Positions 1-64,000 of a stretch of DNA of 64,000 bases are shown here, piece after piece. The stretch lies in assembly GCA_964614645.1 (NCBI GenBank), contig CAZTMA010000001.1:1295-65294 (forward strand). The letters are read 5' to 3'. The notes under the pieces are model-generated. The model made no database searches, had not been told where the DNA came from, and saw only the letters and a list, made by a program, of their open reading frames with translations. Origin of the DNA: an uncultured Anaerolineales bacterium. GTDB taxonomy: Bacteria > Chloroflexota > Anaerolineae > CG2-30-64-16. The stretch's first letter is position 1; the number at the start of each line of letters is the position of its first letter. The position numbers were made by a program, and so were the translations under genes.

Positions 1-2
1 TC

Positions 3-80
3 GGAACCCTCGCCTTGCTCGTCCTCCTGGCCCTCGCGAGCTGGCTGCGCCGGCGCTCCATTGACATTCCGAGAACGTGA
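3..80 (+). CDS. 3' end (partial) of an upstream gene, hydrophobic C-terminal tail (...GTLALLVLLALASWLRRRSIDIPRT*)
   Basis: Frame 3 is open from the window edge to TGA at 78-80. The residues look like a transmembrane helix. No start codon lies inside the window. Confidence 0.3.
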   Translation, partial: GTLALLVLLALASWLRRRSIDIPRT

Positions 81-129
81 GGCCCACTCGGGCATTCGTA
101 CGGACGGACCGGTGTGTCCGCACCCACAG

Positions 130-191
130 CAAACTTGACCGCAGTCAACCAGTATTGCTTATTATATTCTTGATATGAGAAAATATATGTC
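130..191 (+). repeat. Copy 1 of a ~62-bp AT-rich direct repeat upstream of surE, containing a TTGAC-cgca-GTCAA dyad and a TTGACC..TTATTA promoter-like pattern
   Basis: Near-identical to 417-477, read directly in the sequence. It is AT-rich within a GC-rich genome. Confidence 0.6.
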
Positions 192-416
192 AAATTCTGG
201 TCGCGCGACTCGTTGAGCCTCACATCTGCCCGCCGGAGGGTCTGTAGGGGCCGACTCAGACCTTCTTGGCAAGGGTATCCCTGGGGCCGGACCCGTGAGT
301 CCGCCTGCATAGGCGGTGGGGCCTCGCCCGCCAACCGTGGCTTCGGTGGGGGCGGACCTGCGTGTCCGCCCTTCGCAGAGATTGCCAGAGGCGGGCTCAC
401 AGGTCCGCCCTTGGGA

Positions 417-477
417 CAAACCTGACCGCAGTCAACCAGTATTGCATATTACGTTTTGCAATGAGGAAATATATGTC
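417..477 (+). promoter_or_regulatory. Copy 2 of the 62-bp repeat, immediately upstream of the surE start; probable promoter/operator cassette
   Basis: Same sequence as 130-191 with about 8 substitutions. It ends 11 nt before the surE ATG at 489. Confidence 0.5.
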
Positions 478-488
478 GGAGTCCAGCC

Positions 489-1325
489 ATGCAACCTGTT
501 GAATTGACCGGTGAGCGTCCGTTGATCCTGCTGACGAACGACGACGGCATCCTGTCGCCCGGCCTGCACGCGGCTGCGGAAGCCCTCTGTGAGTTGGGCG
601 AGCTCCTGATCGTCGCGCCCGCTGAGCAACAGACCGGCATGGGCCGGGCCATGCCCGCGCTCGGCGGCGACGCGCAGTTGGGGACGAGCCGCCTTACGCT
701 CACCTGCCAGGACGTACAGGTCTACACGATCACCGCGTCGCCGGCGCAGGCCGTGCTGTTCGGCGTCCTGGCCGTTGCGTCGCGGCGGCCTGCGCTTGTG
801 GTCTCCGGCATCAACCACGGAGAGAACCTCGGCACCACTGTAACTGCCTCCGGCACGGTCGGCGCGGCGCTGATGGCCGCGGAACTGGGCATCCCCGGGC
901 TGGCCGTCTCCTTCGAGACGGATGCGGCCTACCACTTTGGCTATGCGCACGAACTGGATTGGATGGCCCCGGCATACTTCACCCGCCTGTTCGCGCGTGC
1001 GATGCTCGGTGCGCAACTTCCGTTCGACGTGGACGTAGTTAAGGTAGATGTGCCGGGTGAGGCCACGAAGGAGACCCCGTGGCGAATCACGCGCCAGTCG
1101 AAGCAGCCCTACTACGAATCGCTTGCGCCGGAACAACGTTTCGGGGTAGGGCCGCTGCGCACGCTGAATTACCGCGTCATCATCAACTGGGACACGCTGG
1201 AGCCGGACTCGGACATTTCAGTTTTCGCGCGTGACCGCCAGGTGTCGGTTACGCCATTGAGCCATGACCTCACGGCGCGGACGGATTTGGCCGCGCTGGA
1301 GGGGTTATTGAAGGGGCAACCATGA
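489..1325 (+). CDS. surE: 5'/3'-nucleotidase SurE
   Basis: LLTNDDGI...SPGL N-terminal SurE signature, about 278 aa, ATG at 489. Confidence 0.9.
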   Translation: MQPVELTGERPLILLTNDDGILSPGLHAAAEALCELGELLIVAPAEQQTGMGRAMPALGGDAQLGTSRLTLTCQDVQVYTITASPAQAVLFGVLAVASRRPALVVSGINHGENLGTTVTASGTVGAALMAAELGIPGLAVSFETDAAYHFGYAHELDWMAPAYFTRLFARAMLGAQLPFDVDVVKVDVPGEATKETPWRITRQSKQPYYESLAPEQRFGVGPLRTLNYRVIINWDTLEPDSDISVFARDRQVSVTPLSHDLTARTDLAALEGLLKGQP

Positions 1326-2308
1326 TTCGCACCGAAGCATTGAGCAAGCATTTCCAGGCGGATGGCCGCACGATCAAGGCGGTGGATGGTCTGGACCTCC
1401 AGGTGGCCGAGGGGGAAGTGTTCGGCTTCTTGGGGCCGAACGGCGCGGGCAAGACGACTACCGTCCGCCTCCTCACCTGCCTGATCGGTCCCAGCGCGGG
1501 CCGTGCGTGGGTCAACGGGCAGGTGGTAGGCCAGGCCGACCGGCGAATCCGGCAGCAGGTCGGCATTCTCACTGAGTCGCCCGGCCTGTATGAGCGGCTG
1601 AGCGCGCGCTACAACCTCACGATCTTCGCAGAGCTTTACGGCGTCCGGGATGTGCGCGGGCAGGTCGAGAAGTACCTGCGGCTGCTGGACCTGTGGGATC
1701 GTCGTGACACCGAGGCAGGCACGTTCTCGAAGGGCATGAAGCAGAAGCTCGCGATTGCGCGCGCCCTGCTGCATGAGCCGCCGGTCGTGTTCCTCGACGA
1801 GCCGACGGCCGCGTTGGACCCGGAGGCAGCCAAGACCGTCCGTGACTTCGTCGAGACCCTCCGCGGCCAAGGCCGCACCATCTTCCTTTGCACGCACAAC
1901 CTGGACGAGGCGGAGCGGCTGTGTGACCGCATCGGCGTGTTCAAGCAGCACCTCATCGCCGTGGATACGCCGGACGCGCTGCGGCGGCAATTGTTCGGCC
2001 GCCAGACGGTCGTGCACCTGGCCCCGCATGCCGACCCGGGGGCGTTGCAGCGGTGGGCGGGCGCGGTTGCGGGGCTGCCCGATGTGCAACATGTGGAGCC
2101 CCTGCCCGCGGCGGCCGGTGACCCCGAACGCACTGACCGCCTCGTCATCAGTCTGGCCGACCCGCCGGCGCAGAACCCGGCCATCGTGCGCGAGCTGGTC
2201 ACACAGGGTGCGGAGGTGCAGTTTGTCAATGAGGTCAAGCACTCGTTGGAGGATGTCTATCTGAGCCTGATCCACAACGGTGGGACCGGTGCGGGAGGTG
2301 CAGCATGA
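1322..2308 (+). CDS. ABC transporter ATP-binding protein (ABC-2 exporter type) with a C-terminal extension
   Basis: Walker A GPNGAGKTT, signature FSKGMKQKLAIARAL, Walker B VVFLDEPT. ATGA overlap with the surE stop. Confidence 0.9.
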   Translation: MIRTEALSKHFQADGRTIKAVDGLDLQVAEGEVFGFLGPNGAGKTTTVRLLTCLIGPSAGRAWVNGQVVGQADRRIRQQVGILTESPGLYERLSARYNLTIFAELYGVRDVRGQVEKYLRLLDLWDRRDTEAGTFSKGMKQKLAIARALLHEPPVVFLDEPTAALDPEAAKTVRDFVETLRGQGRTIFLCTHNLDEAERLCDRIGVFKQHLIAVDTPDALRRQLFGRQTVVHLAPHADPGALQRWAGAVAGLPDVQHVEPLPAAAGDPERTDRLVISLADPPAQNPAIVRELVTQGAEVQFVNEVKHSLEDVYLSLIHNGGTGAGGAA

Positions 2309-3096
2309 AGGCTGTGCGCACGATTATCCTGAAGGAATGGGCCGATATCCGGCGCAACAAGCTGGTGTTCTCGGTGGTCATCGGCGTGCCGCTGCTGATG
2401 GTGCTGATTCCCGTCGTCATGCTGTTCATCATGAGCCGCGCGCCGGTGGACTCGCGCGACCTGGAGGAGTTGAGCCGCATGTTGCAGAACTCGCTCTTCG
2501 CGGGCATGGACGGCCGCGAGGCGCTCCAGGCCGCGATGGCGAGCAATTTCATGGTCCTGTTCCTCATGATGCCGCTGATGGTGCCGGTGACCATTGCCGC
2601 GTACAGCATCGTAGGCGAGAAGATTACGCGTTCGCTGGAGCCACTGCTCGCGACCCCCGTCTCGACCGCCCAACTGCTGCTCGGCAAGGGGCTGGCTGCG
2701 GCGCTGCCGGGCATCGTGATGACGTGGTTCAGCTACGCGGTCTTCCTGGTCTTTGCCCGGCTCTTTGCCGTCAGCGACCGGGTGTTCAGCGTCTTCATCA
2801 ACCCGATGTGGCTGATTGCCATGTTCGTGCTGTCGCCGCTTCTGACCGTGATGGCCGTGAACGTGGGCATCATCGTCAGCAGCCGCACTTCGGACCCGCG
2901 CGCCGCCGAGCAGCTCGGCAGCCTCATCATCCTGCCGCTGATGGTGTTGTTCATCGGCGTGATGTCCGGCTTCATCATGCTCAATGCCACAACCTTCTGG
3001 CTGAGCTCGCTGATTGTCCTGGTGCTGGACGCGGGCCTGCTGTATCTCGGCGTGACGCTGTTCCAGCGGGAGACCATCCTGACGCGCTGGAAGTAG
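2305..3096 (+). CDS. ABC-2 family transporter permease
   Basis: Six predicted TM helices and a 4-nt overlap with the upstream ATPase. Typical ABC-2 operon layout. Confidence 0.8.
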   Translation: MKAVRTIILKEWADIRRNKLVFSVVIGVPLLMVLIPVVMLFIMSRAPVDSRDLEELSRMLQNSLFAGMDGREALQAAMASNFMVLFLMMPLMVPVTIAAYSIVGEKITRSLEPLLATPVSTAQLLLGKGLAAALPGIVMTWFSYAVFLVFARLFAVSDRVFSVFINPMWLIAMFVLSPLLTVMAVNVGIIVSSRTSDPRAAEQLGSLIILPLMVLFIGVMSGFIMLNATTFWLSSLIVLVLDAGLLYLGVTLFQRETILTRWK

Positions 3097-3291
3097 TCTT
3101 GCAGCTCCATCTATCGGACGGGCGGAGAGACCTCTCTCCGCCCGTCCGTCTGTCCGCACGCTTGTAGCACGGGTTGTCACCCCGTCTTATGTCGGGCCCG
3201 TCTCCCTCGCGCGGTTGCCGCGCGCACCATTTTGGCGTACACTATCCTCCGTGCTCATCTTGCAGAACCCATGATTATCAGACGGGAGTCA

Positions 3292-5474
3292 TGCCCATGA
3301 CTGTTCGGCGCTCACTCTATGCTGCAGCCTTCGCGGGGCTGCTGCTCTTCCTGGCCGGTCTGCTGCTGGCCGTGCGCAGCAGCGCCGGGGGCTGGACCGG
3401 CGGGATCGCCCTGGCAGATACGCGGGCCGCATTCACAGGCATCATTCCCTGGCTGGCCTTGGCGGTTGTCGGGTTGGTTGTCTTCGGCGTCGCCTGGGGC
3501 ATGACGAACCGCGGCGCGCGGCCGCTGACGCTGGCAGGTGCGGCCGAACGCGGGCAGCCCGTGCGCAAGGCGACCCTGTATGCCGGCCAACTCTTGCTGC
3601 TGGCCGCAGGCGTGGCGTTGACGGTGCTGGCGCTGCGCGGCGCAGCCCTGCAATTCTTCGCAGGGCTGGGCTTGGGCCCCGATGAGGCGCTGCCCGGCTG
3701 GCCCGTCGTGCAGGTGGTGGCCGGCCTCCTGAGCCTGCTAGCCTGGGGCTATCTGCGCTATGAGACGCTACGCGACGACGACCTGGGCCGCGAGCAGGGG
3801 CTGGCCGTCGGCTGGCGGCGCGCGTACACCTATCTCGCCGCACTCGGGGGATTGGCCCTCAGCGTGGGCGGCATGGGCGAGTTCATCCGGTCCGTAATTG
3901 CCCTGGGCATCCAGCCGCTTGCGCCGGATGCACCGTGGCGCGTGCCGATGGCCGGGGCGGTGGCCGCGCTGGTGGTGGGCGTGCCGCTGGCTGCGATGGC
4001 CTGGCGCTGGTCGACCCGCAGCGCCGCAGCGCGCCCTGCCCCGGAGATGAACGCCCTGAGCCGCGTGCTCCTTCGTCACGGTGCGCTGCTGGCCGCCGCG
4101 CTCGTGACGCTCCTGGCCCTCGGCTACCTCATCCATGACGTCATCCTGCTCATCCTGGGTCAGCGCGCCGGCCAGTGGTGGGGCTATGCCCTTGCCTACT
4201 TCCCGGCCATGCTGGTGCTCTGGCTGACCTTCAGCAGCGGCATCCAGGGCGACCGGGCGCGCGGCGGCGAAAGCCCGCGCACGGCGCGTGTCCGCCGGAT
4301 TGTGCGGTACACGATCACTGCACTGGCGCTGGCCGCATTCTGGCTCGGGCTGACCGAAGTCGCGCGACTTGTGCTGCAGATGGCGCTCGCACGGCAGGCG
4401 GGCAATGTGGAGCTGGATGCGGTCTGGCGGGGGCGCTTTGCCCTCGCGACCGCGCTGGTCTTGGTCGGTGCGCCGGGCTGGTGGGGCCACTGGTGGCCGC
4501 TCCATGTGCGCGCCCGGCTCAACACGCCTGGCGGCCACAACGAGCGCGCCTCGGGCATTCGCCGCGTTTATCTGTTTGCGGTGGTGCTCATCGGCGCGGC
4601 GGTGCTGGTGTTTTCCCTCGGGTTCGGCGTCTTCCTGGGCATGAATCTCGACGGCGTTACCACCGTGGGCGGCGTGCTGGGCGCACTGGCAGGCGCGATT
4701 GCCGGTGCGGTCATCGCCCTGCTCTGGGCCGCGGCACATGCGCTGGTCCTGCGGGGCGACGAGCGGCTTCTGGCGCGTGACACAGCGGAGGCCGAGCGCC
4801 AGCGGGCGTACAGGCAGCCTGTTGTCTCCGCGGCGGCCGCGGCTCCGGTCGTGGCGGAGATGTCTGCATCGGCGACGGTTGAGCGCGTCTCGTCATTCGA
4901 GTCCGCACCACGTTCTGCCGGCGCACCTCTGCGCTATCGGCGGGAAGACTTGCCTTCCCTGCCGGAGTCGCCCGCGGACTTCCCCGCGGCTGTTGGACAG
5001 GTCGCTGCGAGCTCAGCCGCTGCCACCGCCGGAGAGCCAGCACAGGCTGTGGCGGTGGTGGATGGGGAGAACGGCGTGGCAGGCGCCGCCCTCGTGGCCG
5101 GGCTGCGCCGCGCGCTGCCTGACCTGGTCATCTGGCCGGTCGGCCTGAATGCCGCAGCTCAGGTGGAGATGCTGGCCGCGCTGGGCGATGGCACACCCCC
5201 TGCCGTGCCTGCCACTGCACTGGAGTCCGTTTCGCTCATTCTCGGCCCCGCCGATATCGTGACGCCCGGCGGCATGGACGGCGAAGTGACCGACGAGGTG
5301 TTCGCGGCGATCAGCGCCAGCCCGGCGACGGTGTTCCTGCTGCCGCCGCGCAATGCGCGGCTCCAGTGGATTGCCGCGCCCGAGTGGTCGCTGGCGCAGT
5401 GGGTGGACCATGCGGTTCTAGAGGTGCAACTGGCATTGGGCATCCTGCCGCCTGAGCCGGCGCCCGAGATTTGA
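3292..5474 (+). CDS. Large polytopic membrane protein (about 12 TM helices) with an Ala-rich cytoplasmic C-terminal region; function unknown
   Basis: Long ORF with repeated hydrophobic segments. Start chosen at the ATG pair at 3292/3298, behind a GGGAG ribosome-binding site. The in-frame upstream stretch 3174-3291 lacks TM character. Confidence 0.55.
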
Positions 5475-5534
5475 AAGCGACCACGGAATAAACGGACCAC
5501 GCGGAAGAACTATGCTTGCCTTCCGGAGGCGCGA

Positions 5535-6590
5535 GTGCATACGCTGACTGTATTCCAGGGGCGGTCATTCAGGCACAACCTGCCGCTGACCGACATCAGC
5601 GACTTGCTCGCTGCGCCCAATACCATCGTCTGGCTGGATATCCAGAATCCCACGGACGTTGATGTGGCGCTGCTGGCGGATGAGTTCGGCTTCCACCCGC
5701 TGGCCATCGAGGATGCCGCCCGCTCGCATGAGCGCCCGAAGGTGGACGCTTACCCGTCGGCGCAGTATCTCGAAGAAGACGCGCCGGAGGCTGAAGCAGT
5801 CCCAGTGTCAGTTGAGGAACCGGACGAGGCTATGCCGGCATCGGCCGGTTACTACTTTGTCGTGTTCTACGAGGCCGCGTTCGACCCCGCCGAGGACCGG
5901 ATCGTCACCGAGGCCATCAACCTGTTCATTGGGGCCAACTATCTCGTCACGGTTCACCAGGGCGACATCCGCCACGTCAAGGAGACACTGGCGCGCTGGC
6001 AGACGCCCAACAGCCCGCTGGGCAACAGCGTGGCCGCACTCGTCCACGCGCTGCTCGACTCGATCGTGGACGACTACTTCCCGTTGATGGATCGGGTGGC
6101 CGACCGGGTGGAGGATCTCGAGGATGCCATCTTCGTCCACTACGAGGAGGACTCTATCCAGACGATGTTCGGGCTGAAGCGCGACCTGTTGAGCCTGCGC
6201 CGCGTGGTTGCGCCGGAGCGCGATGTGCTGAACGTGCTGCTGCGCCGCGAGCTGCCCATCTTCCGCCAGGCCGATATAGCCTATCTGCAGGATGTCTACG
6301 ACCACTTGGTGCGCGTCACCGACAACATCGACACCTATCGTGACCTGCTCTCGAGCGCGTTGGATAGCTATCTGTCGCTGCAATCCAATAATTTGAACCA
6401 GGTTGTCAAGATATTAACTATTGCATCAATAATATTGATGGCGGATAGCCTGATCGCCGGCATCTACGGCATGAACTTCGCCCATATGCCCGAACTGCAA
6501 TGGCGAATCGGCCACGGCTTCGCCATCCTGGTGATGGTGGTCGTCACCGCCGGGTTGATTATCTACTTCAAGCGCAAGCGCTGGCTATAG
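5535..6590 (+). CDS. corA: Magnesium/cobalt transporter CorA
   Basis: C-terminal YGMNF motif (IAGIYGMNFAHMPEL) followed by two TM helices. Length about 350 aa. Confidence 0.9.
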   Translation: MHTLTVFQGRSFRHNLPLTDISDLLAAPNTIVWLDIQNPTDVDVALLADEFGFHPLAIEDAARSHERPKVDAYPSAQYLEEDAPEAEAVPVSVEEPDEAMPASAGYYFVVFYEAAFDPAEDRIVTEAINLFIGANYLVTVHQGDIRHVKETLARWQTPNSPLGNSVAALVHALLDSIVDDYFPLMDRVADRVEDLEDAIFVHYEEDSIQTMFGLKRDLLSLRRVVAPERDVLNVLLRRELPIFRQADIAYLQDVYDHLVRVTDNIDTYRDLLSSALDSYLSLQSNNLNQVVKILTIASIILMADSLIAGIYGMNFAHMPELQWRIGHGFAILVMVVVTAGLIIYFKRKRWL

Positions 6591-9001
6591 CAGTCAAATC
6601 CTCCGATTACCCCGCTCGCTGCCCCCACCAGTGCATCGCTCACCCCCGTCGGTCGAAAGGCAAACCGCACGAAAAGCGGGTCGTGATCGGAGCTGCGCAG
6701 GCTCGTCGTGTCGGGCGCCAGCTTCTCGGGGAAATCCGCGTTGATGTGCACCGGTCCGCCTGCGAGATAGTAGGCGTCAAGGCCGGTCGTGGTAACAAAG
6801 TGATCCAGCACCTCGGCACGCCCTTCATAAATGTAAGTATAGCGACCTGCGGGTGAGACATAACGCGCGAAAAGGTTGGCGTAACCTGCGAATGGCGCCA
6901 GCGTGTCGGACGCCAGCAGGTCGTTGAAATCGCCCAGCGCAACCGCGTGCGGCCCGGCATCCGGCGCGCGCAGCAGCTCCGCAACAAACGCCGCCTGCAG
7001 GACGCGGCGCGGAGCATTGTCGGCCTCGTCCCCCCGCTTGGACTTGAAGTGGTTGACGATCACGCGGACTTCGAGCGCCCGGTCGCCGGCCGCATTGCGC
7101 ACGACCAGGTCGGCCACGTAGGGCGGCCGGTCGAACAGCGGATAGGTGCCCTCGGCGCAGGGATTCGTCGTCGCACGGGGTCCGCGTGCGGCAGCATAAT
7201 TCACCCCGTAGTCGGTCGCGGTGCAGGTCTGCGCCGGCGCGCTCCGCCGCAACTCCACGCGTCTGGCATCATAGAGCAGGCCCACCGTGATATCACGGAC
7301 ATCCGCGCTCTCATAATAGTCATAACGGTAGCGTGGCCCCGCGGCCTCCGCCAGCGCGGCCCAGACTGCATCCTTCCCCTCGACTTCCTGCAGCCCTACG
7401 ACCGTGCAGCCCTGCAGGTTCTGCAGGATGGCATTCGCCCGCTTGGCCAGTTGCACGCGGAACTCGGCGGCATTCGCCGGCGACCAGTCGCCCACATCGC
7501 CGTCGCCATCGTCCACTGCGTCGAACAGGTCCAGCACGTTGAACGAGCAGATGGCGAACTCGTCCGGGCCGATGACGCGCTCCATAGGGACGGGCTCAGG
7601 CCGATCCGTCACGGTCAACCGCGCCGGGTCATCCACCAGCAGGACGTACCGGCCGAACTGGTAGGCCAGGATGCCGGTCAGGTCGGTCGCCGCAATCAGG
7701 TCCGCTGTCCCGGCCAGGGGCAGGTCCACGCCCAGCCCGCCCGACAATGCAATGCTGCCGCGACCTTCCGGCAGGAGGGGCGCCTGCTCAGGTGCCGCGG
7801 ACTCCGTGAAGACGCGTAGGCCGTAGTGCGGGCTGCTCCGGTCCACCAGGACAATCTCGGGGTCTCCGGCCGGATAGCGGGACGCGTAGCGGTGCGTCGG
7901 GCCGATGACTGATCCGTCGAAGCTCAGGCTGACCCGCATTCCCTCGAACCGTTCGTAGACCGCGTCCGGGTCAATGGTCGGGTCGCCCGGCGGGGGGATC
8001 GGGCCGGGTGCGGGCAGCGGGCAGCGGCCCGTCATCCGGTATGAGGCAGTCGTATCGTCGGACAGGCCGACAATCTCCGTCTGGCCGTAGAACTCCTGCA
8101 CGCGGAAGTCGACCAACTCGACCAGCGTGCCCGGCGCCAGGCCGCGCGGGTTTTGCCAGGAAGTATAGCGGAAGACGAAGATGCCGTCGGAGGTGGCCGG
8201 GTTCAGATCCGGCGCGGGGTCCTGCAGGAAAAAGCCATCTGCGGTCACGCCGGTCACGCAGCCGGTGAGCCGCCCGAAGGTCGTTTCGTCGTCAAAGGGA
8301 GTAGTGGCTGCAGGGCCCTGTAGCTGCGCAATCGTCACCGCGGGACTGGCCGCAACGCTGCACGCGGCGGGGCGGATGTCCGCCTGGCTGCGCGGCCACA
8401 CCTGCGCGCCATCGTAATCCGCGCTCAGGCCGCTGACGGTGGCCGGGCAGCCGTTCTGCAGGCCCGTGATGGACAGCCCCAGCCGCTCGGTGAGGTAGAT
8501 GAGCGCGCCGCCGACGCGGAAACGCCGCTCGCTGAGCCGCGAGACCGGCCCGGTGAGTTGCACGAGGCGGCCTTCGGTGGCCTCGCCCACCTGGCCGGGC
8601 TGCACGACCTGGGGAGCAGGGGGAGTTGCGCCCGTTCCGAGCCGGATGACACGCGCCGGGCTGTCCGGCAGGATCTCGCGCAGCCCGTGATGCTCCGCGA
8701 GCCGGCCGCTGATGCAGACGGTATCTCCCGCGGCCAGCGCCTGCCCGATGCCACGGCCGGCGTAGACGTAGATTCCGCCGCTCGCATCCTGCAGGGCGAA
8801 CGACTGTCCGTCGGTGAACACCCCGGTGGCTACGCTGACCACGCCCTGGACGGTCACCTCCGTGTCGAGAGGCCGGATGCGCGCCTCCGCAACCGGTATG
8901 GCCCCGGCGCAGGTGGCCTGGGCGTCTGCGGCCGGCTCGGCCGGCAGCATCAGCCATAAGGCGATGAGGAAGACTGCGATGACGCGCGGGCGGTGGGACA
9001 T
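6563..9001 (-). CDS. Secreted extracellular nuclease, ExeM/NucH-like, endonuclease/exonuclease/phosphatase (EEP) family
   Basis: C-terminal EEP motifs (...NHFKSK..GD.ND...SDHDP). N-terminal signal peptide MSHRPRVIAVFLIALWLMLPAEPAADA. Start set at the ATG at 9001 rather than the ORF-track 9058. Confidence 0.75.
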   Translation of the reverse strand: MSHRPRVIAVFLIALWLMLPAEPAADAQATCAGAIPVAEARIRPLDTEVTVQGVVSVATGVFTDGQSFALQDASGGIYVYAGRGIGQALAAGDTVCISGRLAEHHGLREILPDSPARVIRLGTGATPPAPQVVQPGQVGEATEGRLVQLTGPVSRLSERRFRVGGALIYLTERLGLSITGLQNGCPATVSGLSADYDGAQVWPRSQADIRPAACSVAASPAVTIAQLQGPAATTPFDDETTFGRLTGCVTGVTADGFFLQDPAPDLNPATSDGIFVFRYTSWQNPRGLAPGTLVELVDFRVQEFYGQTEIVGLSDDTTASYRMTGRCPLPAPGPIPPPGDPTIDPDAVYERFEGMRVSLSFDGSVIGPTHRYASRYPAGDPEIVLVDRSSPHYGLRVFTESAAPEQAPLLPEGRGSIALSGGLGVDLPLAGTADLIAATDLTGILAYQFGRYVLLVDDPARLTVTDRPEPVPMERVIGPDEFAICSFNVLDLFDAVDDGDGDVGDWSPANAAEFRVQLAKRANAILQNLQGCTVVGLQEVEGKDAVWAALAEAAGPRYRYDYYESADVRDITVGLLYDARRVELRRSAPAQTCTATDYGVNYAAARGPRATTNPCAEGTYPLFDRPPYVADLVVRNAAGDRALEVRVIVNHFKSKRGDEADNAPRRVLQAAFVAELLRAPDAGPHAVALGDFNDLLASDTLAPFAGYANLFARYVSPAGRYTYIYEGRAEVLDHFVTTTGLDAYYLAGGPVHINADFPEKLAPDTTSLRSSDHDPLFVRFAFRPTGVSDALVGAASGVIGGFDCYSQRLRLK

Positions 9002-9170
9002 GGCTGGCCTCACAGTAGGTTGCTTGTCCATGAAAACACAATGCCCGGAGAAGCGCAAACGCGGTCTACTTCCCTTTCTCTGTCTACCAGTTACCCTGTG
9101 CTATAATGCGAAGCACTGTCCGGCTGCCCATGCGTGGCTCGGCCGGTTCCTGCGATCTCCGGAGGCCCTG

Positions 9171-12100
9171 ATGCGACTAGCAGATTTCCCTCGTCCGAAA
9201 AACGATAATCGCCGCGGTGTGCATTGGTCCGCGTCGGTCTACCACCCCGCCGGCGGGGCGCTGGATTTCTGGATTTCCGAACTGCAGGCCATGAAAATCA
9301 AGTGGGTGAAGGTGCTGGATGACAGCGGCGGGTCATCGTTTGAGCTGTGCCAGCGCCTCCTCGCTGCGGACATCATGCCCGTCGTCCGCCTCTATCGCAT
9401 CGAGCCTAACCCGGGCCACATCGGGGGCCGCGAGGAAGACACCATCCGCCGGCTGGTCGCGGCGGGCGTCCGTTATTTCGAGACCAACAATGAGCCGGAT
9501 CTGCCTATCGAGTGGAAGGGCGGCAAGAAGCCGTCCAATTGGCTCGATGTCGTGATCGACAATTTCATCATCGATGCCGACAAGGTCATTTCACTCGGCG
9601 GCCTGCCCGCTCTCCCCGCGATGGGCGTTGGCAGCAAGCTCAACCCGGTTGCTGAGGTCGTTACGCGGGGCCGGGCCGACCTGTTTGACAACGGCGCGTG
9701 GGTGGCCATCCACAACTACACGATCAACCATCCGCTTGACTATCCCTACGACCCGGTCAACCAGGAGGGCCAGCCTGTCAGCGAGGAGGAGTATGACCGG
9801 CTGGGGCAGTGGGCCTGGGAAGGCCGGCCGCGCGAACAGATCAACGAGTGGCGGCAGTCGGACAAGAACCCCGGCGACACGCTGGCGGATGATGCGACCT
9901 GTTTCCTGTCGTTTCACCTGATGGACCAGATGATCCAGGAGGCCCTGGGCCATGCCGTGCCCATCATCAGCACCGAGGGTGGACCGGTCGTCGGCTGGAA
10001 GGAAGACCGCCGCTATCCGCGCGTCGACCCGAACACGCACGCCCAATGGGTGGCTGAGATTGCGGAGTTCATGCAGGGCACGCGCGAGATTCATGGGATG
10101 CGGTGCTCGGACAGCTACTTTTCGATGTGCCACTGGCTCATCGCCAACTACCGCATGGGCTTCCTTGCACCCACTTGGGAGAGCAACTCCTGGTACACGG
10201 ACTGGTGGAACGGAGACTTCAACCTGGCAGGTGAGCTGCCCGTCGTTGCGCGGCTGAAGGCGCTGGATGACCCACCGCCCGGCCCCGTCGACCGGGCCGT
10301 GGTCGCGGGCCACGTCCTGCGTGCCGACACCGGCGCAGGCCTGCCAGACCTCACCGTCAGGCTGCTCCAGGCGGACCGCGAGGTCAAGAGCGCGATCACC
10401 GGGCCGGACGGCGCATTTCGCATCGAGGGCCTGGCCGTGGGCGTCTACGACATCTCGATTGCGCCCTGGGGCATCGTGCGCCGCGGGGTCAGTGCGGTCG
10501 AGGAGGGGCCGGGCAATCCGCTGCCATCCGTCACCCTCCGGCTCAGCGGCGGCCAGAACAGCGTGCTCACGGGCACCGTGCAGAGCGCTACAGGTACGCC
10601 ACAAGCAGACGTCCGCGTCTGGCTGGCCCGCAACGGTGTGCCTGTCGGAGAGACCGTCACCGGCACGGACGGAGCGTTCCGCTTCGAGGCGCTGCCGCTG
10701 GGCTCCTACCGGCTCGACATCCCCGGCATCACGGTCGCAGGCATCGCACTGGACGGCTGGCAGACGAAGAACCTCCGCCTGACTGCGGGAGCGGCGGGGC
10801 AGTATCGGTACGCTGTCGTGCAGCGGCGGCTGCTGCCCCAGGATGAAACCGCGGGCCGGCGGATCTTCTACGGCACGGTGACGGATGCCAGCGGTGCGCC
10901 ACTGAATGGGATCAAGCTGCGGATGGCCTGGAACGGTGCGGAGCCGGGCACGGACTTCCCGACTACGACGACCGGCCGCGATCCGTTCAAGCCTGCGGGT
11001 TCCTACGAGTTTGTGCACAGTCCCGGCACCTTCAACCTGCAGGTGGTACAGGGTGATTGGCCGAGCGATACCGCCGCCGATCTGGAGACGGCAAAGGTCC
11101 CCGGCCGCGAGGGTCAGGACATCACGTATGAGGTCAATTTCCGGCTGCAGGCGGCCGGCGCGCCCGCGCAGGTGGACGGCATGGTCGCGGGCGGCGCGAC
11201 GGATGCCCTGCTGACACTCACCGCCGCGGACGACACGGTGCGCACGACGCGGCTGGCCGGCGACGGCAGCTTTGTCTTCCCCAACCTGCCGGCAGGAACC
11301 TATCGCCTGTCCCTGGATGGCATCGGGGAGATTGCCGCGCAGATGGTGCTGGAGCCGGGTGCGCTGTTCAAGCTGCTCTTCCCCATGCGCAGCCGCCTGT
11401 CGGGGCACGTCGTCGACGCAGGCACGGTCGCGCCCGATGGCCTGGTGGCGGTGCTGTATGCGCCGGCCCCATGGGGCTGGACGCGGCAGGCGTTGCTTGA
11501 CCCCGCCGGCAACTTCGCGATTGACAACCTCCCGGCGGGCAGTTACCGGCTGGAGATCAACGGGCTGACGCTCCCCGACCTGGCGCTGAACGGCGAGAAC
11601 GAACTAAAACTGGCTTCACTCGACCTGAATCAGGGCCAGCGCAGCGTCGTGCGCGGGCGGGTGGCTGATGGTGCAGGCCGGCCCCAGGCGGATGTCCTGA
11701 TGACCCTCCGCCGCGACGGTATTCTGGTCGCTCAGACCCGCACCGACATCATGGGCGTGTACCGGTTCGTCAGGCTGCCGGCCGGAAGTTATCTGCTGGA
11801 GGCGGTGGGCCTGGGCCAGGTGGCGGCCTTCGTGCTCGACGGGGAGCGCCAGGAGGTCGCCGATGTGCTCTGGCCGCTGCCCGGCCCGCGCGGCATGGTG
11901 CAGGGCCATGTGCGGGACGCCGCAGGCGCACTCGTCTCTGGCATCTGGGTGCGTCTCCTGTCTGCGGGCGGCGAGGTCGCGCGCGTGCAGACCGACCTGA
12001 CCGGCGCCTTCCGCTTTGCGGAGCTGCCCGGCGGGGTGTATGCGCTGGCGCTGGCCGAGGGGGAGCCGCTGGTCACGGGCATCGTGCTCGAAGAGGATGC

Positions 12101-12449
12101 ACTGGTCACGCGCGACATCGTACTGCCGCCCGCGCCGGTCAGGCTGCTCGGCCATTATCTGCTGCTGGCTCCGCCGCCGGAGCCTGCCGCGCCGGGCCAT
12201 GCCGAGGCGCGGATGCTCCTGGCGCTGGTGTCGCAGCACGCTACGCGGGCGTCGGGCAGCATCAGTGCCGGCTACAGCGCCACCGACGCGGCCAACGCCA
12301 GCCGCGTCACTATCGTGGGCGACAACGTGCCGCCGGAAGTTGAAGCGACACTCCGGGCCGCAGGATGCCAGGTGAGCCGGCTGTCGGGCGATGGTTACGC
12401 GGTCGCCGCAGGCCTGGCCCAGCTTTTTGCCGAGGGGGTGAACTCATGA
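9171..12449 (+). CDS. Large cell-envelope protein: N-terminal GH-A (GH5-like) TIM-barrel domain, at least 8 Cna-B/carboxypeptidase-regulatory-like repeats, and a C-terminal cell-wall-binding-like (CW_binding_2-like) domain
   Basis: TNNEPD acid/base-like and IISTEGGP nucleophile-like motifs. Repeated ~85-aa units (V.G.V....G.P..DV.V.L......V.TG.DGAFRF..LP.G.Y.L). C-terminal LLGHYLLL..RVTIVGDNVP...RLSGDGYAV. Start at ATG 9171 after a GGAGG site. No signal peptide found. Confidence 0.65.
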   Translation: MRLADFPRPKNDNRRGVHWSASVYHPAGGALDFWISELQAMKIKWVKVLDDSGGSSFELCQRLLAADIMPVVRLYRIEPNPGHIGGREEDTIRRLVAAGVRYFETNNEPDLPIEWKGGKKPSNWLDVVIDNFIIDADKVISLGGLPALPAMGVGSKLNPVAEVVTRGRADLFDNGAWVAIHNYTINHPLDYPYDPVNQEGQPVSEEEYDRLGQWAWEGRPREQINEWRQSDKNPGDTLADDATCFLSFHLMDQMIQEALGHAVPIISTEGGPVVGWKEDRRYPRVDPNTHAQWVAEIAEFMQGTREIHGMRCSDSYFSMCHWLIANYRMGFLAPTWESNSWYTDWWNGDFNLAGELPVVARLKALDDPPPGPVDRAVVAGHVLRADTGAGLPDLTVRLLQADREVKSAITGPDGAFRIEGLAVGVYDISIAPWGIVRRGVSAVEEGPGNPLPSVTLRLSGGQNSVLTGTVQSATGTPQADVRVWLARNGVPVGETVTGTDGAFRFEALPLGSYRLDIPGITVAGIALDGWQTKNLRLTAGAAGQYRYAVVQRRLLPQDETAGRRIFYGTVTDASGAPLNGIKLRMAWNGAEPGTDFPTTTTGRDPFKPAGSYEFVHSPGTFNLQVVQGDWPSDTAADLETAKVPGREGQDITYEVNFRLQAAGAPAQVDGMVAGGATDALLTLTAADDTVRTTRLAGDGSFVFPNLPAGTYRLSLDGIGEIAAQMVLEPGALFKLLFPMRSRLSGHVVDAGTVAPDGLVAVLYAPAPWGWTRQALLDPAGNFAIDNLPAGSYRLEINGLTLPDLALNGENELKLASLDLNQGQRSVVRGRVADGAGRPQADVLMTLRRDGILVAQTRTDIMGVYRFVRLPAGSYLLEAVGLGQVAAFVLDGERQEVADVLWPLPGPRGMVQGHVRDAAGALVSGIWVRLLSAGGEVARVQTDLTGAFRFAELPGGVYALALAEGEPLVTGIVLEEDALVTRDIVLPPAPVRLLGHYLLLAPPPEPAAPGHAEARMLLALVSQHATRASGSISAGYSATDAANASRVTIVGDNVPPEVEATLRAAGCQVSRLSGDGYAVAAGLAQLFAEGVNS

Positions 12450-13762
12450 GCCTTTCCGTACGCCTCGGACGGTTCTTCGGCCGGCGCAATATGAGCACGC
12501 CGCTGCCCGAACGCGCCGCCGTCTCGTCTGCACCCCGCGACGTGGTCAACGACGCGCAGGGGTATGGCGTCGAAATCAGGACGGCCACGGTTGCACCGGG
12601 CAGCTGGTACTGGCAGGTCGTCCGCGTACACCACCTCACCCCGGAAGAGAACGGCGGCAACCATCACATCTACATGGACATCCTCGACCCGGCCATCGGT
12701 GACGGCAGCAACCCGAACGGCGGCCGCGTCTACGGCGCGCGTGCCCGCGTGACGTGGGATGGCGGCGAGCAGATTGTGACCGTGGATAAGCCCGCGAACG
12801 AGCCGGGCACCAACTTCCCGATGTGGAAGTGGCAGGTGTGCGCTGCGGAGGCGCTGGGCCTGCCCGGTTTGGAGCTGCCCTCGGACCGCGTGACCGGCAT
12901 GCACACCGGCCACCCCGACGAAGCGCCCGGCAACACCCTGTTTCACCACTCCTTCAGCATCACCTTCGTCAAGGTCCAGGCCCCGCTGACCACCTATCGC
13001 GATAGCGTGATATACGGCGTGATATATAACGGGGAGGGGCGCACTGCTCGGCTGCTAGAGGGCGAACGCACCGTGGCGGAACAGGTCATCGGCAGCGACG
13101 AAACTTTCCGCTTTGTGGAACTGGCTGCGGGGAATTACGTGGTCGAAGTCGTGGGTGCGGGCCTGCGCTCCGAGCCGGTGCAACTGGACGGACGCAACCA
13201 GGTCCAGCTTGAACTGACCGTCATCCTGGCCGAAAGCATCATCCGCGGTCGCGTGCGTAACGGCGTCGGGCGCATCGTTACGCTCACGCGCAATGAGATA
13301 GTCGTTACTTCTCAGGTCGTCGCGTCGGACGAGACCTTCTACTTCACTGACCTGCCGGCCGGCGCATACCGCGTGGCCGTGGACGGCGCCGTCTCTGACC
13401 TCCTGACCCTGGACGGCCGGAACTCGGTCATGGTGGACCTCTTTGTGCCGCCTGCGGGCAAGCTGCTCGGCCACTATCTCCTGCTGGGCCCGGCCGGCCA
13501 GCCCGCAACCCAGGCCAACCTGGTGCTGGCACAAGAGTATATCCTGACCTTCCGGCCTTCTTTCGGCTTCAGCGCGGAGGAGGCCGCCGCAGCGGGCATG
13601 GTGACGATCCTTGCCGCAACGGATGCTGTCAGCGAGGAGACAGCGGCCGGGCTGGCTGCGGATGGCACGCCTGTGCAGCGCATTGCGGGCACGGTTGACG
13701 CGGTCGCTCAGGCGCTGGCCGCGCGGGTCGCCAGCGGCCAGCCGTTCGGACAGACCCTGTAG
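12446..13762 (+). CDS. Paralogous envelope protein: unique N-domain, 3 Cna-B-like repeats and the same C-terminal CW_binding_2-like domain
   Basis: ATGA overlap with the previous gene. C-terminal LLGHYLLLGP...MVTILAATDAVSEE...QRIAGTVDAV aligns to the C-terminus of the 9171 gene. Confidence 0.65.
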   Translation: MSLSVRLGRFFGRRNMSTPLPERAAVSSAPRDVVNDAQGYGVEIRTATVAPGSWYWQVVRVHHLTPEENGGNHHIYMDILDPAIGDGSNPNGGRVYGARARVTWDGGEQIVTVDKPANEPGTNFPMWKWQVCAAEALGLPGLELPSDRVTGMHTGHPDEAPGNTLFHHSFSITFVKVQAPLTTYRDSVIYGVIYNGEGRTARLLEGERTVAEQVIGSDETFRFVELAAGNYVVEVVGAGLRSEPVQLDGRNQVQLELTVILAESIIRGRVRNGVGRIVTLTRNEIVVTSQVVASDETFYFTDLPAGAYRVAVDGAVSDLLTLDGRNSVMVDLFVPPAGKLLGHYLLLGPAGQPATQANLVLAQEYILTFRPSFGFSAEEAAAAGMVTILAATDAVSEETAAGLAADGTPVQRIAGTVDAVAQALAARVASGQPFGQTL

Positions 13763-13772
13763 CCTGTGGCCT

Positions 13773-15932
13773 ATGCCTGATTCGCTCTCCCGGCCCATGC
13801 CGCGCTGGTTTACGCCGGTTGCGTTGGCCCTGATCACGGCGCTCGCCGCGTTCCTGCGCTACTGGCAGCTCGAGACGACCCCGCCCGGCTTCCATTACGA
13901 TGAGGCCTTCGATGCACTGGAAGCCTGGCGGTTGCTAACAGATGCCGATTATCGTCCGGTTTTCTTCCCCGGCAACTTCGGCGTCGAGCCTGGGTTTATC
14001 TATCTCACGGCGCTCGCGTTCAACCTCTTTGGCGCGACGCCAGAGGTGATGCGCGGGGTCGGCGCGGCGGTCGGGACTGTCACCGTGCCGGCGCTGTATA
14101 TGTTGGCGCGTGAATGGGTTCAGGCGGATCGCCGGCTGTCGCCCGCGCTGCCGCTGCTGGCGGCGCTGGCGCTGGCGATTCAGCGGTGGCACATCACGTT
14201 CAGCAGAATGGGCATTCAGCCCATTTTGCTCCCCCTGTTCCTGGTGCTGTTGCTGTGGGCCTTCCTGAGAGCACGCCGTAGCAGGAGTCTGTGGGCTTGG
14301 GCCGGGTTCGGATTGGTCACCGGCTTGGGTGTCTACACGTATCTTGCGGGCCGGCTGCTGCCGGTATTGGCCGTGCTGCTGGGGACTGTCGCGCTTCTAT
14401 CAGCGTTTGCAGCCGTGCGGCGACAGCGCAACCAGTCCGGGCGAGCCATCAGCCTGCTCAGCCCAGAGAATGTAGAGCACCCTGAGCGCAGCTCGCCTGG
14501 CCTTTCGGTCACCCTCGCCGGCCTGCTTGTTGCTGCGGCTGTAGCACTGATTATCGTCACTCCCCTGATGCTGCACTTCCTGCACTATCCCGATCAACTG
14601 CTCGTCCGCAGCGGCCAGGTTGCCGTGCTCCCTGGTACTGCCGAAACCGCAAGTCTCTTCCAGAATTTCGCCGCGGTGCTGCGTATGTTCAATGTACGAG
14701 GCGATGCGGATCCACGCAGCAACGTGCCCGGTCTGCCTGTCCTCGACGTGCTGATGAGCATTCCGTTCTTGCTCGGTATTTTATGGCTCATCTGGCGTGG
14801 GTCCAGGTTTGCCAGCGTGACGTGGTGGTTGGCCTTCGTGGTGATGGTCGTGCCCACGGTCTTTAGCGACTATGCGCCTCACTTCCGCCGCGCCTTGGGA
14901 CTGGCTCCGCTGGTGGCGCTGGCCTCCGGGCTGGGTCTGGCCGTCATCCTCGGCCGCGCGGGCAGCCACCCGGCCACCGCCCCCGCGGCCGTGCCCCCGC
15001 GGTTGCAGCAAAACGGTGTGCCTGTGGAGGAAATCGCGGCCGACATGGACCGCCTGCGCCGAGCAGGTCGGGCAGTCGTCGTCGCCGCCATCGTCGCGGG
15101 CAGCCTGGTCTACAGCGCAACCGCCTACTTTGGCACGTGGGGCCGCAGCGCCGTCCTGTATTACACCTATGACCAGGGACTCTGGGAGATCGGCCAATAT
15201 GTCCTCGGCCTGCCGCCGGATGAACTCGTGTACGTGAGCCCGCGCCCGGCCAGCGACATGACGCTCGGATTCGCGTGGCGCGAGGGCCGGCCCGTGCGTC
15301 ACTTCGATGGGCGGCACGCGTTCGTCGCGCCGGAGCAGGGGACGGGGGCCGCAACCTACATCATCATCGAATACGAGGACTTCCGCGGCTGGCGGCTGCT
15401 GGAGGAGCTCTATCCCGGCCGCCGCGAGGTGCGCCAGTTCCTCGATCGCGCAGGTCAGGTGTATGCCCGCGCCTACCGGCTGGACGGCGGGCAGCCGCCC
15501 GTGCGCGGCCCGCGCAACCCGGTGGATGCGGGTGTTGCAAGCTGGCCCGGTTTTGCGCTGGTGGGGTATGATACCGACCGGGCCAGCTATGAGCCCGGCC
15601 AGAGGGTGTACCTCCAGCTCTGGTGGCGCGCCAACGCACCGGTCGGCACGGACTGGACCGTGTTCACGCACCTGCTCGGCCCGGCCAGGGCGGACGGCAG
15701 CATGCTCTGGGCGGGGCAGGATGCACGGCCCGGTCAGGGCAGTGCAGCGATGACGACTTGGGCGCCGGGCGACCTGGTGCTGGACGAGTACCAGTGGCAA
15801 CTTCCGGCGGATGCACCGCCAGGCGAATATCAGATCGAAATCGGCGTGTATGATCCGGCCCAGGGCGGCCGGCGCGGGCTGACGGTGGGCGGCGAAGATC
15901 ACGTGACTATCGGCACCCTGCGCGTCGAGTAG
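13773..15932 (+). CDS. GT-C fold membrane glycosyltransferase, family 39/83-like (PMT/ArnT-type)
   Basis: N-terminal TM helix followed by the FHYDEAFD loop motif (the DE motif of PMT/ArnT). About 11 TM helices and a large C-terminal soluble domain. Confidence 0.7.
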   Translation: MPDSLSRPMPRWFTPVALALITALAAFLRYWQLETTPPGFHYDEAFDALEAWRLLTDADYRPVFFPGNFGVEPGFIYLTALAFNLFGATPEVMRGVGAAVGTVTVPALYMLAREWVQADRRLSPALPLLAALALAIQRWHITFSRMGIQPILLPLFLVLLLWAFLRARRSRSLWAWAGFGLVTGLGVYTYLAGRLLPVLAVLLGTVALLSAFAAVRRQRNQSGRAISLLSPENVEHPERSSPGLSVTLAGLLVAAAVALIIVTPLMLHFLHYPDQLLVRSGQVAVLPGTAETASLFQNFAAVLRMFNVRGDADPRSNVPGLPVLDVLMSIPFLLGILWLIWRGSRFASVTWWLAFVVMVVPTVFSDYAPHFRRALGLAPLVALASGLGLAVILGRAGSHPATAPAAVPPRLQQNGVPVEEIAADMDRLRRAGRAVVVAAIVAGSLVYSATAYFGTWGRSAVLYYTYDQGLWEIGQYVLGLPPDELVYVSPRPASDMTLGFAWREGRPVRHFDGRHAFVAPEQGTGAATYIIIEYEDFRGWRLLEELYPGRREVRQFLDRAGQVYARAYRLDGGQPPVRGPRNPVDAGVASWPGFALVGYDTDRASYEPGQRVYLQLWWRANAPVGTDWTVFTHLLGPARADGSMLWAGQDARPGQGSAAMTTWAPGDLVLDEYQWQLPADAPPGEYQIEIGVYDPAQGGRRGLTVGGEDHVTIGTLRVE

Positions 15933-16029
15933 CGCTTTTCGGTTGCGCTTATCTGCCTCGTGGGGCAACACACTGCGGAGAGCGTTGCAGCGAGTTCCTG
16001 GCGGTTGGGCACGCTAGCAGGCGCGCATC

Positions 16030-16059
16030 GGGGCGACCTGTAGGTCGCCCCGATGCTAT
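16030..16059. terminator. Bidirectional intrinsic terminator hairpin between convergent genes
   Basis: catcggggcgacc-tgta-ggtcgccccgatg: a perfect 13-bp GC-rich stem with a 4-nt loop. Confidence 0.6.
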
Positions 16060-16068
16060 TCTGCTGAG

Positions 16069-16644
16069 CTACTTCGTGATGGTAGCGGGGGCGGTCACCG
16101 GCTCGGACTGGGCGGCCGGCTCGCGTGCAGCCAGAGGCTGCTCAACGTGCTCGACGACGACCGGCTGCCGGAAGCGGCTCTCTTCCACGTACTGCGGCTC
16201 GGCGACCGGCGTCGTGCAGAAGGGGCACGCAATCCAGTTGAGTTCGAGCGGCTTTCCGCACGCGGCGCACGTCTGGCGCAGCTCGGTGCGGCACTGCGGG
16301 CAGATCAGCCATGCCGGTTCGGTGACGGTCTGGCAGTTCGGGCAGGCGCGACGCTCGGTAATGTCACGCAGCAGCGCCTCCTCCTCCAACTGCCGGTCAT
16401 ACACCGCGGCCAGCGTGTCCTTGGGCCGCAGGAGCAGGTACAAGAGGAGGCCGAGCGGGCCGAGGGCCAGCACCAGGATAACGGCCAGCAGCCACGCAAA
16501 GATGTCGCGGGTGCGCGAGCGGATATCGCGGAACGTCCAGACGGCGAAACCGATCCAAAACGCGACCAGTGTCGCAGTGAAGAACGCCACGACCAGTTCC
16601 AGCACGACACCGATCTGGTTCAGTAATTCAGACGGAAGTGACAT
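16069..16644 (-). CDS. Membrane-anchored double zinc-ribbon protein, function unknown
   Basis: Two CxxC...CxxC pairs (CPNCQ...CPQC, CAACG...CPFC) and one N-terminal TM helix. Start at the ATG at 16644 behind a GAGGT site. Confidence 0.55.
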   Translation of the reverse strand: MSLPSELLNQIGVVLELVVAFFTATLVAFWIGFAVWTFRDIRSRTRDIFAWLLAVILVLALGPLGLLLYLLLRPKDTLAAVYDRQLEEEALLRDITERRACPNCQTVTEPAWLICPQCRTELRQTCAACGKPLELNWIACPFCTTPVAEPQYVEESRFRQPVVVEHVEQPLAAREPAAQSEPVTAPATITK

Positions 16645-16811
16645 GGGACAACAAACCTCATTAGCCCCGCTGCACGGGAGTTTGCCAGGGCCGGAAAGCG
16701 CGCCGCCGATGCGCAACGCTGCAATTCGGGCCGAGGACCACGTGCCATCATATCATATCTGCCACGTATCGACCAAAAGCACCGTATAAGAAGCCGCCGC
16801 AGCATGGCATA

Positions 16812-16845
16812 TTTGGTTAACGCGCCGCGCGGGGGTATAATCGGG
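16812..16845 (+). promoter_or_regulatory. Sigma70-like promoter for the translin-like gene
   Basis: TTGGTT, 17-nt spacer, TATAAT, about 40 nt upstream of the TTG start. Confidence 0.4.
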
Positions 16846-16880
16846 GATACGTAACTGAAGTTGCCCCTGAGGAGCATGGC

Positions 16881-17513
16881 TTGTCTGAACTCAGCCAAAT
16901 CATCGAGGAAATCCGGGCCGAATTTACGGCCAAGAACCAGGTGCGCGATGCGACGCTGAATCGCAGCCGCGAGCTCATCCGCTACTGCGCGTTGAGCATC
17001 CGCGCGATTCACCGGCACGAGTGGGAGGAAGCAGAGAAGCTGCTTGCCACCGCCCGTAACGCGGCCGTGGTCATGTCTGCGGACCTGGCGAACTACCATG
17101 ATATGTATCAGGCCGGCTACACCCAGGACGCGCTCAAGGAAGTGGTCGAGGCCCATCTGCTTTACGCCTTCGTGCGCGACGGGGAGATTCCGTCGCCTGC
17201 CGACCTCCACGTACCCGCGGCGGCCTATCTCAATGGACTGGCGGAGGCGGCCAACGAGCTGCGCCGTTTCGTGCTGGACCTGGTGCGGCTGGGCCGCTGC
17301 GCCGAGGCCGAACCCTTTCTCGGCATGATGGATGACGTCTACAGTCACCTGGTCACCATGGACTTCCCCGATGCCCTGACCGGCGGGCTGCGCCGCTCGA
17401 CCGACGTACTGCGCGGCGTGCTGGAACGCACTCGCGGCGACCTGACCGTCGCCGTTCGCCAGGAGGAGCTTGAGGCCGCGCTGCAGGCCTTCGAGCGCAT
17501 CAACCTGAAGTGA
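16881..17513 (+). CDS. All-alpha protein resembling the translin family (tentative)
   Basis: About 210 aa, helical, with a conserved-looking YLNGLAEAANELRRF segment. TTG start behind a GAGGAG site. Assignment is by eye only. Confidence 0.4.
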   Translation: MSELSQIIEEIRAEFTAKNQVRDATLNRSRELIRYCALSIRAIHRHEWEEAEKLLATARNAAVVMSADLANYHDMYQAGYTQDALKEVVEAHLLYAFVRDGEIPSPADLHVPAAAYLNGLAEAANELRRFVLDLVRLGRCAEAEPFLGMMDDVYSHLVTMDFPDALTGGLRRSTDVLRGVLERTRGDLTVAVRQEELEAALQAFERINLK

Positions 17514-17538
17514 TGGCCCGGTTGCTATCCTACCCGAT

Positions 17539-18318
17539 ATGGATGTTGCTTTGAAACGACCCGCCTTCTCGCGCGCCTCGCGGCGTACGTCGTTGGTGTT
17601 AGCATTAGCCCTGCTGATGATGATCCTGCTGGCAGGCACGGTGTGGGCCGCTTGGGGCGGCCTGGCCGCGCCGCTGCACGGCGGCCTGTTTGCGTTCCTC
17701 GATGATGTCGAAGCCACCGTGACACCGACTCGCACCCCCCGACCGTTGACTGCGACGCCAGTGCCCGCGGCCGTGGACCTGACGATTGTCTTCCCGACTG
17801 CGACGCCCTTGCCCACCGTTGCACCGACCGCCCCGCCGTCGCCGGACGATGCGGACGCGTTGCCCGGCTGGCTGGCCGAGGTGGTCGGGAGCTACGGCAT
17901 GCACCCCGACCGCCGCTTTGTTGTGATCGACCTGGCGAGCCAGCAGATGTTCGCGTGGCAGCCCGGCGAGCCGCTGCGCGTCATGCCCGTCAGCACGGGC
18001 GATGAATCGCGGGGCTATCGCACCCTGGCCTGGTACGGTCTGGTAGGCGAATACTGGGGCACTTTCAATGCCTTCGGCGTCTACGCGGATGAAGGCTGGT
18101 ACTTGTTCGAAGACGCGGGCACCATCCTGATTCATGGCGCGCCCTACCGGTTGGTTGACGGCGAGAAGGTATACGAGGATATGGGCGCGTTGGGCGCATA
18201 TCCCGCCTCGCGCGGCTGCATCCGGCTGGCGCCGGAGGATGCGCGCTGGTTCACCGAGTGGCAACCCCAGGGCGTCCCGATCGTCATTCTGCCGAAGGGC
18301 GAAGGCGCGGAGGGCTGA
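17539..18318 (+). CDS. L,D-transpeptidase (YkuD domain) with N-terminal TM anchor and Thr/Pro linker
   Basis: Catalytic motif HG...SRGCIRL near the C-terminus. Confidence 0.85.
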   Translation: MDVALKRPAFSRASRRTSLVLALALLMMILLAGTVWAAWGGLAAPLHGGLFAFLDDVEATVTPTRTPRPLTATPVPAAVDLTIVFPTATPLPTVAPTAPPSPDDADALPGWLAEVVGSYGMHPDRRFVVIDLASQQMFAWQPGEPLRVMPVSTGDESRGYRTLAWYGLVGEYWGTFNAFGVYADEGWYLFEDAGTILIHGAPYRLVDGEKVYEDMGALGAYPASRGCIRLAPEDARWFTEWQPQGVPIVILPKGEGAEG

Positions 18319-18321
18319 GCC

Positions 18322-19545
18322 GTGAACCGACGCGCCTTCCTGAAGCTCCTGGGCGGGGCGAGCGCGGCGGCGTTGGCTGCTAGCTGCAACTCCCGCACGC
18401 CCCCCGCGACCCCGACGCCGACCCGCACCCCGCGTGTCGCGCTGTCGCCCCTGCAGCCGACCGGTACGCTGACGCCAACTGCGACGGGCACGGCCACGCC
18501 AACGGTTGCTACAACTGCGACCGCCACCGGCACGGCGACCTTGACCGCGACGCCCTCACCGACGCCGCTGCCCACCGACACGCCCACACCGACGGCCAGT
18601 CCATTCCCGCCCGGCCCGCCGACCAAGCTGGGCCTGTTCGTGACGCGCAACGACCCGCGCATCTTTGACCTGTTGCGCACGGGCAACATCGCGCTGGTCA
18701 AGACGATGGAGTACGACTCCAACTTTGCGCTCGAGATCAAGCACAACGGGCCGAACACCATTCTCGTGGGGCGCATCGATCTGCCGCAGATTGACCTGGG
18801 CTCGCTGACCGACCCGCGGGCCGCAGCGCAGGGCTTCGCAGACCAGCTCCTGCCGATTGCCACCGAGCCCCGGCGCATGGCGGCATTCGACGCGTGGGAG
18901 TCCTATAACGAGCCGACGCCGTCGGACGCCGATCAAATGGCGCGCCTGGCGGAGTTTGAGGCCCACCGCACGCGGCTGCTGGCTGCGGCCGGGGTGCGCT
19001 CGGTCGTCGGCAACTTCGGGACGGGTACGCCGCCGCTGGAGTGGTGGCCGCAGTTTCGCCCGGCCATCGAAGCGGCGCGCGAGCACGATGGCTATCTTGG
19101 CCTGCACGAGTACTCCGCGCCGACCATGCAGTTCGGCACGCCGCAGGACCCGCTCGGCTGGGGCCAGGACCCGGCACAGGAAGGCTGGCTGACGTTGCGC
19201 TACCGCAAGGTCTACCGTAACTATCTGGAGCCGAACGGCCTGATGCTGCCTTTGCTGCTCACCGAGGTGGGTATCGATGGACTGGTGACCAACCGGCCCG
19301 GGCCGCCCGGCTACGGCTGGATGGATTTCGCCGGCTACTGGAACGAACTGGGCATGGGCTCCGATACACCGGGCAACTATGTTGAGCAGCTTGCCTGGTA
19401 CGATGGACAGCTCCAGCAGGACGACTACGTGAAGGGCGCGGCGATTTTCGCGGCTGCGGCGTCTCCTGGCTGGCAATCCTACGAAATCCTGGGTGATACC
19501 TTCGAAATCCTCAAGCAGTATTTGAGCGTGCACCCGCCGAGGTAA
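18322..19545 (+). CDS. Tat-signal lipoprotein with Thr/Pro-rich linker and a GH-A-like TIM-barrel domain
   Basis: RRAFLK twin-arginine motif, ...AASC lipobox, SYNEP acid/base-like motif and LLLTEVGIDG nucleophile-like motif. Confidence 0.65.
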   Translation: MNRRAFLKLLGGASAAALAASCNSRTPPATPTPTRTPRVALSPLQPTGTLTPTATGTATPTVATTATATGTATLTATPSPTPLPTDTPTPTASPFPPGPPTKLGLFVTRNDPRIFDLLRTGNIALVKTMEYDSNFALEIKHNGPNTILVGRIDLPQIDLGSLTDPRAAAQGFADQLLPIATEPRRMAAFDAWESYNEPTPSDADQMARLAEFEAHRTRLLAAAGVRSVVGNFGTGTPPLEWWPQFRPAIEAAREHDGYLGLHEYSAPTMQFGTPQDPLGWGQDPAQEGWLTLRYRKVYRNYLEPNGLMLPLLLTEVGIDGLVTNRPGPPGYGWMDFAGYWNELGMGSDTPGNYVEQLAWYDGQLQQDDYVKGAAIFAAAASPGWQSYEILGDTFEILKQYLSVHPPR

Positions 19546-19554
19546 GTCAAACCT

Positions 19555-22407
19555 ATGGCATCGCGCAATACATCCTCTAATCGTTTCCTGCGGCCGGTCT
19601 ACCTGTTTGCCGGTCTCGTGGTTCTGGCATTCAAGCGGCTGCTCTATCGCCCCGGGCTGACCCTGCTCGCGCTGGCATCCATCGCGCTGGCGATCGGCCT
19701 GGTGAGCAGCGCCGGGTTCTTTGCGCAGGCGGTGGATCGCTCGGTGCTCTCGCAGGAACTCGTGCGGTTCGTCGAGCAGACCGGCCGGCCCCCGTTCCTG
19801 ATGCGCGTCTATTTCCTGCCATCATCGGATATTCCCCTGTCCCTGGAGACGACCGAAAGTCTGGCGCCGCGCGTTGCCGCGACGCTGGAGCGGGAGATCG
19901 GCCTTCCGCCGGTATCTGTCGGCGTCGAGGTCGAGAGTGGCGCCATGATGCTGCACCCGGCGACCGAAACAGAGGGCGCCCGCAACAATATGGGCAGCGT
20001 CAGCCTGGTGCACTTCGAGAACGTGGTGGACCACATCACGGTCCAGGGGGAGCCGTTCACCGGCGAGCGCTCAGGCGATGTGTTGGATGTCTGGCTGCCT
20101 GACCATTATGCGGCCAAGGCGGGCGCCAACGTCGGGGATCGTTATGCGATCAGCCACTTTCCCGATCCTACCCGCATCCCCATCCGGGTGGCCGGCATCT
20201 GGTCGCCGAATGACCCCGACGAGCCGTTCTGGTTCACCGATCCCGAACTGTCGTTGAGCGATGGACTGCTGGTGCGCCGGCAGGACTTCATCGATCGCAT
20301 CCAGCCGCGCATCGCCTCGGGCACGCGCTTCGCCTCCTGGCACGTGCGGCTGGACGAGATGAGGATTCAACCGGGCAACGCGCGCCAGTACCTGGAGGGG
20401 CTGACGACCAGCAAGACGGCCCTGGACCGGATATTGCCCGGCATTCGCATCGACGTCTCGCCCATCAAGCCGCTGGAGCAGTTTGTCAATCGCAGCAGCA
20501 CGCTGACGATCCTGCTGCTCGGCTTCAATATCCCGGCGCTGGCGTTCCTGCTCTATTTCCTCTTCCTGACCTCCTCGATTATTGCCCGCTGGCAGCGCCG
20601 CGAAACAGCCATCCTGGTGAGTCGCGGAATGAATGTGCCGAGCGTCCTCAGCATCACGCTGGTCGAGCAGATACTTCTGTTCGTTGCAGGCGTACCGCTC
20701 GGTCTGGCTGCGGGCGTGCTCATCGCCCGTTTCATGGGCAATGCGTCGAGCTTCCTGACGTTTGTCCCGCGCGAGCCGCTGCCCGTTTCGCTGGAAGGCT
20801 TGAACGTGACGCTGCTGCTGGCGACGATGGCCGTTGTGCTCCTCACGAGGCTAGCCGCCGCGTCCGGCGCGGCGCGGCAAAGCAATGTCGAGGAGGAACG
20901 CGAGCAGGCACGGCCGATGAAGACGCCGTTCTGGTATCGCTACTATCTCGACCTGCTGCTGATTCTGCCCGCGGCTTACGGTTATCGCCTGCTTTCGCAG
21001 CAAGGTTCGCTGGCCATGCTCGTCAAGGACCGGCCCAGCGACCTGTACCAGGACCCGCTGTTGATCCTGCTGCCGGCGCTGTTCACGCTCGTGGCCGCGT
21101 TGTTGGCGATGCGCCTCTTCCCGCTGATTCTGCGGCTGATGGATCGGCTGGCGAGCGTTGTGCCGTGGGTGACGCCACATCTGGCGCTGCAGCAGCTTGG
21201 CCGCCAGAGTCAGGCGTATATCAATCCGCTGCTGCTCATTATTGTGTGTCTCGCGCTAGGCGTCTACACCTTCTCGCTGGCCGGCAGTCTGGACAAGTGG
21301 CTGGAAGACCGCATGTATTACCAGGTGGGCGCCGACGTCGCCTTCCAGCCGATGATCGTCTCGGAGGGCAGCTCCGGCACGTCACAGGAGCCGGTTTCGT
21401 TGCCGATAGAGGAATACCTGAAGCTGCCGGGCGTGGAGACGGGCACGGCGGTCGGTAACTTCCCTGCGCGCGTCTCGTTCACGGGCGGACGGCAGATGCG
21501 GGGGCGTTTCCTGGCCGTGGATCGGCTGACCTTCCCGAAGGTGGCGTGGTTCCGGCGCGACTTTGCCGACGAGCCGATGGGCGGGCTGATGAACCTGTTG
21601 GCCCAGCAGCAGGATGCCATCCTCGTGCCGGAGGCCGTGATGGAGGCCGGCGACCTGCAGGTTGGCGACCAGATGCGGATTGCCATCTCGCTGGAATCGA
21701 CCGTGAGCATGGAGGCCGTCTTTACCATCGTCGGCTCGTACACCTATTTTCCGACGGTCAATGAAGACAGCCCCGCGGCCATCGGCAATCTGGAATATCT
21801 GTCTTACACCTATGGGATGCCCGTGCCGGAGAGCATCTGGCTGAAGCTGAAGCCGGACGGCGACGGAGCGGAGATTCTGCGCATCGTGCGCGATGGCATG
21901 GGCATCGAGCCGGTCGGCGGTCGCGATACAGTGGGGTTGATTGCCGCAGAGCGGGGTAAGACGGAGCGAGTGGGCGTGTTCGGCACGCTATCCATCGGTT
22001 TCCTGGCCTCGGCAGTGATGGCGTTCGCAGGGTTGCTGATCAATACCTATGCCTCGCTGAGCGATCGGCTGTACCGGTTTACGATCCTCTATGCCATCGG
22101 CCTGCAACGCCGCCAGATTCTCGGCCAGGTGCTGATGGAGTATCTGTTCCTGACGGCCTATGGGGCGGCCGCGGGTGCGCTGATCGGCAGCCAGGTCTCG
22201 CGCTTCTTCGCGCCCTTCTTCCGTATCACGGGCGCGCAGGAGATTGTCCGGCCGCCGCTGATTCCTATCATTGCCCGCGATCAGATTACCGACATGGCGA
22301 TCGCCTTTGCGGTCATCATGATCCTGCTGGAACTGGGGATTATCGGTTCTGCGCTCTACCGGCGTTTCTTCCGCCAGGCGCTCGGCCTCCGGGGCGGCCA
22401 GGGGTGA
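19555..22407 (+). CDS. Large FtsX-family ABC transporter permease (MacB/FtsX-like, two FtsX modules)
   Basis: 950 aa with two blocks of 4 TM helices separated by large extracytoplasmic domains. No ATPase gene adjacent on the same strand. Confidence 0.8.
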   Translation: MASRNTSSNRFLRPVYLFAGLVVLAFKRLLYRPGLTLLALASIALAIGLVSSAGFFAQAVDRSVLSQELVRFVEQTGRPPFLMRVYFLPSSDIPLSLETTESLAPRVAATLEREIGLPPVSVGVEVESGAMMLHPATETEGARNNMGSVSLVHFENVVDHITVQGEPFTGERSGDVLDVWLPDHYAAKAGANVGDRYAISHFPDPTRIPIRVAGIWSPNDPDEPFWFTDPELSLSDGLLVRRQDFIDRIQPRIASGTRFASWHVRLDEMRIQPGNARQYLEGLTTSKTALDRILPGIRIDVSPIKPLEQFVNRSSTLTILLLGFNIPALAFLLYFLFLTSSIIARWQRRETAILVSRGMNVPSVLSITLVEQILLFVAGVPLGLAAGVLIARFMGNASSFLTFVPREPLPVSLEGLNVTLLLATMAVVLLTRLAAASGAARQSNVEEEREQARPMKTPFWYRYYLDLLLILPAAYGYRLLSQQGSLAMLVKDRPSDLYQDPLLILLPALFTLVAALLAMRLFPLILRLMDRLASVVPWVTPHLALQQLGRQSQAYINPLLLIIVCLALGVYTFSLAGSLDKWLEDRMYYQVGADVAFQPMIVSEGSSGTSQEPVSLPIEEYLKLPGVETGTAVGNFPARVSFTGGRQMRGRFLAVDRLTFPKVAWFRRDFADEPMGGLMNLLAQQQDAILVPEAVMEAGDLQVGDQMRIAISLESTVSMEAVFTIVGSYTYFPTVNEDSPAAIGNLEYLSYTYGMPVPESIWLKLKPDGDGAEILRIVRDGMGIEPVGGRDTVGLIAAERGKTERVGVFGTLSIGFLASAVMAFAGLLINTYASLSDRLYRFTILYAIGLQRRQILGQVLMEYLFLTAYGAAAGALIGSQVSRFFAPFFRITGAQEIVRPPLIPIIARDQITDMAIAFAVIMILLELGIIGSALYRRFFRQALGLRGGQG

Positions 22408-22408
22408 G

Positions 22409-22487
22409 GCGGATTGAAGATTACAGATTGAAGATTGAAGATTATTTAACTATCGCTGAGTAATCTTCAATCTGTAATCTTCAATCT
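22409..22487. repeat. AT-rich near-palindromic element built from GATTGAAGATTA units; probable bidirectional terminator
   Basis: gattgaagattacagattgaagattgaagatta...taatcttcaatctgtaatcttcaatcttcaatc fills the whole gap between convergent genes. Confidence 0.6.
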
Positions 22488-23651
22488 TCAATCGGCCCGC
22501 GGCCAGAATCCGGCGACGGGCGGCACATCCACCGGCACACCGCCGTTCCGCAGCGAGTGCGCGGCGCAGACACCTGCGGCCACGCTCATCCGCCCGGCCA
22601 GCGGAGGCGCCAGCGGTTCCTTCCCGTCCAATACCATCTCCACGAAGTCGCGGCAAATCACCGGGTCTGCCCCGCCGTGCCCGCCCTCGGCGGCCTTGAT
22701 GTCGTACGTCCGATCGGCCAGGTCGCGCCACGTGCGCGACTTGCGCGTCTTGAGCCACACCTTCATCTCCGGCTCGGAGTTTTCGATGCGCCCCTGCGTG
22801 CCGATAAAGGTATAATTGCGGTGGTAATCGGGCGTGAAGTGGCACTGCAGGTACGACGCCTTGATGCCCCCCTCCAGCTCCATGATCATCACCTGGTTGT
22901 CCTCCACATCCACTTCCTGCCGGAACGCGCACTGGTTGCGGCGAGGGCTGTGTGATACCTCGGTGCAGGTGTCGCGGTCGGGGCAGACGGGGCAGGTCAG
23001 GTCGTTGGGCCGGTCGCCGCCGAAGAAGTCCAGGCTGCCGAACGCAGCGGTGCGCTTGGTGTAGGCCCCGGTGATCCAGTGGATCATGTCGATGTCATGC
23101 GAGCCCTTCTGCAGCAACAGCGAAGTTCCGTTGGCGCGCGTGGCGTGCCAGTCATGATAGTAGAAGTCGCTGCCGAAGCCGACGAAATGGCGCACCCAGA
23201 CGGCCTTCATCTCCCCGATCGCACCTGACTCCACGATTTCCTTCATCACGCGGAATATGTTCATGTAGCGCATGTTGAAGCCGACCATCAGCCGGCGGCC
23301 CGACGTGCGCCAGGTCTGCAGGATGTGGTCGCAGCCCTCGATGGTGATGGCGAGCGGCTTCTCGCAGAAGACGTGCTTCCCCGCCTGCAGCGCAGCCACC
23401 GCATGCTCCTCGTGACAGAAGTCGGGCGTGGTCACCGCAATCGCGTCGATGTCAGGCCGTGCCAGCAGCTCGCGATAGTCGTGCGTCACGAATGGCTGGC
23501 CGCCATGTTCCGTGCGGAACTGCTCCAGCGCGTCCGCGCTGATGTCCGCGGCGCCGGCGATGACCGAACGGCCCGCGGGCTGGTGCCAGTGACGCCACAG
23601 GCCTCCGCGGCCGCTGACGCCGATCATGCCGATTCGAAGCTGGGTTTGCAT
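22488..23651 (-). CDS. Gfo/Idh/MocA family oxidoreductase
   Basis: N-terminal Rossmann motif IGMIGVSGRGG. The EKP-like motif FCEKPLA. Confidence 0.85.
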   Translation of the reverse strand: MQTQLRIGMIGVSGRGGLWRHWHQPAGRSVIAGAADISADALEQFRTEHGGQPFVTHDYRELLARPDIDAIAVTTPDFCHEEHAVAALQAGKHVFCEKPLAITIEGCDHILQTWRTSGRRLMVGFNMRYMNIFRVMKEIVESGAIGEMKAVWVRHFVGFGSDFYYHDWHATRANGTSLLLQKGSHDIDMIHWITGAYTKRTAAFGSLDFFGGDRPNDLTCPVCPDRDTCTEVSHSPRRNQCAFRQEVDVEDNQVMIMELEGGIKASYLQCHFTPDYHRNYTFIGTQGRIENSEPEMKVWLKTRKSRTWRDLADRTYDIKAAEGGHGGADPVICRDFVEMVLDGKEPLAPPLAGRMSVAAGVCAAHSLRNGGVPVDVPPVAGFWPRAD

Positions 23652-24691
23652 TACCGTTTCCTCCCCAGGCGATCGCCCAGGCGTGCGCCCAGGCGCTCAC
23701 GCCCCTGCGTAATGCGGCCGACCAGGCCGTGCGATGTGGCTTCCGGAATCAGGGCTGCAGGCTCCGGCGCGGGCTCCGGCATGCCTTCCTTCTGCTCGAC
23801 CGGCAGAATCAGCACCCCGTCGTCCGTCACCTCCAGCCGCGCGCGGCCCTTGATGTTGAACCGCTGGAGGTATTCCTTGGGAACCTGCAGCCGGCCCGCC
23901 GAATCCAGGACGACCAGCTCCTCGAAAACCGGCGGAGGCGGCTCCGTATCATGGACGGGCCGCGGCCCGTACAGGTCCTCCGCAGTCGGCTCCTGGCGCA
24001 TCGTCTCGCTGGACAACCGGCCATCGCGGATGGCGACCACCCGATCTACGTGGCGCGCGATGGTCGGGTCATGGCTGACAATCAGCGTCGTCAAGTTGAA
24101 GGCCGTGTTGAGGTCGCGGAAGGTCTGGTAGATGGTGAGCGCGGTCGCGGAGTCGACTTCGCCGGTCGGTTCGTCGGCCAGCAGCATGATGGGGTTGTGG
24201 ACCAGCGCGACCGCAATCGCGACGCGCTGCTGCTCGCCGCCGGAGAGCTGCCCGACCCGGTGGTGCATCCGCTCCGCCAGCCCGACGGCCGCCAGCAATT
24301 CCCGCGCGCGTTTACGCTTGGTGCGCGGCGCCTCACCGACAAGCGTCAGCGGCATCTCCACGTTCTCCTGCGCGTTGAGGAAGGGGATCAGGTTGCGCGC
24401 GGACTGCTGCCAGACGAAGCCGACCTGTGTGCGGCGGTAGTTGAGCAGCGCCGTGTTGGAAAACTTGAGCAGGTTCTGATTGTTCACCCAGACGCGGCCG
24501 GCCGAGGGGCGATCCAGCCCGCCCAGGATGTTCATCAGGGTGGACTTGCCGCTGCCGCTGGCGCCGACGACGCCGAGCAACTCACCGCGCGGCACGACCA
24601 GGTCCAACCCCTGGAGCGCGACGACTTCGAGGTTGGCAACCTTGTAGATTTTCATCAGGTTGTCGCAGATAATAATGGGTTCTTCAGCCAA
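23651..24691 (-). CDS. ABC transporter ATP-binding protein (MacB/LolD-like) with a ~120-aa Pro/Glu-rich C-terminal extension
   Basis: GASGSGKST, LSGGEQQRVAIA, LLADEPTG. 1-nt overlap with the downstream oxidoreductase gene. Confidence 0.9.
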   Translation of the reverse strand: MAEEPIIICDNLMKIYKVANLEVVALQGLDLVVPRGELLGVVGASGSGKSTLMNILGGLDRPSAGRVWVNNQNLLKFSNTALLNYRRTQVGFVWQQSARNLIPFLNAQENVEMPLTLVGEAPRTKRKRARELLAAVGLAERMHHRVGQLSGGEQQRVAIAVALVHNPIMLLADEPTGEVDSATALTIYQTFRDLNTAFNLTTLIVSHDPTIARHVDRVVAIRDGRLSSETMRQEPTAEDLYGPRPVHDTEPPPPVFEELVVLDSAGRLQVPKEYLQRFNIKGRARLEVTDDGVLILPVEQKEGMPEPAPEPAALIPEATSHGLVGRITQGRERLGARLGDRLGRKR

Positions 24692-24881
24692 TGGACATCA
24701 TCCGCTGCGGGACAGGCCCGCCAATGCCGGGCATACCCGTGTGATTTCGTCTAGCGATTCCGTCGGATGGGCGCGTGGTTCGGCCGGGGGGAGGCGAAAC
24801 CGAGACGTTTGTAGTGCGAAGTATAACATAGTCCAGTTGAGGATGCACGTTCTGAAACGGTTTTGACGCCGCGCATGACAT

Positions 24882-24911
24882 TTGACGGCTGAGGCAAAAC
24901 AACCGTATAAT
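24882..24911 (+). promoter_or_regulatory. Sigma70-like promoter upstream of the SBP1 leader
   Basis: TTGACG, 18-nt spacer, TATAAT. It lies about 280 nt upstream of the SBP1 start. Confidence 0.4.
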
Positions 24912-25193
24912 TTCCTGGGCCTTGTATACTGCCTCGTAATCGATCTGACTCTGTACCGTTCAGTGCACCTGTTGTCCAGGCACCTGTCATCCATGCCCGG
25001 GTGGACCGGCACGAACCCGTGTGCATGACTACACTCACTCGATGCTCCGGTTTGGTGTGCAACAAATAAAGATTGCTTCGTTTAGTCAGTTCGTGCCGGA
25101 AGGAGGAGCGTTCTTCGTCTCATCGGAGCATTTACGTACGTTCACTGCCACATTCTCACGACGGTGAAAGAACCCCAACGAGGAGGACTATCC

Positions 25194-27260
25194 ATGTCTC
25201 GCAAGTTTGTGTTCCCCCTGCTGCTGATCCTGGCCCTGATCCTGTCCGCTTGTGGCGGGGCAGCCACGCCCGCACCGGCCCCCGCGCCGGCAGCAGAAGA
25301 ACCCGCCGCAGAAGCCCCCGCTGCGGAAGAGCCCGCTGCTGAAGAACCGGTAGCGGAAGAGCCTGCGGCTGAGGAGCCTGCTGCGGAAGAGCCCGCTGCT
25401 GAAGAACCGGCCGCTGAGGAACCTGCAGCCACCGGCCAGTACAAAGAATCCCCCATGCTGGCTGAGCTGGTCGCCGCGGGCACGCTGCCGCCCATCGAGG
25501 AGCGCCTGCCCGAGGAGCCCTTCGTCGTCGGCCCCGGCACCCTGATCATCAAGGAGGACCTGCCTGACTGGCAGCCCGGCGTGTACGGCGGCATCCTCAA
25601 CTTCGCGCACGCGTCCGCCAACTGGAATCCCGACATCTTCATCATGGCCAACGACAACCTGCTGTGCGCGCCTGGCATCGGGTTGGACGGTCTCATGCCG
25701 TGTATCGTGAAGGAATACAAGGTCGAGAACGAGAACAAGGAGTTTACCTTCACGCTGCGCAAGGGCCTCAAGTGGTCCGACGGCACCCCCGTCACGACCG
25801 AGGATGTCCGCTTCGTGATGGAAGACGTCTACGGGGATGAGAAGATCACCCCCATCTACCCGGCGAAGTTCCGCGATGGCGGCCGCTCGGATGGTGAGAT
25901 TGTCAAGCTCGACATCCTCGACGACTACACCTGGAAGCTGACCTTCGGCGAACCGTACGGTGGCCTGCTGCGTGAAATCAGCGTCAAGGGCTGGCAGGGC
26001 TACACTGACATGCTGCGGCCTTCGCACGTGCTCAAGCAGTGGCACGTCAAGTACGCGGACGTCACGAGCGATGCCTTCAAGACCGAATACGAGAGGATGA
26101 ACCTGAAGGACGAATGGTGGCAGGTCTTTGCCGATAAGAACTGCACGAACTGGGACCTGACCAACCCGCGCTGCGCCAACTTCCCGGTGCTGTACGCGTG
26201 GGTCAACACCACCCCGACCGGCCAGTCCAATCTGCTCACCTTCGAGCGCAACCCCTACTACTGGAAGGTGGACAACACCGGCCAGCAGTTGCCGTACATC
26301 GACAAGCTGCAGTCGCAGCAGGTCAACGATGTCGAGATGCTGACGCTGAAGGTCTTCGCCGGCGAGGTCGACTTCGTGCGCGAGAGCACCGGCCTGAACA
26401 AGCTCCCGCTCTACAAGGAGAATGAGGAGAAGGCGGGCATCAACATCACGTTGATGGACAACCACGTCGATCCGACCGCCCTTTTCATCAACTACACCTA
26501 TGCCGATGAGAACTGGCGGACGGTGGTGGGCGATGTACGGTTCCGCCAGGCCATCACGCACGGCATCAATCGCCAGGAGATCATCGACACGGTCTACTTC
26601 GGCTATGGCCAGATGCCGACCCTGGTGCCCGCTGAGTACGACGTTGACGCCGCAAATGCGCTGCTCGACGAGATGGGCATGACCAAGAATGCAGACGGGT
26701 TGCGGGTCGGGCCGGATGGCAATGTCTTCACCATCCTGTTCGAGCACGGTGCGCACGCGCCTGACATCGCCCAGGTGGCCGAGCTGGTTGGGACGCAATT
26801 GAGGGCCAACCTGGGCCTCGATGTGCAGGTCAAGCAGCTCGATTCTGCGCTGTGGGGCACGCGCCGAGACGCTAATGAGCTACAGATGACCAGCATCTGG
26901 GACGTGCAGCCGATGTGGGCCAATGGCACCTGGACGGACTACACGCTGGAAAACCAGGCGATTCGTCTGTGGAATCAGTGGCGGACGAGCGCAGGCGCGG
27001 AAGGCGAAGAACCGCCCGCTGAGATCAAGGAGCTGTGGCGGCTGGCTGAGGTGCGCACCCAGTCCGTGCCGTTCTCCGAAGAGGATACGGCCGCCTACGC
27101 GGCCATCCGCAAGTTGCACTACGACAACATCTGGATCTTCCCCATCGCGGAGAAGGTCAACTACGCGCTGATCTCGAGCAAGAAGCTGGGCAACGTGCCG
27201 ATCTCCGGTCAGGCCATCGGCGCCGACTACAGCGGCGAGCAGTTCTTCTTCAAGCCGTAG
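25194..27260 (+). CDS. ABC transporter substrate-binding lipoprotein, family 5 (peptide/oligosaccharide/nickel type), paralogue 1
   Basis: Lipoprotein signal ...LILSACGG, an Ala/Glu/Pro repeat linker, and an SBP_bac_5-like body (WSDG..VTTEDV). Start at ATG 25194 after a GAGGAGG site. Confidence 0.85.
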   Translation: MSRKFVFPLLLILALILSACGGAATPAPAPAPAAEEPAAEAPAAEEPAAEEPVAEEPAAEEPAAEEPAAEEPAAEEPAATGQYKESPMLAELVAAGTLPPIEERLPEEPFVVGPGTLIIKEDLPDWQPGVYGGILNFAHASANWNPDIFIMANDNLLCAPGIGLDGLMPCIVKEYKVENENKEFTFTLRKGLKWSDGTPVTTEDVRFVMEDVYGDEKITPIYPAKFRDGGRSDGEIVKLDILDDYTWKLTFGEPYGGLLREISVKGWQGYTDMLRPSHVLKQWHVKYADVTSDAFKTEYERMNLKDEWWQVFADKNCTNWDLTNPRCANFPVLYAWVNTTPTGQSNLLTFERNPYYWKVDNTGQQLPYIDKLQSQQVNDVEMLTLKVFAGEVDFVRESTGLNKLPLYKENEEKAGINITLMDNHVDPTALFINYTYADENWRTVVGDVRFRQAITHGINRQEIIDTVYFGYGQMPTLVPAEYDVDAANALLDEMGMTKNADGLRVGPDGNVFTILFEHGAHAPDIAQVAELVGTQLRANLGLDVQVKQLDSALWGTRRDANELQMTSIWDVQPMWANGTWTDYTLENQAIRLWNQWRTSAGAEGEEPPAEIKELWRLAEVRTQSVPFSEEDTAAYAAIRKLHYDNIWIFPIAEKVNYALISSKKLGNVPISGQAIGADYSGEQFFFKP

Positions 27261-27281
27261 CCCGGCTCACCGCACCTGGAT

Positions 27282-27360
27282 CCTATCCGAAAATCCGTAG
27301 CATAGGGCCTTGTGCCCGTCGGAACGCCCACAAGGGGCCAGGCGGCTCTTTTCGGATAGG
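27282..27360 (+). terminator. Nested hairpin terminator after SBP1
   Basis: Outer stem cctatccgaaaa/ttttcggatagg enclosing an inner stem gggccttgtg/cacaaggggcc. Confidence 0.5.
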
Positions 27361-27460
27361 TCTTTGACGCAGTAGTTACATCAGTTGAAGGGGGGGCCTC
27401 AGGCGACGGTTCGTATAGCCGCCCGAGGCCCGCCCCGAACCTCCCCTGTTAATTCGCGAC

Positions 27461-27488
27461 TTGACTACTGTTCAAAATCGATTATGAT
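27461..27488 (+). promoter_or_regulatory. Sigma70-like promoter for SBP2
   Basis: TTGACT, 16-nt spacer, TATGAT. Confidence 0.4.
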
Positions 27489-27834
27489 ACGCGTCAACAT
27501 CTTGTGGCGGCGCCCTGTACGCGTCTCTGAGCTGTTCTGCCAATCGCATCTCTCCGCCAACGGTCCTGGACTGCGTCATCTGCATCTATCCGCTGCGCCG
27601 CCCGTACTGCGGCAGCCGCACTTCGCACCTCAGTTTCGTGCCGGACAGAGCAGCCATGGCTGAATTGACGGAAGCACTGCTATTGTAGAGACTCCCTATC
27701 GGCGCCATTCAAGCCTTGATCAGAAAGGGGGTGGTAAGGAGCGATCGAATCTCATCGTAGACCTAGGGACCCGACATCGGGTGGAGGCAAGCTTTCCACC
27801 AAACATCGCCTGCTTCGAAGGAGAAAAAGGAGAC

Positions 27835-29883
27835 ATGTTCAAGAAATCCCTATGGCCCATCTTGTTGATCCTGGCGCTGGTCCTGTCCGCCTGCGGCGGC
27901 GCGGCCACGCCGGCCCCGGCGCCAGCCCCGGCCGCAGAAGAACCGGCTGCGGAAGCGCCGGCCGCTGAGGAACCTGCGGCTGAAGAACCGGCTGCTGAGG
28001 AACCTGCGGCGGAAGAACCCGCAGCAGAAGAACCCGCGGCTGCCACTGGCATGTATAAGGAATCCCCTGTCCTGGCCGAGAAGGTTGCGGCCGGCGAATT
28101 GCCCCCTGTGGATGAGCGTCTGCCCGAAGAGCCGATGGTTGTCGGCCCTGGCACGTACCTGACCGAAGAGAATCTGCCCAACTGGGAGCCCGGCGTCTAC
28201 GGCGGCACGCTCCGCTCTGCGCATGGCGTCGCCAACTGGTCGCCCGACATCTTCGTGATGGCCGACGAGCCGCTGGTCATGGCCCCGAAGATCGGTGACC
28301 AAGGCATTGTCGGCGCGGTCGTCAAGGACTTCACCGTCGAGAACGACAACAAGGACTTCACCTTCGTGCTCCGCAAGGGCCTGAAGTGGTCCGACGGTGT
28401 GCCGGTCACGACCGAGGATGTCCGCTTCACCTATGAGCAGATCATGCTCAATGAGAAGATCAACCCCATCTTCGCGGCCAAGTTCCGCAACGGCTTCAAG
28501 GCCGACGAAGAACCCATGACGCTGGAGGTCGTGGACGACTACACCTTCAAGGTCCACTTCACGAAGCCGTACGGTGGGTTCCTGCGTGCGCTGGCGATCG
28601 AAGGCTGGGTGGGCTACACCGACCTGATCAACCCGTCGCACTACCTGTCGAAATGGCATCCGGACACGAATCCCGACCTGCTGACCAGCGATGAGTACAA
28701 GGAAGCGGCCGAAACGATCAGCGTGACCGACGAGTGGTGGCAGGTCTTCGCACAGAAGCGCTGCCAGAACTGGGACCTGACCAACCCGCGCTGCGTGAAC
28801 TACCCGAGCCTCTACGCCTGGGTCGGCGTGCCGTCCGACAATGCCAGCCTGCTCACCTTTGAGCGCAACCCGTACTACTTCAAGGTTGACACCGAAGGCC
28901 AGCAGCTCCCGTACGTCGACCGCATTGTTTCCCAGCAGGTCGAGAACGTGGAAATGGTCAACATGAAGGTGTTGGCCGGCGAGGTGGACTTCCTGCGCGA
29001 GAGCACGGCCCTGGTGAAGATCCCGCTCTACAAGGAGAACGAGGAGAAGGCGGGTTTCAACACGGTCCTGCTTGACATGCACGTGGACTCCACTGGTCTG
29101 CGCCTCAACCAGACCTTCGACGATCCGGACTGGCAGGCTGCCGCGCGGGACATCCGCTTCCGCCAGGCCGTCAGCCTCGCCATCAACCGGCAGGAACTGA
29201 TCGACAGCATCTACTACGGCTATGCCAGCTTCCCGCTCACTACGGTCGGCGAGGAGTTCTCGACGTTCGATGTCGACAAGGCTAATGCGCTGCTCGACGA
29301 GATGGGCCTGACCGAGAAGGACGCCGATGGGTTCCGCAAGTACCCGAGCGGCAAGACCGTTGAAATCTTGCTGGAACACGGCGCACACGCGCCTGACCAG
29401 GGCCCGGCGGCTGACCTGACTGCGCAGTACCTGAAAGCGATCGGCATCAAGGTCACCGTGAAGCAGCTAGACTCCAACCTGTTCAGCGAGCGGTGGAATG
29501 CCAACCAGGTTCAGGCCACGGTGCACTGGAGTCACGATGTGGGCTGGGCCGGCGATATCACGCTGGGCAACTACCATCGCGCCGGCCGGCTCTGGGAAGT
29601 CTGGCGGACGTCCAACGGCGCGGACGGCGAGGAGCCGCCGGATTGGGCTAAGGAAGCCATCCAGATCGACGCGGACCGCTGGTCGGCCGTCCCCGGCACC
29701 GACGAGTACAACGGGTTGGTTGATGCCGGCCTCAAGTGGACGCGCGACAACCTGCCCTACATCAACTACGTTGAGGGCGTGAAGTACCCGATGATCGTCA
29801 ACAAGAAGATGGGCAACGTGCCCCAGGGTGGCTACGCCATCGGTTACAACTTCACCGGCCCGCAGATGTTCTTCAAGCCGTAA
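27835..29883 (+). CDS. ABC transporter substrate-binding lipoprotein, family 5, paralogue 2
   Basis: Same architecture as SBP1 (LVLSACGG, AEEP repeats, WSDG.PVTTEDV). ATG 27835 after a GGAGAAAAAGGAG site. Confidence 0.85.
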   Translation: MFKKSLWPILLILALVLSACGGAATPAPAPAPAAEEPAAEAPAAEEPAAEEPAAEEPAAEEPAAEEPAAATGMYKESPVLAEKVAAGELPPVDERLPEEPMVVGPGTYLTEENLPNWEPGVYGGTLRSAHGVANWSPDIFVMADEPLVMAPKIGDQGIVGAVVKDFTVENDNKDFTFVLRKGLKWSDGVPVTTEDVRFTYEQIMLNEKINPIFAAKFRNGFKADEEPMTLEVVDDYTFKVHFTKPYGGFLRALAIEGWVGYTDLINPSHYLSKWHPDTNPDLLTSDEYKEAAETISVTDEWWQVFAQKRCQNWDLTNPRCVNYPSLYAWVGVPSDNASLLTFERNPYYFKVDTEGQQLPYVDRIVSQQVENVEMVNMKVLAGEVDFLRESTALVKIPLYKENEEKAGFNTVLLDMHVDSTGLRLNQTFDDPDWQAAARDIRFRQAVSLAINRQELIDSIYYGYASFPLTTVGEEFSTFDVDKANALLDEMGLTEKDADGFRKYPSGKTVEILLEHGAHAPDQGPAADLTAQYLKAIGIKVTVKQLDSNLFSERWNANQVQATVHWSHDVGWAGDITLGNYHRAGRLWEVWRTSNGADGEEPPDWAKEAIQIDADRWSAVPGTDEYNGLVDAGLKWTRDNLPYINYVEGVKYPMIVNKKMGNVPQGGYAIGYNFTGPQMFFKP

Positions 29884-29895
29884 CAACAAAGGTTC

Positions 29896-29938
29896 GTAGT
29901 AGGCACTTCAGTGCCCCAGGCGCTGAAGCGCCTACTAC
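29896..29938 (+). terminator. Imperfect hairpin after SBP2
   Basis: gtagtaggcacttcagtgcc...ggcgctgaagcgcctactac. Confidence 0.4.
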
Positions 29939-30002
29939 CAACGGAAATCTCGAAATGGGCCGGCCGCCTGCAGGCGACCGGCCCGACGGCGGAGGAAATA
30001 CA

Positions 30003-31001
30003 GTGATAATTTACATTATACGCCGCCTTCTGATGCTGATCCCGATCCTGATACTGATGTCCATGGTGGCCTTCTTCCTGATCGAGCTGCCGCCGGGCGA
30101 CTATGTCAGCATGCGCATCACGCAGTTGGAGATGTCGGGCGTCCAGGTATCTGCTGATGAGGCGGCACGCTTGACCGTGCAGTATGGCCTGGACAAGCCG
30201 ATGCCGATTCGCTACTGGCGCTGGGTTTCAGGCATCGTACTACGCGGCAACTGGGGCTTTTCCTTGCAGTGGAACAAACCCGTCAACGAGATTCTGGCCG
30301 AGCGGGTGCCCATGACCATCCTGATTTCATTCTCGGCGCTGATTCTCTCATGGGCGATAGCGATTCCCATCGGCATCTACTCGGCGACGCACCAGTACTC
30401 TTTCCTGGACTACGTCTTTACGATTCTGGGATTTATAGGTGCGGCCACGCCGGGGTTCCTGCTGGCGCTCATCCTGGCCTGGCTGCTGTTCGCAAAGTTC
30501 GGCTTCTCGATGCTCGGCCTTTTCTCGAAAGAGTACCTGGAAGCCCCCTGGAGCATGGCCCGCGTCTGGGATCTGATTAAGCACATCTGGCTGCCGCTCA
30601 TCCTGGTCGGCCTGGGCAGCACGGCCTCCACCATCCGCGTGGTGCGCAACAATCTGCTCGACGAGCTCAACAAGCAATATGTGATTGCGGCGCGCTCCAA
30701 GGGCCTGTCCGAGTGGAAGCTGCTCATGAAGTACCCGGTGCGGCTGGCCATTAACCCGCTGCTCAGCACGGTCAGTTGGGTTCTGCCGGGGCTGGTCTCC
30801 GGCTCGGTCCTGATCGATATCGTTCTGAGCCTGCAGACGACCGGTCCGGTGCTGCTGCGGGCGACGCTGGCACAGGACATGTACCTGGCGGGCAGCATCG
30901 TGCTGATCCTGAGCGCCCTGACTGTCCTCGGCGCCCTGGTCGGTGACCTGTTGCTGGTCCTGGTAGATCCCCGCATTCGTTTCGGGAGGGCGGAAAAGTG
31001 A
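30003..31001 (+). CDS. ABC transporter permease (OppB/DppB-like)
   Basis: Begins VIIYIIRRLL. Contains the EAA-like loop region and 6 TM helices. GTG start after a GGAGGA site; the ORF-track start at 29955 is less likely. Confidence 0.8.
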   Translation: MIIYIIRRLLMLIPILILMSMVAFFLIELPPGDYVSMRITQLEMSGVQVSADEAARLTVQYGLDKPMPIRYWRWVSGIVLRGNWGFSLQWNKPVNEILAERVPMTILISFSALILSWAIAIPIGIYSATHQYSFLDYVFTILGFIGAATPGFLLALILAWLLFAKFGFSMLGLFSKEYLEAPWSMARVWDLIKHIWLPLILVGLGSTASTIRVVRNNLLDELNKQYVIAARSKGLSEWKLLMKYPVRLAINPLLSTVSWVLPGLVSGSVLIDIVLSLQTTGPVLLRATLAQDMYLAGSIVLILSALTVLGALVGDLLLVLVDPRIRFGRAEK

Positions 31002-32164
31002 GCACCCAAACACCCATCGCGGTCCCCCAGACTCCAGATGCACCTCCGGAGACGATCCTCGAGCCAGGACAGGCGGTGAAGGATGAGCGCTATTACTACG
31101 CGAGCCAGTGGCAGCTGATTCGCTGGCGTTTCTCGCGCCACAAGGCGGCCATGTTCTCCGTCTTTATGCTCGTCATCCTGTATATCCTGGCAATCTTTGC
31201 GGAGTTCTTCTCGCCTTACACGCCGGATACGCGCTTCGAAGGCTACCAGAGCGCGCCGCCCACGCCGATCCACTGGATCAAGCCCGACGGCGGCGGCTTC
31301 GGCCCGTACGTGTTCGACACGGTGCGCGAGCTCGATACGGAAACCTTCAAGTACATCTACCAGCCGGACGAGACAAAGGTGATCCCTCTCAAGTTCTTCA
31401 TCCGGGGGGAGCCATACAAGCTGCTCGGGTTTATCCGCACGAACGTGCACCTGTTCGGCGTCGAGGAGGGCCGGGTCCTGCTCTTCGGCTCGGACCGGCT
31501 GGCGCGTGATGTGTTTACGCGGACGCTCCACGGCGCGCGCATCTCGCTGTCCATCGGCCTGGTGGGCGTGTTCATCAGCTTCGTGCTGGGTGTGCTCCTG
31601 GGCGGGATTTCGGGCTACTTCGGCGGGGTGGTGGACGACATCATCCAGCGCGTGATCGACTTCCTGATCGCGATCCCGGGCCTGCCCCTGTGGATGACGC
31701 TCTCCGCCGCGCTCCCGCGGGACTGGCCCACACTTAAGCTGTACTTCGCGATTACCATTATTCTGTCCATCCTCGGCTGGACCGGCCTGGCCCGCGTCGT
31801 GCGCGGCAAGATGCTGGCCCTGCGCGAGGAGGATTATACGCTGGCCGCGCGCGGCGCGGGCGCCAGCGCTTGGCGCATCATCACGCGCCACCTGCTGCCC
31901 GGCTTCACGAGCCACCTGATTGTGTCGATCACCTTCAATATCCCGGGCATGATTCTGAGCGAGACAGCCCTGAGCTTCATCGGCGTCGGCATCCAGCCGC
32001 CGGCTGTGAGTTGGGGCACGCTGCTGCAGGATGCGCAGAATCTGACGGCGGTTGCGCAGCAGACCTGGCTCATGATCCCCGCGCTCTTCGTGATTGCGAC
32101 GGTGCTGTTCTTCAACTTCGTCGGCGACGGCCTGCGCGATGCGGCCGATCCGTATTCGCGCTAG
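30998..32164 (+). CDS. ABC transporter permease (OppC/DppC-like)
   Basis: N-terminal extension then the BPD_transp_1 core. 4-nt overlap with the previous gene. Confidence 0.85.
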   Translation: MSTQTPIAVPQTPDAPPETILEPGQAVKDERYYYASQWQLIRWRFSRHKAAMFSVFMLVILYILAIFAEFFSPYTPDTRFEGYQSAPPTPIHWIKPDGGGFGPYVFDTVRELDTETFKYIYQPDETKVIPLKFFIRGEPYKLLGFIRTNVHLFGVEEGRVLLFGSDRLARDVFTRTLHGARISLSIGLVGVFISFVLGVLLGGISGYFGGVVDDIIQRVIDFLIAIPGLPLWMTLSAALPRDWPTLKLYFAITIILSILGWTGLARVVRGKMLALREEDYTLAARGAGASAWRIITRHLLPGFTSHLIVSITFNIPGMILSETALSFIGVGIQPPAVSWGTLLQDAQNLTAVAQQTWLMIPALFVIATVLFFNFVGDGLRDAADPYSR

Positions 32165-32176
32165 AGGGGGAATCGT

Positions 32177-33199
32177 ATGACAGACACAGCTAACCTGTTC
32201 CTGGAAGTAGAGAACCTCAAGACCTACTTCTTCCTCCATGAAGGCACGGTCAAAGCCGTCGATGGCGTGAGCTTCAACCTGTACAAGGGCAAGTCCCTCG
32301 GCGTGATCGGCGAGAGCGGCTGCGGCAAGTCCGTGACCGCGCACTCGATCCTGCGCCTGGTGCCGAGCCCGCCCGGCCGCGAGGTGGAGGGCAAGATTTT
32401 GATGCACCTCCACGAAGGCAGCAACGGCAGCTACAGCGAAGAAATCGTCGACACCCTCAAGCTGGAGCGCAATGGGCCCAAGATGCGCAGCATCCGGGGC
32501 AAGGAAGTCGGCATGATCTTCCAGGAGCCGATGACCTCCTTCAGCCCCGTGCACACCATCGGCAGCCAGATCATGGAGAACCTGGTCATCCACACTCCAA
32601 ACATCTCAAAGAAGGAAGCGCGCGAACGCACCATCGAGATGTTGCAACGTGTAGGCATCGCCCGGGCGAACCAGTTGGTGGACGCCTACCCGCACCAGTT
32701 CAGCGGCGGCATGCGCCAGCGGGCCATGATTGCCATGGCGCTCATCTGTGGCCCGAGCATGTTGATCGGCGACGAGCCGACGACTGCCCTGGACGTGACC
32801 ATCGCGGCGCAGATTCTGGACCTCATCAATGACCTGCAGTCCGAGTTCAACATGGCGCTGATGTACATCAGCCATGACCTGGCCGTGGTCGGCGAGATGT
32901 CCGACGAGATCATGGTGATGTACCTGGGCCTGGTGATGGAGCACGCCAGCACGGACGAAATCTTCGACAACCCGCTGCATCCGTACACGCTGGCACTCTG
33001 GCGCTCGATTCCGACCATCGAGGGCAAGCTGGAGCGGCTCGTGCCTATCAGCGGTACGCTGCCCAGCCCGTTCGCCCATGTGCCGGGCTGTCCCTTCTTC
33101 TCGCGCTGCGAGCGGCGCAAGCCGGGAATCTGTGATGCGGCGTTGCCGCCCTTGAAAGAAGTCGCGCCCGGACATTTTGTGCGCTGCGTGTTGTATTAG
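32177..33199 (+). CDS. ABC transporter ATP-binding protein (OppD/DppD-like)
   Basis: GESGCGKS, FSGGMRQR, LIGDEPTTALD, plus a C-terminal oligopeptide-ABC Cys-rich tail. Confidence 0.9.
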   Translation: MTDTANLFLEVENLKTYFFLHEGTVKAVDGVSFNLYKGKSLGVIGESGCGKSVTAHSILRLVPSPPGREVEGKILMHLHEGSNGSYSEEIVDTLKLERNGPKMRSIRGKEVGMIFQEPMTSFSPVHTIGSQIMENLVIHTPNISKKEARERTIEMLQRVGIARANQLVDAYPHQFSGGMRQRAMIAMALICGPSMLIGDEPTTALDVTIAAQILDLINDLQSEFNMALMYISHDLAVVGEMSDEIMVMYLGLVMEHASTDEIFDNPLHPYTLALWRSIPTIEGKLERLVPISGTLPSPFAHVPGCPFFSRCERRKPGICDAALPPLKEVAPGHFVRCVLY

Positions 33200-33203
33200 A
33201 GGC

Positions 33204-34238
33204 ATGAACCGTATGACCAACCAATCACAATCGCCATTGCTGGAGGTCCAGGACCTCAAGAAATACTTCTACGGTCATCGGGGTTTCATCAAGCGCGAGA
33301 TGGTGACCGTGAAGGCGGTGGACGGCGTCAACCTGCAAGTGCAGGCCGGCGAGACGCTGGGCATCGTCGGTGAGAGCGGCTCGGGCAAGACGACGCTCGG
33401 CCGCTGCATCACCCGGCTGTACGAGCCGACCGGCGGCAAGGTCTACCTGAACGACGAGAGCGGCAAGGTCTCCGTTCTCGAGCTGCAAGGTGATGACCTC
33501 AAGAAGTTCCGCCGCAAGGCGCAGACCATCTTCCAGGACCCCTACTCGTCGCTCAATCCCCGCATGAACGTCCTGCAGACGGTGGGCGAACCGCTCCTGG
33601 TGAACAACCTCGCCAGGGGCAAGGAGATCGAGGAGCGGGTGACGGAGACCATCCTGCAGGTGGGGCTGCGTGTAGAGCACCTGCAGCGCTATCCTCACAG
33701 CTTCAGCGGCGGCCAGCGCCAACGCATCGGCATCGCCCGCGCGTTGGTCTTGCAGCCGAAGCTGATCGTGGCCGATGAGCCCGTGTCCGCGCTGGATGTG
33801 TCCATCCAGGCGCAGGTGCTGAACCTGCTGATGGACCTCCAGCAGAAGTATCAGCTCACCTACTTGTTCATCTCCCACGCCATGAGCGTGGTGCGCTACA
33901 TCAGCGACCGCATCGCCGTGATGTATGCCGGCAAGCTGGTGGAGCTGGGGCCGAAGACCGAACTGCTGGAAAACCCGCGCCACCCGTACACCGAGGTGCT
34001 GCTGGCCGCAGTCCCGCGCACGGCGGAGCGGCATCGCGGCAAGCGGAACGTCACGCCCGGCGAGCCGCCGGACCTGGCGAATCTGCCCAAGGGCTGCGTG
34101 TTCATGCCGCGCTGCAAGTATGCCCAGGATATCTGTCGGGAGGAAGCCCCGCAGCTCAGGCAGGTGGGGACCAACCTGGCAAGCTGTCACTTTGCCGACT
34201 CGCTTCAGCTTCAGGGTCTCAGGGTAGAAAAGGCATGA
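33204..34238 (+). CDS. ABC transporter ATP-binding protein (OppF/DppF-like)
   Basis: GESGSGKTT, FSGGQRQR, IVADEPVSALD. Start taken at ATG 33204 (MNRMTNQ...). Confidence 0.9.
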   Translation: MNRMTNQSQSPLLEVQDLKKYFYGHRGFIKREMVTVKAVDGVNLQVQAGETLGIVGESGSGKTTLGRCITRLYEPTGGKVYLNDESGKVSVLELQGDDLKKFRRKAQTIFQDPYSSLNPRMNVLQTVGEPLLVNNLARGKEIEERVTETILQVGLRVEHLQRYPHSFSGGQRQRIGIARALVLQPKLIVADEPVSALDVSIQAQVLNLLMDLQQKYQLTYLFISHAMSVVRYISDRIAVMYAGKLVELGPKTELLENPRHPYTEVLLAAVPRTAERHRGKRNVTPGEPPDLANLPKGCVFMPRCKYAQDICREEAPQLRQVGTNLASCHFADSLQLQGLRVEKA

Positions 34239-34257
34239 GTCGATTGACGATTGAGGT

Positions 34258-34728
34258 ATGATGCGGCAAGTCCCGAAATATGCCCTGGCCTACCTGTTGT
34301 GGGCCGTAACCATCGCACTCGGGTTCTATGTAATCAATACGGTTCGCCAGACGGTCATCGGACTTATGGACCTCTCCCGCCAGGGCGCGGCCGATGTGGA
34401 CCAGTTCAGCCGGCTGATGCAGCGCAACGCTGTCGACCGGTTCGGCGTCGTAATCATGGGTCTCGTGTTGTTGATCGTGATCATTACGGCGGAGCACCTG
34501 TATCGGACAGGTGTGGCACGCGGGACGCTGGCACGCAGCTTCTTCCTGATTACGGCCATCGAACTCGGTGTACTGTTCGTGTTCGATCTGATATTCTACA
34601 TTGCTGCGCTGAGCGCCGGCATCCTGACCCTGGCGGCCGGTTGGATCCAGTTGGTGGAATTCGCCTTGCTGGTGCTGTTCATCTGGCTCTACCGCCGCGA
34701 GAAAGCCAAGCCAGTCTCGTACATCTGA
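34258..34728 (+). CDS. Small 4-TM membrane protein, unknown function
   Basis: 156 aa and hydrophobic throughout. Confidence 0.5.
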   Translation: MMRQVPKYALAYLLWAVTIALGFYVINTVRQTVIGLMDLSRQGAADVDQFSRLMQRNAVDRFGVVIMGLVLLIVIITAEHLYRTGVARGTLARSFFLITAIELGVLFVFDLIFYIAALSAGILTLAAGWIQLVEFALLVLFIWLYRREKAKPVSYI

Positions 34729-34752
34729 GACTGTCTGTCATGGGAGCCTTGT

Positions 34753-34778
34753 GCAGGACGACCACCTGGTCGTCCTGC
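34753..34778. terminator. Perfect palindrome hairpin terminator
   Basis: gcaggacgacca-cc-tggtcgtcctgc. Confidence 0.5.
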
Positions 34779-34807
34779 ATGACTTTCAGGATTCTTATCA
34801 CGTGACT

Positions 34808-34877
34808 GGAGTCGAGGCTTTAGCCGGTTTGGATGTGAACGCATACAGCCAGACTAACCGGCTAAAGCCTCGACTCC
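34808..34877. repeat. Long perfect inverted repeat (22-bp stem, 26-nt loop)
   Basis: ggagtcgaggctttagccggtt ... aaccggctaaagcctcgactcc. Confidence 0.6.
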
Positions 34878-34913
34878 AATCTGCCACCTGGCATCACATT
34901 TGGAAACCCTCGT

Positions 34914-36581
34914 ATGACCTTGGCTCACCTGGCAGACAGCCGCGCAGGGCGCCGGTTGCCTTCCTTGCTGTTCGGGCTCGTCCTGGCAGCGTTGTTTGCA
35001 TTGGGCCTCTGGTTCCTCACCCTGCAGCTCAAGTCGGGCGCGAACTTCTACGATGAAGGGTTGATTCTGCTGAACGCGGAGCGGATCACCCTGGGCGAGC
35101 TGCCTTACCGGGACTATTGGACCCTCTACTCCCCAGGCTACTTCTATCTCGTCGCGGGCGCGTTCGAGCTGGCCGGGCCGAACATGCTCGTGGCGCGCTA
35201 CCTCGACATCGCGCTGCGCTTCCTCCTCACGCTGGAGGTGTACGTCTTGGCGCGCCGCCTGACCGGGCGCGAGGCTGCGCTGATCCCTTGGGCCTTCGTG
35301 ACGCTCTGGCTCGGCACGATCCGCTTCTATTCGTACCCCGCCTTTCCGGCGACCGCCGCCATCCTGCTCGTGATGCTCCTGTTGCACCGTTACCTCGCCG
35401 GCGGCGCGCGATCAACGCGGTGGCTGGCGCTGGCAGGCGTGGCGGTTGGCGTGACCGCGCTGCTTCGGCTGGACTTCGGCGGATACGTGGGCATCGGTGC
35501 AGCGGCCGGCGTTGCGGCCTACGAACTGCGCCGGGTTAGCACTGGCGAAGATTCCTGGCGCGGGCGGCTGGCCACGCTGATGCGGGCGGAGGGGCTGCTC
35601 GTGGCAGCCGCGCTCGTCACGGCGCTGCCGCTGTATCTCTACCTGGCAAGCAAGGCCGGGTTTGGTACGCTCTGGCAGGACCTGATCGTGTTCCCGGCGA
35701 CAACGTTCCGCGCGGCGCGCTACCTGCCCGTGCCCGCACCTGTCCCTGATTTCGCCAACCTGTCCGGCCCGCAGTGGGAGGACTGGGTGCGGCTTTACGT
35801 GCCCATCCTGACCTATGTCGTGGGGCTGGTGGTTGCTGCGTATGGCCTGCTGCGCCGGGATGAGGGGGCTGCGCTGCGCGTGCCGCGGGCTGCATCGTAC
35901 CTGGCGCTGACCGGCGCGGGGCTGGGGCTGGTGGTCAAGGCGACCTCTCGCTACCACGAGCTGCACGCGCTGCCGACCGCAATCGTGGCCGCAGTGCTCG
36001 CGACGGCCCTGCTGTACCGGCTGCCCGCGCGCTGGTGGCGGTCAGGCGTGCTGCCGGTCGTCCTGGCTGGGCTGGCCTTCCTGCTCCTGCTGAACCCTTA
36101 CGTGCTGCACTTTACCGAGATGCTCGACCAGTCCGCGCAATACACGCGCACCGGCTGCTATTCGGAGGTGGCGCGCGCCGGCTGCATCCCGTTGACGCAG
36201 GACCAGGAGCAGGCCGTGTTGTTCTTGCAGCGCCGCGCCGCGCCCGACGACTACATCTACGTCGGCACGCACCGGCACGATGAGATCTTCGCCAACGATG
36301 TGCTGTTCTACTTCCTGGCCGGGCAGCGCGCCGCAACGAAATACACCGAGCTGCATCCTGGCCTGGCGAACACCCTGCCTGTGCAGCAAGAGATTGCCGG
36401 TGAGCTGCAGGCAAAGGATGTGCGCTGGGTCGTGACGTATCGCATCTGGGACTCGAACGAGCCGAACACCAGCGCCGAGAGCACCGGTGTCAACTACCTG
36501 GACGACATCATCCGGGAGCATTACCGCTCGGTCGTCACCTTGGGCAACTACCAGATTTGGGAGCGGCGAGGCAACGGATAG
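34914..36581 (+). CDS. Polytopic membrane protein, probable GT-C fold glycosyltransferase or related
   Basis: N-terminal TM helix followed by NFYDEGL (DE motif). More than 10 TM helices and a C-terminal soluble domain. Confidence 0.5.
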   Translation: MTLAHLADSRAGRRLPSLLFGLVLAALFALGLWFLTLQLKSGANFYDEGLILLNAERITLGELPYRDYWTLYSPGYFYLVAGAFELAGPNMLVARYLDIALRFLLTLEVYVLARRLTGREAALIPWAFVTLWLGTIRFYSYPAFPATAAILLVMLLLHRYLAGGARSTRWLALAGVAVGVTALLRLDFGGYVGIGAAAGVAAYELRRVSTGEDSWRGRLATLMRAEGLLVAAALVTALPLYLYLASKAGFGTLWQDLIVFPATTFRAARYLPVPAPVPDFANLSGPQWEDWVRLYVPILTYVVGLVVAAYGLLRRDEGAALRVPRAASYLALTGAGLGLVVKATSRYHELHALPTAIVAAVLATALLYRLPARWWRSGVLPVVLAGLAFLLLLNPYVLHFTEMLDQSAQYTRTGCYSEVARAGCIPLTQDQEQAVLFLQRRAAPDDYIYVGTHRHDEIFANDVLFYFLAGQRAATKYTELHPGLANTLPVQQEIAGELQAKDVRWVVTYRIWDSNEPNTSAESTGVNYLDDIIREHYRSVVTLGNYQIWERRGNG

Positions 36582-36654
36582 ACACAGATAAACGGATGAC
36601 TACTGCGGGCCCACGACCTGTATCCGTTTATCCGGAGCGAAGGGCAGTGCGCCT

Positions 36655-37416
36655 TTATCCGTTGCCGCGGGCCTCGATCAGGTACTTCCATGCGACGAAG
36701 CGCAGCTCACCCTCGGCTTCGACCCGTTCCTGCAGCGCGAACAGGTGACGTTGGTGCGTTGAGACGCTGAAGCCGGGCACGGTCCACGGCACGGCCTTCA
36801 GGTAATAGACGAGCGCGGCGACGTCCGTGAAGCGCAGGACGCCCTGCCACTCCTGCACGTCGGTGATGGTCAGCCCCGCGGCCTGCAACTGCGGCACGTA
36901 CTTGGCGGGCGTCGCGTCGGGCCATTCCGGCGTCGCATCGAAGGCGGCGATCAGGTCCCACGCGTACAGGCCGTGCACCTGTTGGGTGAGAAATGTCCCG
37001 TGCGGGGAGAGGCAGCGGGCCACCTCCGCCGGGTTGAACGCGGCATGCCGGTTGAGGATCAGGTCGAATTCGGCATCTGCGAACGGCATGGGATCGTCGT
37101 CGGTCAGGTGGACCGGAATGACCTGCACGCCCAGCGGTTCGAGCCGCTGCCGGGCGAGCGCGAGGTTGGGCGGATACTCCTCGGTCGCGAGGAGGCGCGG
37201 CGGCCAGTGCGGCCGCAGCACGAGCAGGCGCTCGCCGCCGCCAGTGTCCAGGTCCACGGCGGTGGCGGCTGTGTCCATCAATGCCGCTGCCCGCTCCATG
37301 TAATCCCAGGGCGTCTCTTCCTCGATCATGCGCCCGTCGAGATAGGCGAAGTCCCACCCTGCGAAGGGTTTGTGTTCTTCACCGGTCCAATATGCGAGCA
37401 ATTCTTCCTGGTTCAT
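36655..37416 (-). CDS. Class I SAM-dependent methyltransferase
   Basis: Motif I VDLDTGGGERL, about 250 aa. Confidence 0.8.
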   Translation of the reverse strand: MNQEELLAYWTGEEHKPFAGWDFAYLDGRMIEEETPWDYMERAAALMDTAATAVDLDTGGGERLLVLRPHWPPRLLATEEYPPNLALARQRLEPLGVQVIPVHLTDDDPMPFADAEFDLILNRHAAFNPAEVARCLSPHGTFLTQQVHGLYAWDLIAAFDATPEWPDATPAKYVPQLQAAGLTITDVQEWQGVLRFTDVAALVYYLKAVPWTVPGFSVSTHQRHLFALQERVEAEGELRFVAWKYLIEARGNG

Positions 37417-37501
37417 CGCGGCTCATTTCTCTTGCATCATTGCTTACCGGAAAATCATGCTGCTTATTATTGCGAAGCTGGCACCAAGCTCTACCACTAT
37501 T

Positions 37502-38335
37502 TCATGCTTCATTTTTGCCGGTGCACCAGACGATGTGTGCCGGATAGTCCTCCACTTTCGTGAAGCCAATCTTCAGCGCAGTGGCCCAGGAAGGACGATT
37601 TTCCGCATAGCAGTGCCATCCGATGCGGGCGATGCTGCGGGCCAGCGCGTGCTCGATGAACGCGACGCCCGTCGCAGTCGCCAGACCCTTCCCCTGGTAG
37701 GGCGGCAGCGTCGCAATGCCCACCTCGCAGCGGTCGCCGGTGTTGTACTCCGACAGGCACCACCCGGCCAGCGCCTCTTCCGTGACCGGACAGATGCCGA
37801 AGCTGCGCGCCAGAAAGTCCTCCACCGACGCACGCTCGGAGGTCATCTCCTCGCGCAGGTCAGCGAGATTGGCCAGGTGGCCGGCTGCAAGCAACCGCGC
37901 ATCCGCCGGGTGCAGCGCATAGCCCTCGGGCAGCCGCGCCGGAGCGAGAGGCCGGCCCGCGACGTATTCGTAATACTGGCGCTCCGTCCGGATGGGGGCC
38001 AGGCCCGGCAGCAGGCGGTCGATGTAGTCCCCCCACCCCACCGGTGCATAACAAAGCTGGAACACGGGCACGCCCTCTGCCCGGGCCGCGGGGTGGATGA
38101 CATCGGCCAGCAGGCGCCCGCACAGCTCAGCCGTCCGGCGCGCAGGCGTGCCCGCCAGATACAAACGGCGGTGGCGCACGTCGACCAGCGCGACCTCCGG
38201 GTGCACGGGATCGTCCGCATAGACATCCGCGTCGATGTCCCCGCGCAGCGCGGCGACGACGGGCAGGTGGCTGTCCATACCCGCAAAGAGGGGCTGGACG
38301 ATGGGATATGCGGCAGGTGTAATCAGAATCATGGG
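37502..38335 (-). CDS. GNAT-family N-acetyltransferase (two-lobed)
   Basis: Only the last 277 codons of the 790-aa antisense ORF look protein-like (MILITPAAY...GIATLPPYQGKGLATA...). Start at the ATG at 38335. Confidence 0.7.
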   Translation of the reverse strand, partial: PMILITPAAYPIVQPLFAGMDSHLPVVAALRGDIDADVYADDPVHPEVALVDVRHRRLYLAGTPARRTAELCGRLLADVIHPAARAEGVPVFQLCYAPVGWGDYIDRLLPGLAPIRTERQYYEYVAGRPLAPARLPEGYALHPADARLLAAGHLANLADLREEMTSERASVEDFLARSFGICPVTEEALAGWCLSEYNTGDRCEVGIATLPPYQGKGLATATGVAFIEHALARSIARIGWHCYAENRPSWATALKIGFTKVEDYPAHIVWCTGKNEA

Positions 38336-38467
38336 CGTAATGTACTCCAGAAACCCGCTTTCTGCCAGAAAACGGGTTTCTGCTCCGCATTGAGTTGGGC
38401 TGCGCGCCGCTTCGTGATACACTATCCATACTTTATCTGTCCCGCTGCTCCACGAAGGAGACCCCCA

Positions 38468-40366
38468 ATGCTTCAAACACCACATTTCGCGCCCCTGCCC
38501 CTGGGCTCGATCCGGCCCGCCGGCTGGCTGGCCCGCCAGTTGCGCATCCAGGCCGACGGCATCAGCGGCCGGCTCGACGAATTCTGGCCCGACATTCAGC
38601 GCAGCGGCTGGTTCGGCGGCGACACCGAAAGCTGGGAGCGCGCCCCTTACTGGCTGGACGGCCTCGTGCCGCTGGCGTTCCTGCTGGATGACCCGATCCT
38701 CAAGGACAAGGTGCACCGCTACGTCGGCTATATCATCGAGCATCAGGCTGCGGATGGCTGGCTGGGGCCGCGGCAGATGGTTGCGGGCGCCGGGCAGGCT
38801 GTCCAGCCCAGCTACGACCTGTGGGCGCAATTGCTTGCGCTGAAGGTGCTGGTGCAGTATGCGGACGCAACCGGCGATGTGCGGGCGACCGCCGCGCTGG
38901 AGCGGGCCTTGCGCTGCATCGACCGGGTGATCGACCGCGCGCCGCTCTTCAACTGGGGCCAGTTCCGCTGGTTCGAGGCGCTGATCGGCATCTACTGGCT
39001 TTACGAGCGGACGGGCGAGCCGTGGCTGTATGACCTGGCCATCAAGCTGCACGCGCAGGGGTTCGACTGGCCGGCCTTTTTTGCGCGCTGGCCCGTGACA
39101 GAGCCGACGCCGCATGGCCGCTGGAACTTTGCGGGCCACGTCGTCAACAACGCGATGGCCCCGAAGGGCCCGGCGCTGTGGTGGCGGCTCACCGGGGAGG
39201 AGCGAGATCGCGTCGCGGCCTACGACATCATTGCGAAGCTGGACCAGTATCACGGCATGGTGACGGGCGTCTTCTCGGGCGACGAGTGCCTGGCGGGGCT
39301 GAGCCCCACTCAGGGCACGGAGCTGTGCGCGGTCGTGGAATACGCCTACTCGTTGGAGCATCTCCTGGCGCTCCTGGGCGATCCGGCCTTCGGTGACCGG
39401 CTGGAAAAGATCGTGTTCAACGCGCTGCCTGCGACCTTCTCGCCCGACATGTGGGCGCACCAGTACGACCAGCAGGTCAACCAGGTCGAGTGCAGCATCC
39501 GGCCGGACCGGACGTGGAACACCAACGGCCCCGAGTCCAACATCTTCGGCGTGGAGCCGAACTACGGCTGCTGCACTGCCAACCTGAGCCAGGGCTGGCC
39601 GAAGTTCGCCGCGCACCTGTGGATGGCGACGCAGGACGGCGGGCTGGCCGCGGTCGCGTATGCGCCGAGCCGCGTCGAGACGACCGTGCAGGGGCAGGCG
39701 GTCACCGTCGAGCTGGACACGGATTACCCGTTCCGCGAGACGCTGCGGTTCAGCGTGACGGCTGCCGCGCCGGTGCGTTTCCCGCTGCACCTGCGCATCC
39801 CCGCCTGGGCGCAGGGTGCGGAGGTCCGCGTGGCGGGCGAGGCAGCGACCTCCGCCCGGCCCGGCAGCTTCCACCGTGTCGAGCGCGCGTGGACCGGCAC
39901 GACGGAAATTGTGCTACATCTGCCGATGCGCCCCGCCCTCGTGTCGCGGCCGAGCCGGACCGTGGCAGTCGAGCGCGGGCCGCTGGTGTATGCGCTGCGC
40001 ATTGGGGAGGACTGGCGCCGTGTGCACGCAGACAAGCCCTATCGCGAGCTGCCCCACGCGGACTGGGAGGTGTATCCCACGACGCCGTGGAACTATGCAT
40101 TGGCCGTCGGCAGGTCGGCAGAGGACGCCATCACGTTTATCGAGCAGCCCATTGGCCCGCTGCCGTTCTCACCGGAGGGCGCACCGGTCATCGCGACGGC
40201 GCAGGCGCGCCGTGTGCCAGCGTGGCAGATGGAGAACGGGTCCGCCGGCGAGCTGCCTGCCGGGCCCGTCACGTCGGACGAACCCCTGGAGCAGGTGACG
40301 CTCATCCCGTACGGCTGCACGAACCTGCGCATCACCGAATTTCCCATCCTGGAGTCACATACATGA
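38468..40366 (+). CDS. Glycoside hydrolase family 127-like (DUF1680, beta-L-arabinofuranosidase type)
   Basis: Begins MLQTPHFAPLPLGSIRPAGWLARQ...SGRLDEFWPDI...APYWLDGLVPLA, as GH127 N-termini do. The ORF-track 998-aa call carries about 365 aa of non-coding-looking N-extension. Confidence 0.75.
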   Translation: MLQTPHFAPLPLGSIRPAGWLARQLRIQADGISGRLDEFWPDIQRSGWFGGDTESWERAPYWLDGLVPLAFLLDDPILKDKVHRYVGYIIEHQAADGWLGPRQMVAGAGQAVQPSYDLWAQLLALKVLVQYADATGDVRATAALERALRCIDRVIDRAPLFNWGQFRWFEALIGIYWLYERTGEPWLYDLAIKLHAQGFDWPAFFARWPVTEPTPHGRWNFAGHVVNNAMAPKGPALWWRLTGEERDRVAAYDIIAKLDQYHGMVTGVFSGDECLAGLSPTQGTELCAVVEYAYSLEHLLALLGDPAFGDRLEKIVFNALPATFSPDMWAHQYDQQVNQVECSIRPDRTWNTNGPESNIFGVEPNYGCCTANLSQGWPKFAAHLWMATQDGGLAAVAYAPSRVETTVQGQAVTVELDTDYPFRETLRFSVTAAAPVRFPLHLRIPAWAQGAEVRVAGEAATSARPGSFHRVERAWTGTTEIVLHLPMRPALVSRPSRTVAVERGPLVYALRIGEDWRRVHADKPYRELPHADWEVYPTTPWNYALAVGRSAEDAITFIEQPIGPLPFSPEGAPVIATAQARRVPAWQMENGSAGELPAGPVTSDEPLEQVTLIPYGCTNLRITEFPILESHT

Positions 40367-41130
40367 AGATCAACGTTGCCAAACAGAAGATGCTGGCCGG
40401 GGAGCCGGTCGTCGGCTACTCGCTGAAGCTGCCTTCTCTCGTCGTTGCGGAGTTCATGGGCCGTTGCGGCGCGGATTTCCTCTACCTCGACACCCAGCAT
40501 GGGTCATGGGGCGAGGATTCGGTGATCGAGGGCCTGGCTGCGGTCAGCAGCGGGCCATCCACCCCGATGGCGCGCGTCTCGTCCAATCGCTTCCACCGCA
40601 TCGGCCGGCTGCTGGACGCTGGCGCGCTGGGCATCATCGTGCCGCTCATTAACACGCGTGAGGAAGCGCAGGCCGCGGCAGACGCGTGCCGCTTCCCGCC
40701 GGTCGGGACCCGCTCCTACGGCACAGGCCGCTGCCTTGTCTACGGCGATGACTATCCGGAATGGATCAACGAGCAGATCTTCGTCGCGGTGCAGATCGAG
40801 ACCGTTGAGGCCGTCAACAACGCTGAGGCGATCCTCTCCGTGCCTGGCGTGGACGGGTGCATGGTCGGCCCTGCGGACCTCTCGCTGTCGCTCGGTTTCC
40901 CGCCGAGGGAGGCTCCGCACAGGGAGGAACACGCGCGGGCGCTGGAACGGGTGCTGGATGCCTGCCGCAACACAGGCAAGATTCCCGGCATCGACACCGG
41001 GAACATCGAACAGGCAGTGAGGTGGGGCCGCAACGGCTATCAGTTCCTGGTCATCAGCGCGGACCTGCGCCTTCTCTCCGCCGCTGCGACGGCCGGCGTC
41101 CGCGAGGCGCGCCAGCTGCTCGCCAGTTAA
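40364..41130 (+). CDS. HpcH/HpaI family 2-keto-3-deoxy-sugar-acid aldolase
   Basis: MKINVAKQKMLAGEPVVG...FLYLDTQHG..., about 255 aa. ATGA overlap with the GH127 stop. Confidence 0.8.
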
Positions 41131-41189
41131 AGAATGCTCATTCGTAATTCATAATTCTCAATTCTAAATTGGATTTCATCGAGGTCTGC

Positions 41190-42164
41190 ATGAAGAAAGT
41201 ACTGCTGCTCTACTATGATATGCCCGACGACGCGGTTACCCTGCTGTACAACGGCGCGCAGGTCATCGGCCCGCTGCGGCCCACCGACCCCTGGCTGGAC
41301 GCGCTGCCGGAGGCGGACGGCATCGTCACCAACGTGCCATACAAGTTCACCCCTGACGTGCTGGACCGGGTCACGCGGGCGCGTGTCATCGGCCGGCCCG
41401 GCATCGGCGTCGATAACATCGACGTGGCTGCCGCGTCCGCGCGGGATATCCTGGTAGTCAACACGCCCGACGGTCCCACCCTGCCCGTTGTCGAAAACAC
41501 CATCGGGTGGCTGATCGCGCTGGCCCACAACACCTTCCCCGGGGATCGCATCGCGCGCGAGGAGGGCTGGGCACGGCGACCCGTCCTGCGGGGCATGGAC
41601 CTCGCCGGCAAGACCATCGGGCTGGTCGGCATCGGGCGCATCGGCAGCCGGGTGGCGACCATCTGCGCGCAGGCCCTCGGCATGCGCGTCATCTCATATG
41701 ACCCCTACGTCAACCCGCAGCGCAGTCGGGAGCTCGGCATCGAGTCCGTGGATTCGCTCGACGCGCTGCTCCCCGTGGTGGACGTGCTCTCGTTGCACTG
41801 CCCGCTCTCCGTAGAGACGCGCGGCCTCATTGGTGAACGCGAACTCGGGCTGATGAAGCCGGGTGCGTACCTCATCAACACGGCGCGCGGGCCGGTCGTC
41901 GATGAGTCCGCACTTGCCTCCGCGCTGCGCACGCAACGGCTGGCCGGCGCCGCGGTGGATGTCTTTGTCACCGAACCCCTGCCCGCGGGCCATCCCTTCG
42001 TGGAGCTGGACAACATCATCCTGTCGCCGCATTCCGCCTCGTTCACGAACGAGGGCATCTATCGCATGACGATGGGTTGCATCGAGCAGGTCCTGATGGT
42101 GTTAAGAGACGAGTGCCCGCCGCACCTGGTCAATCCGGAAGTGTGGCTGCGCCGACGGCCCTGA
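41190..42164 (+). CDS. D-isomer-specific 2-hydroxyacid dehydrogenase (PGDH-like)
   Basis: GIGVDNIDV and the NAD-binding GLVGIGRIGSRVA motif. Catalytic R/E/H region present. Confidence 0.85.
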   Translation: MKKVLLLYYDMPDDAVTLLYNGAQVIGPLRPTDPWLDALPEADGIVTNVPYKFTPDVLDRVTRARVIGRPGIGVDNIDVAAASARDILVVNTPDGPTLPVVENTIGWLIALAHNTFPGDRIAREEGWARRPVLRGMDLAGKTIGLVGIGRIGSRVATICAQALGMRVISYDPYVNPQRSRELGIESVDSLDALLPVVDVLSLHCPLSVETRGLIGERELGLMKPGAYLINTARGPVVDESALASALRTQRLAGAAVDVFVTEPLPAGHPFVELDNIILSPHSASFTNEGIYRMTMGCIEQVLMVLRDECPPHLVNPEVWLRRRP

Positions 42165-42372
42165 CTCTGGGCGAACAACCTGCGTACATAGTTGTGGCAA
42201 ACAGTGTGCTTGTGCTTCACGGGCCTTGCATCCTGAGTGGCTTTCTCATATAATGTCTGCTGTGTGGATCGCATCTTCTCTTGTGTGAAACGCGGGCTTT
42301 CGCTCCATAATTCACACAGGAGAAAGAAATGCGCTGGCTGTATGCATTCCGGTAAGACAGGAGAGTGCGCTC

Positions 42373-43236
42373 ATGGCAGATTTCGGCTCCATCATCAAGC
42401 AGTTGAACGAGTTGAAGAAGGAGGTCGAGAAGGTCGGTCCGGACCTGGCTCCCAAGGTCGGAGAAATCAGTGATGCCCTTGGCCGATTGTCGGTCGAGGT
42501 TGGTGAAATGACGATCGAGCACCGCCCCCAGGTCGAGCCGCCCACGCGGCCGGGCCGGGAGATCGTCGGCGGTGCGGAAACGCAGGACTTCCCCGATTGC
42601 TGCGCGCTGGGGGACGACCGCGGGTACTACTGCTCAGGCACGCTCATCGCACCGAACGTAGTTGTGACGGCGGAGCACTGCCAGGGTCTGACGCGGGTCT
42701 ACCTGCGGGGCACCGACGTGACGAAGCCGGACGGCGCCGAGATTATCCCCATCGCGGAGGAATTCGTCCACCCCGAACTCGACCTGCGCGTCCTCGTGCT
42801 CAAGCACAACGCCGCTACCCCCCCGCGTACGGTCGGCCATGCAGCGCAGTTGGACGGCATCAAAGAGGTCACGCTTGTCGGCTTCGGCACGATCGACCCG
42901 GATGGCCGGTTCGGCTACGGCATCAAGCGCCGGGTGGACGTGCCCATCAAGACGTTCGACTGTGGGCAGATGGGCGAGGCGAAGCGGTTCGGTTGCCTGC
43001 CGGGCCGGGAGATTGTCGCCGGCCATGCAGGGCTGATGCTGGATTCGTGCAAGGGTGACAGCGGCGGGCCGCTCTACATCCAGCAGGATGGCGAGTTCTA
43101 CCTGCTGGGCGTGACCTCACGCGGCGCGCGGGGCGGGTTCCGCGAGTGCGGCGACGGCGGCATCTACGTGCGTGTGGACCTGTGCCTGGATTGGATTCGC
43201 GAAGTGACCGGCGCGGAAATCGCGCAGGCCGCGTGA
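42373..43236 (+). CDS. Cytoplasmic trypsin-like (S1) serine protease with a ~55-aa N-terminal coiled-coil extension (island gene A)
   Basis: IVGG...TAEHC (His)...GDSGGP (Ser). No signal peptide or TM segment. Confidence 0.8.
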   Translation: MADFGSIIKQLNELKKEVEKVGPDLAPKVGEISDALGRLSVEVGEMTIEHRPQVEPPTRPGREIVGGAETQDFPDCCALGDDRGYYCSGTLIAPNVVVTAEHCQGLTRVYLRGTDVTKPDGAEIIPIAEEFVHPELDLRVLVLKHNAATPPRTVGHAAQLDGIKEVTLVGFGTIDPDGRFGYGIKRRVDVPIKTFDCGQMGEAKRFGCLPGREIVAGHAGLMLDSCKGDSGGPLYIQQDGEFYLLGVTSRGARGGFRECGDGGIYVRVDLCLDWIREVTGAEIAQAA

Positions 43237-43260
43237 TCGCGGAGGGCAAGGAGGTCACCG

Positions 43261-44313
43261 ATGCCTAAGGAACTCAACCGCCAGGCCCACATGGTCCTGC
43301 GCGAGGCTCTGACCGGTCTCTATTGGGACGTGAAGGACATCAGGCTGGTCACGAAGGACGCAGGGCTCAATGTCGGACGTATCGGTTGGAACGAGGCGGC
43401 ACAGATCTCGTGGGAGAACGTCCTGAATGAGGCCAACAATCAAGGCTTGGTCAAGGTGCTGGCGCAGCGCGTGCTGAAGGATTACCCCAACGAAGAGCAG
43501 ATCAAGCTGGCTGCGGCAGGCGAACTGACCGCCATCCCAACCCCTTCGCTACCTGCGGAGGACCTGGCCCGCTTGAAGACGGGGGGCCGGCTCGAGAAGA
43601 TCATCGGTGCGGCGAGCACCTTCCGGCCGATCGGGTTCCTGGAGCGCGGCATGAAGGTCTCCCGTTCGGTGTGCCGTGTCGTTCTGCCGCTGAAGCCGGG
43701 CGAGGATAAGCCCGGCACCGGCAGCGGCTTCCTCATCGACGGCAACATTCTCATCACCAACCATCACGTGCTGCCCGATGCAGCGACGGCCCGCGCCGCG
43801 CATGTTGAATTCAACTATCAAACGGACGAATTGGGTGCGGAGCTGACGCCGACCCCCTATGACCTCGATCCGGACGCGCCCAATGGGTTCGCCACCTCGC
43901 TCCTGGATGAACAAGGTGGCGACGACTGGACCGCGGTCAAGGTCAAGGGCGATCCTGCGACGAAGTGGGGCACGCTGCGCATCTTCAAGCTGGAAGCAGA
44001 GGCCATGCCGAAGGAGAAGGATGAGGTCATCGTCATCCAGCATCCCGGCGGCGGACGCAAGCAGATTGCCCTGTCGCACAACACGGTTGTCGAGGCGAGT
44101 GAGCGGCGCGTCCAGTACCTGACCGACACCGCCGAAGGCTCATCAGGCTCCCCGGTGTTCGATGTGAAGTGGCGCGTGGTCGCGCTGCACCACGCTGGCG
44201 ACTGGCTGACCGGCGTGACGACCGGCAAACCGGTATATGCCAACCAGGGGATCCACATCAATCAGGTTATCGCCGGGTTGAGAAAAGCAGGAATGTTAAC
44301 GGACGGCTCTTGA
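43261..44313 (+). CDS. N-terminal ~70-aa helical adaptor (EAD-like, 'N-dom') fused to an active Trypsin_2-like serine protease (island gene B)
   Basis: ITNHHV (His), DDWTAV (Asp), GSSGSPV (Ser). N-dom L..LY......R.V.KDAGL...RI.....AQI.W..V..EA is shared with genes C, D and E. Confidence 0.75.
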   Translation: MPKELNRQAHMVLREALTGLYWDVKDIRLVTKDAGLNVGRIGWNEAAQISWENVLNEANNQGLVKVLAQRVLKDYPNEEQIKLAAAGELTAIPTPSLPAEDLARLKTGGRLEKIIGAASTFRPIGFLERGMKVSRSVCRVVLPLKPGEDKPGTGSGFLIDGNILITNHHVLPDAATARAAHVEFNYQTDELGAELTPTPYDLDPDAPNGFATSLLDEQGGDDWTAVKVKGDPATKWGTLRIFKLEAEAMPKEKDEVIVIQHPGGGRKQIALSHNTVVEASERRVQYLTDTAEGSSGSPVFDVKWRVVALHHAGDWLTGVTTGKPVYANQGIHINQVIAGLRKAGMLTDGS

Positions 44314-44325
44314 GGAGGTCGCATC

Positions 44326-44928
44326 ATGTCGTGGCACGCATCGCTCAGCCGGTTGGTCCAGGTCCTCGCGAATCTCTATGACACCGAAGCACAGGCTCGC
44401 ATTGTGGCGAAGGATGCCGGACTGGACCTGACGCGCATTCCTCTCAGTGGCAGCGCACAGATCTTCTGGGATGCCATCGTGACCGAAGCCCACAAACAGA
44501 ACTGCATGGAAGCGCTGGTGCAGCAGGCGCGGAGTGAGTTTCCCCTGAACGCAGAACTGCAGGCGACCTTGCAGGCAATTCAGCAGGACTATCTCGCCTG
44601 GCAGCAGGAGCCGGTCGTGGTTGAGCCAGCTGCCCCGCGCATCTACCAGCTCACGCCGCAGCAGAAACGGCCGCTTGTCGATGCGCTGCTCGGTTGCCCC
44701 ACGATGCAAGCCCGCCAGAGCCGGGACACTGTCGTAGAGGATCTGCGAGCAGATATCCGGAACAACGTCGAGCGGCACAACGCGCCGCGCCTGGATGTGA
44801 ACAGCATCGTCAGCACTGCGCTGGTCTACGCGGGCGGGCTCCAGGAACTGATCGAGGCCGTGCGCAACTACGAAGGCGACTCGCTGCCGATGATAGAAGT
44901 GGACCGGGTGATCGCTTCGTTCGGGTAA
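44326..44928 (+). CDS. Adaptor protein: N-dom + C-terminal ~90-aa helical 'X' domain (...GGL.ELIEAVR.YEGDSLPM..VDRVI..FG) (island gene C)
   Basis: By-eye alignment of its N-dom to gene B and of its X domain to genes D and E. Confidence 0.65.
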   Translation: MSWHASLSRLVQVLANLYDTEAQARIVAKDAGLDLTRIPLSGSAQIFWDAIVTEAHKQNCMEALVQQARSEFPLNAELQATLQAIQQDYLAWQQEPVVVEPAAPRIYQLTPQQKRPLVDALLGCPTMQARQSRDTVVEDLRADIRNNVERHNAPRLDVNSIVSTALVYAGGLQELIEAVRNYEGDSLPMIEVDRVIASFG

Positions 44929-44963
44929 GGCCATAGCGTCAGTTGCACAGGAGGGCCGGGGGG

Positions 44964-46640
44964 ATGGACGTCGCCAAACAGCGGGAAATCGTGGAGGCTC
45001 TCACTGCCTGTCCCAGCATGGGCAGCGAGCCGCGCCGCGACGCGGTCGTGGAAGAACTGCGCGAGAGCATCCGGTCTGCGATCGACCGCAGCGCGTCAGG
45101 CCGCGATGATGTGACGGCGATTGTCCGCGCCTGTCTCCAGTTCTTCAACGGGCTGGAGGAACTGGTGGCCGCGGTGCGCGTACGCGACGGGGACTCGCTT
45201 CCGATGCAGAACCTCGACCGGGTGATTCTGCGGGTGTTCGGCTTCGACCTGGCGGAGGAGGAGATGGGCCTGCGGTTGCTGACCGTGCTGGCGGGCATCC
45301 AGGCCGCACCGGACGACCTCCAGCGCACCTACCGGCGTCTCCTGCCGCCCGACGTGGCGCCCGCCCCGGATGCTCGCGGCCTGTTCAGCGTGTTGCCGCA
45401 TCTCTGGCAGATATCGCGTGAACTGGCGACGCAGAGCCGCACCGGCAACGTACCGATCCTCGACTTCGTCGAACAACTGGCGCGCGATGCGCCGGGCAGC
45501 GTCGCGGGCCAGTTGCGCGGCTGGGCAACCGAGGTGACATCCCTGGTGCTCTCGACCGGACCCGCGGGACGGCCGGCGGACATGGTTATGCGCGGCACCG
45601 GAACCGGCGACGGCGGGGTCAGCGCGCTGGACCCGCGGCTGGCCATCCTCGCCAGCGTGCTCGCGGCCCTCTATCCTTCTATAGAGGCGTCGGGTGAGCT
45701 GGTGGCCGCAGCGCGCCTGAATCCGGTCGGCATCGAGTTTCGCGAACTGCCCTCGCTCAACTGGCACAACATCCTGACGGCTGCCGCGCGGCGCGACCGC
45801 GTTAGCCACCTGGTCGAAGCTGCGCTGGCAGACCAGCCAGACAACCCCTGGCTGAAGGTGGCGCTGGGCCAGCAGCAGTCGGCTTATGAGCCCGAGGTGC
45901 GGCCTTCCGATGAGCCCACAGCGGTAGCGCAACCATCGCCGGCCGCGGGAAGCCCGCTGCCGGCCTGGCCGCAGCACGTCAGCTTTCTGGAAGAAGCCCT
46001 GAATCGCGCCCAGGCGGTGCTGCTCATCCAGTTACCAAATGGGGGCAGTGGTACCGGCTTCCTCGTACAAGGTGATCTCCTGATTACCGGTGGATTCAAC
46101 ATCCGCAATGTTGCCGAGGCACGCGAGGCTGTCGTCCGCTGCAATTTCCAGCGTACGATGGGAGAACTGATGACGACTTCTGAGGAGCTCCGCCTGTTGC
46201 CGGATCAAGGCTTTGCAACCACAGAGGATCGGCTATGGACTGCGGTGCGGGTTGCCAGGAAGCCGACTGAACGCTACGGCTATCTGCACCTTGAGCCGGC
46301 CAGCCCCCAGGTCAAGGATCGGGTCAGCCTGATCCATCATACCGGAGGCGGGCCGAAGCAACTGGAACTTCTAAATCGGATTGTAATTGATGTGGACAAA
46401 TCCAGTCTCCAGTATGACACGGAGAACCCCCTCCACAGCATCAAGCAGCCCGGGTCCGGGGGGGCGCCGATCTTCGATGTGAATTGGCGGGTCGTCGGGG
46501 TGCATCGTGCGCACGGCACGCTGAAGGCCCTTTCCGGTGGGGAGCGCCGTTGCAGCGAAGGGGTGCACATCAATGTCATCATCGAGGGGTTGAAGGCCGC
46601 CGGCCTGTATCTGGGCAAGGGGGAGGGTGAGACACCATGA
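44964..46640 (+). CDS. X domain + linker + N-dom + degenerate (His- and Ser-less) trypsin-like domain, a pseudoprotease (island gene D)
   Basis: Aligned to gene B, ITNHHV becomes ITGGFN and GSSGSPV becomes GSGGAPI. The X domain sits at the N-terminus (EELVAAVRVRDGDSLPMQNLDRVI). Confidence 0.65.
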   Translation: MDVAKQREIVEALTACPSMGSEPRRDAVVEELRESIRSAIDRSASGRDDVTAIVRACLQFFNGLEELVAAVRVRDGDSLPMQNLDRVILRVFGFDLAEEEMGLRLLTVLAGIQAAPDDLQRTYRRLLPPDVAPAPDARGLFSVLPHLWQISRELATQSRTGNVPILDFVEQLARDAPGSVAGQLRGWATEVTSLVLSTGPAGRPADMVMRGTGTGDGGVSALDPRLAILASVLAALYPSIEASGELVAAARLNPVGIEFRELPSLNWHNILTAAARRDRVSHLVEAALADQPDNPWLKVALGQQQSAYEPEVRPSDEPTAVAQPSPAAGSPLPAWPQHVSFLEEALNRAQAVLLIQLPNGGSGTGFLVQGDLLITGGFNIRNVAEAREAVVRCNFQRTMGELMTTSEELRLLPDQGFATTEDRLWTAVRVARKPTERYGYLHLEPASPQVKDRVSLIHHTGGGPKQLELLNRIVIDVDKSSLQYDTENPLHSIKQPGSGGAPIFDVNWRVVGVHRAHGTLKALSGGERRCSEGVHINVIIEGLKAAGLYLGKGEGETP

Positions 46641-47797
46641 AGTTTGAGGATATCGTGCGCCGGCTGGCGGATTTGTTGGCCGAGTTGTTCCCCGCAGCGG
46701 CCGCTGGGCCGCGCCTTGCCGAGGCAGCCGGCATCGAGTTGGAAGGCAGCCTGCTCGACGGGGGCCAGGATCGGGTAGCCTGGTGGCGCGCCGCGCTCAG
46801 CACAGTGACGGAGGAACAGGTGGGCAAGCTGCTGGCGCTGGCCCAGCAGGAGCGTGCCGGTTCCTTTGCCCTGTTGATCCTGCAGAGCGAATTCGAGCGG
46901 TGGTGGCGCGAACGCCACCAGGTCTACCGCGGGGCCAAATCCGGAGCCCGACCTGAACCGGTGTCCCCACCGGCACCCATTTCGAAGGACGTGGAGCCGC
47001 CCGAAACCACCGGGCCATCCGCTCCGCAATCCTCTTTCTCCGCTGGGGTTGCGGCAGTGACTACCCTGCGGCTGGACGCTGCCGTGCCGGAGCGCGTCGT
47101 AGTAGGCCGGCCCTTCACGATTGCCGTGGCCGTCCGCCAACTGGCCTCCCCGCGGCTGAGCGAGGCGGATATGCCTGTGATGCGCTCCAGCGATGCGCAG
47201 GTGTTCTGGCCCGCGGGGCAGCCGTTCGTGCGGCTGCGCCTCGAGGTCTCGTCGGCATACTGCACGGTGAACAATGAGTCATCGCGCGCCTTCAGGCTCT
47301 ACCAGGCCCACGACTCGCCCACATTCTACTTCTCCCTGACGCCCACCGTTACCGGCCAGATCGATGTCCATATCGAGCTGTACCAGGAAGATGACCTCAT
47401 CGGCAGCACGCGCATCAACACCACGGCGGATGAGCAGGTGCAGCGGCTGGCCGGCACGGTCGAGATCGTGATGCACAGCCAGACCGTCGAGGCTGCGCGG
47501 ATGACGGCCGCGGCGAAGATGAAATTGGCGAAGACGCTGCTGCGCTGCCCGACCGTCCTCGACCGGGAGAATCGGGATGCGATCGTCACCGATCTGCCCG
47601 AGGAGATTCGGCTTGGAGTGAGCCGCAGCGATTCAGCCCTGCTCGACGTCCAGAACATCATCGGGCTGGCTTTGAACTATGAGGGAGGGCTGAACGCCTT
47701 CATCGAGGGGGTGCGCCTGTTCGAAGGCAATTCGCTCCCCATGGCGAAGGTGGATCGCGTCCTGGGCGAGATTGGTTGGGTCGGTCTGGCGGACTGA
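46637..47797 (+). CDS. N-dom + beta-rich middle domain + C-terminal X domain (island gene E)
   Basis: 4-nt overlap with gene D. C-terminus ...GGLNAFIEGVRLFEGNSLPMAKVDRVLGEIG. Confidence 0.65.
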   Translation: MKFEDIVRRLADLLAELFPAAAAGPRLAEAAGIELEGSLLDGGQDRVAWWRAALSTVTEEQVGKLLALAQQERAGSFALLILQSEFERWWRERHQVYRGAKSGARPEPVSPPAPISKDVEPPETTGPSAPQSSFSAGVAAVTTLRLDAAVPERVVVGRPFTIAVAVRQLASPRLSEADMPVMRSSDAQVFWPAGQPFVRLRLEVSSAYCTVNNESSRAFRLYQAHDSPTFYFSLTPTVTGQIDVHIELYQEDDLIGSTRINTTADEQVQRLAGTVEIVMHSQTVEAARMTAAAKMKLAKTLLRCPTVLDRENRDAIVTDLPEEIRLGVSRSDSALLDVQNIIGLALNYEGGLNAFIEGVRLFEGNSLPMAKVDRVLGEIGWVGLAD

Positions 47798-47803
47798 TCG
47801 CGA

Positions 47804-49162
47804 TCAGCCGATGAGCACCTGCGCTTCGGGGTAGGACACGGGCTGGGGTGGCGCGGTCTGGGCGAGCGCGGCGACGACGGTCAGCGCGCCCAAACGTCCC
47901 CAGAACATCACAAACATGATGACGAACTGGCCGAAGAGGTTGAGCTGGTCGGTGAAGGCCAGCGACAGGCCGGTCGTCGCGAAGGCCGAGACCACCTCGA
48001 ACAGCGCCGTGTCAAGCGTGACGCGGTGGGTCATCAGGATCAGCCAGGTCGCGATGCCGACCACAAACAGAGAGATCGTCAGCACTGCGCCGGCGCGGCG
48101 CACGGTGTCCGCCCCGATGGACCTGCCGCCAATCTGCGCGACCGGCTGCCCCTGGGCATAGGCCCACAGCGAAAGTGTCAGGACGGCGAACGTGCCGGTC
48201 GTGATGCCCCCACCCATGGAGGCAGGCGCGGAGCCAATCAGCATCAGGGCCATGACGAGCCATTGGCTCGCCGGCGTCAGTTGCTCGAAGCCTGACAGGG
48301 CCGCAAACCCCGCAGTCCGGGCTGAGATTGACTGGAACAGCGACATGCTGAGGCGCTCGAACCAGGCCATCTGCGTCATCGTGCCGTTCACCCTGGATTC
48401 AGCCAACAGGATGCCCAGCCACCCCACTGCTATCAACCCCGCGTAGACCGCAAAGGTGATCTTCGTGTGCAGGGTCAGCTTACCCCGCTGCCAGAACAGG
48501 TCTGAGAGCACGGGGATCCCCAGCCCGCCGAAGATAATCAGCCCCGCGAAGACGCCGAGCGTAAACGGATCGGTCGGGATCCCGCCTGTGTGGCCCGGCG
48601 TGCCCGTGAACAGCTCGAAGCCCGCGTTGCAGAAGGCCGATGTGGCATGGAAGATGGCATAGAACAGCGCGCGTCCATTGCCCAGCATGTGTCGCCAGCT
48701 CAGCCATAACAAGGCCGCGCCTGTCCCCTGAATCGCCAGCGAGGTCAGGAAGACCCGGCCCGCAATGTTCAGAACCGCGCGTGGCTCGAGCAGACCCAGG
48801 GAATCGCGTAGCGCCAGCCGGTCCGCCAGCGAGATTTTACGGCCCAGCAGCCGCAGAATGACGACCGCCGCCGACATGAACCCGACGCCGCCAATTTGCA
48901 CGAGCAGCAGGAGAATCACCTGGCCCGCCAGGCTGAGGTCTTGCGCCGGCACGATGATCGAGAGACCCGTCACCGCCAGCGCGGAAGTCGCGGTGAAAAG
49001 GGCTTCGTTGGCTGCAAGCGGCCGCGTGGCAACCCCCGGCAGAAGCAACAGCAGCGTGCCGAGCAGGATCAGCAGCCCCAGGCCGCCTACCAGCCGGACG
49101 GCCGTCCGGATGCGGTGACGCTGTACATTCCGGGCGGCGACCGGGCGCCTCATGGCGGGCAT
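47804..49162 (-). CDS. trkH: TrkH/KtrB family potassium uptake membrane subunit
   Basis: Repeated pore-loop GxG-like segments and 8+ TM helices. Confidence 0.8.
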   Translation of the reverse strand: MPAMRRPVAARNVQRHRIRTAVRLVGGLGLLILLGTLLLLLPGVATRPLAANEALFTATSALAVTGLSIIVPAQDLSLAGQVILLLLVQIGGVGFMSAAVVILRLLGRKISLADRLALRDSLGLLEPRAVLNIAGRVFLTSLAIQGTGAALLWLSWRHMLGNGRALFYAIFHATSAFCNAGFELFTGTPGHTGGIPTDPFTLGVFAGLIIFGGLGIPVLSDLFWQRGKLTLHTKITFAVYAGLIAVGWLGILLAESRVNGTMTQMAWFERLSMSLFQSISARTAGFAALSGFEQLTPASQWLVMALMLIGSAPASMGGGITTGTFAVLTLSLWAYAQGQPVAQIGGRSIGADTVRRAGAVLTISLFVVGIATWLILMTHRVTLDTALFEVVSAFATTGLSLAFTDQLNLFGQFVIMFVMFWGRLGALTVVAALAQTAPPQPVSYPEAQVLIG

Positions 49163-49165
49163 GCG

Positions 49166-49831
49166 CTAGGATACCCTGGCGAGCCGGTCGAGATTGGCGT
49201 TGGAACCGATGACCACAAGCAGGTCGTCCGCCTGCATGATTACATCTGCAGACGGCGAGATCAGGAATTCCTCGTTGCGCTTGATCGCCAGCAATGTGAT
49301 GGCGAACCGGCCGCGCAGGTCTACCTGGCGCAGGCTCCGGCCTACGAAGGAACTGGGCGTGCGGAACTCGGTGATCGTGTGGTCCGCATCCAGGGTGAGG
49401 TGATCGAGGAGCAAGGGCATGGTCAGGCTGTAGGCGAGCCGCTGGCCGGCCTCATATTCGGGCAGAACTACCCGATCCGCGCCGACCTTGAGCAGGATGG
49501 TTTTCTGTCGCTCGCTGAGAGCCTTGCACACGATCCGGCGCACCCCCAGGCTTTTCAAAGCGACGGTCGCCATGAGATTACTCTCGAAGTCCGCGCCGAT
49601 GGCCACCACGACCGTGTCAAACGACGCGATATCGATCGCCCGCAGGGCGTCCTCGTCGCTCGCATCCAGGGCCACGGTCTGTGTCAGCTCGTCCGCGAAC
49701 TGCTGCACCAGGGCGCGGTCGCGATCGATGCCGATGACCGTGTATCCGCGTGCGACCAGTGTCAGCGCGAGGCTGCTGCCGAAACGGCCCAGCCCGATGA
49801 CGGCAAATTCAGGTTGGTTGTTCTTCGCCAT
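49166..49831 (-). CDS. trkA: TrkA/KtrA potassium uptake regulatory subunit (RCK N/C domains)
   Basis: AVIGLGRFGSSLA NAD-binding motif. Confidence 0.9.
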   Translation of the reverse strand: MAKNNQPEFAVIGLGRFGSSLALTLVARGYTVIGIDRDRALVQQFADELTQTVALDASDEDALRAIDIASFDTVVVAIGADFESNLMATVALKSLGVRRIVCKALSERQKTILLKVGADRVVLPEYEAGQRLAYSLTMPLLLDHLTLDADHTITEFRTPSSFVGRSLRQVDLRGRFAITLLAIKRNEEFLISPSADVIMQADDLLVVIGSNANLDRLARVS

Positions 49832-50008
49832 AGGTGTGGGTTCCTCTAGCGGTCAAACTGGGGTGCTGCACACAGTCTACTCTTGTCCCGCGTCTTGCGC
49901 AAGCGGCAAAAGTCGCCAATCGTATTTCCGGCCCCTGTCCCTGGTAAGCTTTTGTGCTAGCTTTGTCAACAGGCTTGCGCGCCATGGCCGCGGCATCGCG
50001 CGCCGGAA

Positions 50009-50037
50009 TTGTCAACATTCGACAACGGCTATACAAT
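50009..50037 (+). promoter_or_regulatory. Promoter of the cooC-like/carH operon, flanked by TTGTCAACA repeats
   Basis: TTGTCA, 17-nt spacer, TACAAT. TTTGTCAACA at 49963 and ATTGTCAACA/TTCGACAACG at 50008-50027. Confidence 0.4.
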
Positions 50038-50093
50038 GACTCTTGCAACAGACATGCCTGACGATTACGACTGACCAGGATAAGGACAACATC

Positions 50094-50876
50094 ATGCCAA
50101 AAATCGCCATTACCGGAAAAGGCGGCGTCGGGAAGACGACGTTGACCGCGCTGCTCTCGTACGTTTATGCCCAGCAGGGCCACGATGTGATTGCCATTGA
50201 CGCGGACCCCGCGGGCAACCTGGGGATGGCCTTCGGGCTCAGTGCGGCGCTGGATGCTGAGCTCAAGCCCATCGCGGAGATGGAAGCCTTGATCTACGAG
50301 CGCACCGGCGCCCAGCCCGGCACGGTCGGCGGCTGGTTCAAGCTCAACCCTAAGGTGGACGACATCCCTGACAATTTCAGCATCCACCACCGGGGCGTGC
50401 GGCTCCTGCGCCTGGGCACGGTGCGCGGGGGCGGGACGGGTTGCCTGTGTCCTGAAAATGCGCTGCTCAAAGCCCTGGTCACGCACCTGTTGTTGCGCAA
50501 GAACCAGACGCTTATCCTGGATATGGAAGCGGGCGTGGAGCACCTGGGCCGGGGCACAGCCGGCTCCGTCGATGCATTCGTGATTGTAGTGGAGCCGGGC
50601 CTGCGCAGCCTGGGCACTGCGGAGCAGATCCGCGGGCTGGCTGCAGAAATCGGCATCCATCAGGTGTACCTGGTCGCAAACAAGACCCGTCATGCGGACG
50701 ATGAGGCCTTTATCCGGGCCCATGCGGATGGGATGCCCGTGTTGGGCAGCCTGCCGTATACCGCCGATGCAGTGGCCGCGGATCAGGGAGGGCTGGCCGT
50801 TTTCGACCAGGCGCCTGAGCTGCTGGCGGCCGCAGAGCGGATCGCGGATGCCCTGGCAGAACTTGCAGTGACGTGA
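50094..50876 (+). CDS. CooC-family P-loop ATPase (nickel-insertion/MinD-ParA class) with a CxC motif
   Basis: IAITGKGGVGKTT, IDADP, and GTVRGGGTGCLCPENALLKAL closely resembling the CooC metal-site region. Confidence 0.8.
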   Translation: MPKIAITGKGGVGKTTLTALLSYVYAQQGHDVIAIDADPAGNLGMAFGLSAALDAELKPIAEMEALIYERTGAQPGTVGGWFKLNPKVDDIPDNFSIHHRGVRLLRLGTVRGGGTGCLCPENALLKALVTHLLLRKNQTLILDMEAGVEHLGRGTAGSVDAFVIVVEPGLRSLGTAEQIRGLAAEIGIHQVYLVANKTRHADDEAFIRAHADGMPVLGSLPYTADAVAADQGGLAVFDQAPELLAAAERIADALAELAVT

Positions 50877-50882
50877 GGCGAG

Positions 50883-51851
50883 GTGGCTATGACTGAGGAA
50901 GCGCGCTTGAGTGCCTACGACGATGCACCCGTCTACACCATCAAGACGGTCGTGCAGGAGACGGGCATCCCGCCGGCCACGTTGCGGGCCTGGGAACGGC
51001 GTTACGGGGTATTGTCGCCCGGCCGCAGCGACGGCGGCTATCGGCTCTATTCGGAGCGCGATATCGCCATCCTGCGCTGGCTGAAAACGCAGGTGGATAC
51101 AGGCGTCTCCATCAGCCGGGCTGTGGCGCTCCTGGAACTGCGGCACCAGGCCGGGGAGCAGCCGGAACGCAAGACCGCCCGATCCGGGCCGGATCAGGCG
51201 CTACTGGCCCCGGCGGGAGCGCGCAGCGCCGATGCCATCGGTGATGAACTGGTGGATGCTCTGTTAGCATTCCAGGAAGCGCGCGTGGAAACCCTCCTGA
51301 ACGAGGCCTTCGCGCTGTATCCGGTGGAAGCGGTGGCCGAGGACATCATCACGCCGGTCCTCGTTGAAATCGGTGAGATGTGGCACCGAGGCGAGGCGAG
51401 CGTCGTGCAGGAGCACTTCGCCACGGCAATCCTGCGCCGCCGGCTGACCGCCCTGTTCCACGCCTACGCGCAGCCCGCCGCGGGGCCGCTGGCCATGACC
51501 GGCTCCGGCCCGTCGGAATGGCATGATGTGGGCATTTTGCTCGTCAGTCTGGTGCTGCGCCGGATGGGTTGGCGGGTCATCTATCTGGGCCAGAATGTGC
51601 CTGCAGACCACTTGGGGCAGGAGATCGCCCGGCTGCGGCCCGCGCTGGTTTGCCTCTCCGCCAGTACCCGCGAAAGCGGAGACGCGCTGGCAGATGTATA
51701 CGAGTTAGTGCGCGCTCTGCCGGAGCCCCGGCCGCGCCTGGTCTTCGGCGGCCGCGCGTTCAATATTCACCCGGAACTGCGGAGCCGCTTTGCCGGCACC
51801 TACATCGCAGGCAGCGCTCGCGAACTCGCAAACGAATTAAGCCTCGGCTGA
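50883..51851 (+). CDS. carH: MerR-family regulator with C-terminal cobalamin-binding domain (CarH/LitR-like light sensor), paralogue 1
   Basis: MerR HTH (YTIKTVVQETGIPPATLRAWERRYG), W-x9-EH motif (EMWHRGEASVVQEHF), B12 Rossmann motif (EWHDVG). Confidence 0.8.
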   Translation: MAMTEEARLSAYDDAPVYTIKTVVQETGIPPATLRAWERRYGVLSPGRSDGGYRLYSERDIAILRWLKTQVDTGVSISRAVALLELRHQAGEQPERKTARSGPDQALLAPAGARSADAIGDELVDALLAFQEARVETLLNEAFALYPVEAVAEDIITPVLVEIGEMWHRGEASVVQEHFATAILRRRLTALFHAYAQPAAGPLAMTGSGPSEWHDVGILLVSLVLRRMGWRVIYLGQNVPADHLGQEIARLRPALVCLSASTRESGDALADVYELVRALPEPRPRLVFGGRAFNIHPELRSRFAGTYIAGSARELANELSLG

Positions 51852-51862
51852 TCTTACCCCTT

Positions 51863-51890
51863 GTAGAGACGTTCCGCGGAACGTCTCTAC
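51863..51890. terminator. Perfect 28-bp palindrome after carH-1 (terminator or operator)
   Basis: gtagagacgttccgc|ggaacgtctctac. Confidence 0.45.
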
Positions 51891-51900
51891 AATCCACCAA

Positions 51901-51948
51901 ACAAACTATAAACAAACTATTGACATCTGTCTGCTTCTGTGCTATAGT
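51901..51948 (+). promoter_or_regulatory. carH-2 promoter with 11-bp direct repeats overlapping -35 (candidate CarH operator)
   Basis: ACAAACTATA AACAAACTAT TGACAT; TTGACA, 17-nt spacer, TATAGT. Confidence 0.5.
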
Positions 51949-52019
51949 GCTGAGGATTGTGCAGGTAATCTACCGTGCGGAGATGTTCCGCCGGAATGTC
52001 CCTGCAAGCGTAGCCAGGA

Positions 52020-52988
52020 GTGAGCATCAACGTGAACGAGCAGCGAGGCGAGACAGATACGCAGCCCGTGTATAACATCAAGGCGGTGGTGGAGGCCACG
52101 GGTCTGCCCGCGGCCACCTTGCGCGCCTGGGAACGGCGCTATGGCGCCCTTGTGCCCGGCCGCACCGACAGCGGCTACCGGCTCTATTCGGCTCAGGACA
52201 TCAAGGTGCTGCGCTGGCTCAAGGCGCGCGTGGAAGAAGGTCTCACGATTAGCCAGGCGATTGCCCTCCACCGCCATCGCAGGCTGGGCGAGCCCGGCGC
52301 AGCGGCCGACGAGCCTCGCGCTGAGAGCCGCCAGGGCCTGACCGGCGCGCGGGATATGCTGCTGGCTGCGCTGATAGATTTTGAGGAGGCGCAGGCTGAC
52401 CGGCTTCTGGAAGAGGCCTTTGCCGTGTACGGCCTCGAAGCGGTGACCGAGCATGTCATCGGCCCCACGATGGTGCAGATCGGTGACCGTTGGCATCGCG
52501 GGGAAGTGACCACCGCGGTCGAACATTTCGCGAGCAACTATCTGCGCCGCAAGATAGACGCCATCATCAACGCCGCGCCGCGCAGCGCCGCCGGCCCCCT
52601 GGTTGTCTTGGGATGTGCGCCGAACGATTGGCATGAGCTTGGGCTGCTCCTCATCTACCTGTTACTGCGCCGCCGCGGCCTGCGCACCCTTTACCTGGGC
52701 CAGAATGTGCCGGTGCTGCAGTTTGTCGAAGAAATGGAACGTCTGCGCCCCGCCATCGTCGTTATTGCTGCTACCACTGCTGAGACCGCTGGCGGCGTTG
52801 GGGAGCTGGCTGCAGCCCTACAGAGCCTGCCCGAACCGCGGCCGGTGTTTGCCTTTGGAGGTCGGGCCTTTAACGTTCAGCCTGAATTGCGCAGGGAGAT
52901 TCCGGGCATCTTTCTGGGCGAGAACGCACGTTCCGCCGTCGAGTACCTCGTAGCCTTACTCGATGACATTAAAACAGTTAGTCCGTAG
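52020..52988 (+). CDS. carH: MerR-family B12-binding regulator (CarH/LitR-like), paralogue 2
   Basis: YNIKAVVEATGLPAATLRAWERRYG, DRWHRGEVTTAVEHF, NDWHELG. Confidence 0.8.
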   Translation: MSINVNEQRGETDTQPVYNIKAVVEATGLPAATLRAWERRYGALVPGRTDSGYRLYSAQDIKVLRWLKARVEEGLTISQAIALHRHRRLGEPGAAADEPRAESRQGLTGARDMLLAALIDFEEAQADRLLEEAFAVYGLEAVTEHVIGPTMVQIGDRWHRGEVTTAVEHFASNYLRRKIDAIINAAPRSAAGPLVVLGCAPNDWHELGLLLIYLLLRRRGLRTLYLGQNVPVLQFVEEMERLRPAIVVIAATTAETAGGVGELAAALQSLPEPRPVFAFGGRAFNVQPELRREIPGIFLGENARSAVEYLVALLDDIKTVSP

Positions 52989-53051
52989 CCTGCCTTACAG
53001 CAAAGTGTGCGTCTACCTAAAGGCAAGATTAAGAGTTAATTAACAGCTTTG

Positions 53052-53088
53052 ACAAACTATTGACATATCGCTGATTTTCACTTATACT
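53052..53088 (+). promoter_or_regulatory. crp/fnr promoter carrying the same ACAAACTATTGACAT motif
   Basis: TTTGACAAACTATTGACAT; TTGACA, 17-nt spacer, TATACT. Confidence 0.5.
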
Positions 53089-53156
53089 CTTGAGAGTAAT
53101 TGGAGGAAGGCTGACAGATCAGTGTTGGATACGAAGTGCAAAGGGGAGGTGTTCTG

Positions 53157-53822
53157 ATGGTGCATCGAGGGAAACAACGATCGGTACCGGAGATTCTGAT
53201 TGAACTCCGCGAAGATGATCCCGAATTCAAGCAAGCAATCACGGCACAGTCAATTCGCTCGGGCCAGACCCTCGCTGAACCGGATGTGCTGGGTCGTAAT
53301 CTCTTTACCCTGATGAAGGGTCGGGTGCAGTTGATTCGTGAAGGGCCCAACGGGCGGCGGCTGGCCATTGCCACGTTGGGGCCGGGCTCGATGTTCGGGG
53401 AAGGCGCGCTGTTGGGCGCCGTAGATCCGTGTGTGAAGGCCGTGGCCTTGACGGATTGTGTGGTCTGGATGGTTCCACAGCCCCAGGCACAAACACTGGC
53501 GCTGCGCTACCCGGTCCTGAGCTGGGGCCTGCTGCAAACCGTGGGGCAGCGTCTCGCCCAGGTCGAAAACCGGATGGAAGAAGTCGCGTACAAGCGGCTG
53601 CCGGAACGGCTGGCCGGTCTGCTGCTGGAGCTGGCGAACGGCGGCAAGGCGATCCGCGGGACGAGCCACCAGGCGCTTGCGGACATGTTGGGCACGTATC
53701 GTGAGACAATCAGCGCCATCCTGCGCGGGTTCAAGGATGATGGCCTGGTTGAACTGGGTTATCGCAAGATCGAGTTGCGGGATTTGCGCGGCCTGCGCAT
53801 GGCGGCCGGCAGCATCGAATAA
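53157..53822 (+). CDS. Crp/Fnr family transcriptional regulator
   Basis: cNMP-binding beta-roll (GPGSMFGEGALL) and C-terminal HTH (HQALADMLGTYRETISAILRGF). Confidence 0.85.
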   Translation: MVHRGKQRSVPEILIELREDDPEFKQAITAQSIRSGQTLAEPDVLGRNLFTLMKGRVQLIREGPNGRRLAIATLGPGSMFGEGALLGAVDPCVKAVALTDCVVWMVPQPQAQTLALRYPVLSWGLLQTVGQRLAQVENRMEEVAYKRLPERLAGLLLELANGGKAIRGTSHQALADMLGTYRETISAILRGFKDDGLVELGYRKIELRDLRGLRMAAGSIE

Positions 53823-53845
53823 GAGTAACAGTTTCAGGTTGTCTA

Positions 53846-53873
53846 CGGGAGCAGTGTACTGGCGCTGCTCCCG
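53846..53873 (+). terminator. Hairpin after crp
   Basis: cgggagcag-tgtactggcg-ctgctcccg. Confidence 0.45.
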
Positions 53874-53924
53874 TATTGTTTAAGCCCTCGAAACAGTGTA
53901 TGATACGAATCGTGAACGCAAAAG

Positions 53925-54647
53925 ATGGAGCGTGCCATGCTCACAGGTAAGGTGGCCTGGGTCACCGGGGCAACGGGCGGTGTAGGGCCAGCAGTCGTCA
54001 AGGATCTGGCGGATGCGGGCGCAATCGTACTGGCGAGCGCGCGGGATGCGGCTGCGGTTGCGGCGTTGGCCGCGAAGCACGGTATCCCTGCAGACCGGTT
54101 CCTGGCACTGCCCGTGGACCTGACGGACGAGTCTGCCGTTCAGACGGCTGTCGCGGCAGGCGTGGCCCGGTTTGGCCGGATCGACATCCTGGCGGCTGTT
54201 GCGGGCACATGGCGCGGCGGTGCAACCGTGGCCGAGACCGAACCGGAAACCCTCGATCTCCTGTGGCGCGTGAATGTGCAGACGGCCTTCAACGCCTGTC
54301 GGGCCGTCCTACCCCATATGACCTCACAGGGGTGGGGTCGCATCGTCACCTTTGGCGCCCGTGCAGCCACGACCGGCCAGGCCAAGAGCGGCGCCTATGC
54401 GGCGAGCAAGGCGGCCGTGCTGGCGCTGACCCAGTCCATTGCGGCTGAGGTGCGCGCCGACGGTGTTACGGCGAATACACTGCTCATGAGCACCGTGGAC
54501 ACGCCGGATAACCGGGCCGCAATGCCTGAGGCGGACTGGAGCAAGTGGGTACAGCCGGAACAAATTGCTGCAGCAGTGCGTTTCCTGTGCAGCGATGCCG
54601 CTGCTGCGCTCAGCGGCGCGGCTGTTCCGTTGTACGGGCGCGCATGA
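53925..54647 (+). CDS. SDR family oxidoreductase
   Basis: VTGATGGVGPAV, YAASKAAV. Confidence 0.85.
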   Translation: MERAMLTGKVAWVTGATGGVGPAVVKDLADAGAIVLASARDAAAVAALAAKHGIPADRFLALPVDLTDESAVQTAVAAGVARFGRIDILAAVAGTWRGGATVAETEPETLDLLWRVNVQTAFNACRAVLPHMTSQGWGRIVTFGARAATTGQAKSGAYAASKAAVLALTQSIAAEVRADGVTANTLLMSTVDTPDNRAAMPEADWSKWVQPEQIAAAVRFLCSDAAAALSGAAVPLYGRA

Positions 54648-54705
54648 CGGGTGGACAGCCACGCAGGTGGAGCGAGGTAATCGGAGGGTAGCCTGAGGTA
54701 GCCTT

Positions 54706-55395
54706 ATGGACGAAGCAACCGAAACAACCGAACTGGCCCTGTTTCCACTCAACACAGTGCTGTTTCCCGGCCAGGTGTTGCCGCTGCACATCTTCGAAGA
54801 TCGCTATCGTTTGATGGTTCGGCGGTGTCTGGCCGATGAGTTGCCGTTCGGCGTCGTGCTCATCAAGCAGGGCGAGGAAGTGGGCATGCCTGCGGAACCG
54901 TATGGCGTCGGCACACTGGCGCGCATCATCGAGAGCACGCATCTGCCCAATGGGACAATGAATATCATCACGGTCGGGGTCGAACGCTTCCGCATACGCC
55001 GGTTCATTCACGACCAGCCCTACCTGCGCGGTGAGGTGGAAACGCTGCCCCTGGACGAGCAGGGCGACGCGGGGGCCTTGGAAGGACTGGCAGACAGCGT
55101 GCGCGAGCGGGTGGCACTTTACATCAAGCTGATTGCGGAGGCTGCCGGGTTGGAAATCAAGGTTGACCAGATGCCTGACTTGCCCGCACAGATCGGCTAT
55201 CTCGCGGCCATAACCATGCAGATCGACAACCGCGAAAAGCAAGAGTTGCTGGCCAGCCGGTCGCTGACTGTGATTCTGAGCCAAGCGCGCACGCTGCTGA
55301 ATCGTGAGAATGCCCTGCTGACCTGGATGGTCGGCAGCAAAGCCTGGCCGGAGCAAGTGCAGTTTGGACCGAGCGGCACACTCTTGCCCAACTGA
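54706..55395 (+). CDS. Stand-alone LON N-terminal (substrate-binding) domain protein
   Basis: LALFPLNTVLFPGQVLPLHIFEDRYR signature. Confidence 0.8.
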   Translation: MDEATETTELALFPLNTVLFPGQVLPLHIFEDRYRLMVRRCLADELPFGVVLIKQGEEVGMPAEPYGVGTLARIIESTHLPNGTMNIITVGVERFRIRRFIHDQPYLRGEVETLPLDEQGDAGALEGLADSVRERVALYIKLIAEAAGLEIKVDQMPDLPAQIGYLAAITMQIDNREKQELLASRSLTVILSQARTLLNRENALLTWMVGSKAWPEQVQFGPSGTLLPN

Positions 55396-55412
55396 CCGAT
55401 TGTCTCACGCAT

Positions 55413-55441
55413 TTGACACGGACCCCCTGACATGGTAAAAT
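55413..55441 (+). promoter_or_regulatory. cspA promoter
   Basis: TTGACA, 17-nt spacer, TAAAAT. A long 5' UTR (about 185 nt) follows. Confidence 0.5.
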
Positions 55442-55492
55442 CCTATTCGTTGTGATCGTTACAACAATGGCCAGGGAGTAGGACAGTCACCA

Positions 55493-55534
55493 GCCACCGG
55501 TGCTGCAGTCTAGCCCGGTGGTTTTTGTGTTTTG
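55493..55534 (+). promoter_or_regulatory. Terminator-like hairpin plus U-tract inside the csp 5' UTR (candidate attenuator)
   Basis: ccaccggtgctgcagtctagcccggtgg followed by tttttgtgttttg. Confidence 0.45.
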
Positions 55535-55627
55535 TCGGCTGTGCGGGCAGCGAACTGGCTGTACAGCAACTCCAGTGCCCGGCCAGGCGTGGACGATCAC
55601 AGGACTATTAGCAGGAGGCACTACCAA

Positions 55628-55834
55628 ATGGAGAGCACGGGTGTAGTTAAGTGGTTTAGCCGGAGCAAGGGTTATGGATTCATTTCGCCGGATGGCGGAG
55701 ACAAGGACGTATTCGTTCACTACTCCAACATCCTCGGCGAAGGCTTTCGCAACCTGGACGCTGGAGAGCGGGTGAGCTTTGTCATCGAAGATACGCCCAA
55801 AGGCCCGCAGGCAGTTAATGTAACCCCGGTCTAA
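55628..55834 (+). CDS. cspA: Cold-shock protein (CspA family)
   Basis: [15 protein letters not shown]...VFVHYS, 68 aa. Confidence 0.9.
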
Positions 55835-55866
55835 GAGGTTACTGAGCGCCACATCCGGCCCCCGGC

Positions 55867-55898
55867 TCTCCGCTGGGGGCTTCTGTTTTAAGTCGACC
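55867..55898 (+). terminator. Intrinsic terminator after csp
   Basis: gcccccgg-ctctccg-ctgggggc followed by ttctgtttt. Confidence 0.55.
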
Positions 55899-55918
55899 AT
55901 CTAAGGTTTGGCCCAACG

Positions 55919-57058
55919 TTGTGGCAACCCTGTAAACAGAATCACTTGCCAATGCCCCTGAACCGGTGTAGAATGCCGGACAACTGGTCAGGAGCAGGAT
56001 TGTCGGTGATTCGTCCGTTCGGTCTGAACGATATCGGGTTGGTGCGCCGGCTACAACGTGACGGAATGGCGCTGGCAATGGAGCCTATGCTGGCCCACCC
56101 GCACCAACCATTGTGGACTGCGCTGACCGCGCCGTGGCCATGGGCGGGAGCGGGCGTGGCCTCTTTCGTGTTGGATGAGAGGGTCGATGGCCGGCGGCTG
56201 ATGGGCTTCGTGCAGTTGATGAAACGGGCCGCGCGACCTGAGGCCGATCTGCTGCATCTCGCACCGGTGGTGACCGCGGTGGATGACACGGCGGAAGCTG
56301 CACCGTCAGATCAGGCACCGGCCGCTTGCAGCGGGGACGGCGCAGTCATCTGGAGCAAGTTGCTGGCTTACTGCCAGCGGGCGGCGGCCGGTCACGGGCT
56401 CCAGCGTATCTATGCCAGCACGCCGGACGGGTGTGCCGAGCAGCAATGCTTGCGTGCAGCGACCTTCAGCCCGTACACGCGGGAGACCATCTATCGGCTG
56501 GCATCGCTGCCTCCGGCTGGCGGGGCACTGGTGGGGTTTCGGCCGCAGACGCCGCAAGATAGTTGGGCGTTGCAGCGGCTCTACACCCGCAATACGCCGC
56601 TGCTGGTGCAGCAGGCCGAAGGCGCCCTGACCGGCGAGGTCGGCTCGCCGCCGCTATCCTGGTGGGAACCGGATAGCTGGCGCGGCACCGTGTGGGAGCC
56701 GGCAGGTGAAGTGCGCGCCGCCGTGCAGGTGCACATCGGGCGGGCGGGCCACTGGCTGCGGCTGTGGGGGGCGAATGAGATTTCGCCGCGTGAATTGCGG
56801 TCACTCGTCGAACAGGGTCTCCGCCAGATTGACCTGCTGCGGCGGTCGCGGCGCACCGTGCCGGTGTATACGACCGTCCGCGAGTATGAGAGCGGACTGC
56901 GCGGCGCCCTGACCGGGTTCGGCTTTGCACCCTATCTGGAACGGGTGCGTTTCGTCAAACACACTGTTGCAATGGTCCGGCATCCGGCAGCAGTGTCTGC
57001 GGTGGGCCGTGAGGTGCGCCAGGAAATGCCAGTGCGCAGTCAGGCGGGTCGCCCATAG
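55919..57058 (+). CDS. Hypothetical protein, possibly a two-lobed acyl-CoA N-acyltransferase fold
   Basis: ORF codon usage matches its neighbours. No confident motifs. Exact start uncertain. Confidence 0.45.
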   Translation: MWQPCKQNHLPMPLNRCRMPDNWSGAGLSVIRPFGLNDIGLVRRLQRDGMALAMEPMLAHPHQPLWTALTAPWPWAGAGVASFVLDERVDGRRLMGFVQLMKRAARPEADLLHLAPVVTAVDDTAEAAPSDQAPAACSGDGAVIWSKLLAYCQRAAAGHGLQRIYASTPDGCAEQQCLRAATFSPYTRETIYRLASLPPAGGALVGFRPQTPQDSWALQRLYTRNTPLLVQQAEGALTGEVGSPPLSWWEPDSWRGTVWEPAGEVRAAVQVHIGRAGHWLRLWGANEISPRELRSLVEQGLRQIDLLRRSRRTVPVYTTVREYESGLRGALTGFGFAPYLERVRFVKHTVAMVRHPAAVSAVGREVRQEMPVRSQAGRP

Positions 57059-57088
57059 TGCGACCACATTGACACATGACCTGTTCTG

Positions 57089-58753
57089 ATGACAGGCAAA
57101 AGGTTGTATTCAGAACGTATGCAACAACGAAGAATTACGGACGACCTGGATGCCCTGCTCCAGGTCCTGCCGCCACCCGTCGAACAAGCGTTGCGGGAAT
57201 CCAATCAGGGCGATAGCCTGCTGGAAGTCATCCTGGACCTGGGAAGGCTGCCAGAGGCCCGTTTTGTGGACCGCGAGCTGGTGTTGAGCCAGCGCGAGGT
57301 CAGCGAAGATGACCTGAAGTTTGTCATCGATCGCATCGGCATGTTCACCGGCGACAACCGGGCCGGCATCGAGCGCACGCTCCACCGCATCTCGTGTATC
57401 CGCAACCGGCAGGGCCGCATCATCGGCCTGACCTGTCGTGTCGGCCGCGCGGTGTACGGCGTGATCGATATCATCGAGGATATCGTCAAGTCCGGCCAGA
57501 GCATCCTGCTGCTGGGCCGGCCGGGCGTCGGCAAGACGACCTTGCTGCGCGAGGCCGCGCGCATTCTGAGCGAGAAGGCGCGCGTCGTCGTCGTGGATAC
57601 GTCCAACGAAATCGGCGGCGACGGCGACATCCCGCACCCGGCCATCGGCCGCGCGCGGCGCATGCAGGTGGCCGCGCCCGAGTTGCAGCACGAGGTCATG
57701 ATCGAGGCCGTCGAGAATCACATGCCGCAGATCATCGTCATCGACGAGATCGGTCGCGAGCAGGAAGCCGCGGCAGCCCGCACCATCGCGGAGCGCGGCG
57801 TGCAACTGGTCGGCACTGCGCACGGCAACAGCCTCGAAAATCTGCTCATCAACCCGACTCTGTCAGACCTGGTGGGCGGCATCGAGAGCGTCACGTTGAG
57901 CGACGAAGAAGCGCGCCGCCGCGGCACGCAGAAGTCTGTGCTGGAACGCCGCGCGCCGCCCACGTTCGATGTGCTGATCGAGCTGCAGGATCGCCAGCGC
58001 ATGGCCGTGCATCACAGCGTGGCCGCAGCCGTGGATGCCATCCTGCGGGGCCGGTCGCTGCAGCCGGAGATTCGTTTCCGTGACGAGAGCGGCCAGGTGC
58101 GCATTGAGAAGGCGCCCGCGCCGCTGCCCGAATCGCGCACCATGGGCGCGGGGCCGGGGATGAACCGTTTGCCTTTCGAGAAGCGCGGCAATGGCCGCTC
58201 CAATGATGTGGAGCGCGGCGGTCCTATGCGCGGCAGCCAGCCGCAGTATCAGGCGACCCCGGATGAAGCGCCGCAGCCCGCGCGCCAACAGGCTCAGACC
58301 CTGCGGGTCTATCCCTATGGGGTGGGCCGCGGCCGGCTCATTCAGGCCGCACAGAACCTCGGTGTGCCGATTGCGTTGGTGGACAGCCTCGAGCAGGCCA
58401 ACGCGGTCGTGACGCTGAAGAATTACTATCGCAAGCACCCGCAGCCCATCTCGGATGCGGAGCGCCGCCGGATTCCGGTGTATGTGCTGCGCGCCAATAC
58501 CATGAATCAGGTCGAGTCGTTCCTGGGCGATGTGTTCGGCCTGCCGGTGGTGATGGAGGATCCGGTGGAGCAGGCCGTGGCCGAGACCCAGGAGGCCATT
58601 CGCCGCGTACTGGGAGGATCGAACTCGGAGGAACTGCGGCCCGCAGGGGCGGACGTCCGGCGGATGCAGCACGAGATGGCGCGGGCCGCGAATCTCGTGT
58701 CGCACAGCTACGGCAATGAACCGCGGCGCCGCGTACGTATCTTTCCGGGCTAG
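57089..58753 (+). CDS. AAA-type ATPase of the SpoIIIAA/Ycf45-like family with C-terminal R3H-like nucleic-acid-binding region
   Basis: LLLGRPGVGKTTLLRE, VVIDEIG Walker B, sensor region GTAHGNSLENL. An alternative start is the ATG at 57119. Confidence 0.7.
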   Translation: MTGKRLYSERMQQRRITDDLDALLQVLPPPVEQALRESNQGDSLLEVILDLGRLPEARFVDRELVLSQREVSEDDLKFVIDRIGMFTGDNRAGIERTLHRISCIRNRQGRIIGLTCRVGRAVYGVIDIIEDIVKSGQSILLLGRPGVGKTTLLREAARILSEKARVVVVDTSNEIGGDGDIPHPAIGRARRMQVAAPELQHEVMIEAVENHMPQIIVIDEIGREQEAAAARTIAERGVQLVGTAHGNSLENLLINPTLSDLVGGIESVTLSDEEARRRGTQKSVLERRAPPTFDVLIELQDRQRMAVHHSVAAAVDAILRGRSLQPEIRFRDESGQVRIEKAPAPLPESRTMGAGPGMNRLPFEKRGNGRSNDVERGGPMRGSQPQYQATPDEAPQPARQQAQTLRVYPYGVGRGRLIQAAQNLGVPIALVDSLEQANAVVTLKNYYRKHPQPISDAERRRIPVYVLRANTMNQVESFLGDVFGLPVVMEDPVEQAVAETQEAIRRVLGGSNSEELRPAGADVRRMQHEMARAANLVSHSYGNEPRRRVRIFPG

Positions 58754-59446
58754 GTGATGGGCCTGTTCATCACGTTCGAGGGGCCGGAGGGCGGCGGCAA
58801 GACGACGCAGATTCCGTTGCTCGCCGCCTGGCTCCGCGAACAGGGCCGCGATGTGCTGACGACGCGTGAGCCGGGCGGCACGCGCATCGGTGACGCGGTG
58901 CGAGCCGTCCTGCTGGAACCGACGCACACGGAGATGCGCGCGCAGACGGAGATTCTGCTGTTCTCTGCCGCCCGTGCGCAGCTCGTCGGTGAGGTCATCC
59001 AGCCGCATCTTGCGCAAGGTGGCGTGGTGCTGTGTGACCGCTTTGCGGATTCGACGTTGGCCTACCAGGGCTACGGTCGCGGGTTGGACCTGGACGTGCT
59101 GCGGCAGATTACCGATTTCGCGATCGGCCCCGTGCGCCCGCACCTGACCGTTTGTCTGGACCTGCCGGTGCTGGAGGGGTTGCGCCGAAAACGGGGTGGA
59201 GGCGCAGCCGAATGGAACCGCATGGAGCGTGAGGAACTGGCCTTCCACGAAGCCGTGCGAAGGGGCTATCTGACGTTGGCCGTTGCAGAGCCGGCACGCT
59301 GGTTAGTCCTGGACGCCCTGCAGCCCAGCGCAGTCATCCAGGCGCATATCCGTGAGCGGGTGGCGAATCTGCTGGCACCGAGCCAGCAGGCAACGGGCCA
59401 GCAGGCAACGGGCCAACAGGCAACGGGCCAGCAGGCTTCAAGCTAA
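58754..59446 (+). CDS. tmk: Thymidylate kinase with C-terminal (QQATG)n tail
   Basis: FITFEGPEGGGKTTQ P-loop and the DRF motif region (CDRFADSTLAYQG). Confidence 0.9.
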   Translation: MMGLFITFEGPEGGGKTTQIPLLAAWLREQGRDVLTTREPGGTRIGDAVRAVLLEPTHTEMRAQTEILLFSAARAQLVGEVIQPHLAQGGVVLCDRFADSTLAYQGYGRGLDLDVLRQITDFAIGPVRPHLTVCLDLPVLEGLRRKRGGGAAEWNRMEREELAFHEAVRRGYLTLAVAEPARWLVLDALQPSAVIQAHIRERVANLLAPSQQATGQQATGQQATGQQASS

Positions 59447-59528
59447 TAGACGATGGGCCGGTTAGCAACCGGGCGATGAACCAGTCGTTCTGCCAAAACC
59501 ATATACACCCAGGGTCAGGAGGATCTCT

Positions 59529-59855
59529 ATGAAGCTAATCATGGCTATTGTGAGCAGCGATGATTCACGCGATGTGCTCGACCGACTGACCAAGTCAGGG
59601 TTCCGGGCCACGGTAATCAGCACGACCGGCGGCTTCCTCCGCGAGGGCAACAGCACCATCTTCCTGGGGACCGAGGATCAGAAGGTGGCGCAGGCTATCG
59701 ACATTCTGCGGCAGGCCTGCCGCCGGCGAACGCAGTGGGTATCACCGCTGCCCACGCTGGAGGGGCCGGGCCTGGAAATGGCCGAGCCGATCGAGGTGAG
59801 CGTGGGTGGAGCGGTGGTTTTCGTGCTGAACGTGGAGCAATTCGTCCAGGTCTGA
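59529..59855 (+). CDS. darA: PII-like c-di-AMP receptor DarA (YaaQ family)
   Basis: MKLIMAIVSSDDSRDVLDRLTKSGFRATVISTTGGFLREGNSTIFLG closely matches the YaaQ family. The usual tmk-yaaQ synteny is present. Confidence 0.8.
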   Translation: MKLIMAIVSSDDSRDVLDRLTKSGFRATVISTTGGFLREGNSTIFLGTEDQKVAQAIDILRQACRRRTQWVSPLPTLEGPGLEMAEPIEVSVGGAVVFVLNVEQFVQV

Positions 59856-59883
59856 GCCGCGGAGCTTCAGACGCCCGCCGCAG

Positions 59884-60282
59884 TCACATGACCCCGAAAT
59901 CCTCGCCGCCGCCGCCGGGCGCGGCGAGGTCGGGCATGGACTTTTCGATGTCTTCGGGGTCCTCGCCGGCCTCCAGCCGGCCGACGACTTCTTCAAACTC
60001 GGCCCCGAGGTCCTCGCCGGTTTCGTTCGCCATCTTGCGCATGAAACGGGCCAGTGACTTGGGGTCGTTTTCGTCCAGGTCGCCCATGCTCGACGGATCG
60101 GCCAGGTCATCCAGGCGGCTATCCTCAGAGCGGAGGACGGCGACGCGCGAAATCAGGCGCGTGAGGTTGTGGCCGCCGCAGCGCGGGCAAACCGGCGCGC
60201 GGGCTTGGGCATCTTCGAATGAGCGCCATAGCAAGCTGACTCGGCGACGGCAGTCGTGACACGTATATTCGTAGATCGGCAT
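59884..60282 (-). CDS. FmdB-family zinc-ribbon protein with acidic C-terminal tail
   Basis: MPIYEYTCHDC...CPRCG. Start at the ATG at 60282 after a GGAGAAG site. Confidence 0.7.
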   Translation of the reverse strand: MPIYEYTCHDCRRRVSLLWRSFEDAQARAPVCPRCGGHNLTRLISRVAVLRSEDSRLDDLADPSSMGDLDENDPKSLARFMRKMANETGEDLGAEFEEVVGRLEAGEDPEDIEKSMPDLAAPGGGGEDFGVM

Positions 60283-60366
60283 GCTTCTCCTCGTCATCTG
60301 ATACTGACGAGATTATACGCGAAAGCGGAACCGGAAACAAGCATCCGGCATCTGCGGTGAGCGCTC

Positions 60367-61050
60367 TTGCAGGCTGAGAGGGTTATGAGCCACACGGACT
60401 CCACCGATATTCAGACGTCACAGGCGCACCGGGCTGACTGGTATGCGTCTCTGCACGAACCCCGGCCATTGCTGGTTGTCATCTCCGGGCCTTCGGGCGT
60501 CGGCAAGGACGCGACCATCCAGCGCATGAAGGACAGAGGCTTCCCCTGCCACTTTGTGGTCACCGCTACCACGCGCCCCCGGCGCGCCAACGAGCTCGAT
60601 GGTGTGGACTACCACTTCGTCACGGAAGTAGCCTTCAAGGAAATGATCGAGCGCGGGGAACTGCTCGAGTATGCCCTGGTGTATGAACAATATAAGGGCA
60701 TTCCGAAGGCCGGTATCCGTGCGGCGCTGGCGAGCGGGCAGGATGTGGTCATGCGGGTGGATGTGCAGGGCGCCGCAACCGTGCGCGCGCTGGTGCCCCA
60801 GGTCGTGACGATCTTCCTCACCGCAGAGTCGGAGGATGAGCTGGTCGAGCGTCTGCGTCGCCGCCGCACGGAGGATGAGGCCCAGTTACAGCGCCGCCTG
60901 GAGATGGCCCGTGCGGAGCTGGCGCGCGCAAGTGAATTCAAGTATCGGGTCATCAACTGCGAATGCGCGCTCGATGACACGGTCGACAAGGTCATAGCGA
61001 TCATCGAGGCCGAGAAGAGTCGGGTGGACTGGCAGCCGGTGGCGCTATGA
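60367..61050 (+). CDS. gmk: Guanylate kinase
   Basis: ISGPSGVGKDA, TTRPRR..E.DGVDYHFV. Confidence 0.9.
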   Translation: MQAERVMSHTDSTDIQTSQAHRADWYASLHEPRPLLVVISGPSGVGKDATIQRMKDRGFPCHFVVTATTRPRRANELDGVDYHFVTEVAFKEMIERGELLEYALVYEQYKGIPKAGIRAALASGQDVVMRVDVQGAATVRALVPQVVTIFLTAESEDELVERLRRRRTEDEAQLQRRLEMARAELARASEFKYRVINCECALDDTVDKVIAIIEAEKSRVDWQPVAL

Positions 61051-62177
61051 GCGCGCCCCAGGCCAACGACATGAGCCCAGCCGCTGCGGGCGAGCAAGGG
61101 CATGTCAACGTGCGATTGCCCCTGCACAAGCCGCGCGTGGTGTATGTTTTCCTCGCGTTGATCGGCTTGGTGTTCGTGGCGGAATTGGCGTTGGGCGGCT
61201 CGCAGAACCACGAGACGCTCCGCCGGCTGGGCGCCCAGGTCAACCCGCTGGTTGCGGTGGGCGAGCTCTGGCGGCTGGTCGCCGCGATGTTCCTGCACAT
61301 CGGGCTGCAGCACATCCTGTTCAACGGGTGGGCGCTGTTCAGCGTGGGCCGCGAGGTCGAAGCCATGTATGGCTCCCTCTGGTTCACGGTCATCTACCTC
61401 GCGGCCGGGCTGGCCGGCAACATCGGCTACTACTGGCTGGGCGATTCGGTCCTGTCCGCCGGCGCATCGGGCGCGGTATTCGGCCTGATTGGTGCGGAGG
61501 CCGCTTTCTTCCTCACCAACCGCTCGCTGTTCGGCAAGCTGGGTAGCCAGCGGCTGGGGAATCTCGGCGTGCTCATCGCCATCAACCTCGTCTTCGGCTT
61601 CACCGTGCCCGGCATCAACAACATAGCACACCTGGGGGGCCTGATCATGGGGTTTGCGCTCGGCCTGCTGCTGGCCCCGCGCTTCGCGGTCGAGTGGCGT
61701 TGGGATATCGCCGGTGCGCAGGGCCATGTCGCAGACCGGCAGCGTGCGGTTGTGCGGCTGGCGGGCACGTTGGCGGCCGTGGTGCTGCTGTTTAGCGGCT
61801 GGCAGCTCGGCAACGCGCGCTGGCAGAACAGTGCGGAGACGTTCCGCACGCAGGCCTATGAAGCCCTGTCCGCGGGGAGCCGTGACGAGGCACGCCAGCT
61901 TTTCGAGCAGGCCGTCGCCGCCGACCCGCAGGACGCAGTCAGCCTTGCCAATCTGGGCCTCATGTTTCTGCAGGATGACCAGCTTGCGCAGGGCGTGACG
62001 CTGCTGGAGCGCGCCTACGCATTGATGCCGGACAATCCGGATGTGCAGTTCTTCCTGGCCGCGGGCTATGTGGAAACCGGCCGGCTGGCCGAGGCCAAGC
62101 TGTTGATGGAGCGGTTCCTCCAATCCGAAGATGCCGGCGAGCGCGCCGATTATGCACGCCAGGTCCTGGCACGCTAG
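61047..62177 (+). CDS. Rhomboid-family intramembrane serine protease with C-terminal TPR repeats
   Basis: GASGAVFGLIGA (the GxSG motif), AHLGGL (His), and TPR-like helices at the C-terminus. Confidence 0.8.
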   Translation: MSAPQANDMSPAAAGEQGHVNVRLPLHKPRVVYVFLALIGLVFVAELALGGSQNHETLRRLGAQVNPLVAVGELWRLVAAMFLHIGLQHILFNGWALFSVGREVEAMYGSLWFTVIYLAAGLAGNIGYYWLGDSVLSAGASGAVFGLIGAEAAFFLTNRSLFGKLGSQRLGNLGVLIAINLVFGFTVPGINNIAHLGGLIMGFALGLLLAPRFAVEWRWDIAGAQGHVADRQRAVVRLAGTLAAVVLLFSGWQLGNARWQNSAETFRTQAYEALSAGSRDEARQLFEQAVAADPQDAVSLANLGLMFLQDDQLAQGVTLLERAYALMPDNPDVQFFLAAGYVETGRLAEAKLLMERFLQSEDAGERADYARQVLAR

Positions 62178-62195
62178 GAAACACGGAGACAGATT

Positions 62196-63056
62196 ATGGC
62201 GCTCGGTGAAAAATATACAGTCCGGCCGTCGGCCATCGCGGGTACGTGGTATCCCGGCAGCGCGCCGGCCTTGCGCCGTACCGTCGAGGAACACCTGGCT
62301 CAGGCACCGCGTACGGATCTGCCCGGTGACGTGCTGGTTCTCGTCAGTCCTCATGCGGGCTACGCATACTCCGGCCCCACGGCCGGGCACGCCTTCACCC
62401 AGGTGCGCGGGGCAGCGATCAAGCGCGTCATCGTGCTCGGTCCGCTGCATCGGCCCATCTGGGGCAGTGACGTAGGCTCATTCATGGTTCCCGTCGAAGA
62501 CGCTTATCGGACTCCCCTGGGCGATGTGCTGCTGGATCGCGAGTTCATTGCGCGTCTGGGACAGCAGGTCGAGCTGACTCCGGTGCGCCGCGACGAAGAA
62601 CATGCACTGGAAATCGAGCTACCCTTCCTGCAGGTGGTGCTCGGCAGCTTTCAGCTTGTGCCGGTGATGCTGGGCGACTACATCGGGACGCGCGGGGCAG
62701 TCGAGCGGCTGGACGGGCTGGCGCAGGCGCTGGCTGCGCTGTGGGAGACAGGCACGCTCATCGTCGTCTCGACCGACCTCAGCCACCTCGACAACTATAC
62801 CGATGTGGTGCGCACCGACCGCAAGCTGGTCGATCTCGTGCAAGCCCTCGATGTGCCCGGGCTGACTGCCGCGCTCATTCACGAGCAGGTGCAGGCGTGC
62901 GGGGCCAGCAGCCTCGTGGCTGCTCTGCGAGCTGCACAGCAGTTGGGCGCAACCGCTGCCCAAGTCCTCCACTACACCAACTCCGGCGATGTCACCGGCA
63001 ACCGCACGCCCGGCACCTACACCGTCGGTTACATGGCCGCGGCCGTATGCCGGTAG
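62196..63056 (+). CDS. MEMO1/AmmeMemoRadiSam system protein B family
   Basis: AGTWYPGS...VSPHAGYAYSGPTAGHAF signature. Confidence 0.8.
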   Translation: MALGEKYTVRPSAIAGTWYPGSAPALRRTVEEHLAQAPRTDLPGDVLVLVSPHAGYAYSGPTAGHAFTQVRGAAIKRVIVLGPLHRPIWGSDVGSFMVPVEDAYRTPLGDVLLDREFIARLGQQVELTPVRRDEEHALEIELPFLQVVLGSFQLVPVMLGDYIGTRGAVERLDGLAQALAALWETGTLIVVSTDLSHLDNYTDVVRTDRKLVDLVQALDVPGLTAALIHEQVQACGASSLVAALRAAQQLGATAAQVLHYTNSGDVTGNRTPGTYTVGYMAAAVCR

Positions 63057-63076
63057 CGGGCCGCGGGTGAGCCTTC

Positions 63077-64000
63077 ATGCTTTACGCTGATGTCTGCGTC
63101 AACACGCCGCTCGGCGCGCGGCTGACTGCGCCCGGTGCGGAAGATGATCCCCTGCTGCGCACATTTACCTATGAGGTCCCCGATCGGCTTATCGGACGCA
63201 TCGAGCCGGGCCATCTGGTCTGGGTCACCTTCCGCGGCCGCCGGCTGCAGGCCGTCGTGCTGCGGCTCTTCGATGCGGCACCCGACTTCAAGACGCGCGA
63301 GATTCTCTCCCTGGTGTGGGCCCAGCCCGTACTGACGCCGGTCCAGCTGACGCTCGCCGCGTGGATCAGCGAGACCTACCTGGCCCCCCTGATCGAAGCC
63401 TTGCGGCTGATGCTGCCCGTGGGCCTGGCTCAGCGCGGGCGCAACGTCTTCGCCCGCACGCGTGCGGCCGCGCCCTCCGGTCTGCCCGCCAATCAACAGG
63501 CATTACTCGATCGCATCACGGCCGCGCCCGGTGAGTGGTCCGAAATCAGCGCGGGACTCAAGCGCGTAACGCAGCGGGACGACCTGGAGCCGCTGATTGC
63601 GCTCGGCCTGGTGACGCGCGAGGTGGCATTCCCTGCGCCCCCGCCGCGCGCCAAGACCGACCGCCAGGTTCGGCTGCTCGTGCCGCCCGGCGAGCTGCCG
63701 CGCGTGCTGCCGTCCTTGGGCCGCACTTCGAAGCAGGCGGATGCGCTCGCGCGTGTCGCGGCGGCCCCTGAGGGCCTGCCGCTCGGAGAGCTGTGTGCGG
63801 CCGCGGGCTGCACCCCCGGCCCCGTGCGCGAACTCCAGAAGCGCGGCTGGGTAGTGATCACCGGCAGCGGGTCTGCTGCGCAGGTGACGCTGGCGCTGCC
63901 GCCGGAAGCCATCACCGACACCCTGGTCGAACTGCGCGGGGGGCAGAAACAGCGTGCGGTGCTGGAGGCGCTGGCCCGTCACGATGGCCCCGCGTGGATC
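63077..64000 (+). CDS. priA: Primosomal protein N' (PriA), N-terminal part, runs off the window
   Basis: MLYADVCVNTPLG...TFTYEVP...GHLVWVTFRGRRLQAVVL is the PriA 3'-DNA-binding N-domain. No stop before the window end. Confidence 0.7.
   Translation, partial: MLYADVCVNTPLGARLTAPGAEDDPLLRTFTYEVPDRLIGRIEPGHLVWVTFRGRRLQAVVLRLFDAAPDFKTREILSLVWAQPVLTPVQLTLAAWISETYLAPLIEALRLMLPVGLAQRGRNVFARTRAAAPSGLPANQQALLDRITAAPGEWSEISAGLKRVTQRDDLEPLIALGLVTREVAFPAPPPRAKTDRQVRLLVPPGELPRVLPSLGRTSKQADALARVAAAPEGLPLGELCAAAGCTPGPVRELQKRGWVVITGSGSAAQVTLALPPEAITDTLVELRGGQKQRAVLEALARHDGPAWI

Follow-up and report, generated by a model that had tools for sequence, protein, structure and literature searches.

How might an operon of serine proteases, linked to one another by repeated adaptor domains, be switched on when no NTPase is encoded beside it? 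The question is raised by five genes (A-E) in the window, the whole 64-kb stretch of Anaerolineales DNA analysed here. The initial annotation described them as a co-directional operon, and the ORF coordinates agree:

42165-42372, forward strand: upstream intergenic region, 208 nt, presumed to hold the promoter of A-E
42373-43236, forward strand: gene A, 287-aa ORF
43261-44313, forward strand: gene B, 350-aa ORF
44326-44928, forward strand: gene C, 200-aa ORF
44964-46640, forward strand: gene D, 558-aa ORF
46637-47797, forward strand: gene E, 386-aa ORF

The genes are separated by gaps of 24, 12 and 35 nt, with an ATGA overlap at D/E, and AGGAG/GGAGG-type motifs lie 6-12 nt 5' of all five starts, in keeping with the spacing and ribosome-binding sites initially reported. 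For gene D, the mechanical ORF call began at TTG 44943; database protein P0001, which is 100% identical and measures 558 aa, fits ATG 44964. The upstream region is the sole long non-coding gap of the block, and we infer that the promoter is located in 42165-42372; a σ70 consensus scan of this region gave no score above shuffled background. At its 3' end the unit is convergent with trkH at 47804. A-E are real genes, tightly packed.

Small helical repeats shared between neighbouring genes had been termed "N-dom" and "X". Profile searches identify these repeats as Pfam EAD1 and EAD2, respectively, and BLASTP between paralogues and hhalign link the copies:

43276-43518, forward strand: gene B EAD1, aa 6-86 (Pfam EAD1 4.4e-6)
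44344-44574, forward strand: gene C EAD1, aa 7-83 (Pfam EAD1 2.5e-11)
44677-44916, forward strand: gene C EAD2, aa 118-197 (Pfam EAD2 3.9e-20)
44991-45227, forward strand: gene D EAD2, aa 10-88 (Pfam 1e-19)
45645-45860, forward strand: gene D EAD1, aa 228-299 (Pfam 2.8e-6)
46637-46933, forward strand: gene E divergent EAD1, aa 1-99 (Pfam EAD1 0.0035; hhalign)
47507-47770, forward strand: gene E EAD2, aa 291-378 (Pfam EAD2 7.5e-14)

The EAD1 matches of B, C and D exceed the Pfam gathering score, while that of E (0.0035) falls below it. When aligned by hhalign with an EAD1 profile made from B, C and D only, the N-terminal domain of E scored a probability of 74% (E 2.9e-5), and by this profile evidence it is a divergent EAD1. 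BLASTP between paralogues gave E values of 2e-10 (B-C), 4e-23 (C-E), 6e-21 (C-D) and 2e-14 (D-E). The repeated copies in B-E are not due to chance, and profile matching assigns these helical regions to the specific families EAD1 (PF19955) and EAD2 (PF19956). By these domain calls the wiring is exactly as first drawn, with B and C sharing EAD1, C and D sharing EAD2, and D and E sharing both. EAD1, EAD2 and VMAP-M0 were defined by Kaur et al. 2020 (eLife, PMC7159879), in which EADs are predicted to dock effectors onto core systems via like-with-like binding; a literature search found no structure of, or experiment on, EAD1 or EAD2. Both EAD families have been met before in systems predicted to serve bacterial suicide or immunity. 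The homotypic adaptor signature proposed for the operon is borne out as regards membership of published families, with EAD-EAD homotypic binding itself being a published prediction. Gene C is, by domain content, a pure EAD1-EAD2 adaptor. Its orthologues form 13 clusters (65-100% identity), 12 of which have both domains and one of which is a 140-aa EAD2-only fragment; analogous two-EAD adaptors elsewhere include the EAD8-EAD2 proteins P0136 and P0165.

Two of the EAD-bearing genes also carry a protease domain:

43720-44187, forward strand: gene B Trypsin_2, active, aa 154-309 (Pfam 2.1e-21), separated from EAD1 by a linker
45270-45536, forward strand: gene D VMAP-M0, aa 103-191 (Pfam 6.3e-6)
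46050-46502, forward strand: gene D Trypsin_2, catalytically dead, aa 363-513 (Pfam 7.1e-8)

The catalytic residues of B (H169, D222, S295) are conserved, and the solved proteins nearest to B are Spl and glutamyl endopeptidases and HtrA, each a weak match (E 3e-5 to 8e-3). The C-terminal half of D is a paralogue of B (30% identity over 344 aa, BLASTP E 2e-41) in which, as had been noticed, the His, Asp and Ser of the triad have all been replaced (NHH by GGF, DDW by (R/G/Q)(L/I)W, and GSSG by GSGG/GAGG). This loss is identical in four close orthologues. With a dN/dS of 0.16, gene D is therefore maintained, and it is missing from the ADurb.Bin325 lineage. The segment of D previously taken for a linker is in fact the VMAP-M0 domain.

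The remaining protease gene has a different build:

Gene A, forward strand: S1 (chymotrypsin-fold) serine protease without an EAD; pro-region aa 1-63, catalytic domain aa 64-275

Gene A matches Pfam Trypsin at 1.8e-18, and its closest solved structures are plasmin(ogen) catalytic domains (2.4e-18), with the activation loop inside the alignment. The triad reported for A is present (H102, D137, S230), as it is in B, and A has equivalents of Asp189 (D224, the counterpart of chymotrypsin D189) and Asp194. The pro-region (residues 1-63) is helical and leads into an activation-type site, 59-RPGRE/IVGG-67, whose IVGG neo-N-terminus motif aligns with the plasminogen cleavage site ((R)PQVEP..PGR-(E)-IVGG with plasminogen KPQVEPKKCPGR/VVGG). 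The site is invariant across four orthologues, whereas the pro-region varies; the L001, L005 and L008 orthologues share 86-92% identity with A, again with more variation in the pro-region than in the catalytic domain, and the dN/dS of A is 0.12. A shares its S1 fold, H/D/S triad and pro-region with the chymotrypsin-family zymogens plasminogen and trypsinogen, but differs from these in having no signal peptide and no kringles, in the extra Glu that precedes IVGG, and in its cytoplasmic operon context. Since this Glu lies between R62 and I64, a plain trypsin-like cut would miss the IVGG terminus. A retains two or more of the cysteine pairs that form canonical S1 disulfides, which is odd if the enzyme is cytoplasmic. 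Having no EAD, A can be linked to the proposed EAD complex only through operon membership.

The disulfide cysteines and zymogen-type pro-region of A, as found in secreted trypsins, would suit a reading of A-E as proteases secreted for digestion or displayed on the cell surface, along with accessory proteins that have helical regions in common and nothing more. We regard this as highly improbable. As the initial annotation held, A-E lack signal peptides, and no TM-compatible hydrophobic stretch was found in them (maximum Kyte-Doolittle 19-residue mean 1.54); the helical regions include EAD1/EAD2 matches above Pfam gathering scores, and D is dead in catalysis yet under purifying selection.

Between its two EADs, gene E carries a further domain:

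47054-47431, forward strand: gene E β-sandwich, aa 140-265 (AF2 model, pLDDT ~98), preceded by a Pro-rich linker

Gene E matches Pfam DUF7363 at 1.7e-4 and has a dN/dS of 0.09. Its β-domain was found in 708 cluster representatives (E<=1e-3). In the 105 of these that were scanned, its partners were EAD7 (34), CHAT (16), EAD1 (7), Pkinase (6), EAD2 (5), SIR2_2 (3) and, in only 2, nSTAND1, and most proteins with the module had no NTPase domain. Fusions elsewhere include EAD7, EAD1, EAD2, EAD8, CHAT caspases, kinases, and SIR2 or TIR. Among these relatives, P0023 is EAD1-β-CHAT, with a protease in place of E's EAD and a gene that stands alone among housekeeping genes, while P0027 is EAD8-β-EAD2; such swaps around the β-domain obey the same logic of substitution as in the EAD principle (PMC7159879). 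Full-text searching of PMC7159879 and PMC8195603 turned up no name for the β-sandwich. These fusions show the pattern of a widespread module that stays constant while its EAD or effector partners vary, and for this reason E is probably the hub of the operon. The conserved β-sandwich itself may be a sensor or hub, which makes the earlier statement that the operon lacks a sensor doubtful.

We tentatively propose that A-E form an EAD-wired serine-protease module of the conflict/PCD type, with an assembly-driven switch that would not rely on a cis-encoded NTPase. E would be the hub, receiving the signal through its β-sandwich as the constant module and docking partners through its EAD1 and EAD2. 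EAD1-EAD1 and EAD2-EAD2 contacts would unite E, adaptor C and scaffold D in a multivalent complex that concentrates B, the sole EAD-bearing active protease, so that B would be activated through induced proximity; the dead paralogue D may compete with or template B, as c-FLIP does with caspase-8. B would cleave zymogen A, which lacks an EAD, at the conserved activation loop, and A, with predicted trypsin-like Arg/Lys specificity, would be the executioner that degrades cellular proteins. Further input may come via EAD2 proteins encoded elsewhere in the genome, like the membrane protein EAD2-TM-FGE-sulfatase (EAD2-TM-FGS) of assemblies with orthologous operons. By analogy only, the animal death-inducing signalling complex supplies counterparts: FADD for C (two-domain adaptor), caspase-8 for B (adaptor-tagged initiator protease), c-FLIP for D (dead paralogue with the same adaptor) and the receptor, with its DD, for what would be a membrane protein with a cytoplasmic adaptor domain, the EAD2-TM-FGS of related assemblies. 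The absence of an EAD from A, its disulfide cysteines and its extra Glu count against this mechanism.

At least eight related assemblies of Anaerolineae keep the operon at one and the same chromosomal site. In L001, L002, L005, L008, L009, L011 and L013 it lies between a 2-hydroxyacid dehydrogenase gene and trkH/trkA, and L015 retains it there too, with E only ~53% identical. A-E are under purifying selection (dN/dS 0.09-0.17 versus 0.04-0.11 in flanking genes), and B, C and D evolve 1.5-2.5x faster than the flanking genes. Base composition is in line with that of the flanks, no mobile-element genes were found near A-E among the window ORFs scanned, and PADLOC returned no system-level matches. 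On the best explanation, filamentous Anaerolineae inherit the module vertically. Strict synteny amid core metabolic and transport genes, maintained across wide divergence, selection near the neighbours' level and the compositional, mobile-element and PADLOC results also favour a housekeeping or developmental role in regulated proteolysis, for example in filament fragmentation or stress-induced protein turnover, with EAD scaffolds reused for purposes other than defence against invaders. Such a role seems unlikely, however, as EAD1, EAD2, VMAP-M0 and the β-module belong to families that co-occur with CHAT, TIR, SIR2, STAND and FGS, domains characteristic of conflict systems, gene content differs among lineages (D present or absent), and B, C and D outpace their flanks.

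As initially stated, there is no NTPase in the operon. MoxR, vWA, STAND, GAP1 and VMAP-C were also absent among the window ORFs scanned, which lie outside the ABC-transporter block at 29955-34238. A six-frame search across the full 64 kb found no additional EAD copies. Nor was any MoxR, vWA, STAND or GAP1 found in the annotated flanks of the orthologous operons. This absence in cis is not new in itself, because EAD proteins away from a core and NTPase-free EAD systems (NucA-trypsin, EACC1-caspase; Kaur et al. 2020, PMC7159879) have already been described. In the same work, one EAD copy is always on the core component, with dispersed copies correlating with a core elsewhere in the genome, and EAD2 recruits signalling peptidases to VMAP, some VMAPs bearing EAD1 plus EAD2. 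Assemblies GCA_048222995.1 and GCA_048223075.1 have orthologous operons plus EAD2 proteins outside them, including EAD2-TM-FGS, although two contigs under one assembly accession are not strictly proof of the same organism. The EAD2 of E is closest to that of EAD2-TM-FGS (55-58% identity, versus 48-50% for C and 30-34% for D), followed by that of an EAD8-EAD2 adaptor (55-58%). The EAD2 network thus probably reaches beyond the operon.

A-E could be a satellite effector or signalling module, plugged via EAD1/EAD2 into an NTPase-regulated core encoded elsewhere, with NTP hydrolysis, not E, as the switch. Candidates for such a core are a vWA-MoxR-VMAP ternary system and an EAD-bearing STAND/nSTAND1, possibly reached via EAD8-EAD2 adaptors; EAD8 has been described on nSTAND1 NTPases and nSTAND1-FGS proteins, and VMAPs with EAD2 arrays exist (P0146 is 3xEAD2-VMAP-C). 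We consider this possible, if somewhat doubtful. The VMAP-M0 match in D, the proximity of E's EAD2 to copies outside the operon, and the rule of Kaur et al. placing one EAD copy on a core all argue for it, and also count against an assembly-driven switch. Against an external core, none was seen among the ORFs scanned within 42 kb upstream and 16 kb downstream or beside any orthologue, the single extra EAD2 locus recovered was free of NTPase genes (the ORF upstream of it, at least 835 aa long, lacks both a Pfam match and a Walker A motif), and E's β-module occurs mostly without an NTPase domain.

Comparison with known systems places the proposed protease module among its relatives. In vWA-MoxR ternary systems (MoxR AAA+ ATPase, vWA protein, VMAP), VMAP is the third component; VMAP-M0 is its commonest middle region and otherwise typical of it, and trypsin-like peptidases are its usual linked signalling domains (PMC7159879). 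D likewise has an N-terminal EAD2 followed by VMAP-M0, but the operon, the scanned window ORFs and the orthologues' annotated flanks contain neither MoxR nor vWA nor the defining VMAP-C. NucA-trypsin (System 3) and EACC1-caspase (System 4) are also protease-centred, with predicted proteolytic cascades, sometimes EAD1/EAD2 and no obligatory NTPase; the operon differs in lacking a NucA/HNH endonuclease and the EACC1 transmembrane component, and in host phylum. With the EAD principle (eLife 2020, PMC7159879; Kaur et al. 2021, PMC8195603) it shares the two adaptor families, fusion to trypsin-like peptidases, several EAD copies in adjacent genes and a filamentous ("multicellular") host, here Chloroflexota. 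It departs from that principle in having no recognised core in cis (VMAP-C, iSTAND, GAP1, Ubl, STAND) and in forming a five-gene chain with two EAD types, a dedicated EAD1-EAD2 adaptor, a catalytically dead protease and a putative β-sandwich hub.

The observation behind the initial annotation is confirmed, and its reading as a whole is partly supported. The best explanation is that the locus belongs to the EAD-principle type of Kaur, Burroughs, Iyer and Aravind 2020, a computationally defined kind. With no ATPase switch nearby, the known EAD1/EAD2 docking domains occur here in a new arrangement.

Five open reading frames, A to E, make up the operon, and all lie in one direction.

Genes of the operon in window coordinates, with Pfam domains and their E-values (EAD, effector-associated domain)
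42373-43236, + strand: gene A, 287 aa; no EAD1, no EAD2; Trypsin (S1), 1.8e-18
43261-44313, + strand: gene B, 350 aa; EAD1, 4.4e-6; no EAD2; Trypsin_2, 2.1e-21
44326-44928, + strand: gene C, 200 aa; EAD1, 2.5e-11; EAD2, 3.9e-20; no other Pfam domain
44964-46640, + strand: gene D, 558 aa; EAD1, 2.8e-6; EAD2, 1e-19; VMAP-M0, 6.3e-6; Trypsin_2, 7.1e-8
46637-47797, + strand: gene E, 386 aa; EAD1, 0.0035, under the gathering score; EAD2, 7.5e-14; weak DUF7363

The spacing described in the initial annotation (gaps of 24, 12 and 35 nt and an ATGA overlap between D and E) was reproduced, as were the ribosome-binding sites, with AGGAG/GGAGG motifs ahead of all five starts. For D, the mechanical ORF start is TTG 44943; the database protein P0001, 100% identical to D, has a length of 558 aa, which fits a start at ATG 44964 and gives the 35-nt gap. 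GC3 exceeded GC1 and GC1 exceeded GC2 in all five ORFs, as in real genes, in a sequence of 64% G+C. As had been claimed, signal peptides are lacking: none of the five proteins has a hydrophobic segment fitting a signal peptide or membrane helix. A consensus scan for promoters and terminators gave no match above shuffled background.

Elsewhere in the window, two adjacent paralogous genes for ~700-aa family-5 solute-binding proteins (SBP_bac_5) occupy 25164-29883 and are followed at 29955-34238 by a probable oligopeptide ABC transporter operon; at L008, a locus of the ADurb.Bin325 lineage, two apparent counterparts of the latter ORFs are annotated ABC_tran/oligo_HPY. A protein of up to 1211 aa with at least five CarboxypepD_reg/transthyretin-like repeats is encoded at 8814-13762, where mechanical starts overlap the neighbours, and a second protein with similar repeats comes after it. 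The 766-aa ORF at 3174-5474 carries three DUF5671 stretches and a C-terminal DUF3842.

The two helical repeats that had been named N-dom and X proved to be EAD1 (PF19955) and EAD2 (PF19956), respectively, present in adjoining genes in four copies (B, C, D and, divergent, E) and three copies (C, D and E). BLASTP between the operon proteins aligned B with D (2e-41, over 344 aa), B with C (2e-10), C with E (4e-23), C with D (6e-21) and D with E (2e-14), while hhalign of the N-terminal domain of E against an EAD1 profile built from B, C and D only gave a probability of 74% (E 2.9e-5). Pfam, BLASTP and hhalign thus agree in linking the copies, as the claim of domains shared between neighbouring genes had supposed, and their statistics rule out a chance likeness of the repeats. 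The EAD2 of C is nearest to those of E and D (45-48%). The stretch of D previously called a linker is a VMAP-M0 domain (residues 110-198 of the 565-aa form; 27.1 bits versus a cutoff of 25.9; E 6.3e-6), VMAP being the third component of the vWA-MoxR ternary system; orthologues of D are annotated with VMAP-M0 too, marked as weak. Local HMMs of the operon's EADs, run against all six frames of the complete window, detected no other EAD1 or EAD2 copy. PADLOC-DB v2 gave no system match, its matches being to the protease domains of A and B only (LmuA and RT-Protease models), and neither NCBIfam nor PADLOC assigned C, D or E to a family or system.

EAD1-10 were defined computationally by Kaur, Burroughs, Iyer and Aravind (eLife 2020, PMC7159879). 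In their scheme, a core component (VMAP, iSTAND, GAP1 or Ubl) bears one EAD copy and effectors bear the others, often in an adjacent gene and sometimes elsewhere in the genome. EAD1 chiefly recruits effectors and EAD2 chiefly signalling peptidases to VMAP, with both present in some VMAPs, and homotypic coupling was proposed from the analogy with Death-fold domains (PMC7159879). A 2021 follow-up generalises this coupling as the "EAD principle" (PMC8195603). In B, the joining of EAD1 to an active Trypsin_2 domain likewise places an EAD copy on an enzymatic effector/signalling domain. A to E are real genes rightly read as an EAD-adaptor protease chain; the adaptor-chain interpretation was correct in kind, EAD1 and EAD2 occurring with trypsin-like proteases, and this kind had already been published (PMC7159879). 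Sequence searches found no solved EAD structure, and the literature searched contained neither experiments nor structural studies on EAD1 or EAD2.

The three protease domains differ in their catalytic residues. B has H169, D222 and S295 all in place and is weakly similar to Spl and glutamyl endopeptidases. The C-terminal half of D is a paralogue of B in which His, Asp and Ser are all replaced, alike in four close orthologues, so that D was rightly called a dead protease; in a more distant orthologue (L015), the Ser is kept and the His and Asp are lost. With a dN/dS of 0.16, compared with 0.09-0.17 for A, B, C and E and 0.04-0.11 for flanking housekeeping genes, D is under purifying selection despite its dead protease.

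In A, the catalytic residues are H102, D137 and S230, with D229 as the Asp194 equivalent (D229-S230 pair), and D224 at the chymotrypsin-189 position points to Arg/Lys specificity. Among solved structures, plasmin(ogen) catalytic domains come closest to A (2.4e-18), ahead of bacterial trypsins at ~1e-13. Residues 51-67 (window 42523-42573), RPQVEPPTRPGREIVGG, align with human plasminogen KPQVEPKKCPGR↓VVGG, the alignment entering the zymogen activation loop. The segment VEPPTRPGREIVGG is unchanged in four orthologues, and the helical 50 residues before it vary. Because of this activation-loop alignment, and of the invariant segment beside variable helical residues, A looks like a zymogen with a 63-residue pro-region, after which stands the neo-N-terminus motif 64-IVGG-67. 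At the level of sequence, it shares with S1 zymogens the H/D/S triad, the Asp194-Ser195 pair and an IVGG following a pro-peptide. The canonical S1 cysteine pairs C87/C103 and C226/C259 are kept in A, although it has no signal peptide.

The middle domain of E proved to be widespread. An exhaustive phmmer search with E matched 708 cluster representatives at E<=1e-3, of which 267 also passed E<=1e-10; almost all align to residues ~140-285 with 35-50% identity, and in most the domain is fused to EAD7, CHAT or further EADs and effectors. AF2 modelled E with a pLDDT of 42 from the single sequence; with the representative-search matches as alignment, a β-sandwich at residues 140-265 (window 47054-47431, + strand) reached ~98. 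Among 105 representatives scanned with Pfam, EAD7 was found in 34, CHAT in 16, EAD1 in seven, protein kinase in six, EAD2 in five, TCAD9, FHA and SIR2_2 in three each, EAD8, nSTAND1 and bDLD1 in two each, and TIR and EAD9 in one each; the weak model DUF7363 detects the β-domain itself in 24 of the 105. Typically, the β-domain is preceded by a variable N-terminal region (median 175 aa) and followed by a short C-terminal one. Their architectures include EAD1-β-CHAT (P0023, a lone gene amid housekeeping genes), EAD1-TCAD9-β-CHAT (P0053), β-CHAT (P0041), propeller-β-CHAT (P0115), propeller-β-EAD2 (P0138), EAD8-β-EAD2 (P0027), FHA-β-EAD1 (P0130) and M10 peptidase-β-EAD1 (P0044). In E (EAD1-β-EAD2), an EAD occupies the place of the caspase-like protease fused to the domain in its relatives. 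A constant module with interchangeable EADs and effectors is how the Aravind-lab authors recognise core components (PMC7159879), and this same combination makes E the probable hub of the operon, whose β-module may be an undescribed core component. Full-text searches found the domain named in neither PMC7159879 nor PMC8195603, and no paper mentioning DUF7363 was found. Fold searches gave matches of a generic β-sandwich kind only; resemblances to ZU5/UPA/FIIND and PYD are leads and were not accepted as membership. Two further β-domain proteins, P0030 and P0034, lie on short contigs with uninformative neighbourhoods.

A genome scan found the operon in Anaerolineae MAGs from anaerobic bioreactors. 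Over 20 kb, the locus of "Anaerolineae bacterium isolate AnMBR.bin525" (L005) runs collinear with the window, with a nucleotide identity of 82-88%, and "Chloroflexi bacterium ADurb.Bin325" is the named source of one C orthologue. The operon occupies the same chromosomal site in L001, L002/L006, L005, L011 and L013, between GH127, HpcH aldolase and 2-hydroxyacid dehydrogenase genes on the left and trkH, trkA, a CooC-like gene and two MerR/B12 regulators on the right. At 50043-52988 of the window, the CooC/ParA-like gene is followed by tandem paralogous MerR-HTH plus B12-binding (CarH-like) regulators (50883-51851 and 52020-52988), an arrangement kept in all orthologous loci. L015 retains a recognisable version of the site, with E at ~53% and D at ~58% identity. 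In the ADurb.Bin325 lineage (L008, L009 and L010), the same site holds A-B-C-E with D absent (L008:10594-10648, L010:2548-2602), which indicates that D is an accessory, lineage-specific gene, gained or lost. The supplement of Kaur et al. (PMC7159879) has no entry for the ADurb.Bin325 proteins.

The EAD2 network probably reaches beyond the operon. P0166, recovered from the EAD2-only matches of the search with E, consists of an EAD2 (aa 15-93), a TM helix (aa 105-123), a Thr/Pro-rich linker and an FGE-sulfatase domain (EAD2-TM-FGS). The EAD2-TM-FGS gene lies at L019:2004-3221 and L020:2510-3727, in assemblies (GCA_048222995.1 and GCA_048223075.1) that also hold the operon orthologues L001 and L011, a shared accession not being proof of the same organism. 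Directly upstream of P0166 is an ORF of at least 835 aa in which neither a Pfam domain nor a Walker A motif was found. The EAD2 of EAD2-TM-FGS is the nearest relative of the EAD2 of E: identity is 55-58% to it and to P0136, 48-50% to C and 30-34% to D. P0136 and P0165 are small EAD8-EAD2 adaptors, analogous to the EAD1-EAD2 protein C, and the EAD2 of P0136 is 75% identical to that of P0166; a metagenome scan for P0136 returned only contigs of 1.3-1.7 kb with no informative neighbours. In the VMAP protein P0146, three EAD2 copies stand in tandem ahead of VMAP-C.

As initially stated, the operon itself encodes no NTPase, and none was found in the scanned window ORFs or next to the orthologues. 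The Pfam scan covered 53 ORFs of the window, exclusive of the ABC-transporter block at 29955-34238, and returned housekeeping functions only: SurE, ABC transporters, CorA, peptide-binding proteins, glycosyltransferases, GH127, TrkAH, CarH-like regulators, a Lon-N domain protein, Tmk, Gmk, rhomboid and PriA. Transporters aside, P-loop proteins among them were limited to a CooC/ParA-like protein (50043-50876) and, at 57089-58753, a SpoIIIAA/R3H ATPase, each a conserved housekeeping neighbour. An NTPase just outside the operon is ruled out for the window ORFs scanned, whose P-loop proteins, ABC ATPases included, are housekeeping; the annotated flanks rule one out beside the orthologous loci, so that no orthologue has the STAND NTPase neighbour that would place the operon in a known configuration. 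Neither VMAP, iSTAND, GAP1, Ubl nor a STAND core was found in the operon, the scanned window ORFs or the orthologues' annotated flanks, and the scanned ORFs and the Pfam annotations of the orthologous loci contained no MoxR-type AAA+ ATPase and no vWA-domain gene. VMAP-C (PF20028) had no match in D at E<=1; the same model does detect VMAP-C in P0146.

As the main rival reading, the operon could nevertheless be the satellite of an NTPase core encoded in trans. This reading is favoured by the published rule of one EAD copy on a core component (PMC7159879), by the VMAP-M0 domain in D, and by the link through EAD8-EAD2 adaptors, EAD8 being known from nSTAND1 proteins. In word-indexed protein searches, D, C and a combined EAD1+EAD2 profile retrieved almost only orthologues, so that partners in trans could not be shown, and an EAD2-alignment scan of the genome collection, with a pattern too narrow for finding paralogues, gave two loci. 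We consider a trans-encoded core possible and, on balance, doubtful.

Our own tentative interpretation, held at a shade under even confidence, is an autonomous, assembly-driven protease module free of any NTPase. A signal would be received by the β-sandwich of E and/or an EAD2-bearing membrane receptor; EAD2-EAD2 and EAD1-EAD1 contacts would build a multivalent E-C-D scaffold, concentrating B; proximity would activate B, with the dead paralogue D in a regulatory role; and B would process zymogen A at RPGRE↓IVGG, A acting as a trypsin-like executioner. This last step is the weak point of the mechanism: the Glu ahead of IVGG in A would suit a Glu-specific cut, and for B the weak resemblance to Spl and glutamyl endopeptidases offers no more than a hint of such specificity.

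The proposal that EAD adaptors are the bacterial equivalents of Death, CARD and DED domains dates from 2020 (PMC7159879); the literature searched yielded no structural or biochemical test of it. FGE-sulfatase/C-type-lectin-like domains are proposed antigen sensors of such systems (PMC8195603; bioRxiv 10.1101/2023.09.22.558884). By analogy, the module might be an NTPase-free counterpart of extrinsic apoptosis signalling, running from the EAD2-TM-FGS receptor and/or the β-sandwich of E through an E/C scaffold to B, tuned by D, and on to A, with the β-sandwich family as constant cores of EAD/CHAT systems; we rate this extended reading as unlikely. It would have a receptor with cytoplasmic EAD2, TM helix and extracytoplasmic FGE-sulfatase/C-type-lectin-like sensor, C as a FADD-like adaptor, B as initiator protease tuned by D in a c-FLIP-like manner, and the cytoplasmic plasminogen-like zymogen A turned by B into an executioner.

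Compared with known EAD-coupled systems, the operon likewise has several EADs of the same family and an EAD-tagged protease, but differs in having no recognised core component in the operon, the scanned window ORFs or the orthologues' flanks. With the VMAP ternary system it shares VMAP-M0, in D, but not MoxR, vWA or VMAP-C. EAD-using systems without an obligatory NTPase have been described, namely NucA-trypsin and EACC1-caspase (PMC7159879). Unlike the former (System 3), the operon has no NucA/HNH endonuclease domain in A-E or adjacent genes, and unlike the latter (System 4), it encodes neither a TM segment nor a CHAT or caspase domain in A-E. Already published are the adaptor families, their joining to trypsin-like peptidases, the dispersal of copies and EAD systems free of an NTPase. 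New are the chain of five genes and two EAD types with its dedicated adaptor, the conservation of the pseudoprotease D, the plasminogen-like, putative cytoplasmic zymogen A, the vertical, syntenic inheritance of the operon and the large undescribed β-sandwich family marking E as the probable hub.

If the operon is the satellite of an NTPase core, the finding adds nothing out of the ordinary to the published framework. The operon is compact and chromosomally stable, and combines both major EAD types, a two-EAD adaptor, an active and a dead protease bearing the same adaptor and a separate putative zymogen with no large NTPase, a make-up that renders it a tractable subject for reconstitution of EAD-EAD pairing rules and of protease activation by proximity. 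The β-sandwich, with its 708 representative clusters, may serve NTPase-free protease systems of multicellular bacteria as a core or sensor that has so far gone unrecognised.

Follow-up and report, generated by a model that had tools for sequence, protein, structure and literature searches.

EAD1 and EAD2 adaptor domains probably connect active and dead trypsin-like proteases with adaptor-only proteins in an operon of a filamentous Anaerolineae bacterium

Which proteins are brought together by a small helical segment that recurs in four successive genes of a filamentous, uncultured member of the Anaerolineae, and for what purpose? The segment was described as EAD-like in a sequence-only reading of a 64-kb window (the whole stretch of DNA that was analysed, 64,000 nt). 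The four peptides quoted there are all found at the positions claimed, in four successive ORFs of the + strand (genes B to E), and the shared segment occupies the N-terminus of B, C and E and an internal position in D, as had been stated. These genes belong to one tight operon of five, with internal gaps of 24, 12 and 14-35 nt and one overlap of 4 nt. The only gap above 35 nt in the cluster lies upstream of gene A; a scan of this region for consensus promoters returned nothing on the + strand. All five proteins are predicted to be soluble. The features are as follows:

42165 to 42372, + strand: intergenic region of 208 nt upstream of gene A, presumed promoter region of the five genes
42373 to 43236, + strand: gene A, 287 aa; soluble S1A trypsin with an N-terminal extension of 63 residues (nt 42373-42561)
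43261 to 44313, + strand: gene B, 350 aa; EAD1 (nt 43276-43518) and an active-type Trypsin_2 protease (nt 43720-44187)
44326 to 44928, + strand: gene C, 200 aa; EAD1 (nt 44344-44574), disordered linker and EAD2 (nt 44677-44916)
44964 to 46640, + strand: gene D, 558 aa if begun at the ATG at 44964 and 565 aa if begun at the TTG at 44943; EAD2 (nt 44991-45227), VMAP-M0 (nt 45270-45536), EAD1 (nt 45645-45860) and a trypsin-like domain, predicted dead (nt 46050-46502)
46637 to 47797, + strand: gene E, 386 aa, its start overlapping the stop codon of D by 4 nt; putative divergent EAD1 (nt 46652-46873), low-complexity linker, Ig-like beta-sandwich (nt 47054-47431) and EAD2 (nt 47534-47764)

The label given to the segment proved correct. 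It corresponds to the Pfam family EAD1 (PF19955, gathering cut-off 24.2 bits), which is matched above the curated threshold by B (residues 6-86, 27.5 bits), C (residues 7-83, 44.3 bits) and D (residues 235-306, 28.1 bits). Smith-Waterman comparison of the EAD1 segments, with 1000 shuffles as reference, gave z-scores of 19.3 for B-C, 11.4 for B-D and 9.5 for C-D; similarity among these three is therefore far above chance, and B-C is the closest of the six pairs, as proposed earlier. The pairs that include E scored 6.6 (C-E), 3.7 (D-E) and 0.2 (B-E). The consensus pattern offered in the sequence-only reading describes a shared domain that is real, but as a literal regular expression it has no exact match in any of the five proteins; it derives chiefly from B and C.

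In the case of E, the segment (residues 6-79) reaches 18.2 bits (E = 0.0035), which is under the PF19955 cut-off, and narrow leave-one-out profiles linked it to EAD1 marginally. The HHpred-type check that had been suggested was positive: hhalign of 10 E orthologues against 20 EAD1 segments of the B/C/D type gave a probability of 92.8% and E = 3.9e-7 over 88 columns. The four segments are thus related at the profile-profile level, where the claim had been expected to fail if it was wrong. An HMM built from the N-domain of E alone matches all C orthologues (5e-7 to 2e-3), and two diverged E orthologues (P0015 and P0016) have precomputed PF19955 matches. In the AlphaFold2 models, residues 3-100 of E repeat the six-helix pattern of the EAD1 of C, which consists of five long helices and a short one (residues 2-94, pLDDT above 90); the helical domain of E extends to about nt 46936. 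On these grounds, the N-domain of E is treated here as a putative divergent member of EAD1.

No catalytic family was matched by the EAD1 regions in the Pfam profile search. EAD1 is here a small, all-helical, non-enzymatic adaptor domain, already catalogued, and it is the fastest-evolving part of the operon proteins. Elsewhere it is fused to TIR-FGS (locus L008) or to a transmembrane protein (gene Y of locus L014), and it also occurs in arrays of three to six copies without a protease.

A second adaptor, EAD2 (PF19956, cut-off 23.8 bits), is found in C (72.3 bits), D (71.0 bits) and E (52.2 bits), in all cases above the cut-off, and the three copies are mutually 43-46% identical with 26 invariant columns. 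The sequence-only reading had caught half of the wiring: it overlooked EAD2, gene A, the paralogy of B and D and the loss of the catalytic triad in D. Both adaptors were described by Kaur, Burroughs, Iyer and Aravind (2020, eLife 9:e52696; PMC7159879) as couplers of conflict systems that are predicted to be homotypic and Death-domain-like. A literature search returned no experiment on EAD1 or EAD2 and none demonstrating EAD-EAD binding, homotypic binding being a prediction based on architecture.

The operon shares with the EADs of that study small, all-helical, non-enzymatic and terminal domains, fusion to trypsin-like peptidases, and a filamentous ("multicellular") bacterial host, as well as the presence of EAD1 and EAD2 within one protein, noted there for some VMAPs. 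EAD1 lies in four adjoining genes, two of them with trypsin-like domains, and EAD2 in three adjoining genes, which is the coupling arrangement of Kaur et al. (2020), that is, a cognate EAD in an adjacent gene and fused to an enzyme. The operon differs in having two adaptor-only proteins and a VMAP-M0 without VMAP-C, and in the absence from the window of a copy fused to a core component (VMAP-C, iSTAND, GAP1 or Ubl). The EAD2 occurrences given in that study are mainly actinobacterial and cyanobacterial (PMC7159879), whereas the present host belongs to Chloroflexota.

The adaptor-only proteins are C and E. The AlphaFold2 model of C (pLDDT 89.6) consists of two helical domains separated by a disordered linker at residues 96-110. 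Its full-length architecture, in proteins of roughly 190-215 aa, forms at least 12 clusters at 50% identity; the dN/dS of C is 0.12-0.33. In a Foldseek search with C, no solved structure was significant (best E-value 1.1) and CARD domains reached a probability of at most 0.14; the protein was not placed in the Death-like/CARD superfamily. In the model of E, six helices fill residues 1-100, nine strands follow at 140-265, and residues 291-378 are again helical. Foldseek likens the sandwich to CARDB and macroglobulin MG domains, and a match of E to DUF7363 (22.6 bits) stays under the cut-off of 28.3.

The three remaining products, A, B and D, are all trypsin-like, with EAD1 on B and D. Gene A, which ends 24 nt before the start of B, is present in loci L001, L005, L011 and L014. 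Residues 64-275 of its product match positions 1-220 of the Trypsin profile (PF00089, E = 1.8e-18), with motifs IVGG at 64, TAEHC at 99 and DSCKGDSGGP at 224, and the protease domain begins at Ile64 (IVGG) directly after the extension. The His-Asp-Ser triad is intact (TAEHC, ELDLRVL, GDSGGP), as are the equivalents of Asp189 and Asp194. Neither a signal peptide nor a hydrophobic segment nor an EAD was detected in A. The product of B carries a Trypsin_2 domain (E = 2.1e-21, Pfam) whose triad motifs ITNHHV, DDWTAV and GSSGSP are kept in six orthologues. Judged by their triads, A and B are predicted to be active S1 serine proteases, and the product of A is a candidate terminal protease, made as a zymogen.

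On the contrary, D is catalytically dead by prediction, because its triad residues are replaced. Its Trypsin_2 match (33.7 bits, Pfam) falls in a segment (residues 235-555) paralogous to residues 12-345 of B (30% identity, E = 2e-39), which covers the entire EAD1-linker-protease module. His, Asp and Ser are all substituted in five orthologues, where the triad positions read IT(G/A)G(F/Y)xI, (L/I)WTAV and G(S/A)GGAP, and the triad is lost too (ITGSFVI, MWTAV, GSAGAP) in a homologue from the distant lineage L016 that is 43% identical over its full length. The dead domain has a dN/dS of 0.12-0.15. D therefore appears to be a pseudoprotease, a conserved dead paralogue of B. It also contains a VMAP-M0 module (27.1 bits against a cut-off of 25.9).

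EAD1 and EAD2 would tie together two adaptor-only proteins and three proteases, two of the active type and one dead, in what is probably a cell-suicide or immunity operon. The probability that the proteins form an adaptor-assembled protease logic or cascade is put at about 0.6; given such logic, a self-contained operon has not quite an even chance. In the proposed mechanism, the EAD1 of B, C, D and E and the EAD2 of C, D and E would each bind their own kind in the style of Death folds. The adaptor-only C and E would seed an assembly that raises the local concentration of B, the EAD1-tagged protease, and clustering would activate B and lead to the cleavage of downstream targets. The likeliest first of these may be trypsin A, cut at the conserved junction of Glu63 and Ile64 with removal of the N-terminal extension. 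The freed A, a Lys/Arg-specific trypsin inside the cell, would then cause growth arrest or death of an infected or damaged filament cell. D, carrying both adaptors, VMAP-M0 and a dead copy of the protease module of B, may act as a regulator, scaffold or decoy, similar to cFLIP, and the candidate input (sensor) modules are the Ig-like sandwich of E, the VMAP-M0 of D, or both.

Several observations are counted for this mechanism, among them the domain identities, the paralogy of B and D with triad loss at low dN/dS, and the retention of the operon at one chromosomal site in related MAGs. Among solved structures, the nearest to B, although weakly so (E = 3e-5 to 8e-3), are the S1B Spl proteases and glutamyl endopeptidases. 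In A, a Glu precedes the domain start, and the junction of (R/V)E with I(V/L)GG is kept in the five full-length copies (the sixth, in L010, is truncated at its 5' end). A natural fusion of EAD1, EAD2 and Trypsin_2 (P0091) joins a C-type adaptor to a B-type protease, and the C-D gene pair reappears in L016. That B activates A is nevertheless what we purely infer, and the location of A in the cytoplasm fits poorly, since A retains the cysteines which in secreted trypsins pair into disulfides (S1A cysteines are kept in six of six copies). The proposed sensor domains are the most conserved parts and not the most variable, which also counts against the mechanism, as does the Foldseek result for C.

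A direct interaction between B and C, the most similar pair, had been called probable. When B-EAD1 and C-EAD1 divergence over eight loci was compared in a partial Mantel test, with the remainder of both proteins controlled for, r was 0.04 and 2139 of 5000 permutations equalled or exceeded this value; in one pair of loci the EAD1 of B is identical while that of C is 52% different. A tightly matched B-C pair is therefore unsupported, a null result that is counted against the mechanism; the direct interaction is something we still infer.

Two known systems resemble the proposed arrangement. In the NucA-peptidase "System 3", a cascade that does not depend on an NTPase and includes several trypsin paralogues, one with EAD1 (Kaur et al. 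2020, PMC7159879), multiple trypsin-like paralogues occur per operon, one of them bearing EAD1 and more EAD1 proteins adjoining, as here. The proteolytic cascade is proposed as a thresholding step and an NTPase is not obligatory. System 3 is alphaproteobacterial and includes a NucA/HNH endonuclease, subtilisin and transmembrane segments, which the present operon lacks (no nuclease family was matched by A-E or the neighbouring genes), whereas our operon adds EAD2, a dead protease and adaptor-only proteins. The bacterial gasdermin operons have CARD-tagged trypsin-like proteases that were studied experimentally (Lysobacter system; Wein et al., PMC10312443). These operons, with their CARD and NLR-like components, share two successive trypsin-like protease genes, an N-terminal helical adaptor on a protease, one of the two proteases being catalytically dispensable, and a logic of adaptor-mediated protease activation leading to cell death, which is here proposed. 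Their CARD-like adaptor has a crystal structure, whereas EAD1 has no significant structural match to CARD, and their STAND/NLR-like ATPase and gasdermin, nuclease or phospholipase effector have no counterpart in our operon or window.

Alternatively, the operon may have no sensor or switch of its own and instead be docked through EAD1 and EAD2 onto an NTPase core encoded elsewhere in the genome, which would supply the trigger. Candidate cores are the vWA-MoxR-VMAP ternary system and a STAND/iSTAND or GAP1 system. Given adaptor-assembled protease logic, this is somewhat less probable than a self-contained operon. One copy of each EAD is reported to be always core-fused, while extra copies may lie elsewhere in the genome, and EAD2 is described as a recruiter of signalling peptidases to VMAP (Kaur et al., PMC7159879). 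The VMAP-M0 of D, the commonest VMAP middle module, is otherwise described solely within VMAP proteins and is combined in D with EAD1 and EAD2, as in some VMAPs; moreover, the nearest relatives of the EAD2 of C include P0019, a VMAP-C protein in which EAD2 occurs three times. Against docking, each EAD type has a partner within the operon, which is passed on as a whole at a single site. No vWA, MoxR, VMAP-C, STAND/iSTAND, GAP1 or NucA was found among about 50 ORFs scanned in the window, so that the ternary system is represented by neither MoxR, vWA nor VMAP-C. Neither A-E (at E up to 1) nor about 45 other window ORFs matched VMAP-C, STAND, GAP1 or Ubl, and the flanks of seven related loci hold no core gene, including MoxR and vWA. 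Within the window no EAD copy is fused to a core component. The absence of a core from the window is counted against the proposed mechanism as well.

A role in protein turnover or filament differentiation, in which the EADs would merely assemble a multi-subunit protease that is neither directed against invaders nor suicidal, is unlikely. It would agree with the stable position of the operon, between genes for a 2-hydroxyacid dehydrogenase and TrkH in related Anaerolineae MAGs (L001, L002, L004, L005, L010, L011 and L014), among metabolic and ion-transport genes in several species, with the purifying selection on each operon part, and with the absence of mobile-element genes near the locus. PADLOC recognised no defence system here and reported generic protease similarity alone. 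The stable chromosomal site among housekeeping genes, unlike a typical mobile defence island, and the PADLOC result also count against the suicide or immunity mechanism. However, gene content varies among close relatives: the versions at this site are A-B-C-E, A-B-C-D-E and A-X-B-Y-C-D, the operons of L010 and L011/L012 lack D, insertions of X and Y occur, and L010 has a truncated A. The histories of B and of C/E are mosaic, EADs elsewhere are joined to TIR, CHAT and FGS, which are modules that typify conflict systems, and EAD1 evolves fastest.

It is very improbable that the segment is a by-product of tandem duplication (B to D, C to E) serving each protein internally, for instance as a protease pro-domain, intramolecular inhibitor or folding aid, as the whole-module paralogy of B and D, the equal domain order of C and E and the closeness of the EAD1 of E to that of C would allow, since C consists of EAD1 and EAD2 alone and yet is under purifying selection in a family of many clusters, and EAD1 has the other contexts given above.

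For the preferred adaptor-assembled protease logic, there is a likeness to the animal Death-fold pathways, which is by analogy only, the proteases here being serine and not cysteine proteases. C and E each pair two different adaptors, like FADD (DD and DED) or ASC (PYD and CARD), B is an adaptor-tagged protease comparable to caspase-8, and D, as a predicted dead paralogue of B that keeps the adaptor, is comparable to cFLIP.

Genes A-E compose one operon unit, and its layout is that of a putative trypsin zymogen, an EAD1-protease, two bipartite adaptors and a pseudoprotease, with no NTPase or nuclease gene nearby. The genes lie in a tight cluster, as follows:

42373-43236, + strand, gene A
43261-44313, + strand, gene B
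44326-44928, + strand, gene C
44943/44964-46640, + strand, gene D (two alternative starts)
46637-47797, + strand, gene E

The intergenic spacing is 24 nt for A-B, 12 nt for B-C and 14-35 nt for C-D, and D and E share 4 nt. A gap of 208 nt precedes A, and a convergent TrkH gene is located 3′ of E. The GC content of the operon (~64%) matches the remainder of the window, and a scan for a promoter or terminator gave no informative signal. Transmembrane or signal segments were found in none of the five proteins. The neighboring genes are of the housekeeping kind, i.e., a GH127 glycosidase, an HpcH aldolase and a 2-hydroxyacid dehydrogenase upstream, and TrkH/TrkA, a CooC-like ATPase, two MerR-B12 regulators and a Crp-family regulator downstream. 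The two MerR-B12 regulators (50883-51851 and 52020-52988) are tandem paralogues, each with MerR_1, B12-binding_2 and B12-binding domains, and resemble the light or B12 sensors CarH/LitR. They are preceded by the CooC/MinD-like ATPase gene (50043-50876), and this trio is kept in the related contigs L001 and L002. Elsewhere in the window, a 766-aa protein (3174-5474) combines DUF5671, repeated three times, with DUF3842 at its C-terminus. Another protein of 1211 aa (8814-12449) carries at least five CarboxypepD_reg/transthyretin-like repeats, and the protein next to it (465 aa) shows weak Ig-like matches of a similar kind.

The Pfam search placed two adaptor domains, EAD1 (PF19955, cut-off 24.2 bits) and EAD2 (PF19956), together with a VMAP-M0 module, in the operon proteins:

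B 6-86, EAD1, 27.5 bits (above the cut-off)
C 7-83, EAD1, 44.3 bits (above the cut-off)
D 235-306, EAD1, 28.1 bits (above the cut-off)
E 6-79, EAD1, 18.2 bits (under the cut-off)
C 118-197, EAD2, 72 bits
D 17-95, EAD2, 71 bits
E 300-376, EAD2, 52 bits
D 110-198, VMAP-M0, 27.1 bits (cut-off 25.9)

The EAD1 copies of B, C and D are beyond doubt three real copies. In Smith-Waterman comparisons with 1000 shuffles, their z values were 19.3 (B-C), 11.4 (B-D) and 9.5 (C-D), and the pairs with E reached 6.6 (C-E), 3.7 (D-E) and 0.2 (B-E). The copy in E was marginal with shallow leave-one-out profiles built from the four closest genomes only (hhalign probability 32%), and a homologue search with its 104-residue N-terminus as query retrieved no matches. 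A deeper profile of ten E orthologues (62-100% identity), compared with twenty B/C/D-type segments, gave a probability of 92.8% and E = 3.9e-7 over 88 columns. Furthermore, an HMM made from E sequences alone matched every C orthologue, and PF19955 is present in the precomputed annotation of diverged E orthologues. The AlphaFold2 helices of the E N-domain (3-17, 23-30, 37-40, 46-53, 59-72 and 77-100) mirror those of the C EAD1 (2-17, 21-30, 34-36, 44-57, 61-71 and 76-94). The sequence-only reading had noticed an EAD-like domain shared by B, C, D and E; this observation is confirmed since the profile-profile comparison does find a relationship, and the domain is indeed Pfam EAD1. Its consensus, taken as an exact pattern, matched none of the five proteins.

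The second adaptor had escaped that reading, as had the VMAP-M0 of D, the B-D paralogy with the dead state of D, the trypsin gene A and the nature of the middle part of E. The EAD2 domains of C, D and E share 43-46% pairwise identity. VMAP-C is absent from D according to Pfam. Between its two adaptors, E contains a nine-strand beta-sandwich (residues 140-265 of the AlphaFold2 model), similar to CARDB and macroglobulin Ig-like domains, and a DUF7363 match in the middle part of the protein fell below the Pfam threshold.

B and D are paralogous across the entire EAD1-linker-protease module (30% identity, E = 2e-39). The triad motifs of B (ITNHHV, DDWTAV and GSSGSP) are kept in six orthologues, whereas His, Asp and Ser are all gone from D in five out of five. 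The triad is likewise lost in a full-length D homologue from another lineage (L016, 43% identity). The dead domain stays under purifying selection (dN/dS 0.12-0.15), thus D is a conserved pseudoprotease. The nearest PDB matches of the B protease domain, all of them weak, are S1B Spl, exfoliative-toxin and glutamyl endopeptidases. Gene A encodes a true S1A trypsin (PF00089, E = 1.8e-18), with the motifs TAEHC and DSCKGDSGGP providing the equivalents of Asp189, Asp194 and Ser195. Its Pfam domain starts exactly at I64-V-G-G, after a non-hydrophobic extension of 63 residues. Full-length orthologues keep (R/V)E|I(V/L)GG at this junction, and the residue before IVGG is always Glu. Residues 1-63 (nt 42373-42561) diverge faster than the protease domain (54-83% vs 71-95% identity). 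A keeps the disulfide-forming cysteines of secreted trypsins, yet it is without a signal peptide.

The conservation of the operon was read from orthologous loci on related contigs, which belong to Anaerolineae MAGs from anaerobic digesters (AnMBR.bin525, ADurb.Bin325 and R69_164). In every contig that reaches upstream of A, the operon is located 3′ of the 2-hydroxyacid dehydrogenase gene. The gene order varies:

A-B-C-D-E: the window, L001, L005
B-C-D-E (gene A off contig or undetected): L002, L004
A-B-C-E (without D): L010, L011/L012
A-X-B-Y-C-D...: L014

The four-gene version without the pseudoprotease occurs naturally in ADurb.Bin325 and a relative (L006/L011/L012), and such operons could act as a natural "deletion" control. 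In L014, X (2125-3468) is a 447-aa protein without Pfam match, and Y (4489-5493) consists of EAD1, one transmembrane helix and an uncharacterised C-terminal domain, possibly being a membrane-anchored input. The gene A orthologue of L010 (7084-7978) is split or truncated, with a 128-aa product that has a weak Trypsin match and a 115-aa ORF upstream; it may be a pseudogene or result from an error in the assembly.

Purifying selection acts on all domains (dN/dS 0.05-0.5); the rate of change is highest in EAD1 and lowest in the catalytic, sandwich and VMAP-M0 parts. The segment histories within the operon are mosaic. For instance, between L004 and L010 the B genes are nearly identical (EAD1 0% and protease 6% different), whereas C and E differ by 26-53%, which points to recombination within the operon or to a chimeric metagenome assembly.

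A direct B-C contact had also been proposed from the sequence. The two EAD1 domains are the closest of the six pairs, as that proposal held. Across eight loci, a partial Mantel analysis of B-EAD1 and C-EAD1 divergence showed no association beyond background (r = 0.04, reached by 2139 of 5000 permutations), and L004 and L010 combine an identical B EAD1 with C EAD1 domains that are 52% different. A matched, specific pair is therefore unsupported; a tolerant B-C interaction would be compatible with this result.

Kaur et al. (2020) introduced EAD1 and EAD2 as adaptors without enzymatic activity. In their proposal, which draws on the analogy to Death-fold domains, EAD1 links effectors and EAD2 links signalling peptidases to core components, in both cases by homotypic binding; according to the paper, one EAD copy always lies on a core component (PMC7159879). 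The theme was extended in a follow-up paper (PMC8195603). Since both the EAD1 family and the role proposed for it have been described before, the locus adds a member to a known family. Neither the lineage of the locus (Anaerolineae) nor its operon layout was found described in the literature read. Among analogues studied by experiment, the gasdermin operon of Lysobacter comes closest; it encodes an NLR-like ATPase and a CARD-like adaptor besides two trypsin-like proteases in succession (PMC10312443).

We consider an adaptor-assembled protease cascade the most suitable reading, with a probability of about 0.6. The domain identities, the active or dead state of each protease, the unity of the operon, the selection on it and its variability are shown, and the mechanism is inferred from them. 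EAD1 and EAD2 would each self-associate, and C and E, both with two adaptors, would cross-link the set and concentrate B. Proximity would activate B, which may remove the pro-extension of A by a cut behind the conserved Glu63 and so expose Ile64. A Lys/Arg-specific trypsin would then be freed in the cytoplasm, leading to arrest or death of the affected filament cell. D, a dead B copy with both adaptors, may modulate the assembly, and the trigger would be received by the E sandwich or the D VMAP-M0. The cleavage of A by B is the weakest link of this putative chain, its whole basis being the conserved Glu-Ile junction and the weak family resemblance.

Within such a cascade, autonomy of the operon has nearly an even chance. 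For both adaptor types, the operon itself encodes one further copy or more, and the Pfam scan found no vWA, MoxR, STAND, GAP1, NucA or VMAP-C among the ~50 ORFs scanned in the window. A somewhat less probable alternative is a satellite that docks on a distant NTPase core, as the constant EAD copy on described core components would allow; a genome-collection scan with an EAD2 alignment returned five loci, its narrow patterns being uninformative on other EAD copies of the same genome, and a metagenome scan returned one 2.3-kb locus. A vWA-MoxR-VMAP system, suggested by VMAP-M0, was rejected as MoxR, vWA and VMAP-C are all missing. The NucA-peptidase system, in which trypsin paralogues carrying EAD1 form NTPase-independent cascades (PMC7159879), was rejected as the nuclease is missing. 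An identity of EAD1 with CARD or Death domains was rejected in the lack of any significant match: the high-confidence C model had none among solved structures, and PDB sequence profile searches with the EAD parts retrieved nothing. PADLOC indicated no defence system at the locus, just generic protease matches (LmuA and RT-Protease).

In its most extended form, the adaptor-assembled cascade would be, by analogy, a complete NTPase-independent counterpart of a Death-fold platform, which we regard as doubtful. C and E would be FADD/ASC-like bipartite adaptors, B the adaptor-tagged serine protease that initiates, D a conserved, dead, cFLIP-like tuner and A the executioner trypsin zymogen, with two orthogonal homotypic domains and a trigger via the E sandwich or D VMAP-M0, without a STAND, MoxR or GTPase switch. 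In 2020, EADs were predicted to be what Death, CARD and DED adaptors are in animals; in the literature searched, this prediction is based on architecture alone. The operon is unusually compact and may be closed in its wiring, with two adaptor types among five soluble proteins, a dead-enzyme paralogue and a natural variant that lacks D. It would thus be a convenient test system for EAD1/EAD2 self-binding, orthogonality, protease activation by clustering and pseudoprotease control of a cascade; it is a test-bed for predicted EAD binding and not a surprise. If it works without an NTPase, bacteria would be able to trigger adaptor-driven protease cascades in the absence of an NLR-like switch; should it merely serve a distant core as a satellite, it would be another case of the described pattern.

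The wider family is large. An exhaustive phmmer search with C retrieved 1208 relatives at E <= 1e-3, including at least 12 clusters (50% identity) of adaptor-only EAD1-EAD2 proteins of ~190-215 aa, an EAD1-EAD2-Trypsin_2 fusion (P0091), arrays in which EAD1 is repeated three to six times, and a VMAP-C protein that carries EAD2 three times. In other Anaerolineae, single genes encode EAD1-TIR-EAD2-FGS (L008, 9167-11155) and CHAT-EAD2-FGS (L009, 8765-11257). Both genes take up the same position within a polysaccharide-synthesis locus, with a common EAD2-FGS body and the effector head exchanged. In a short metagenome contig (L017), an EAD1-like ORF (1998-2270) is located directly 3′ of a reverse-transcriptase-like ORF (385-1938) with a YVDD motif and a C-terminal coiled coil.

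Follow-up and report, generated by a model that had tools for sequence, protein, structure and literature searches.

A segment of about 90 residues that recurs in three consecutive genes (C, D and E) of the 64-kb window, the whole stretch of DNA that was analysed, is identified by its sequence as Effector-associated domain 2 (EAD2, Pfam PF19956). The three genes belong to a five-gene operon (A-E) of a filamentous Anaerolineae bacterium, which encodes three proteins of the serine-protease family, two of them predicted to be catalytically intact and one dead. We consider it probable, at roughly seven in ten, that EAD2 acts as a Death-fold protein-protein coupling adaptor in a bacterial conflict system (counter-invader or programmed cell death), where three EAD2 and four EAD1 domains wire the products of A to E together.

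Genes C, D and E are high-GC3 open reading frames, all on the + strand. The first copy of the segment (44656-44925, +) occupies residues 111-200 at the C-terminus of gene C, the second (44970-45242, +) residues 3-93 at the N-terminus of gene D, counted from ATG 44964, which is the start in the database gene call and not TTG 44943, and the third (47507-47776, +) residues 291-380 at the C-terminus of gene E. Pairwise BLASTP gave 48% identity over 84 residues for the C and D copies (E 5e-22), 46% over 93 residues for C and E (E 1e-24) and 36% over 88 residues for D and E (E 1e-14), a similarity far beyond chance. The placement at the C, N and C termini of consecutive genes, as given in the preliminary description, is confirmed by the open reading frames, the coordinates and the BLASTP pairs. 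An invariant Cys-Pro and an SLPM..DRV block had also been singled out there; among the three copies these hold, with Cys-Pro, S-L-P-M and D-R-V all falling within the 27 invariant columns of the three-way alignment, whereas the proline and the SLPM..DRV block are not invariant outside this lineage. The cysteine is at least 90% conserved across the family. Variants include C-Q in the family member P0061, the loss of Cys-Pro in P0016 and ASAPM in the ortholog of gene C at locus L001.

The PF19956 profile is matched by all three copies at 28 to 48 bits over its gathering cut-off of 23.8 bits, with 72.3 bits for gene C (positions 1-81 of the 81 in the profile), 71.0 bits for gene D (1-80) and 52.2 bits for gene E (3-80). 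A profile built from the copies led to 1376 cluster representatives, and PF19956 membership was found for each of the 145 matches scanned, which came from the best 150 of these representatives. The fusion partners among these 145 include TIR, caspase/CHAT, trypsin, VMAP, STAND and other EADs. In a set of 167 family domains, the position of EAD2 is C-terminal in 94, N-terminal in 54 and internal in 19, and a protein-database profile search with the EAD2 alignment gave three matches. The segment had been put forward earlier as a new, undescribed family, for which a known family with many fusion contexts was named as the refuting outcome; this is what the profile search from the copies returned, and the mapping onto the curated Pfam family is clean. 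Novelty would agree with the lack of any NCBIfam or PADLOC model for C, D or E and of a solved structure detectable by sequence, but it can be virtually dismissed given that 3/3 copies match far over the threshold and that EAD2 has already been named by Kaur, Burroughs, Iyer and Aravind (eLife 2020; PMC7159879) and analysed there and in 2021 (PMC8195603). With a curated Pfam entry and a functional hypothesis already in print, the domain itself offers nothing new.

Besides family membership, the copies resemble published EAD2 in being small, all-alpha, non-catalytic and terminal domains in several adjacent genes, in being fused both to trypsin-type signalling peptidases and to a module of the VMAP type, in co-occurring with EAD1 and in having a filamentous (multicellular) host. 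They differ in that this host belongs to the Chloroflexota (Anaerolineae), whereas the published distribution is mainly actinobacterial and less so cyanobacterial (PMC7159879), in that neither a MoxR-vWA pair nor VMAP-C lies nearby, and in that no copy has its nearest relative in an adjacent gene. Each copy has non-orthologous homologs at 51-59% identity (P0028, P0041 and P0061) as against 36-48% between the copies, so that the signature of the EAD principle in which adjacent copies are most similar is not seen here. The three copies are old paralogs, and as each falls in an ortholog lineage of its own, a recent tandem duplication of EAD2 was rejected.

EAD2 is predicted, with a high-confidence model, to adopt the Death fold. 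The AF2 model consists of six helices in an antiparallel bundle with Death-fold topology and carries no catalytic motif. On this model the domain would belong firmly to the Death fold, a placement for which the original papers gave only indirect support in the case of EAD2; in the published HHpred table, the only links of EAD2 are to EAD8 and EAD5, the former being linked to bDLD1 in its turn. A profile search of EAD2 against PDB sequences gave nothing below E 0.5, no sequence or profile homology to the known Death-like families (DD, DED, CARD and PYD) was detected, and identities in structural alignments with metazoan Death-fold adaptors are 6-17%. A Foldseek comparison of the EAD2 model with viral structures yielded nothing significant (the top match being a herpesvirus CARD protein, E 0.5), and hence no sign of phage decoys. 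The model of the complete gene C product (pLDDT 90.8, pTM 0.50) has two helical domains, with five helices in EAD1, and between them a linker that is modelled less confidently (averages of 68-70 for residue blocks 91-110). Foldseek found no significant match to this two-domain model in the PDB; full-length ASC, the top match at E 0.28, is suggestive at most.

Two protease genes upstream of gene C are members of the same operon and had been overlooked earlier. Gene A (42373..43236, +; 287 aa) encodes a putative stand-alone S1A (chymotrypsin-family) serine peptidase (Pfam Trypsin PF00089, 67.6 bits) with a 63-residue helical N-terminal extension followed by PGRE-IVGG, an intact His/Asp/Ser triad and Asp189 (DSCKGDSGGP). 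Its N-terminal motif is invariant in four orthologs, no signal peptide was found in it, and the closest PDB sequences are plasmin and trypsin (E about 1e-18). Gene B (43261..44313, +; 350 aa) combines EAD1 (43276-43518; 27.5 bits) with a Trypsin_2 domain (43720-44187; 77.6 bits), where the catalytic motifs ITNHHV, DDWTAV and GSSGSP are all present and the peptidase site is intact. Gene C (44326..44928, +; 200 aa) is a pure adaptor in which a flexible linker joins EAD1 (44338-44607; 44.3 bits) to EAD2 (44656-44925; 72.3 bits).

Gene D (44964..46640, +; 558 aa, or 565 aa from the alternative TTG start at 44943) carries EAD2 (71 bits), the Pfam helical module VMAP-M0 (45270..45536, +; 27.1 bits, cut-off 25.9), an internal Pfam EAD1 (45645..45860, +; 28.1 bits) and a trypsin-like domain (46050..46502, +; Trypsin_2, 33.7 bits). 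In the latter the triad motifs are lost, as ITNHHV is replaced by ITGGFN, DDWTAV by LWTAV and GSSGSP by GSGGAP; His, Asp and Ser are gone, and from its motifs the domain is classed as a pseudo-peptidase. It is 78-79% conserved among orthologs, and the body of gene D is a paralog of gene B (E 1e-39). A protein-database search with gene D gave four close orthologs, and a metagenome scan with a D-like alignment gave one 1.6-kb contig. The start of gene E (46637..47797, +; 386 aa) overlaps the stop of gene D by 4 nt. Its product comprises a weak EAD1 (46646-46882; 18.2 bits), a middle domain (47078-47392) weakly matching DUF7363 (22.6 bits), both scores being below cut-off, and EAD2 (52.2 bits); no PDB sequence relative was found for it. 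EAD1 thus recurs in B, C, D and E, a second adaptor domain that the preliminary description had passed over.

At least five assemblies keep the operon together as a unit next to the same housekeeping genes; an alignment-based search for related loci found five in Anaerolineae, and gene D is absent from the operon in one lineage. A mobile defence island was rejected, as the operon is flanked by syntenic housekeeping genes, which do not form such an island. Hypervariable sensor modules were also rejected, since conservation is highest, at 93%, in the putative sensor modules; this is the value for VMAP-M0 in the two orthologous loci with a gene D that were compared (L011 and L005). No Pfam match to MoxR/AAA_3, vWA, STAND or GAP1 was found in the scanned open reading frames of the 64-kb window, none to MoxR/AAA_3 or vWA in the orthologous loci, and no STAND/NLR-like ATPase between the housekeeping genes flanking the operon. 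Because the window holds no core NTPase and gene D has EAD2 fused to VMAP-M0 without VMAP-C, the canonical thresholding switch is either missing or encoded elsewhere.

At somewhat under even odds, the operon would be a satellite of a canonical ternary system elsewhere in the genome, without autonomous function, and EAD1 and EAD2 would tether the products of A-E to a VMAP/iSTAND-MoxR-vWA or STAND core that is encoded far away and bears cognate EADs. According to Kaur et al. (PMC7159879), the genes of additional EAD proteins frequently lie apart from the core, and such proteins tend to occur together with a core component bearing the same EAD; canonical VMAPs with an N-terminal EAD2 are among the close matches (P0022, P0070 and P0017), and other Anaerolineae encode EAD1-TIR-EAD2-FGS and CHAT-EAD2-FGS proteins. 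Against such dependence, the operon already possesses a VMAP-derived, sensor-like D and its own bridging adaptor C, and A-E are kept together as described above. We regard as rather unlikely a reading in which A-E make up a proteolytic machine for death or signalling that is complete in itself, needs no NTPase and is wired by Death-fold adaptors. It would consist of an adaptor as bridge, a peptidase as initiator, a pseudo-peptidase of VMAP descent as regulator and an executioner of the zymogen type, and would be fixed at a core chromosomal locus of filamentous Anaerolineae. If so, it might serve developmental or programmed filament cell death and not classical anti-phage defence, and would be a bacterial analogue of the FADD/caspase-8/cFLIP logic without an apoptosome-like ATPase.

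The earlier suggestion of a dimerising or coupling adaptor fits the published reading of the family (PMC7159879, PMC8195603) and the Death-fold model. Homotypic EAD2 association is something we infer from the architecture; neither an EAD2 binding experiment nor a multimer prediction was found in the literature searched. EAD2 is shared by the adjacent genes C, D and E, with D also bearing a trypsin-like domain, and the active peptidase B is linked through EAD1. An improbable alternative is that EAD2 binds a partner other than EAD2 (a protease domain, VMAP-M0 or an invader protein), the copies being parallel receptors. The Caulobacter LypABC system offers a precedent, as two-hybrid assays show its protease binding, through the CARD, to the N-terminal domain of the NLR-like ATPase, which is not itself a CARD (PMC13236601), and old paralogs with distinct ortholog lineages are compatible with diverged specificities. 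Like-with-like bridging is nevertheless simplest for a domain that recurs at both N and C termini in adjacent genes beside a pure EAD1-EAD2 protein, and Death-fold domains typically associate homotypically (PMC8195603).

Under the coupling-adaptor reading, a trigger would be sensed by the non-enzymatic modules, namely VMAP-M0 of D and/or the middle domain of E, an EAD1-unknown domain-EAD2 protein. EAD2-EAD2 and EAD1-EAD1 association would then build a higher-order complex, with C as the EAD1-EAD2 bridge, in a logic comparable to FADD or ASC, and D, a VMAP head on a B-like body, as a pseudo-peptidase comparable in logic to the pseudo-caspase cFLIP. The complex would concentrate and activate B, the EAD1-tagged trypsin-like peptidase, which may cleave targets that possibly include the pro-segment of the S1A trypsin A just before IVGG, giving a proteolytic cascade. 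The nature of the trigger, the sequence of steps in the cascade and the function in the cell are likewise proposals. Counting against this reading are the lack of a core NTPase in the window and of VMAP-C in gene D, the closer homologs that each EAD2 copy has elsewhere, the strong conservation of the putative sensor modules, the housekeeping flanks, the missing PADLOC models for C, D and E and the lineage devoid of gene D. As a compact, conserved set without any NTPase (an EAD1-EAD2 bridge, an adaptor-tagged peptidase, its dead paralog with a VMAP head and a zymogen-like trypsin), the locus would be handy for biochemical tests of the "EAD principle", the hypothesis that such domains couple homotypically.

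The metazoan Death-fold adaptors (DED, CARD, PYD and DD; FADD, ASC, caspase-8 and cFLIP) have no detectable sequence homology to EAD2 here, and those systems use caspases whereas the operon proteases are trypsin-fold serine peptidases. Oligomerisation is a proposal in the case of EAD2, which also sets it apart from these adaptors. In the bacterial CARD-NLR systems (the Lysobacter gasdermin system, Azospirillum and Caulobacter LypABC; Wein et al., Banks et al.), the operon must supply a STAND/NLR-like ATPase together with an effector (gasdermin, nuclease or phospholipase). Neither is found here, and the adaptors of those systems are of a CARD-like family in place of EAD1 and EAD2. An N-terminal EAD is placed on a trypsin-like domain in B (EAD1) and D (EAD2), with sequence families that differ from the Lysobacter CARD. 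The VMAP ternary systems contain VMAP-C, vWA and MoxR, all three absent here; they share the head of gene D, whose first ~190 residues (EAD2 and VMAP-M0) are 36% identical to the canonical VMAP P0022. VMAP-C, which scores 141.7 bits in P0022, has no Pfam match in gene D, and its C-terminal place is taken by EAD1 and the inactive trypsin domain.

A total of five co-directional genes were found on the forward strand at 42373-47797, with a GC3 pattern as in true coding sequence. Gene A (42373-43236) encodes an S1A trypsin, gene B (43261-44313) carries effector-associated domain 1 (EAD1) and Trypsin_2, and gene C (44326-44928) consists of EAD1 and EAD2. Gene D (44943/44964-46640) combines EAD2, VMAP-M0, EAD1 and Trypsin_2, while gene E (46637-47797) places a middle domain with a weak DUF7363 match between EAD1 and EAD2. 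The intergenic gaps A-B, B-C and C-D are 24, 12 and 35 nt respectively, D and E overlap by 4 nt, and the database gene call starts D at the ATG at 44964.

The repeat reported at the C, N and C termini of genes C, D and E was found in all three places. Three-way alignment of the copies (47% identity to the first copy) has 27 invariant columns, C-P, S-L-P-M and D-R-V among them, and pairwise BLASTP gives E-values of 5e-22 (C-D), 1e-24 (C-E) and 1e-14 (D-E). The preliminary description had taken this repeat for a possible novel domain, an idea to be abandoned if it mapped cleanly onto a known family with many contexts. In the Pfam scan all three copies match PF19956, "Effector-associated domain 2" (EAD2), over nearly the whole 81-position profile with scores of 72.3, 71.0 and 52.2 bits (gathering score 23.8). 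By these matches the domain is already known and the claim of novelty falls, EAD2 being a defined, published family with many fusion contexts. EAD1 (PF19955), a further adaptor, turned up in the same scan in each of genes B to E, although the match in E is below cut-off.

A profile built from the copies and searched against 1.84 billion cluster representatives retrieved 1376 proteins at E <= 1e-3 and 693 at E <= 1e-10, and all 145 of the top matches that were scanned belong to PF19956. Partner domains among them include TIR, VMAP-M0, VMAP-C, CHAT/caspase, Trypsin_2, EAD1, EAD7, EAD8, bDLD1, FGE-sulfatase, calcineurin-like phosphoesterase, SIR2 and STAND NTPases, and EAD2 lies at a protein terminus in 148 of the 167 occurrences examined. 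In one match, the VMAP protein P0017 (775 aa), three EAD2 copies in tandem precede VMAP-C; this natural multi-EAD2 hub could serve for modelling EAD2:EAD2 contacts. The adaptor-type function guessed for the repeat agrees with the literature. Kaur et al. (eLife 2020; PMC7159879) defined the family and proposed EADs as coupling adaptors that use homotypic contacts to link effector or signalling domains with core conflict systems. They observed a preference of EAD2 for signalling peptidases and nucleotide-utilising domains, and that one protein may contain both EAD1 and EAD2; the coupling idea was later formalised as the "EAD principle" (PMC8195603).

That EAD2 adopts the Death fold is a prediction, not a proven fact. 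The AlphaFold2 model, computed from an 8-sequence alignment of the copies and relatives, has six helices (mean pLDDT 93.6, pTM 0.85) and aligns with Death-fold structures over 65-83 of 90 residues at 2.4-3.5 A. This likeness is invisible to sequence methods: the EAD2 profile search against PDB sequences gave no match, and in the HHpred table from the literature EAD2 connects with EAD8 and EAD5 alone. In the model of full-length C (pLDDT 90.8, pTM 0.50), a less confident linker (residue blocks 91-110 average 68-70) separates two independent helical domains, the predicted layout being that of a bipartite adaptor. Foldseek returned nothing significant for this model, the best match being full-length ASC (E-value 0.28).

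Gene D seems, from its sequence, to be a chimera. Its head (44964-45536; EAD2 and VMAP-M0 in the first ~190 residues) is 36% identical to P0022, a canonical VMAP protein with EAD2, VMAP-M0 and VMAP-C, and over the C-terminal two-thirds D is paralogous to B (30% across 347 aa, E-value 1e-39). Because head and body match these different proteins, D looks like a VMAP head in which VMAP-C has been exchanged for EAD1 and a pseudo-peptidase body. VMAP-C is thought to communicate with MoxR-vWA; unlike the canonical VMAP system, D is devoid of VMAP-C and MoxR and vWA genes are absent nearby. The trypsin-like domain of D (46050-46502) has lost all three catalytic residues in the window and its orthologs (ITNHHV to ITGGFN, DDWTAV to LWTAV, GSSGSP to GSGGAP), and is still 78-79% conserved among the latter. 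It is a pseudo-peptidase descended from an active ancestor and inactivated within its own protein lineage, since the remote homolog P0036 (40% identity) retains the triad; another, P0061 (44%), does not.

The catalytic triad is intact in gene B. Gene A is a canonical chymotrypsin-family peptidase, closest in the PDB to plasmin and trypsin, that retains His, Asp and Ser, with Asp189 within DSCKGDSGGP. No signal peptide was found in A, a cytoplasmic S1A trypsin. Its helical N-extension of 63 residues ends in VEPPTRPGRE-IVGG, a motif invariant in four orthologs, and S1A zymogens are activated by a free Ile-Val-Gly-Gly N-terminus; A is for this reason plausibly a pro-enzyme. PGRE-IVGG looks like a zymogen activation site, so that a proteolytic cascade may have A as its downstream target.

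Conservation within the operon is highest, at 93%, in its non-enzymatic modules, namely VMAP-M0 in D and the middle domain in E, which are thus not hypervariable. The latter (47078-47392, ~120 aa; 93% among orthologs) matches DUF7363 only below threshold and has no relative among PDB sequences, and it recurs in the profile-search proteins P0037, P0110 (with CHAT) and P0063 (with EAD7). Each EAD2 copy in the window is closer to relatives in other organisms (51-59% identity) than to the copies in neighbouring genes. The three are old paralogs, and the expected signature, with adjacent copies most alike, is missing.

Orthologs of C were found only in Chloroflexi/Anaerolineae MAGs. The operon lies between the same neighbours in loci L001/L007, L005, L011, L012 and L013/L014 (C identity 65-89%), and in the ADurb.Bin325-type lineage (L013 10001-11766; L014) the order is A-B-C-E. 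As E here comes straight after C and D is missing, the pseudo-peptidase cannot be obligatory. Both flanks are housekeeping: GH127, an HpcH-type aldolase and a 2-hydroxyacid dehydrogenase upstream, and TrkH/TrkA, a ParA-like ATPase, two MerR-B12 regulators and Crp downstream. The two regulators (50883-51851 and 52020-52988) are tandem paralogs of the light-responsive CarH/LitR-like type, kept in orthologous loci. Among 35 Pfam-scanned window ORFs, including every one above about 550 aa, none encodes MoxR, vWA, STAND or GAP1. In the main rival explanation, the operon would be a satellite to an NTPase core encoded at a distance.

On the best-supported reading, the operon forms a proteolytic module for conflict or cell death that is wired by EADs. 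C, D, E and B would be assembled through EAD2-EAD2 and EAD1-EAD1 contacts, B would be activated by proximity and might afterwards process A, and the role of D would be non-catalytic, as scaffold, sensor or regulator; binding, trigger and cascade order are all inferred. Our literature search found no experiment on EAD2 itself, and experimental precedent comes only from analogous bacterial CARD-like domains, one indispensable to the protease-dependent activation of gasdermin in Lysobacter (PMC10312443) and one through which proteins make a defined contact in Caulobacter LypABC (PMC13236601). Some interest attaches to the Anaerolineae host, the lack of any NTPase nearby, the bridging protein made solely of EAD1 and EAD2, and the pseudo-peptidase with its VMAP head.

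Two single large proteins from other Anaerolineae, EAD1-TIR-EAD2-FGE-sulfatase (L008 9155-11143, 662 aa) and CHAT-EAD2-FGE-sulfatase (L009 8753-11245, 830 aa), could act as sensor-bearing partners in the EAD networks of this class. A STAND-like ATPase gene lies ~5 kb upstream of the former.

Elsewhere in the window, a 1211-aa protein (8814-12449) with many CarboxypepD_reg/prealbumin-like repeats adjoins, on the opposite strand, an 831-aa protein of the endonuclease/exonuclease/phosphatase family. Finally, a 210-aa ORF (16881-17513) matches the Translin family, which is uncommon in bacteria, at 24.7 bits, just below the Pfam cut-off of 25.9.
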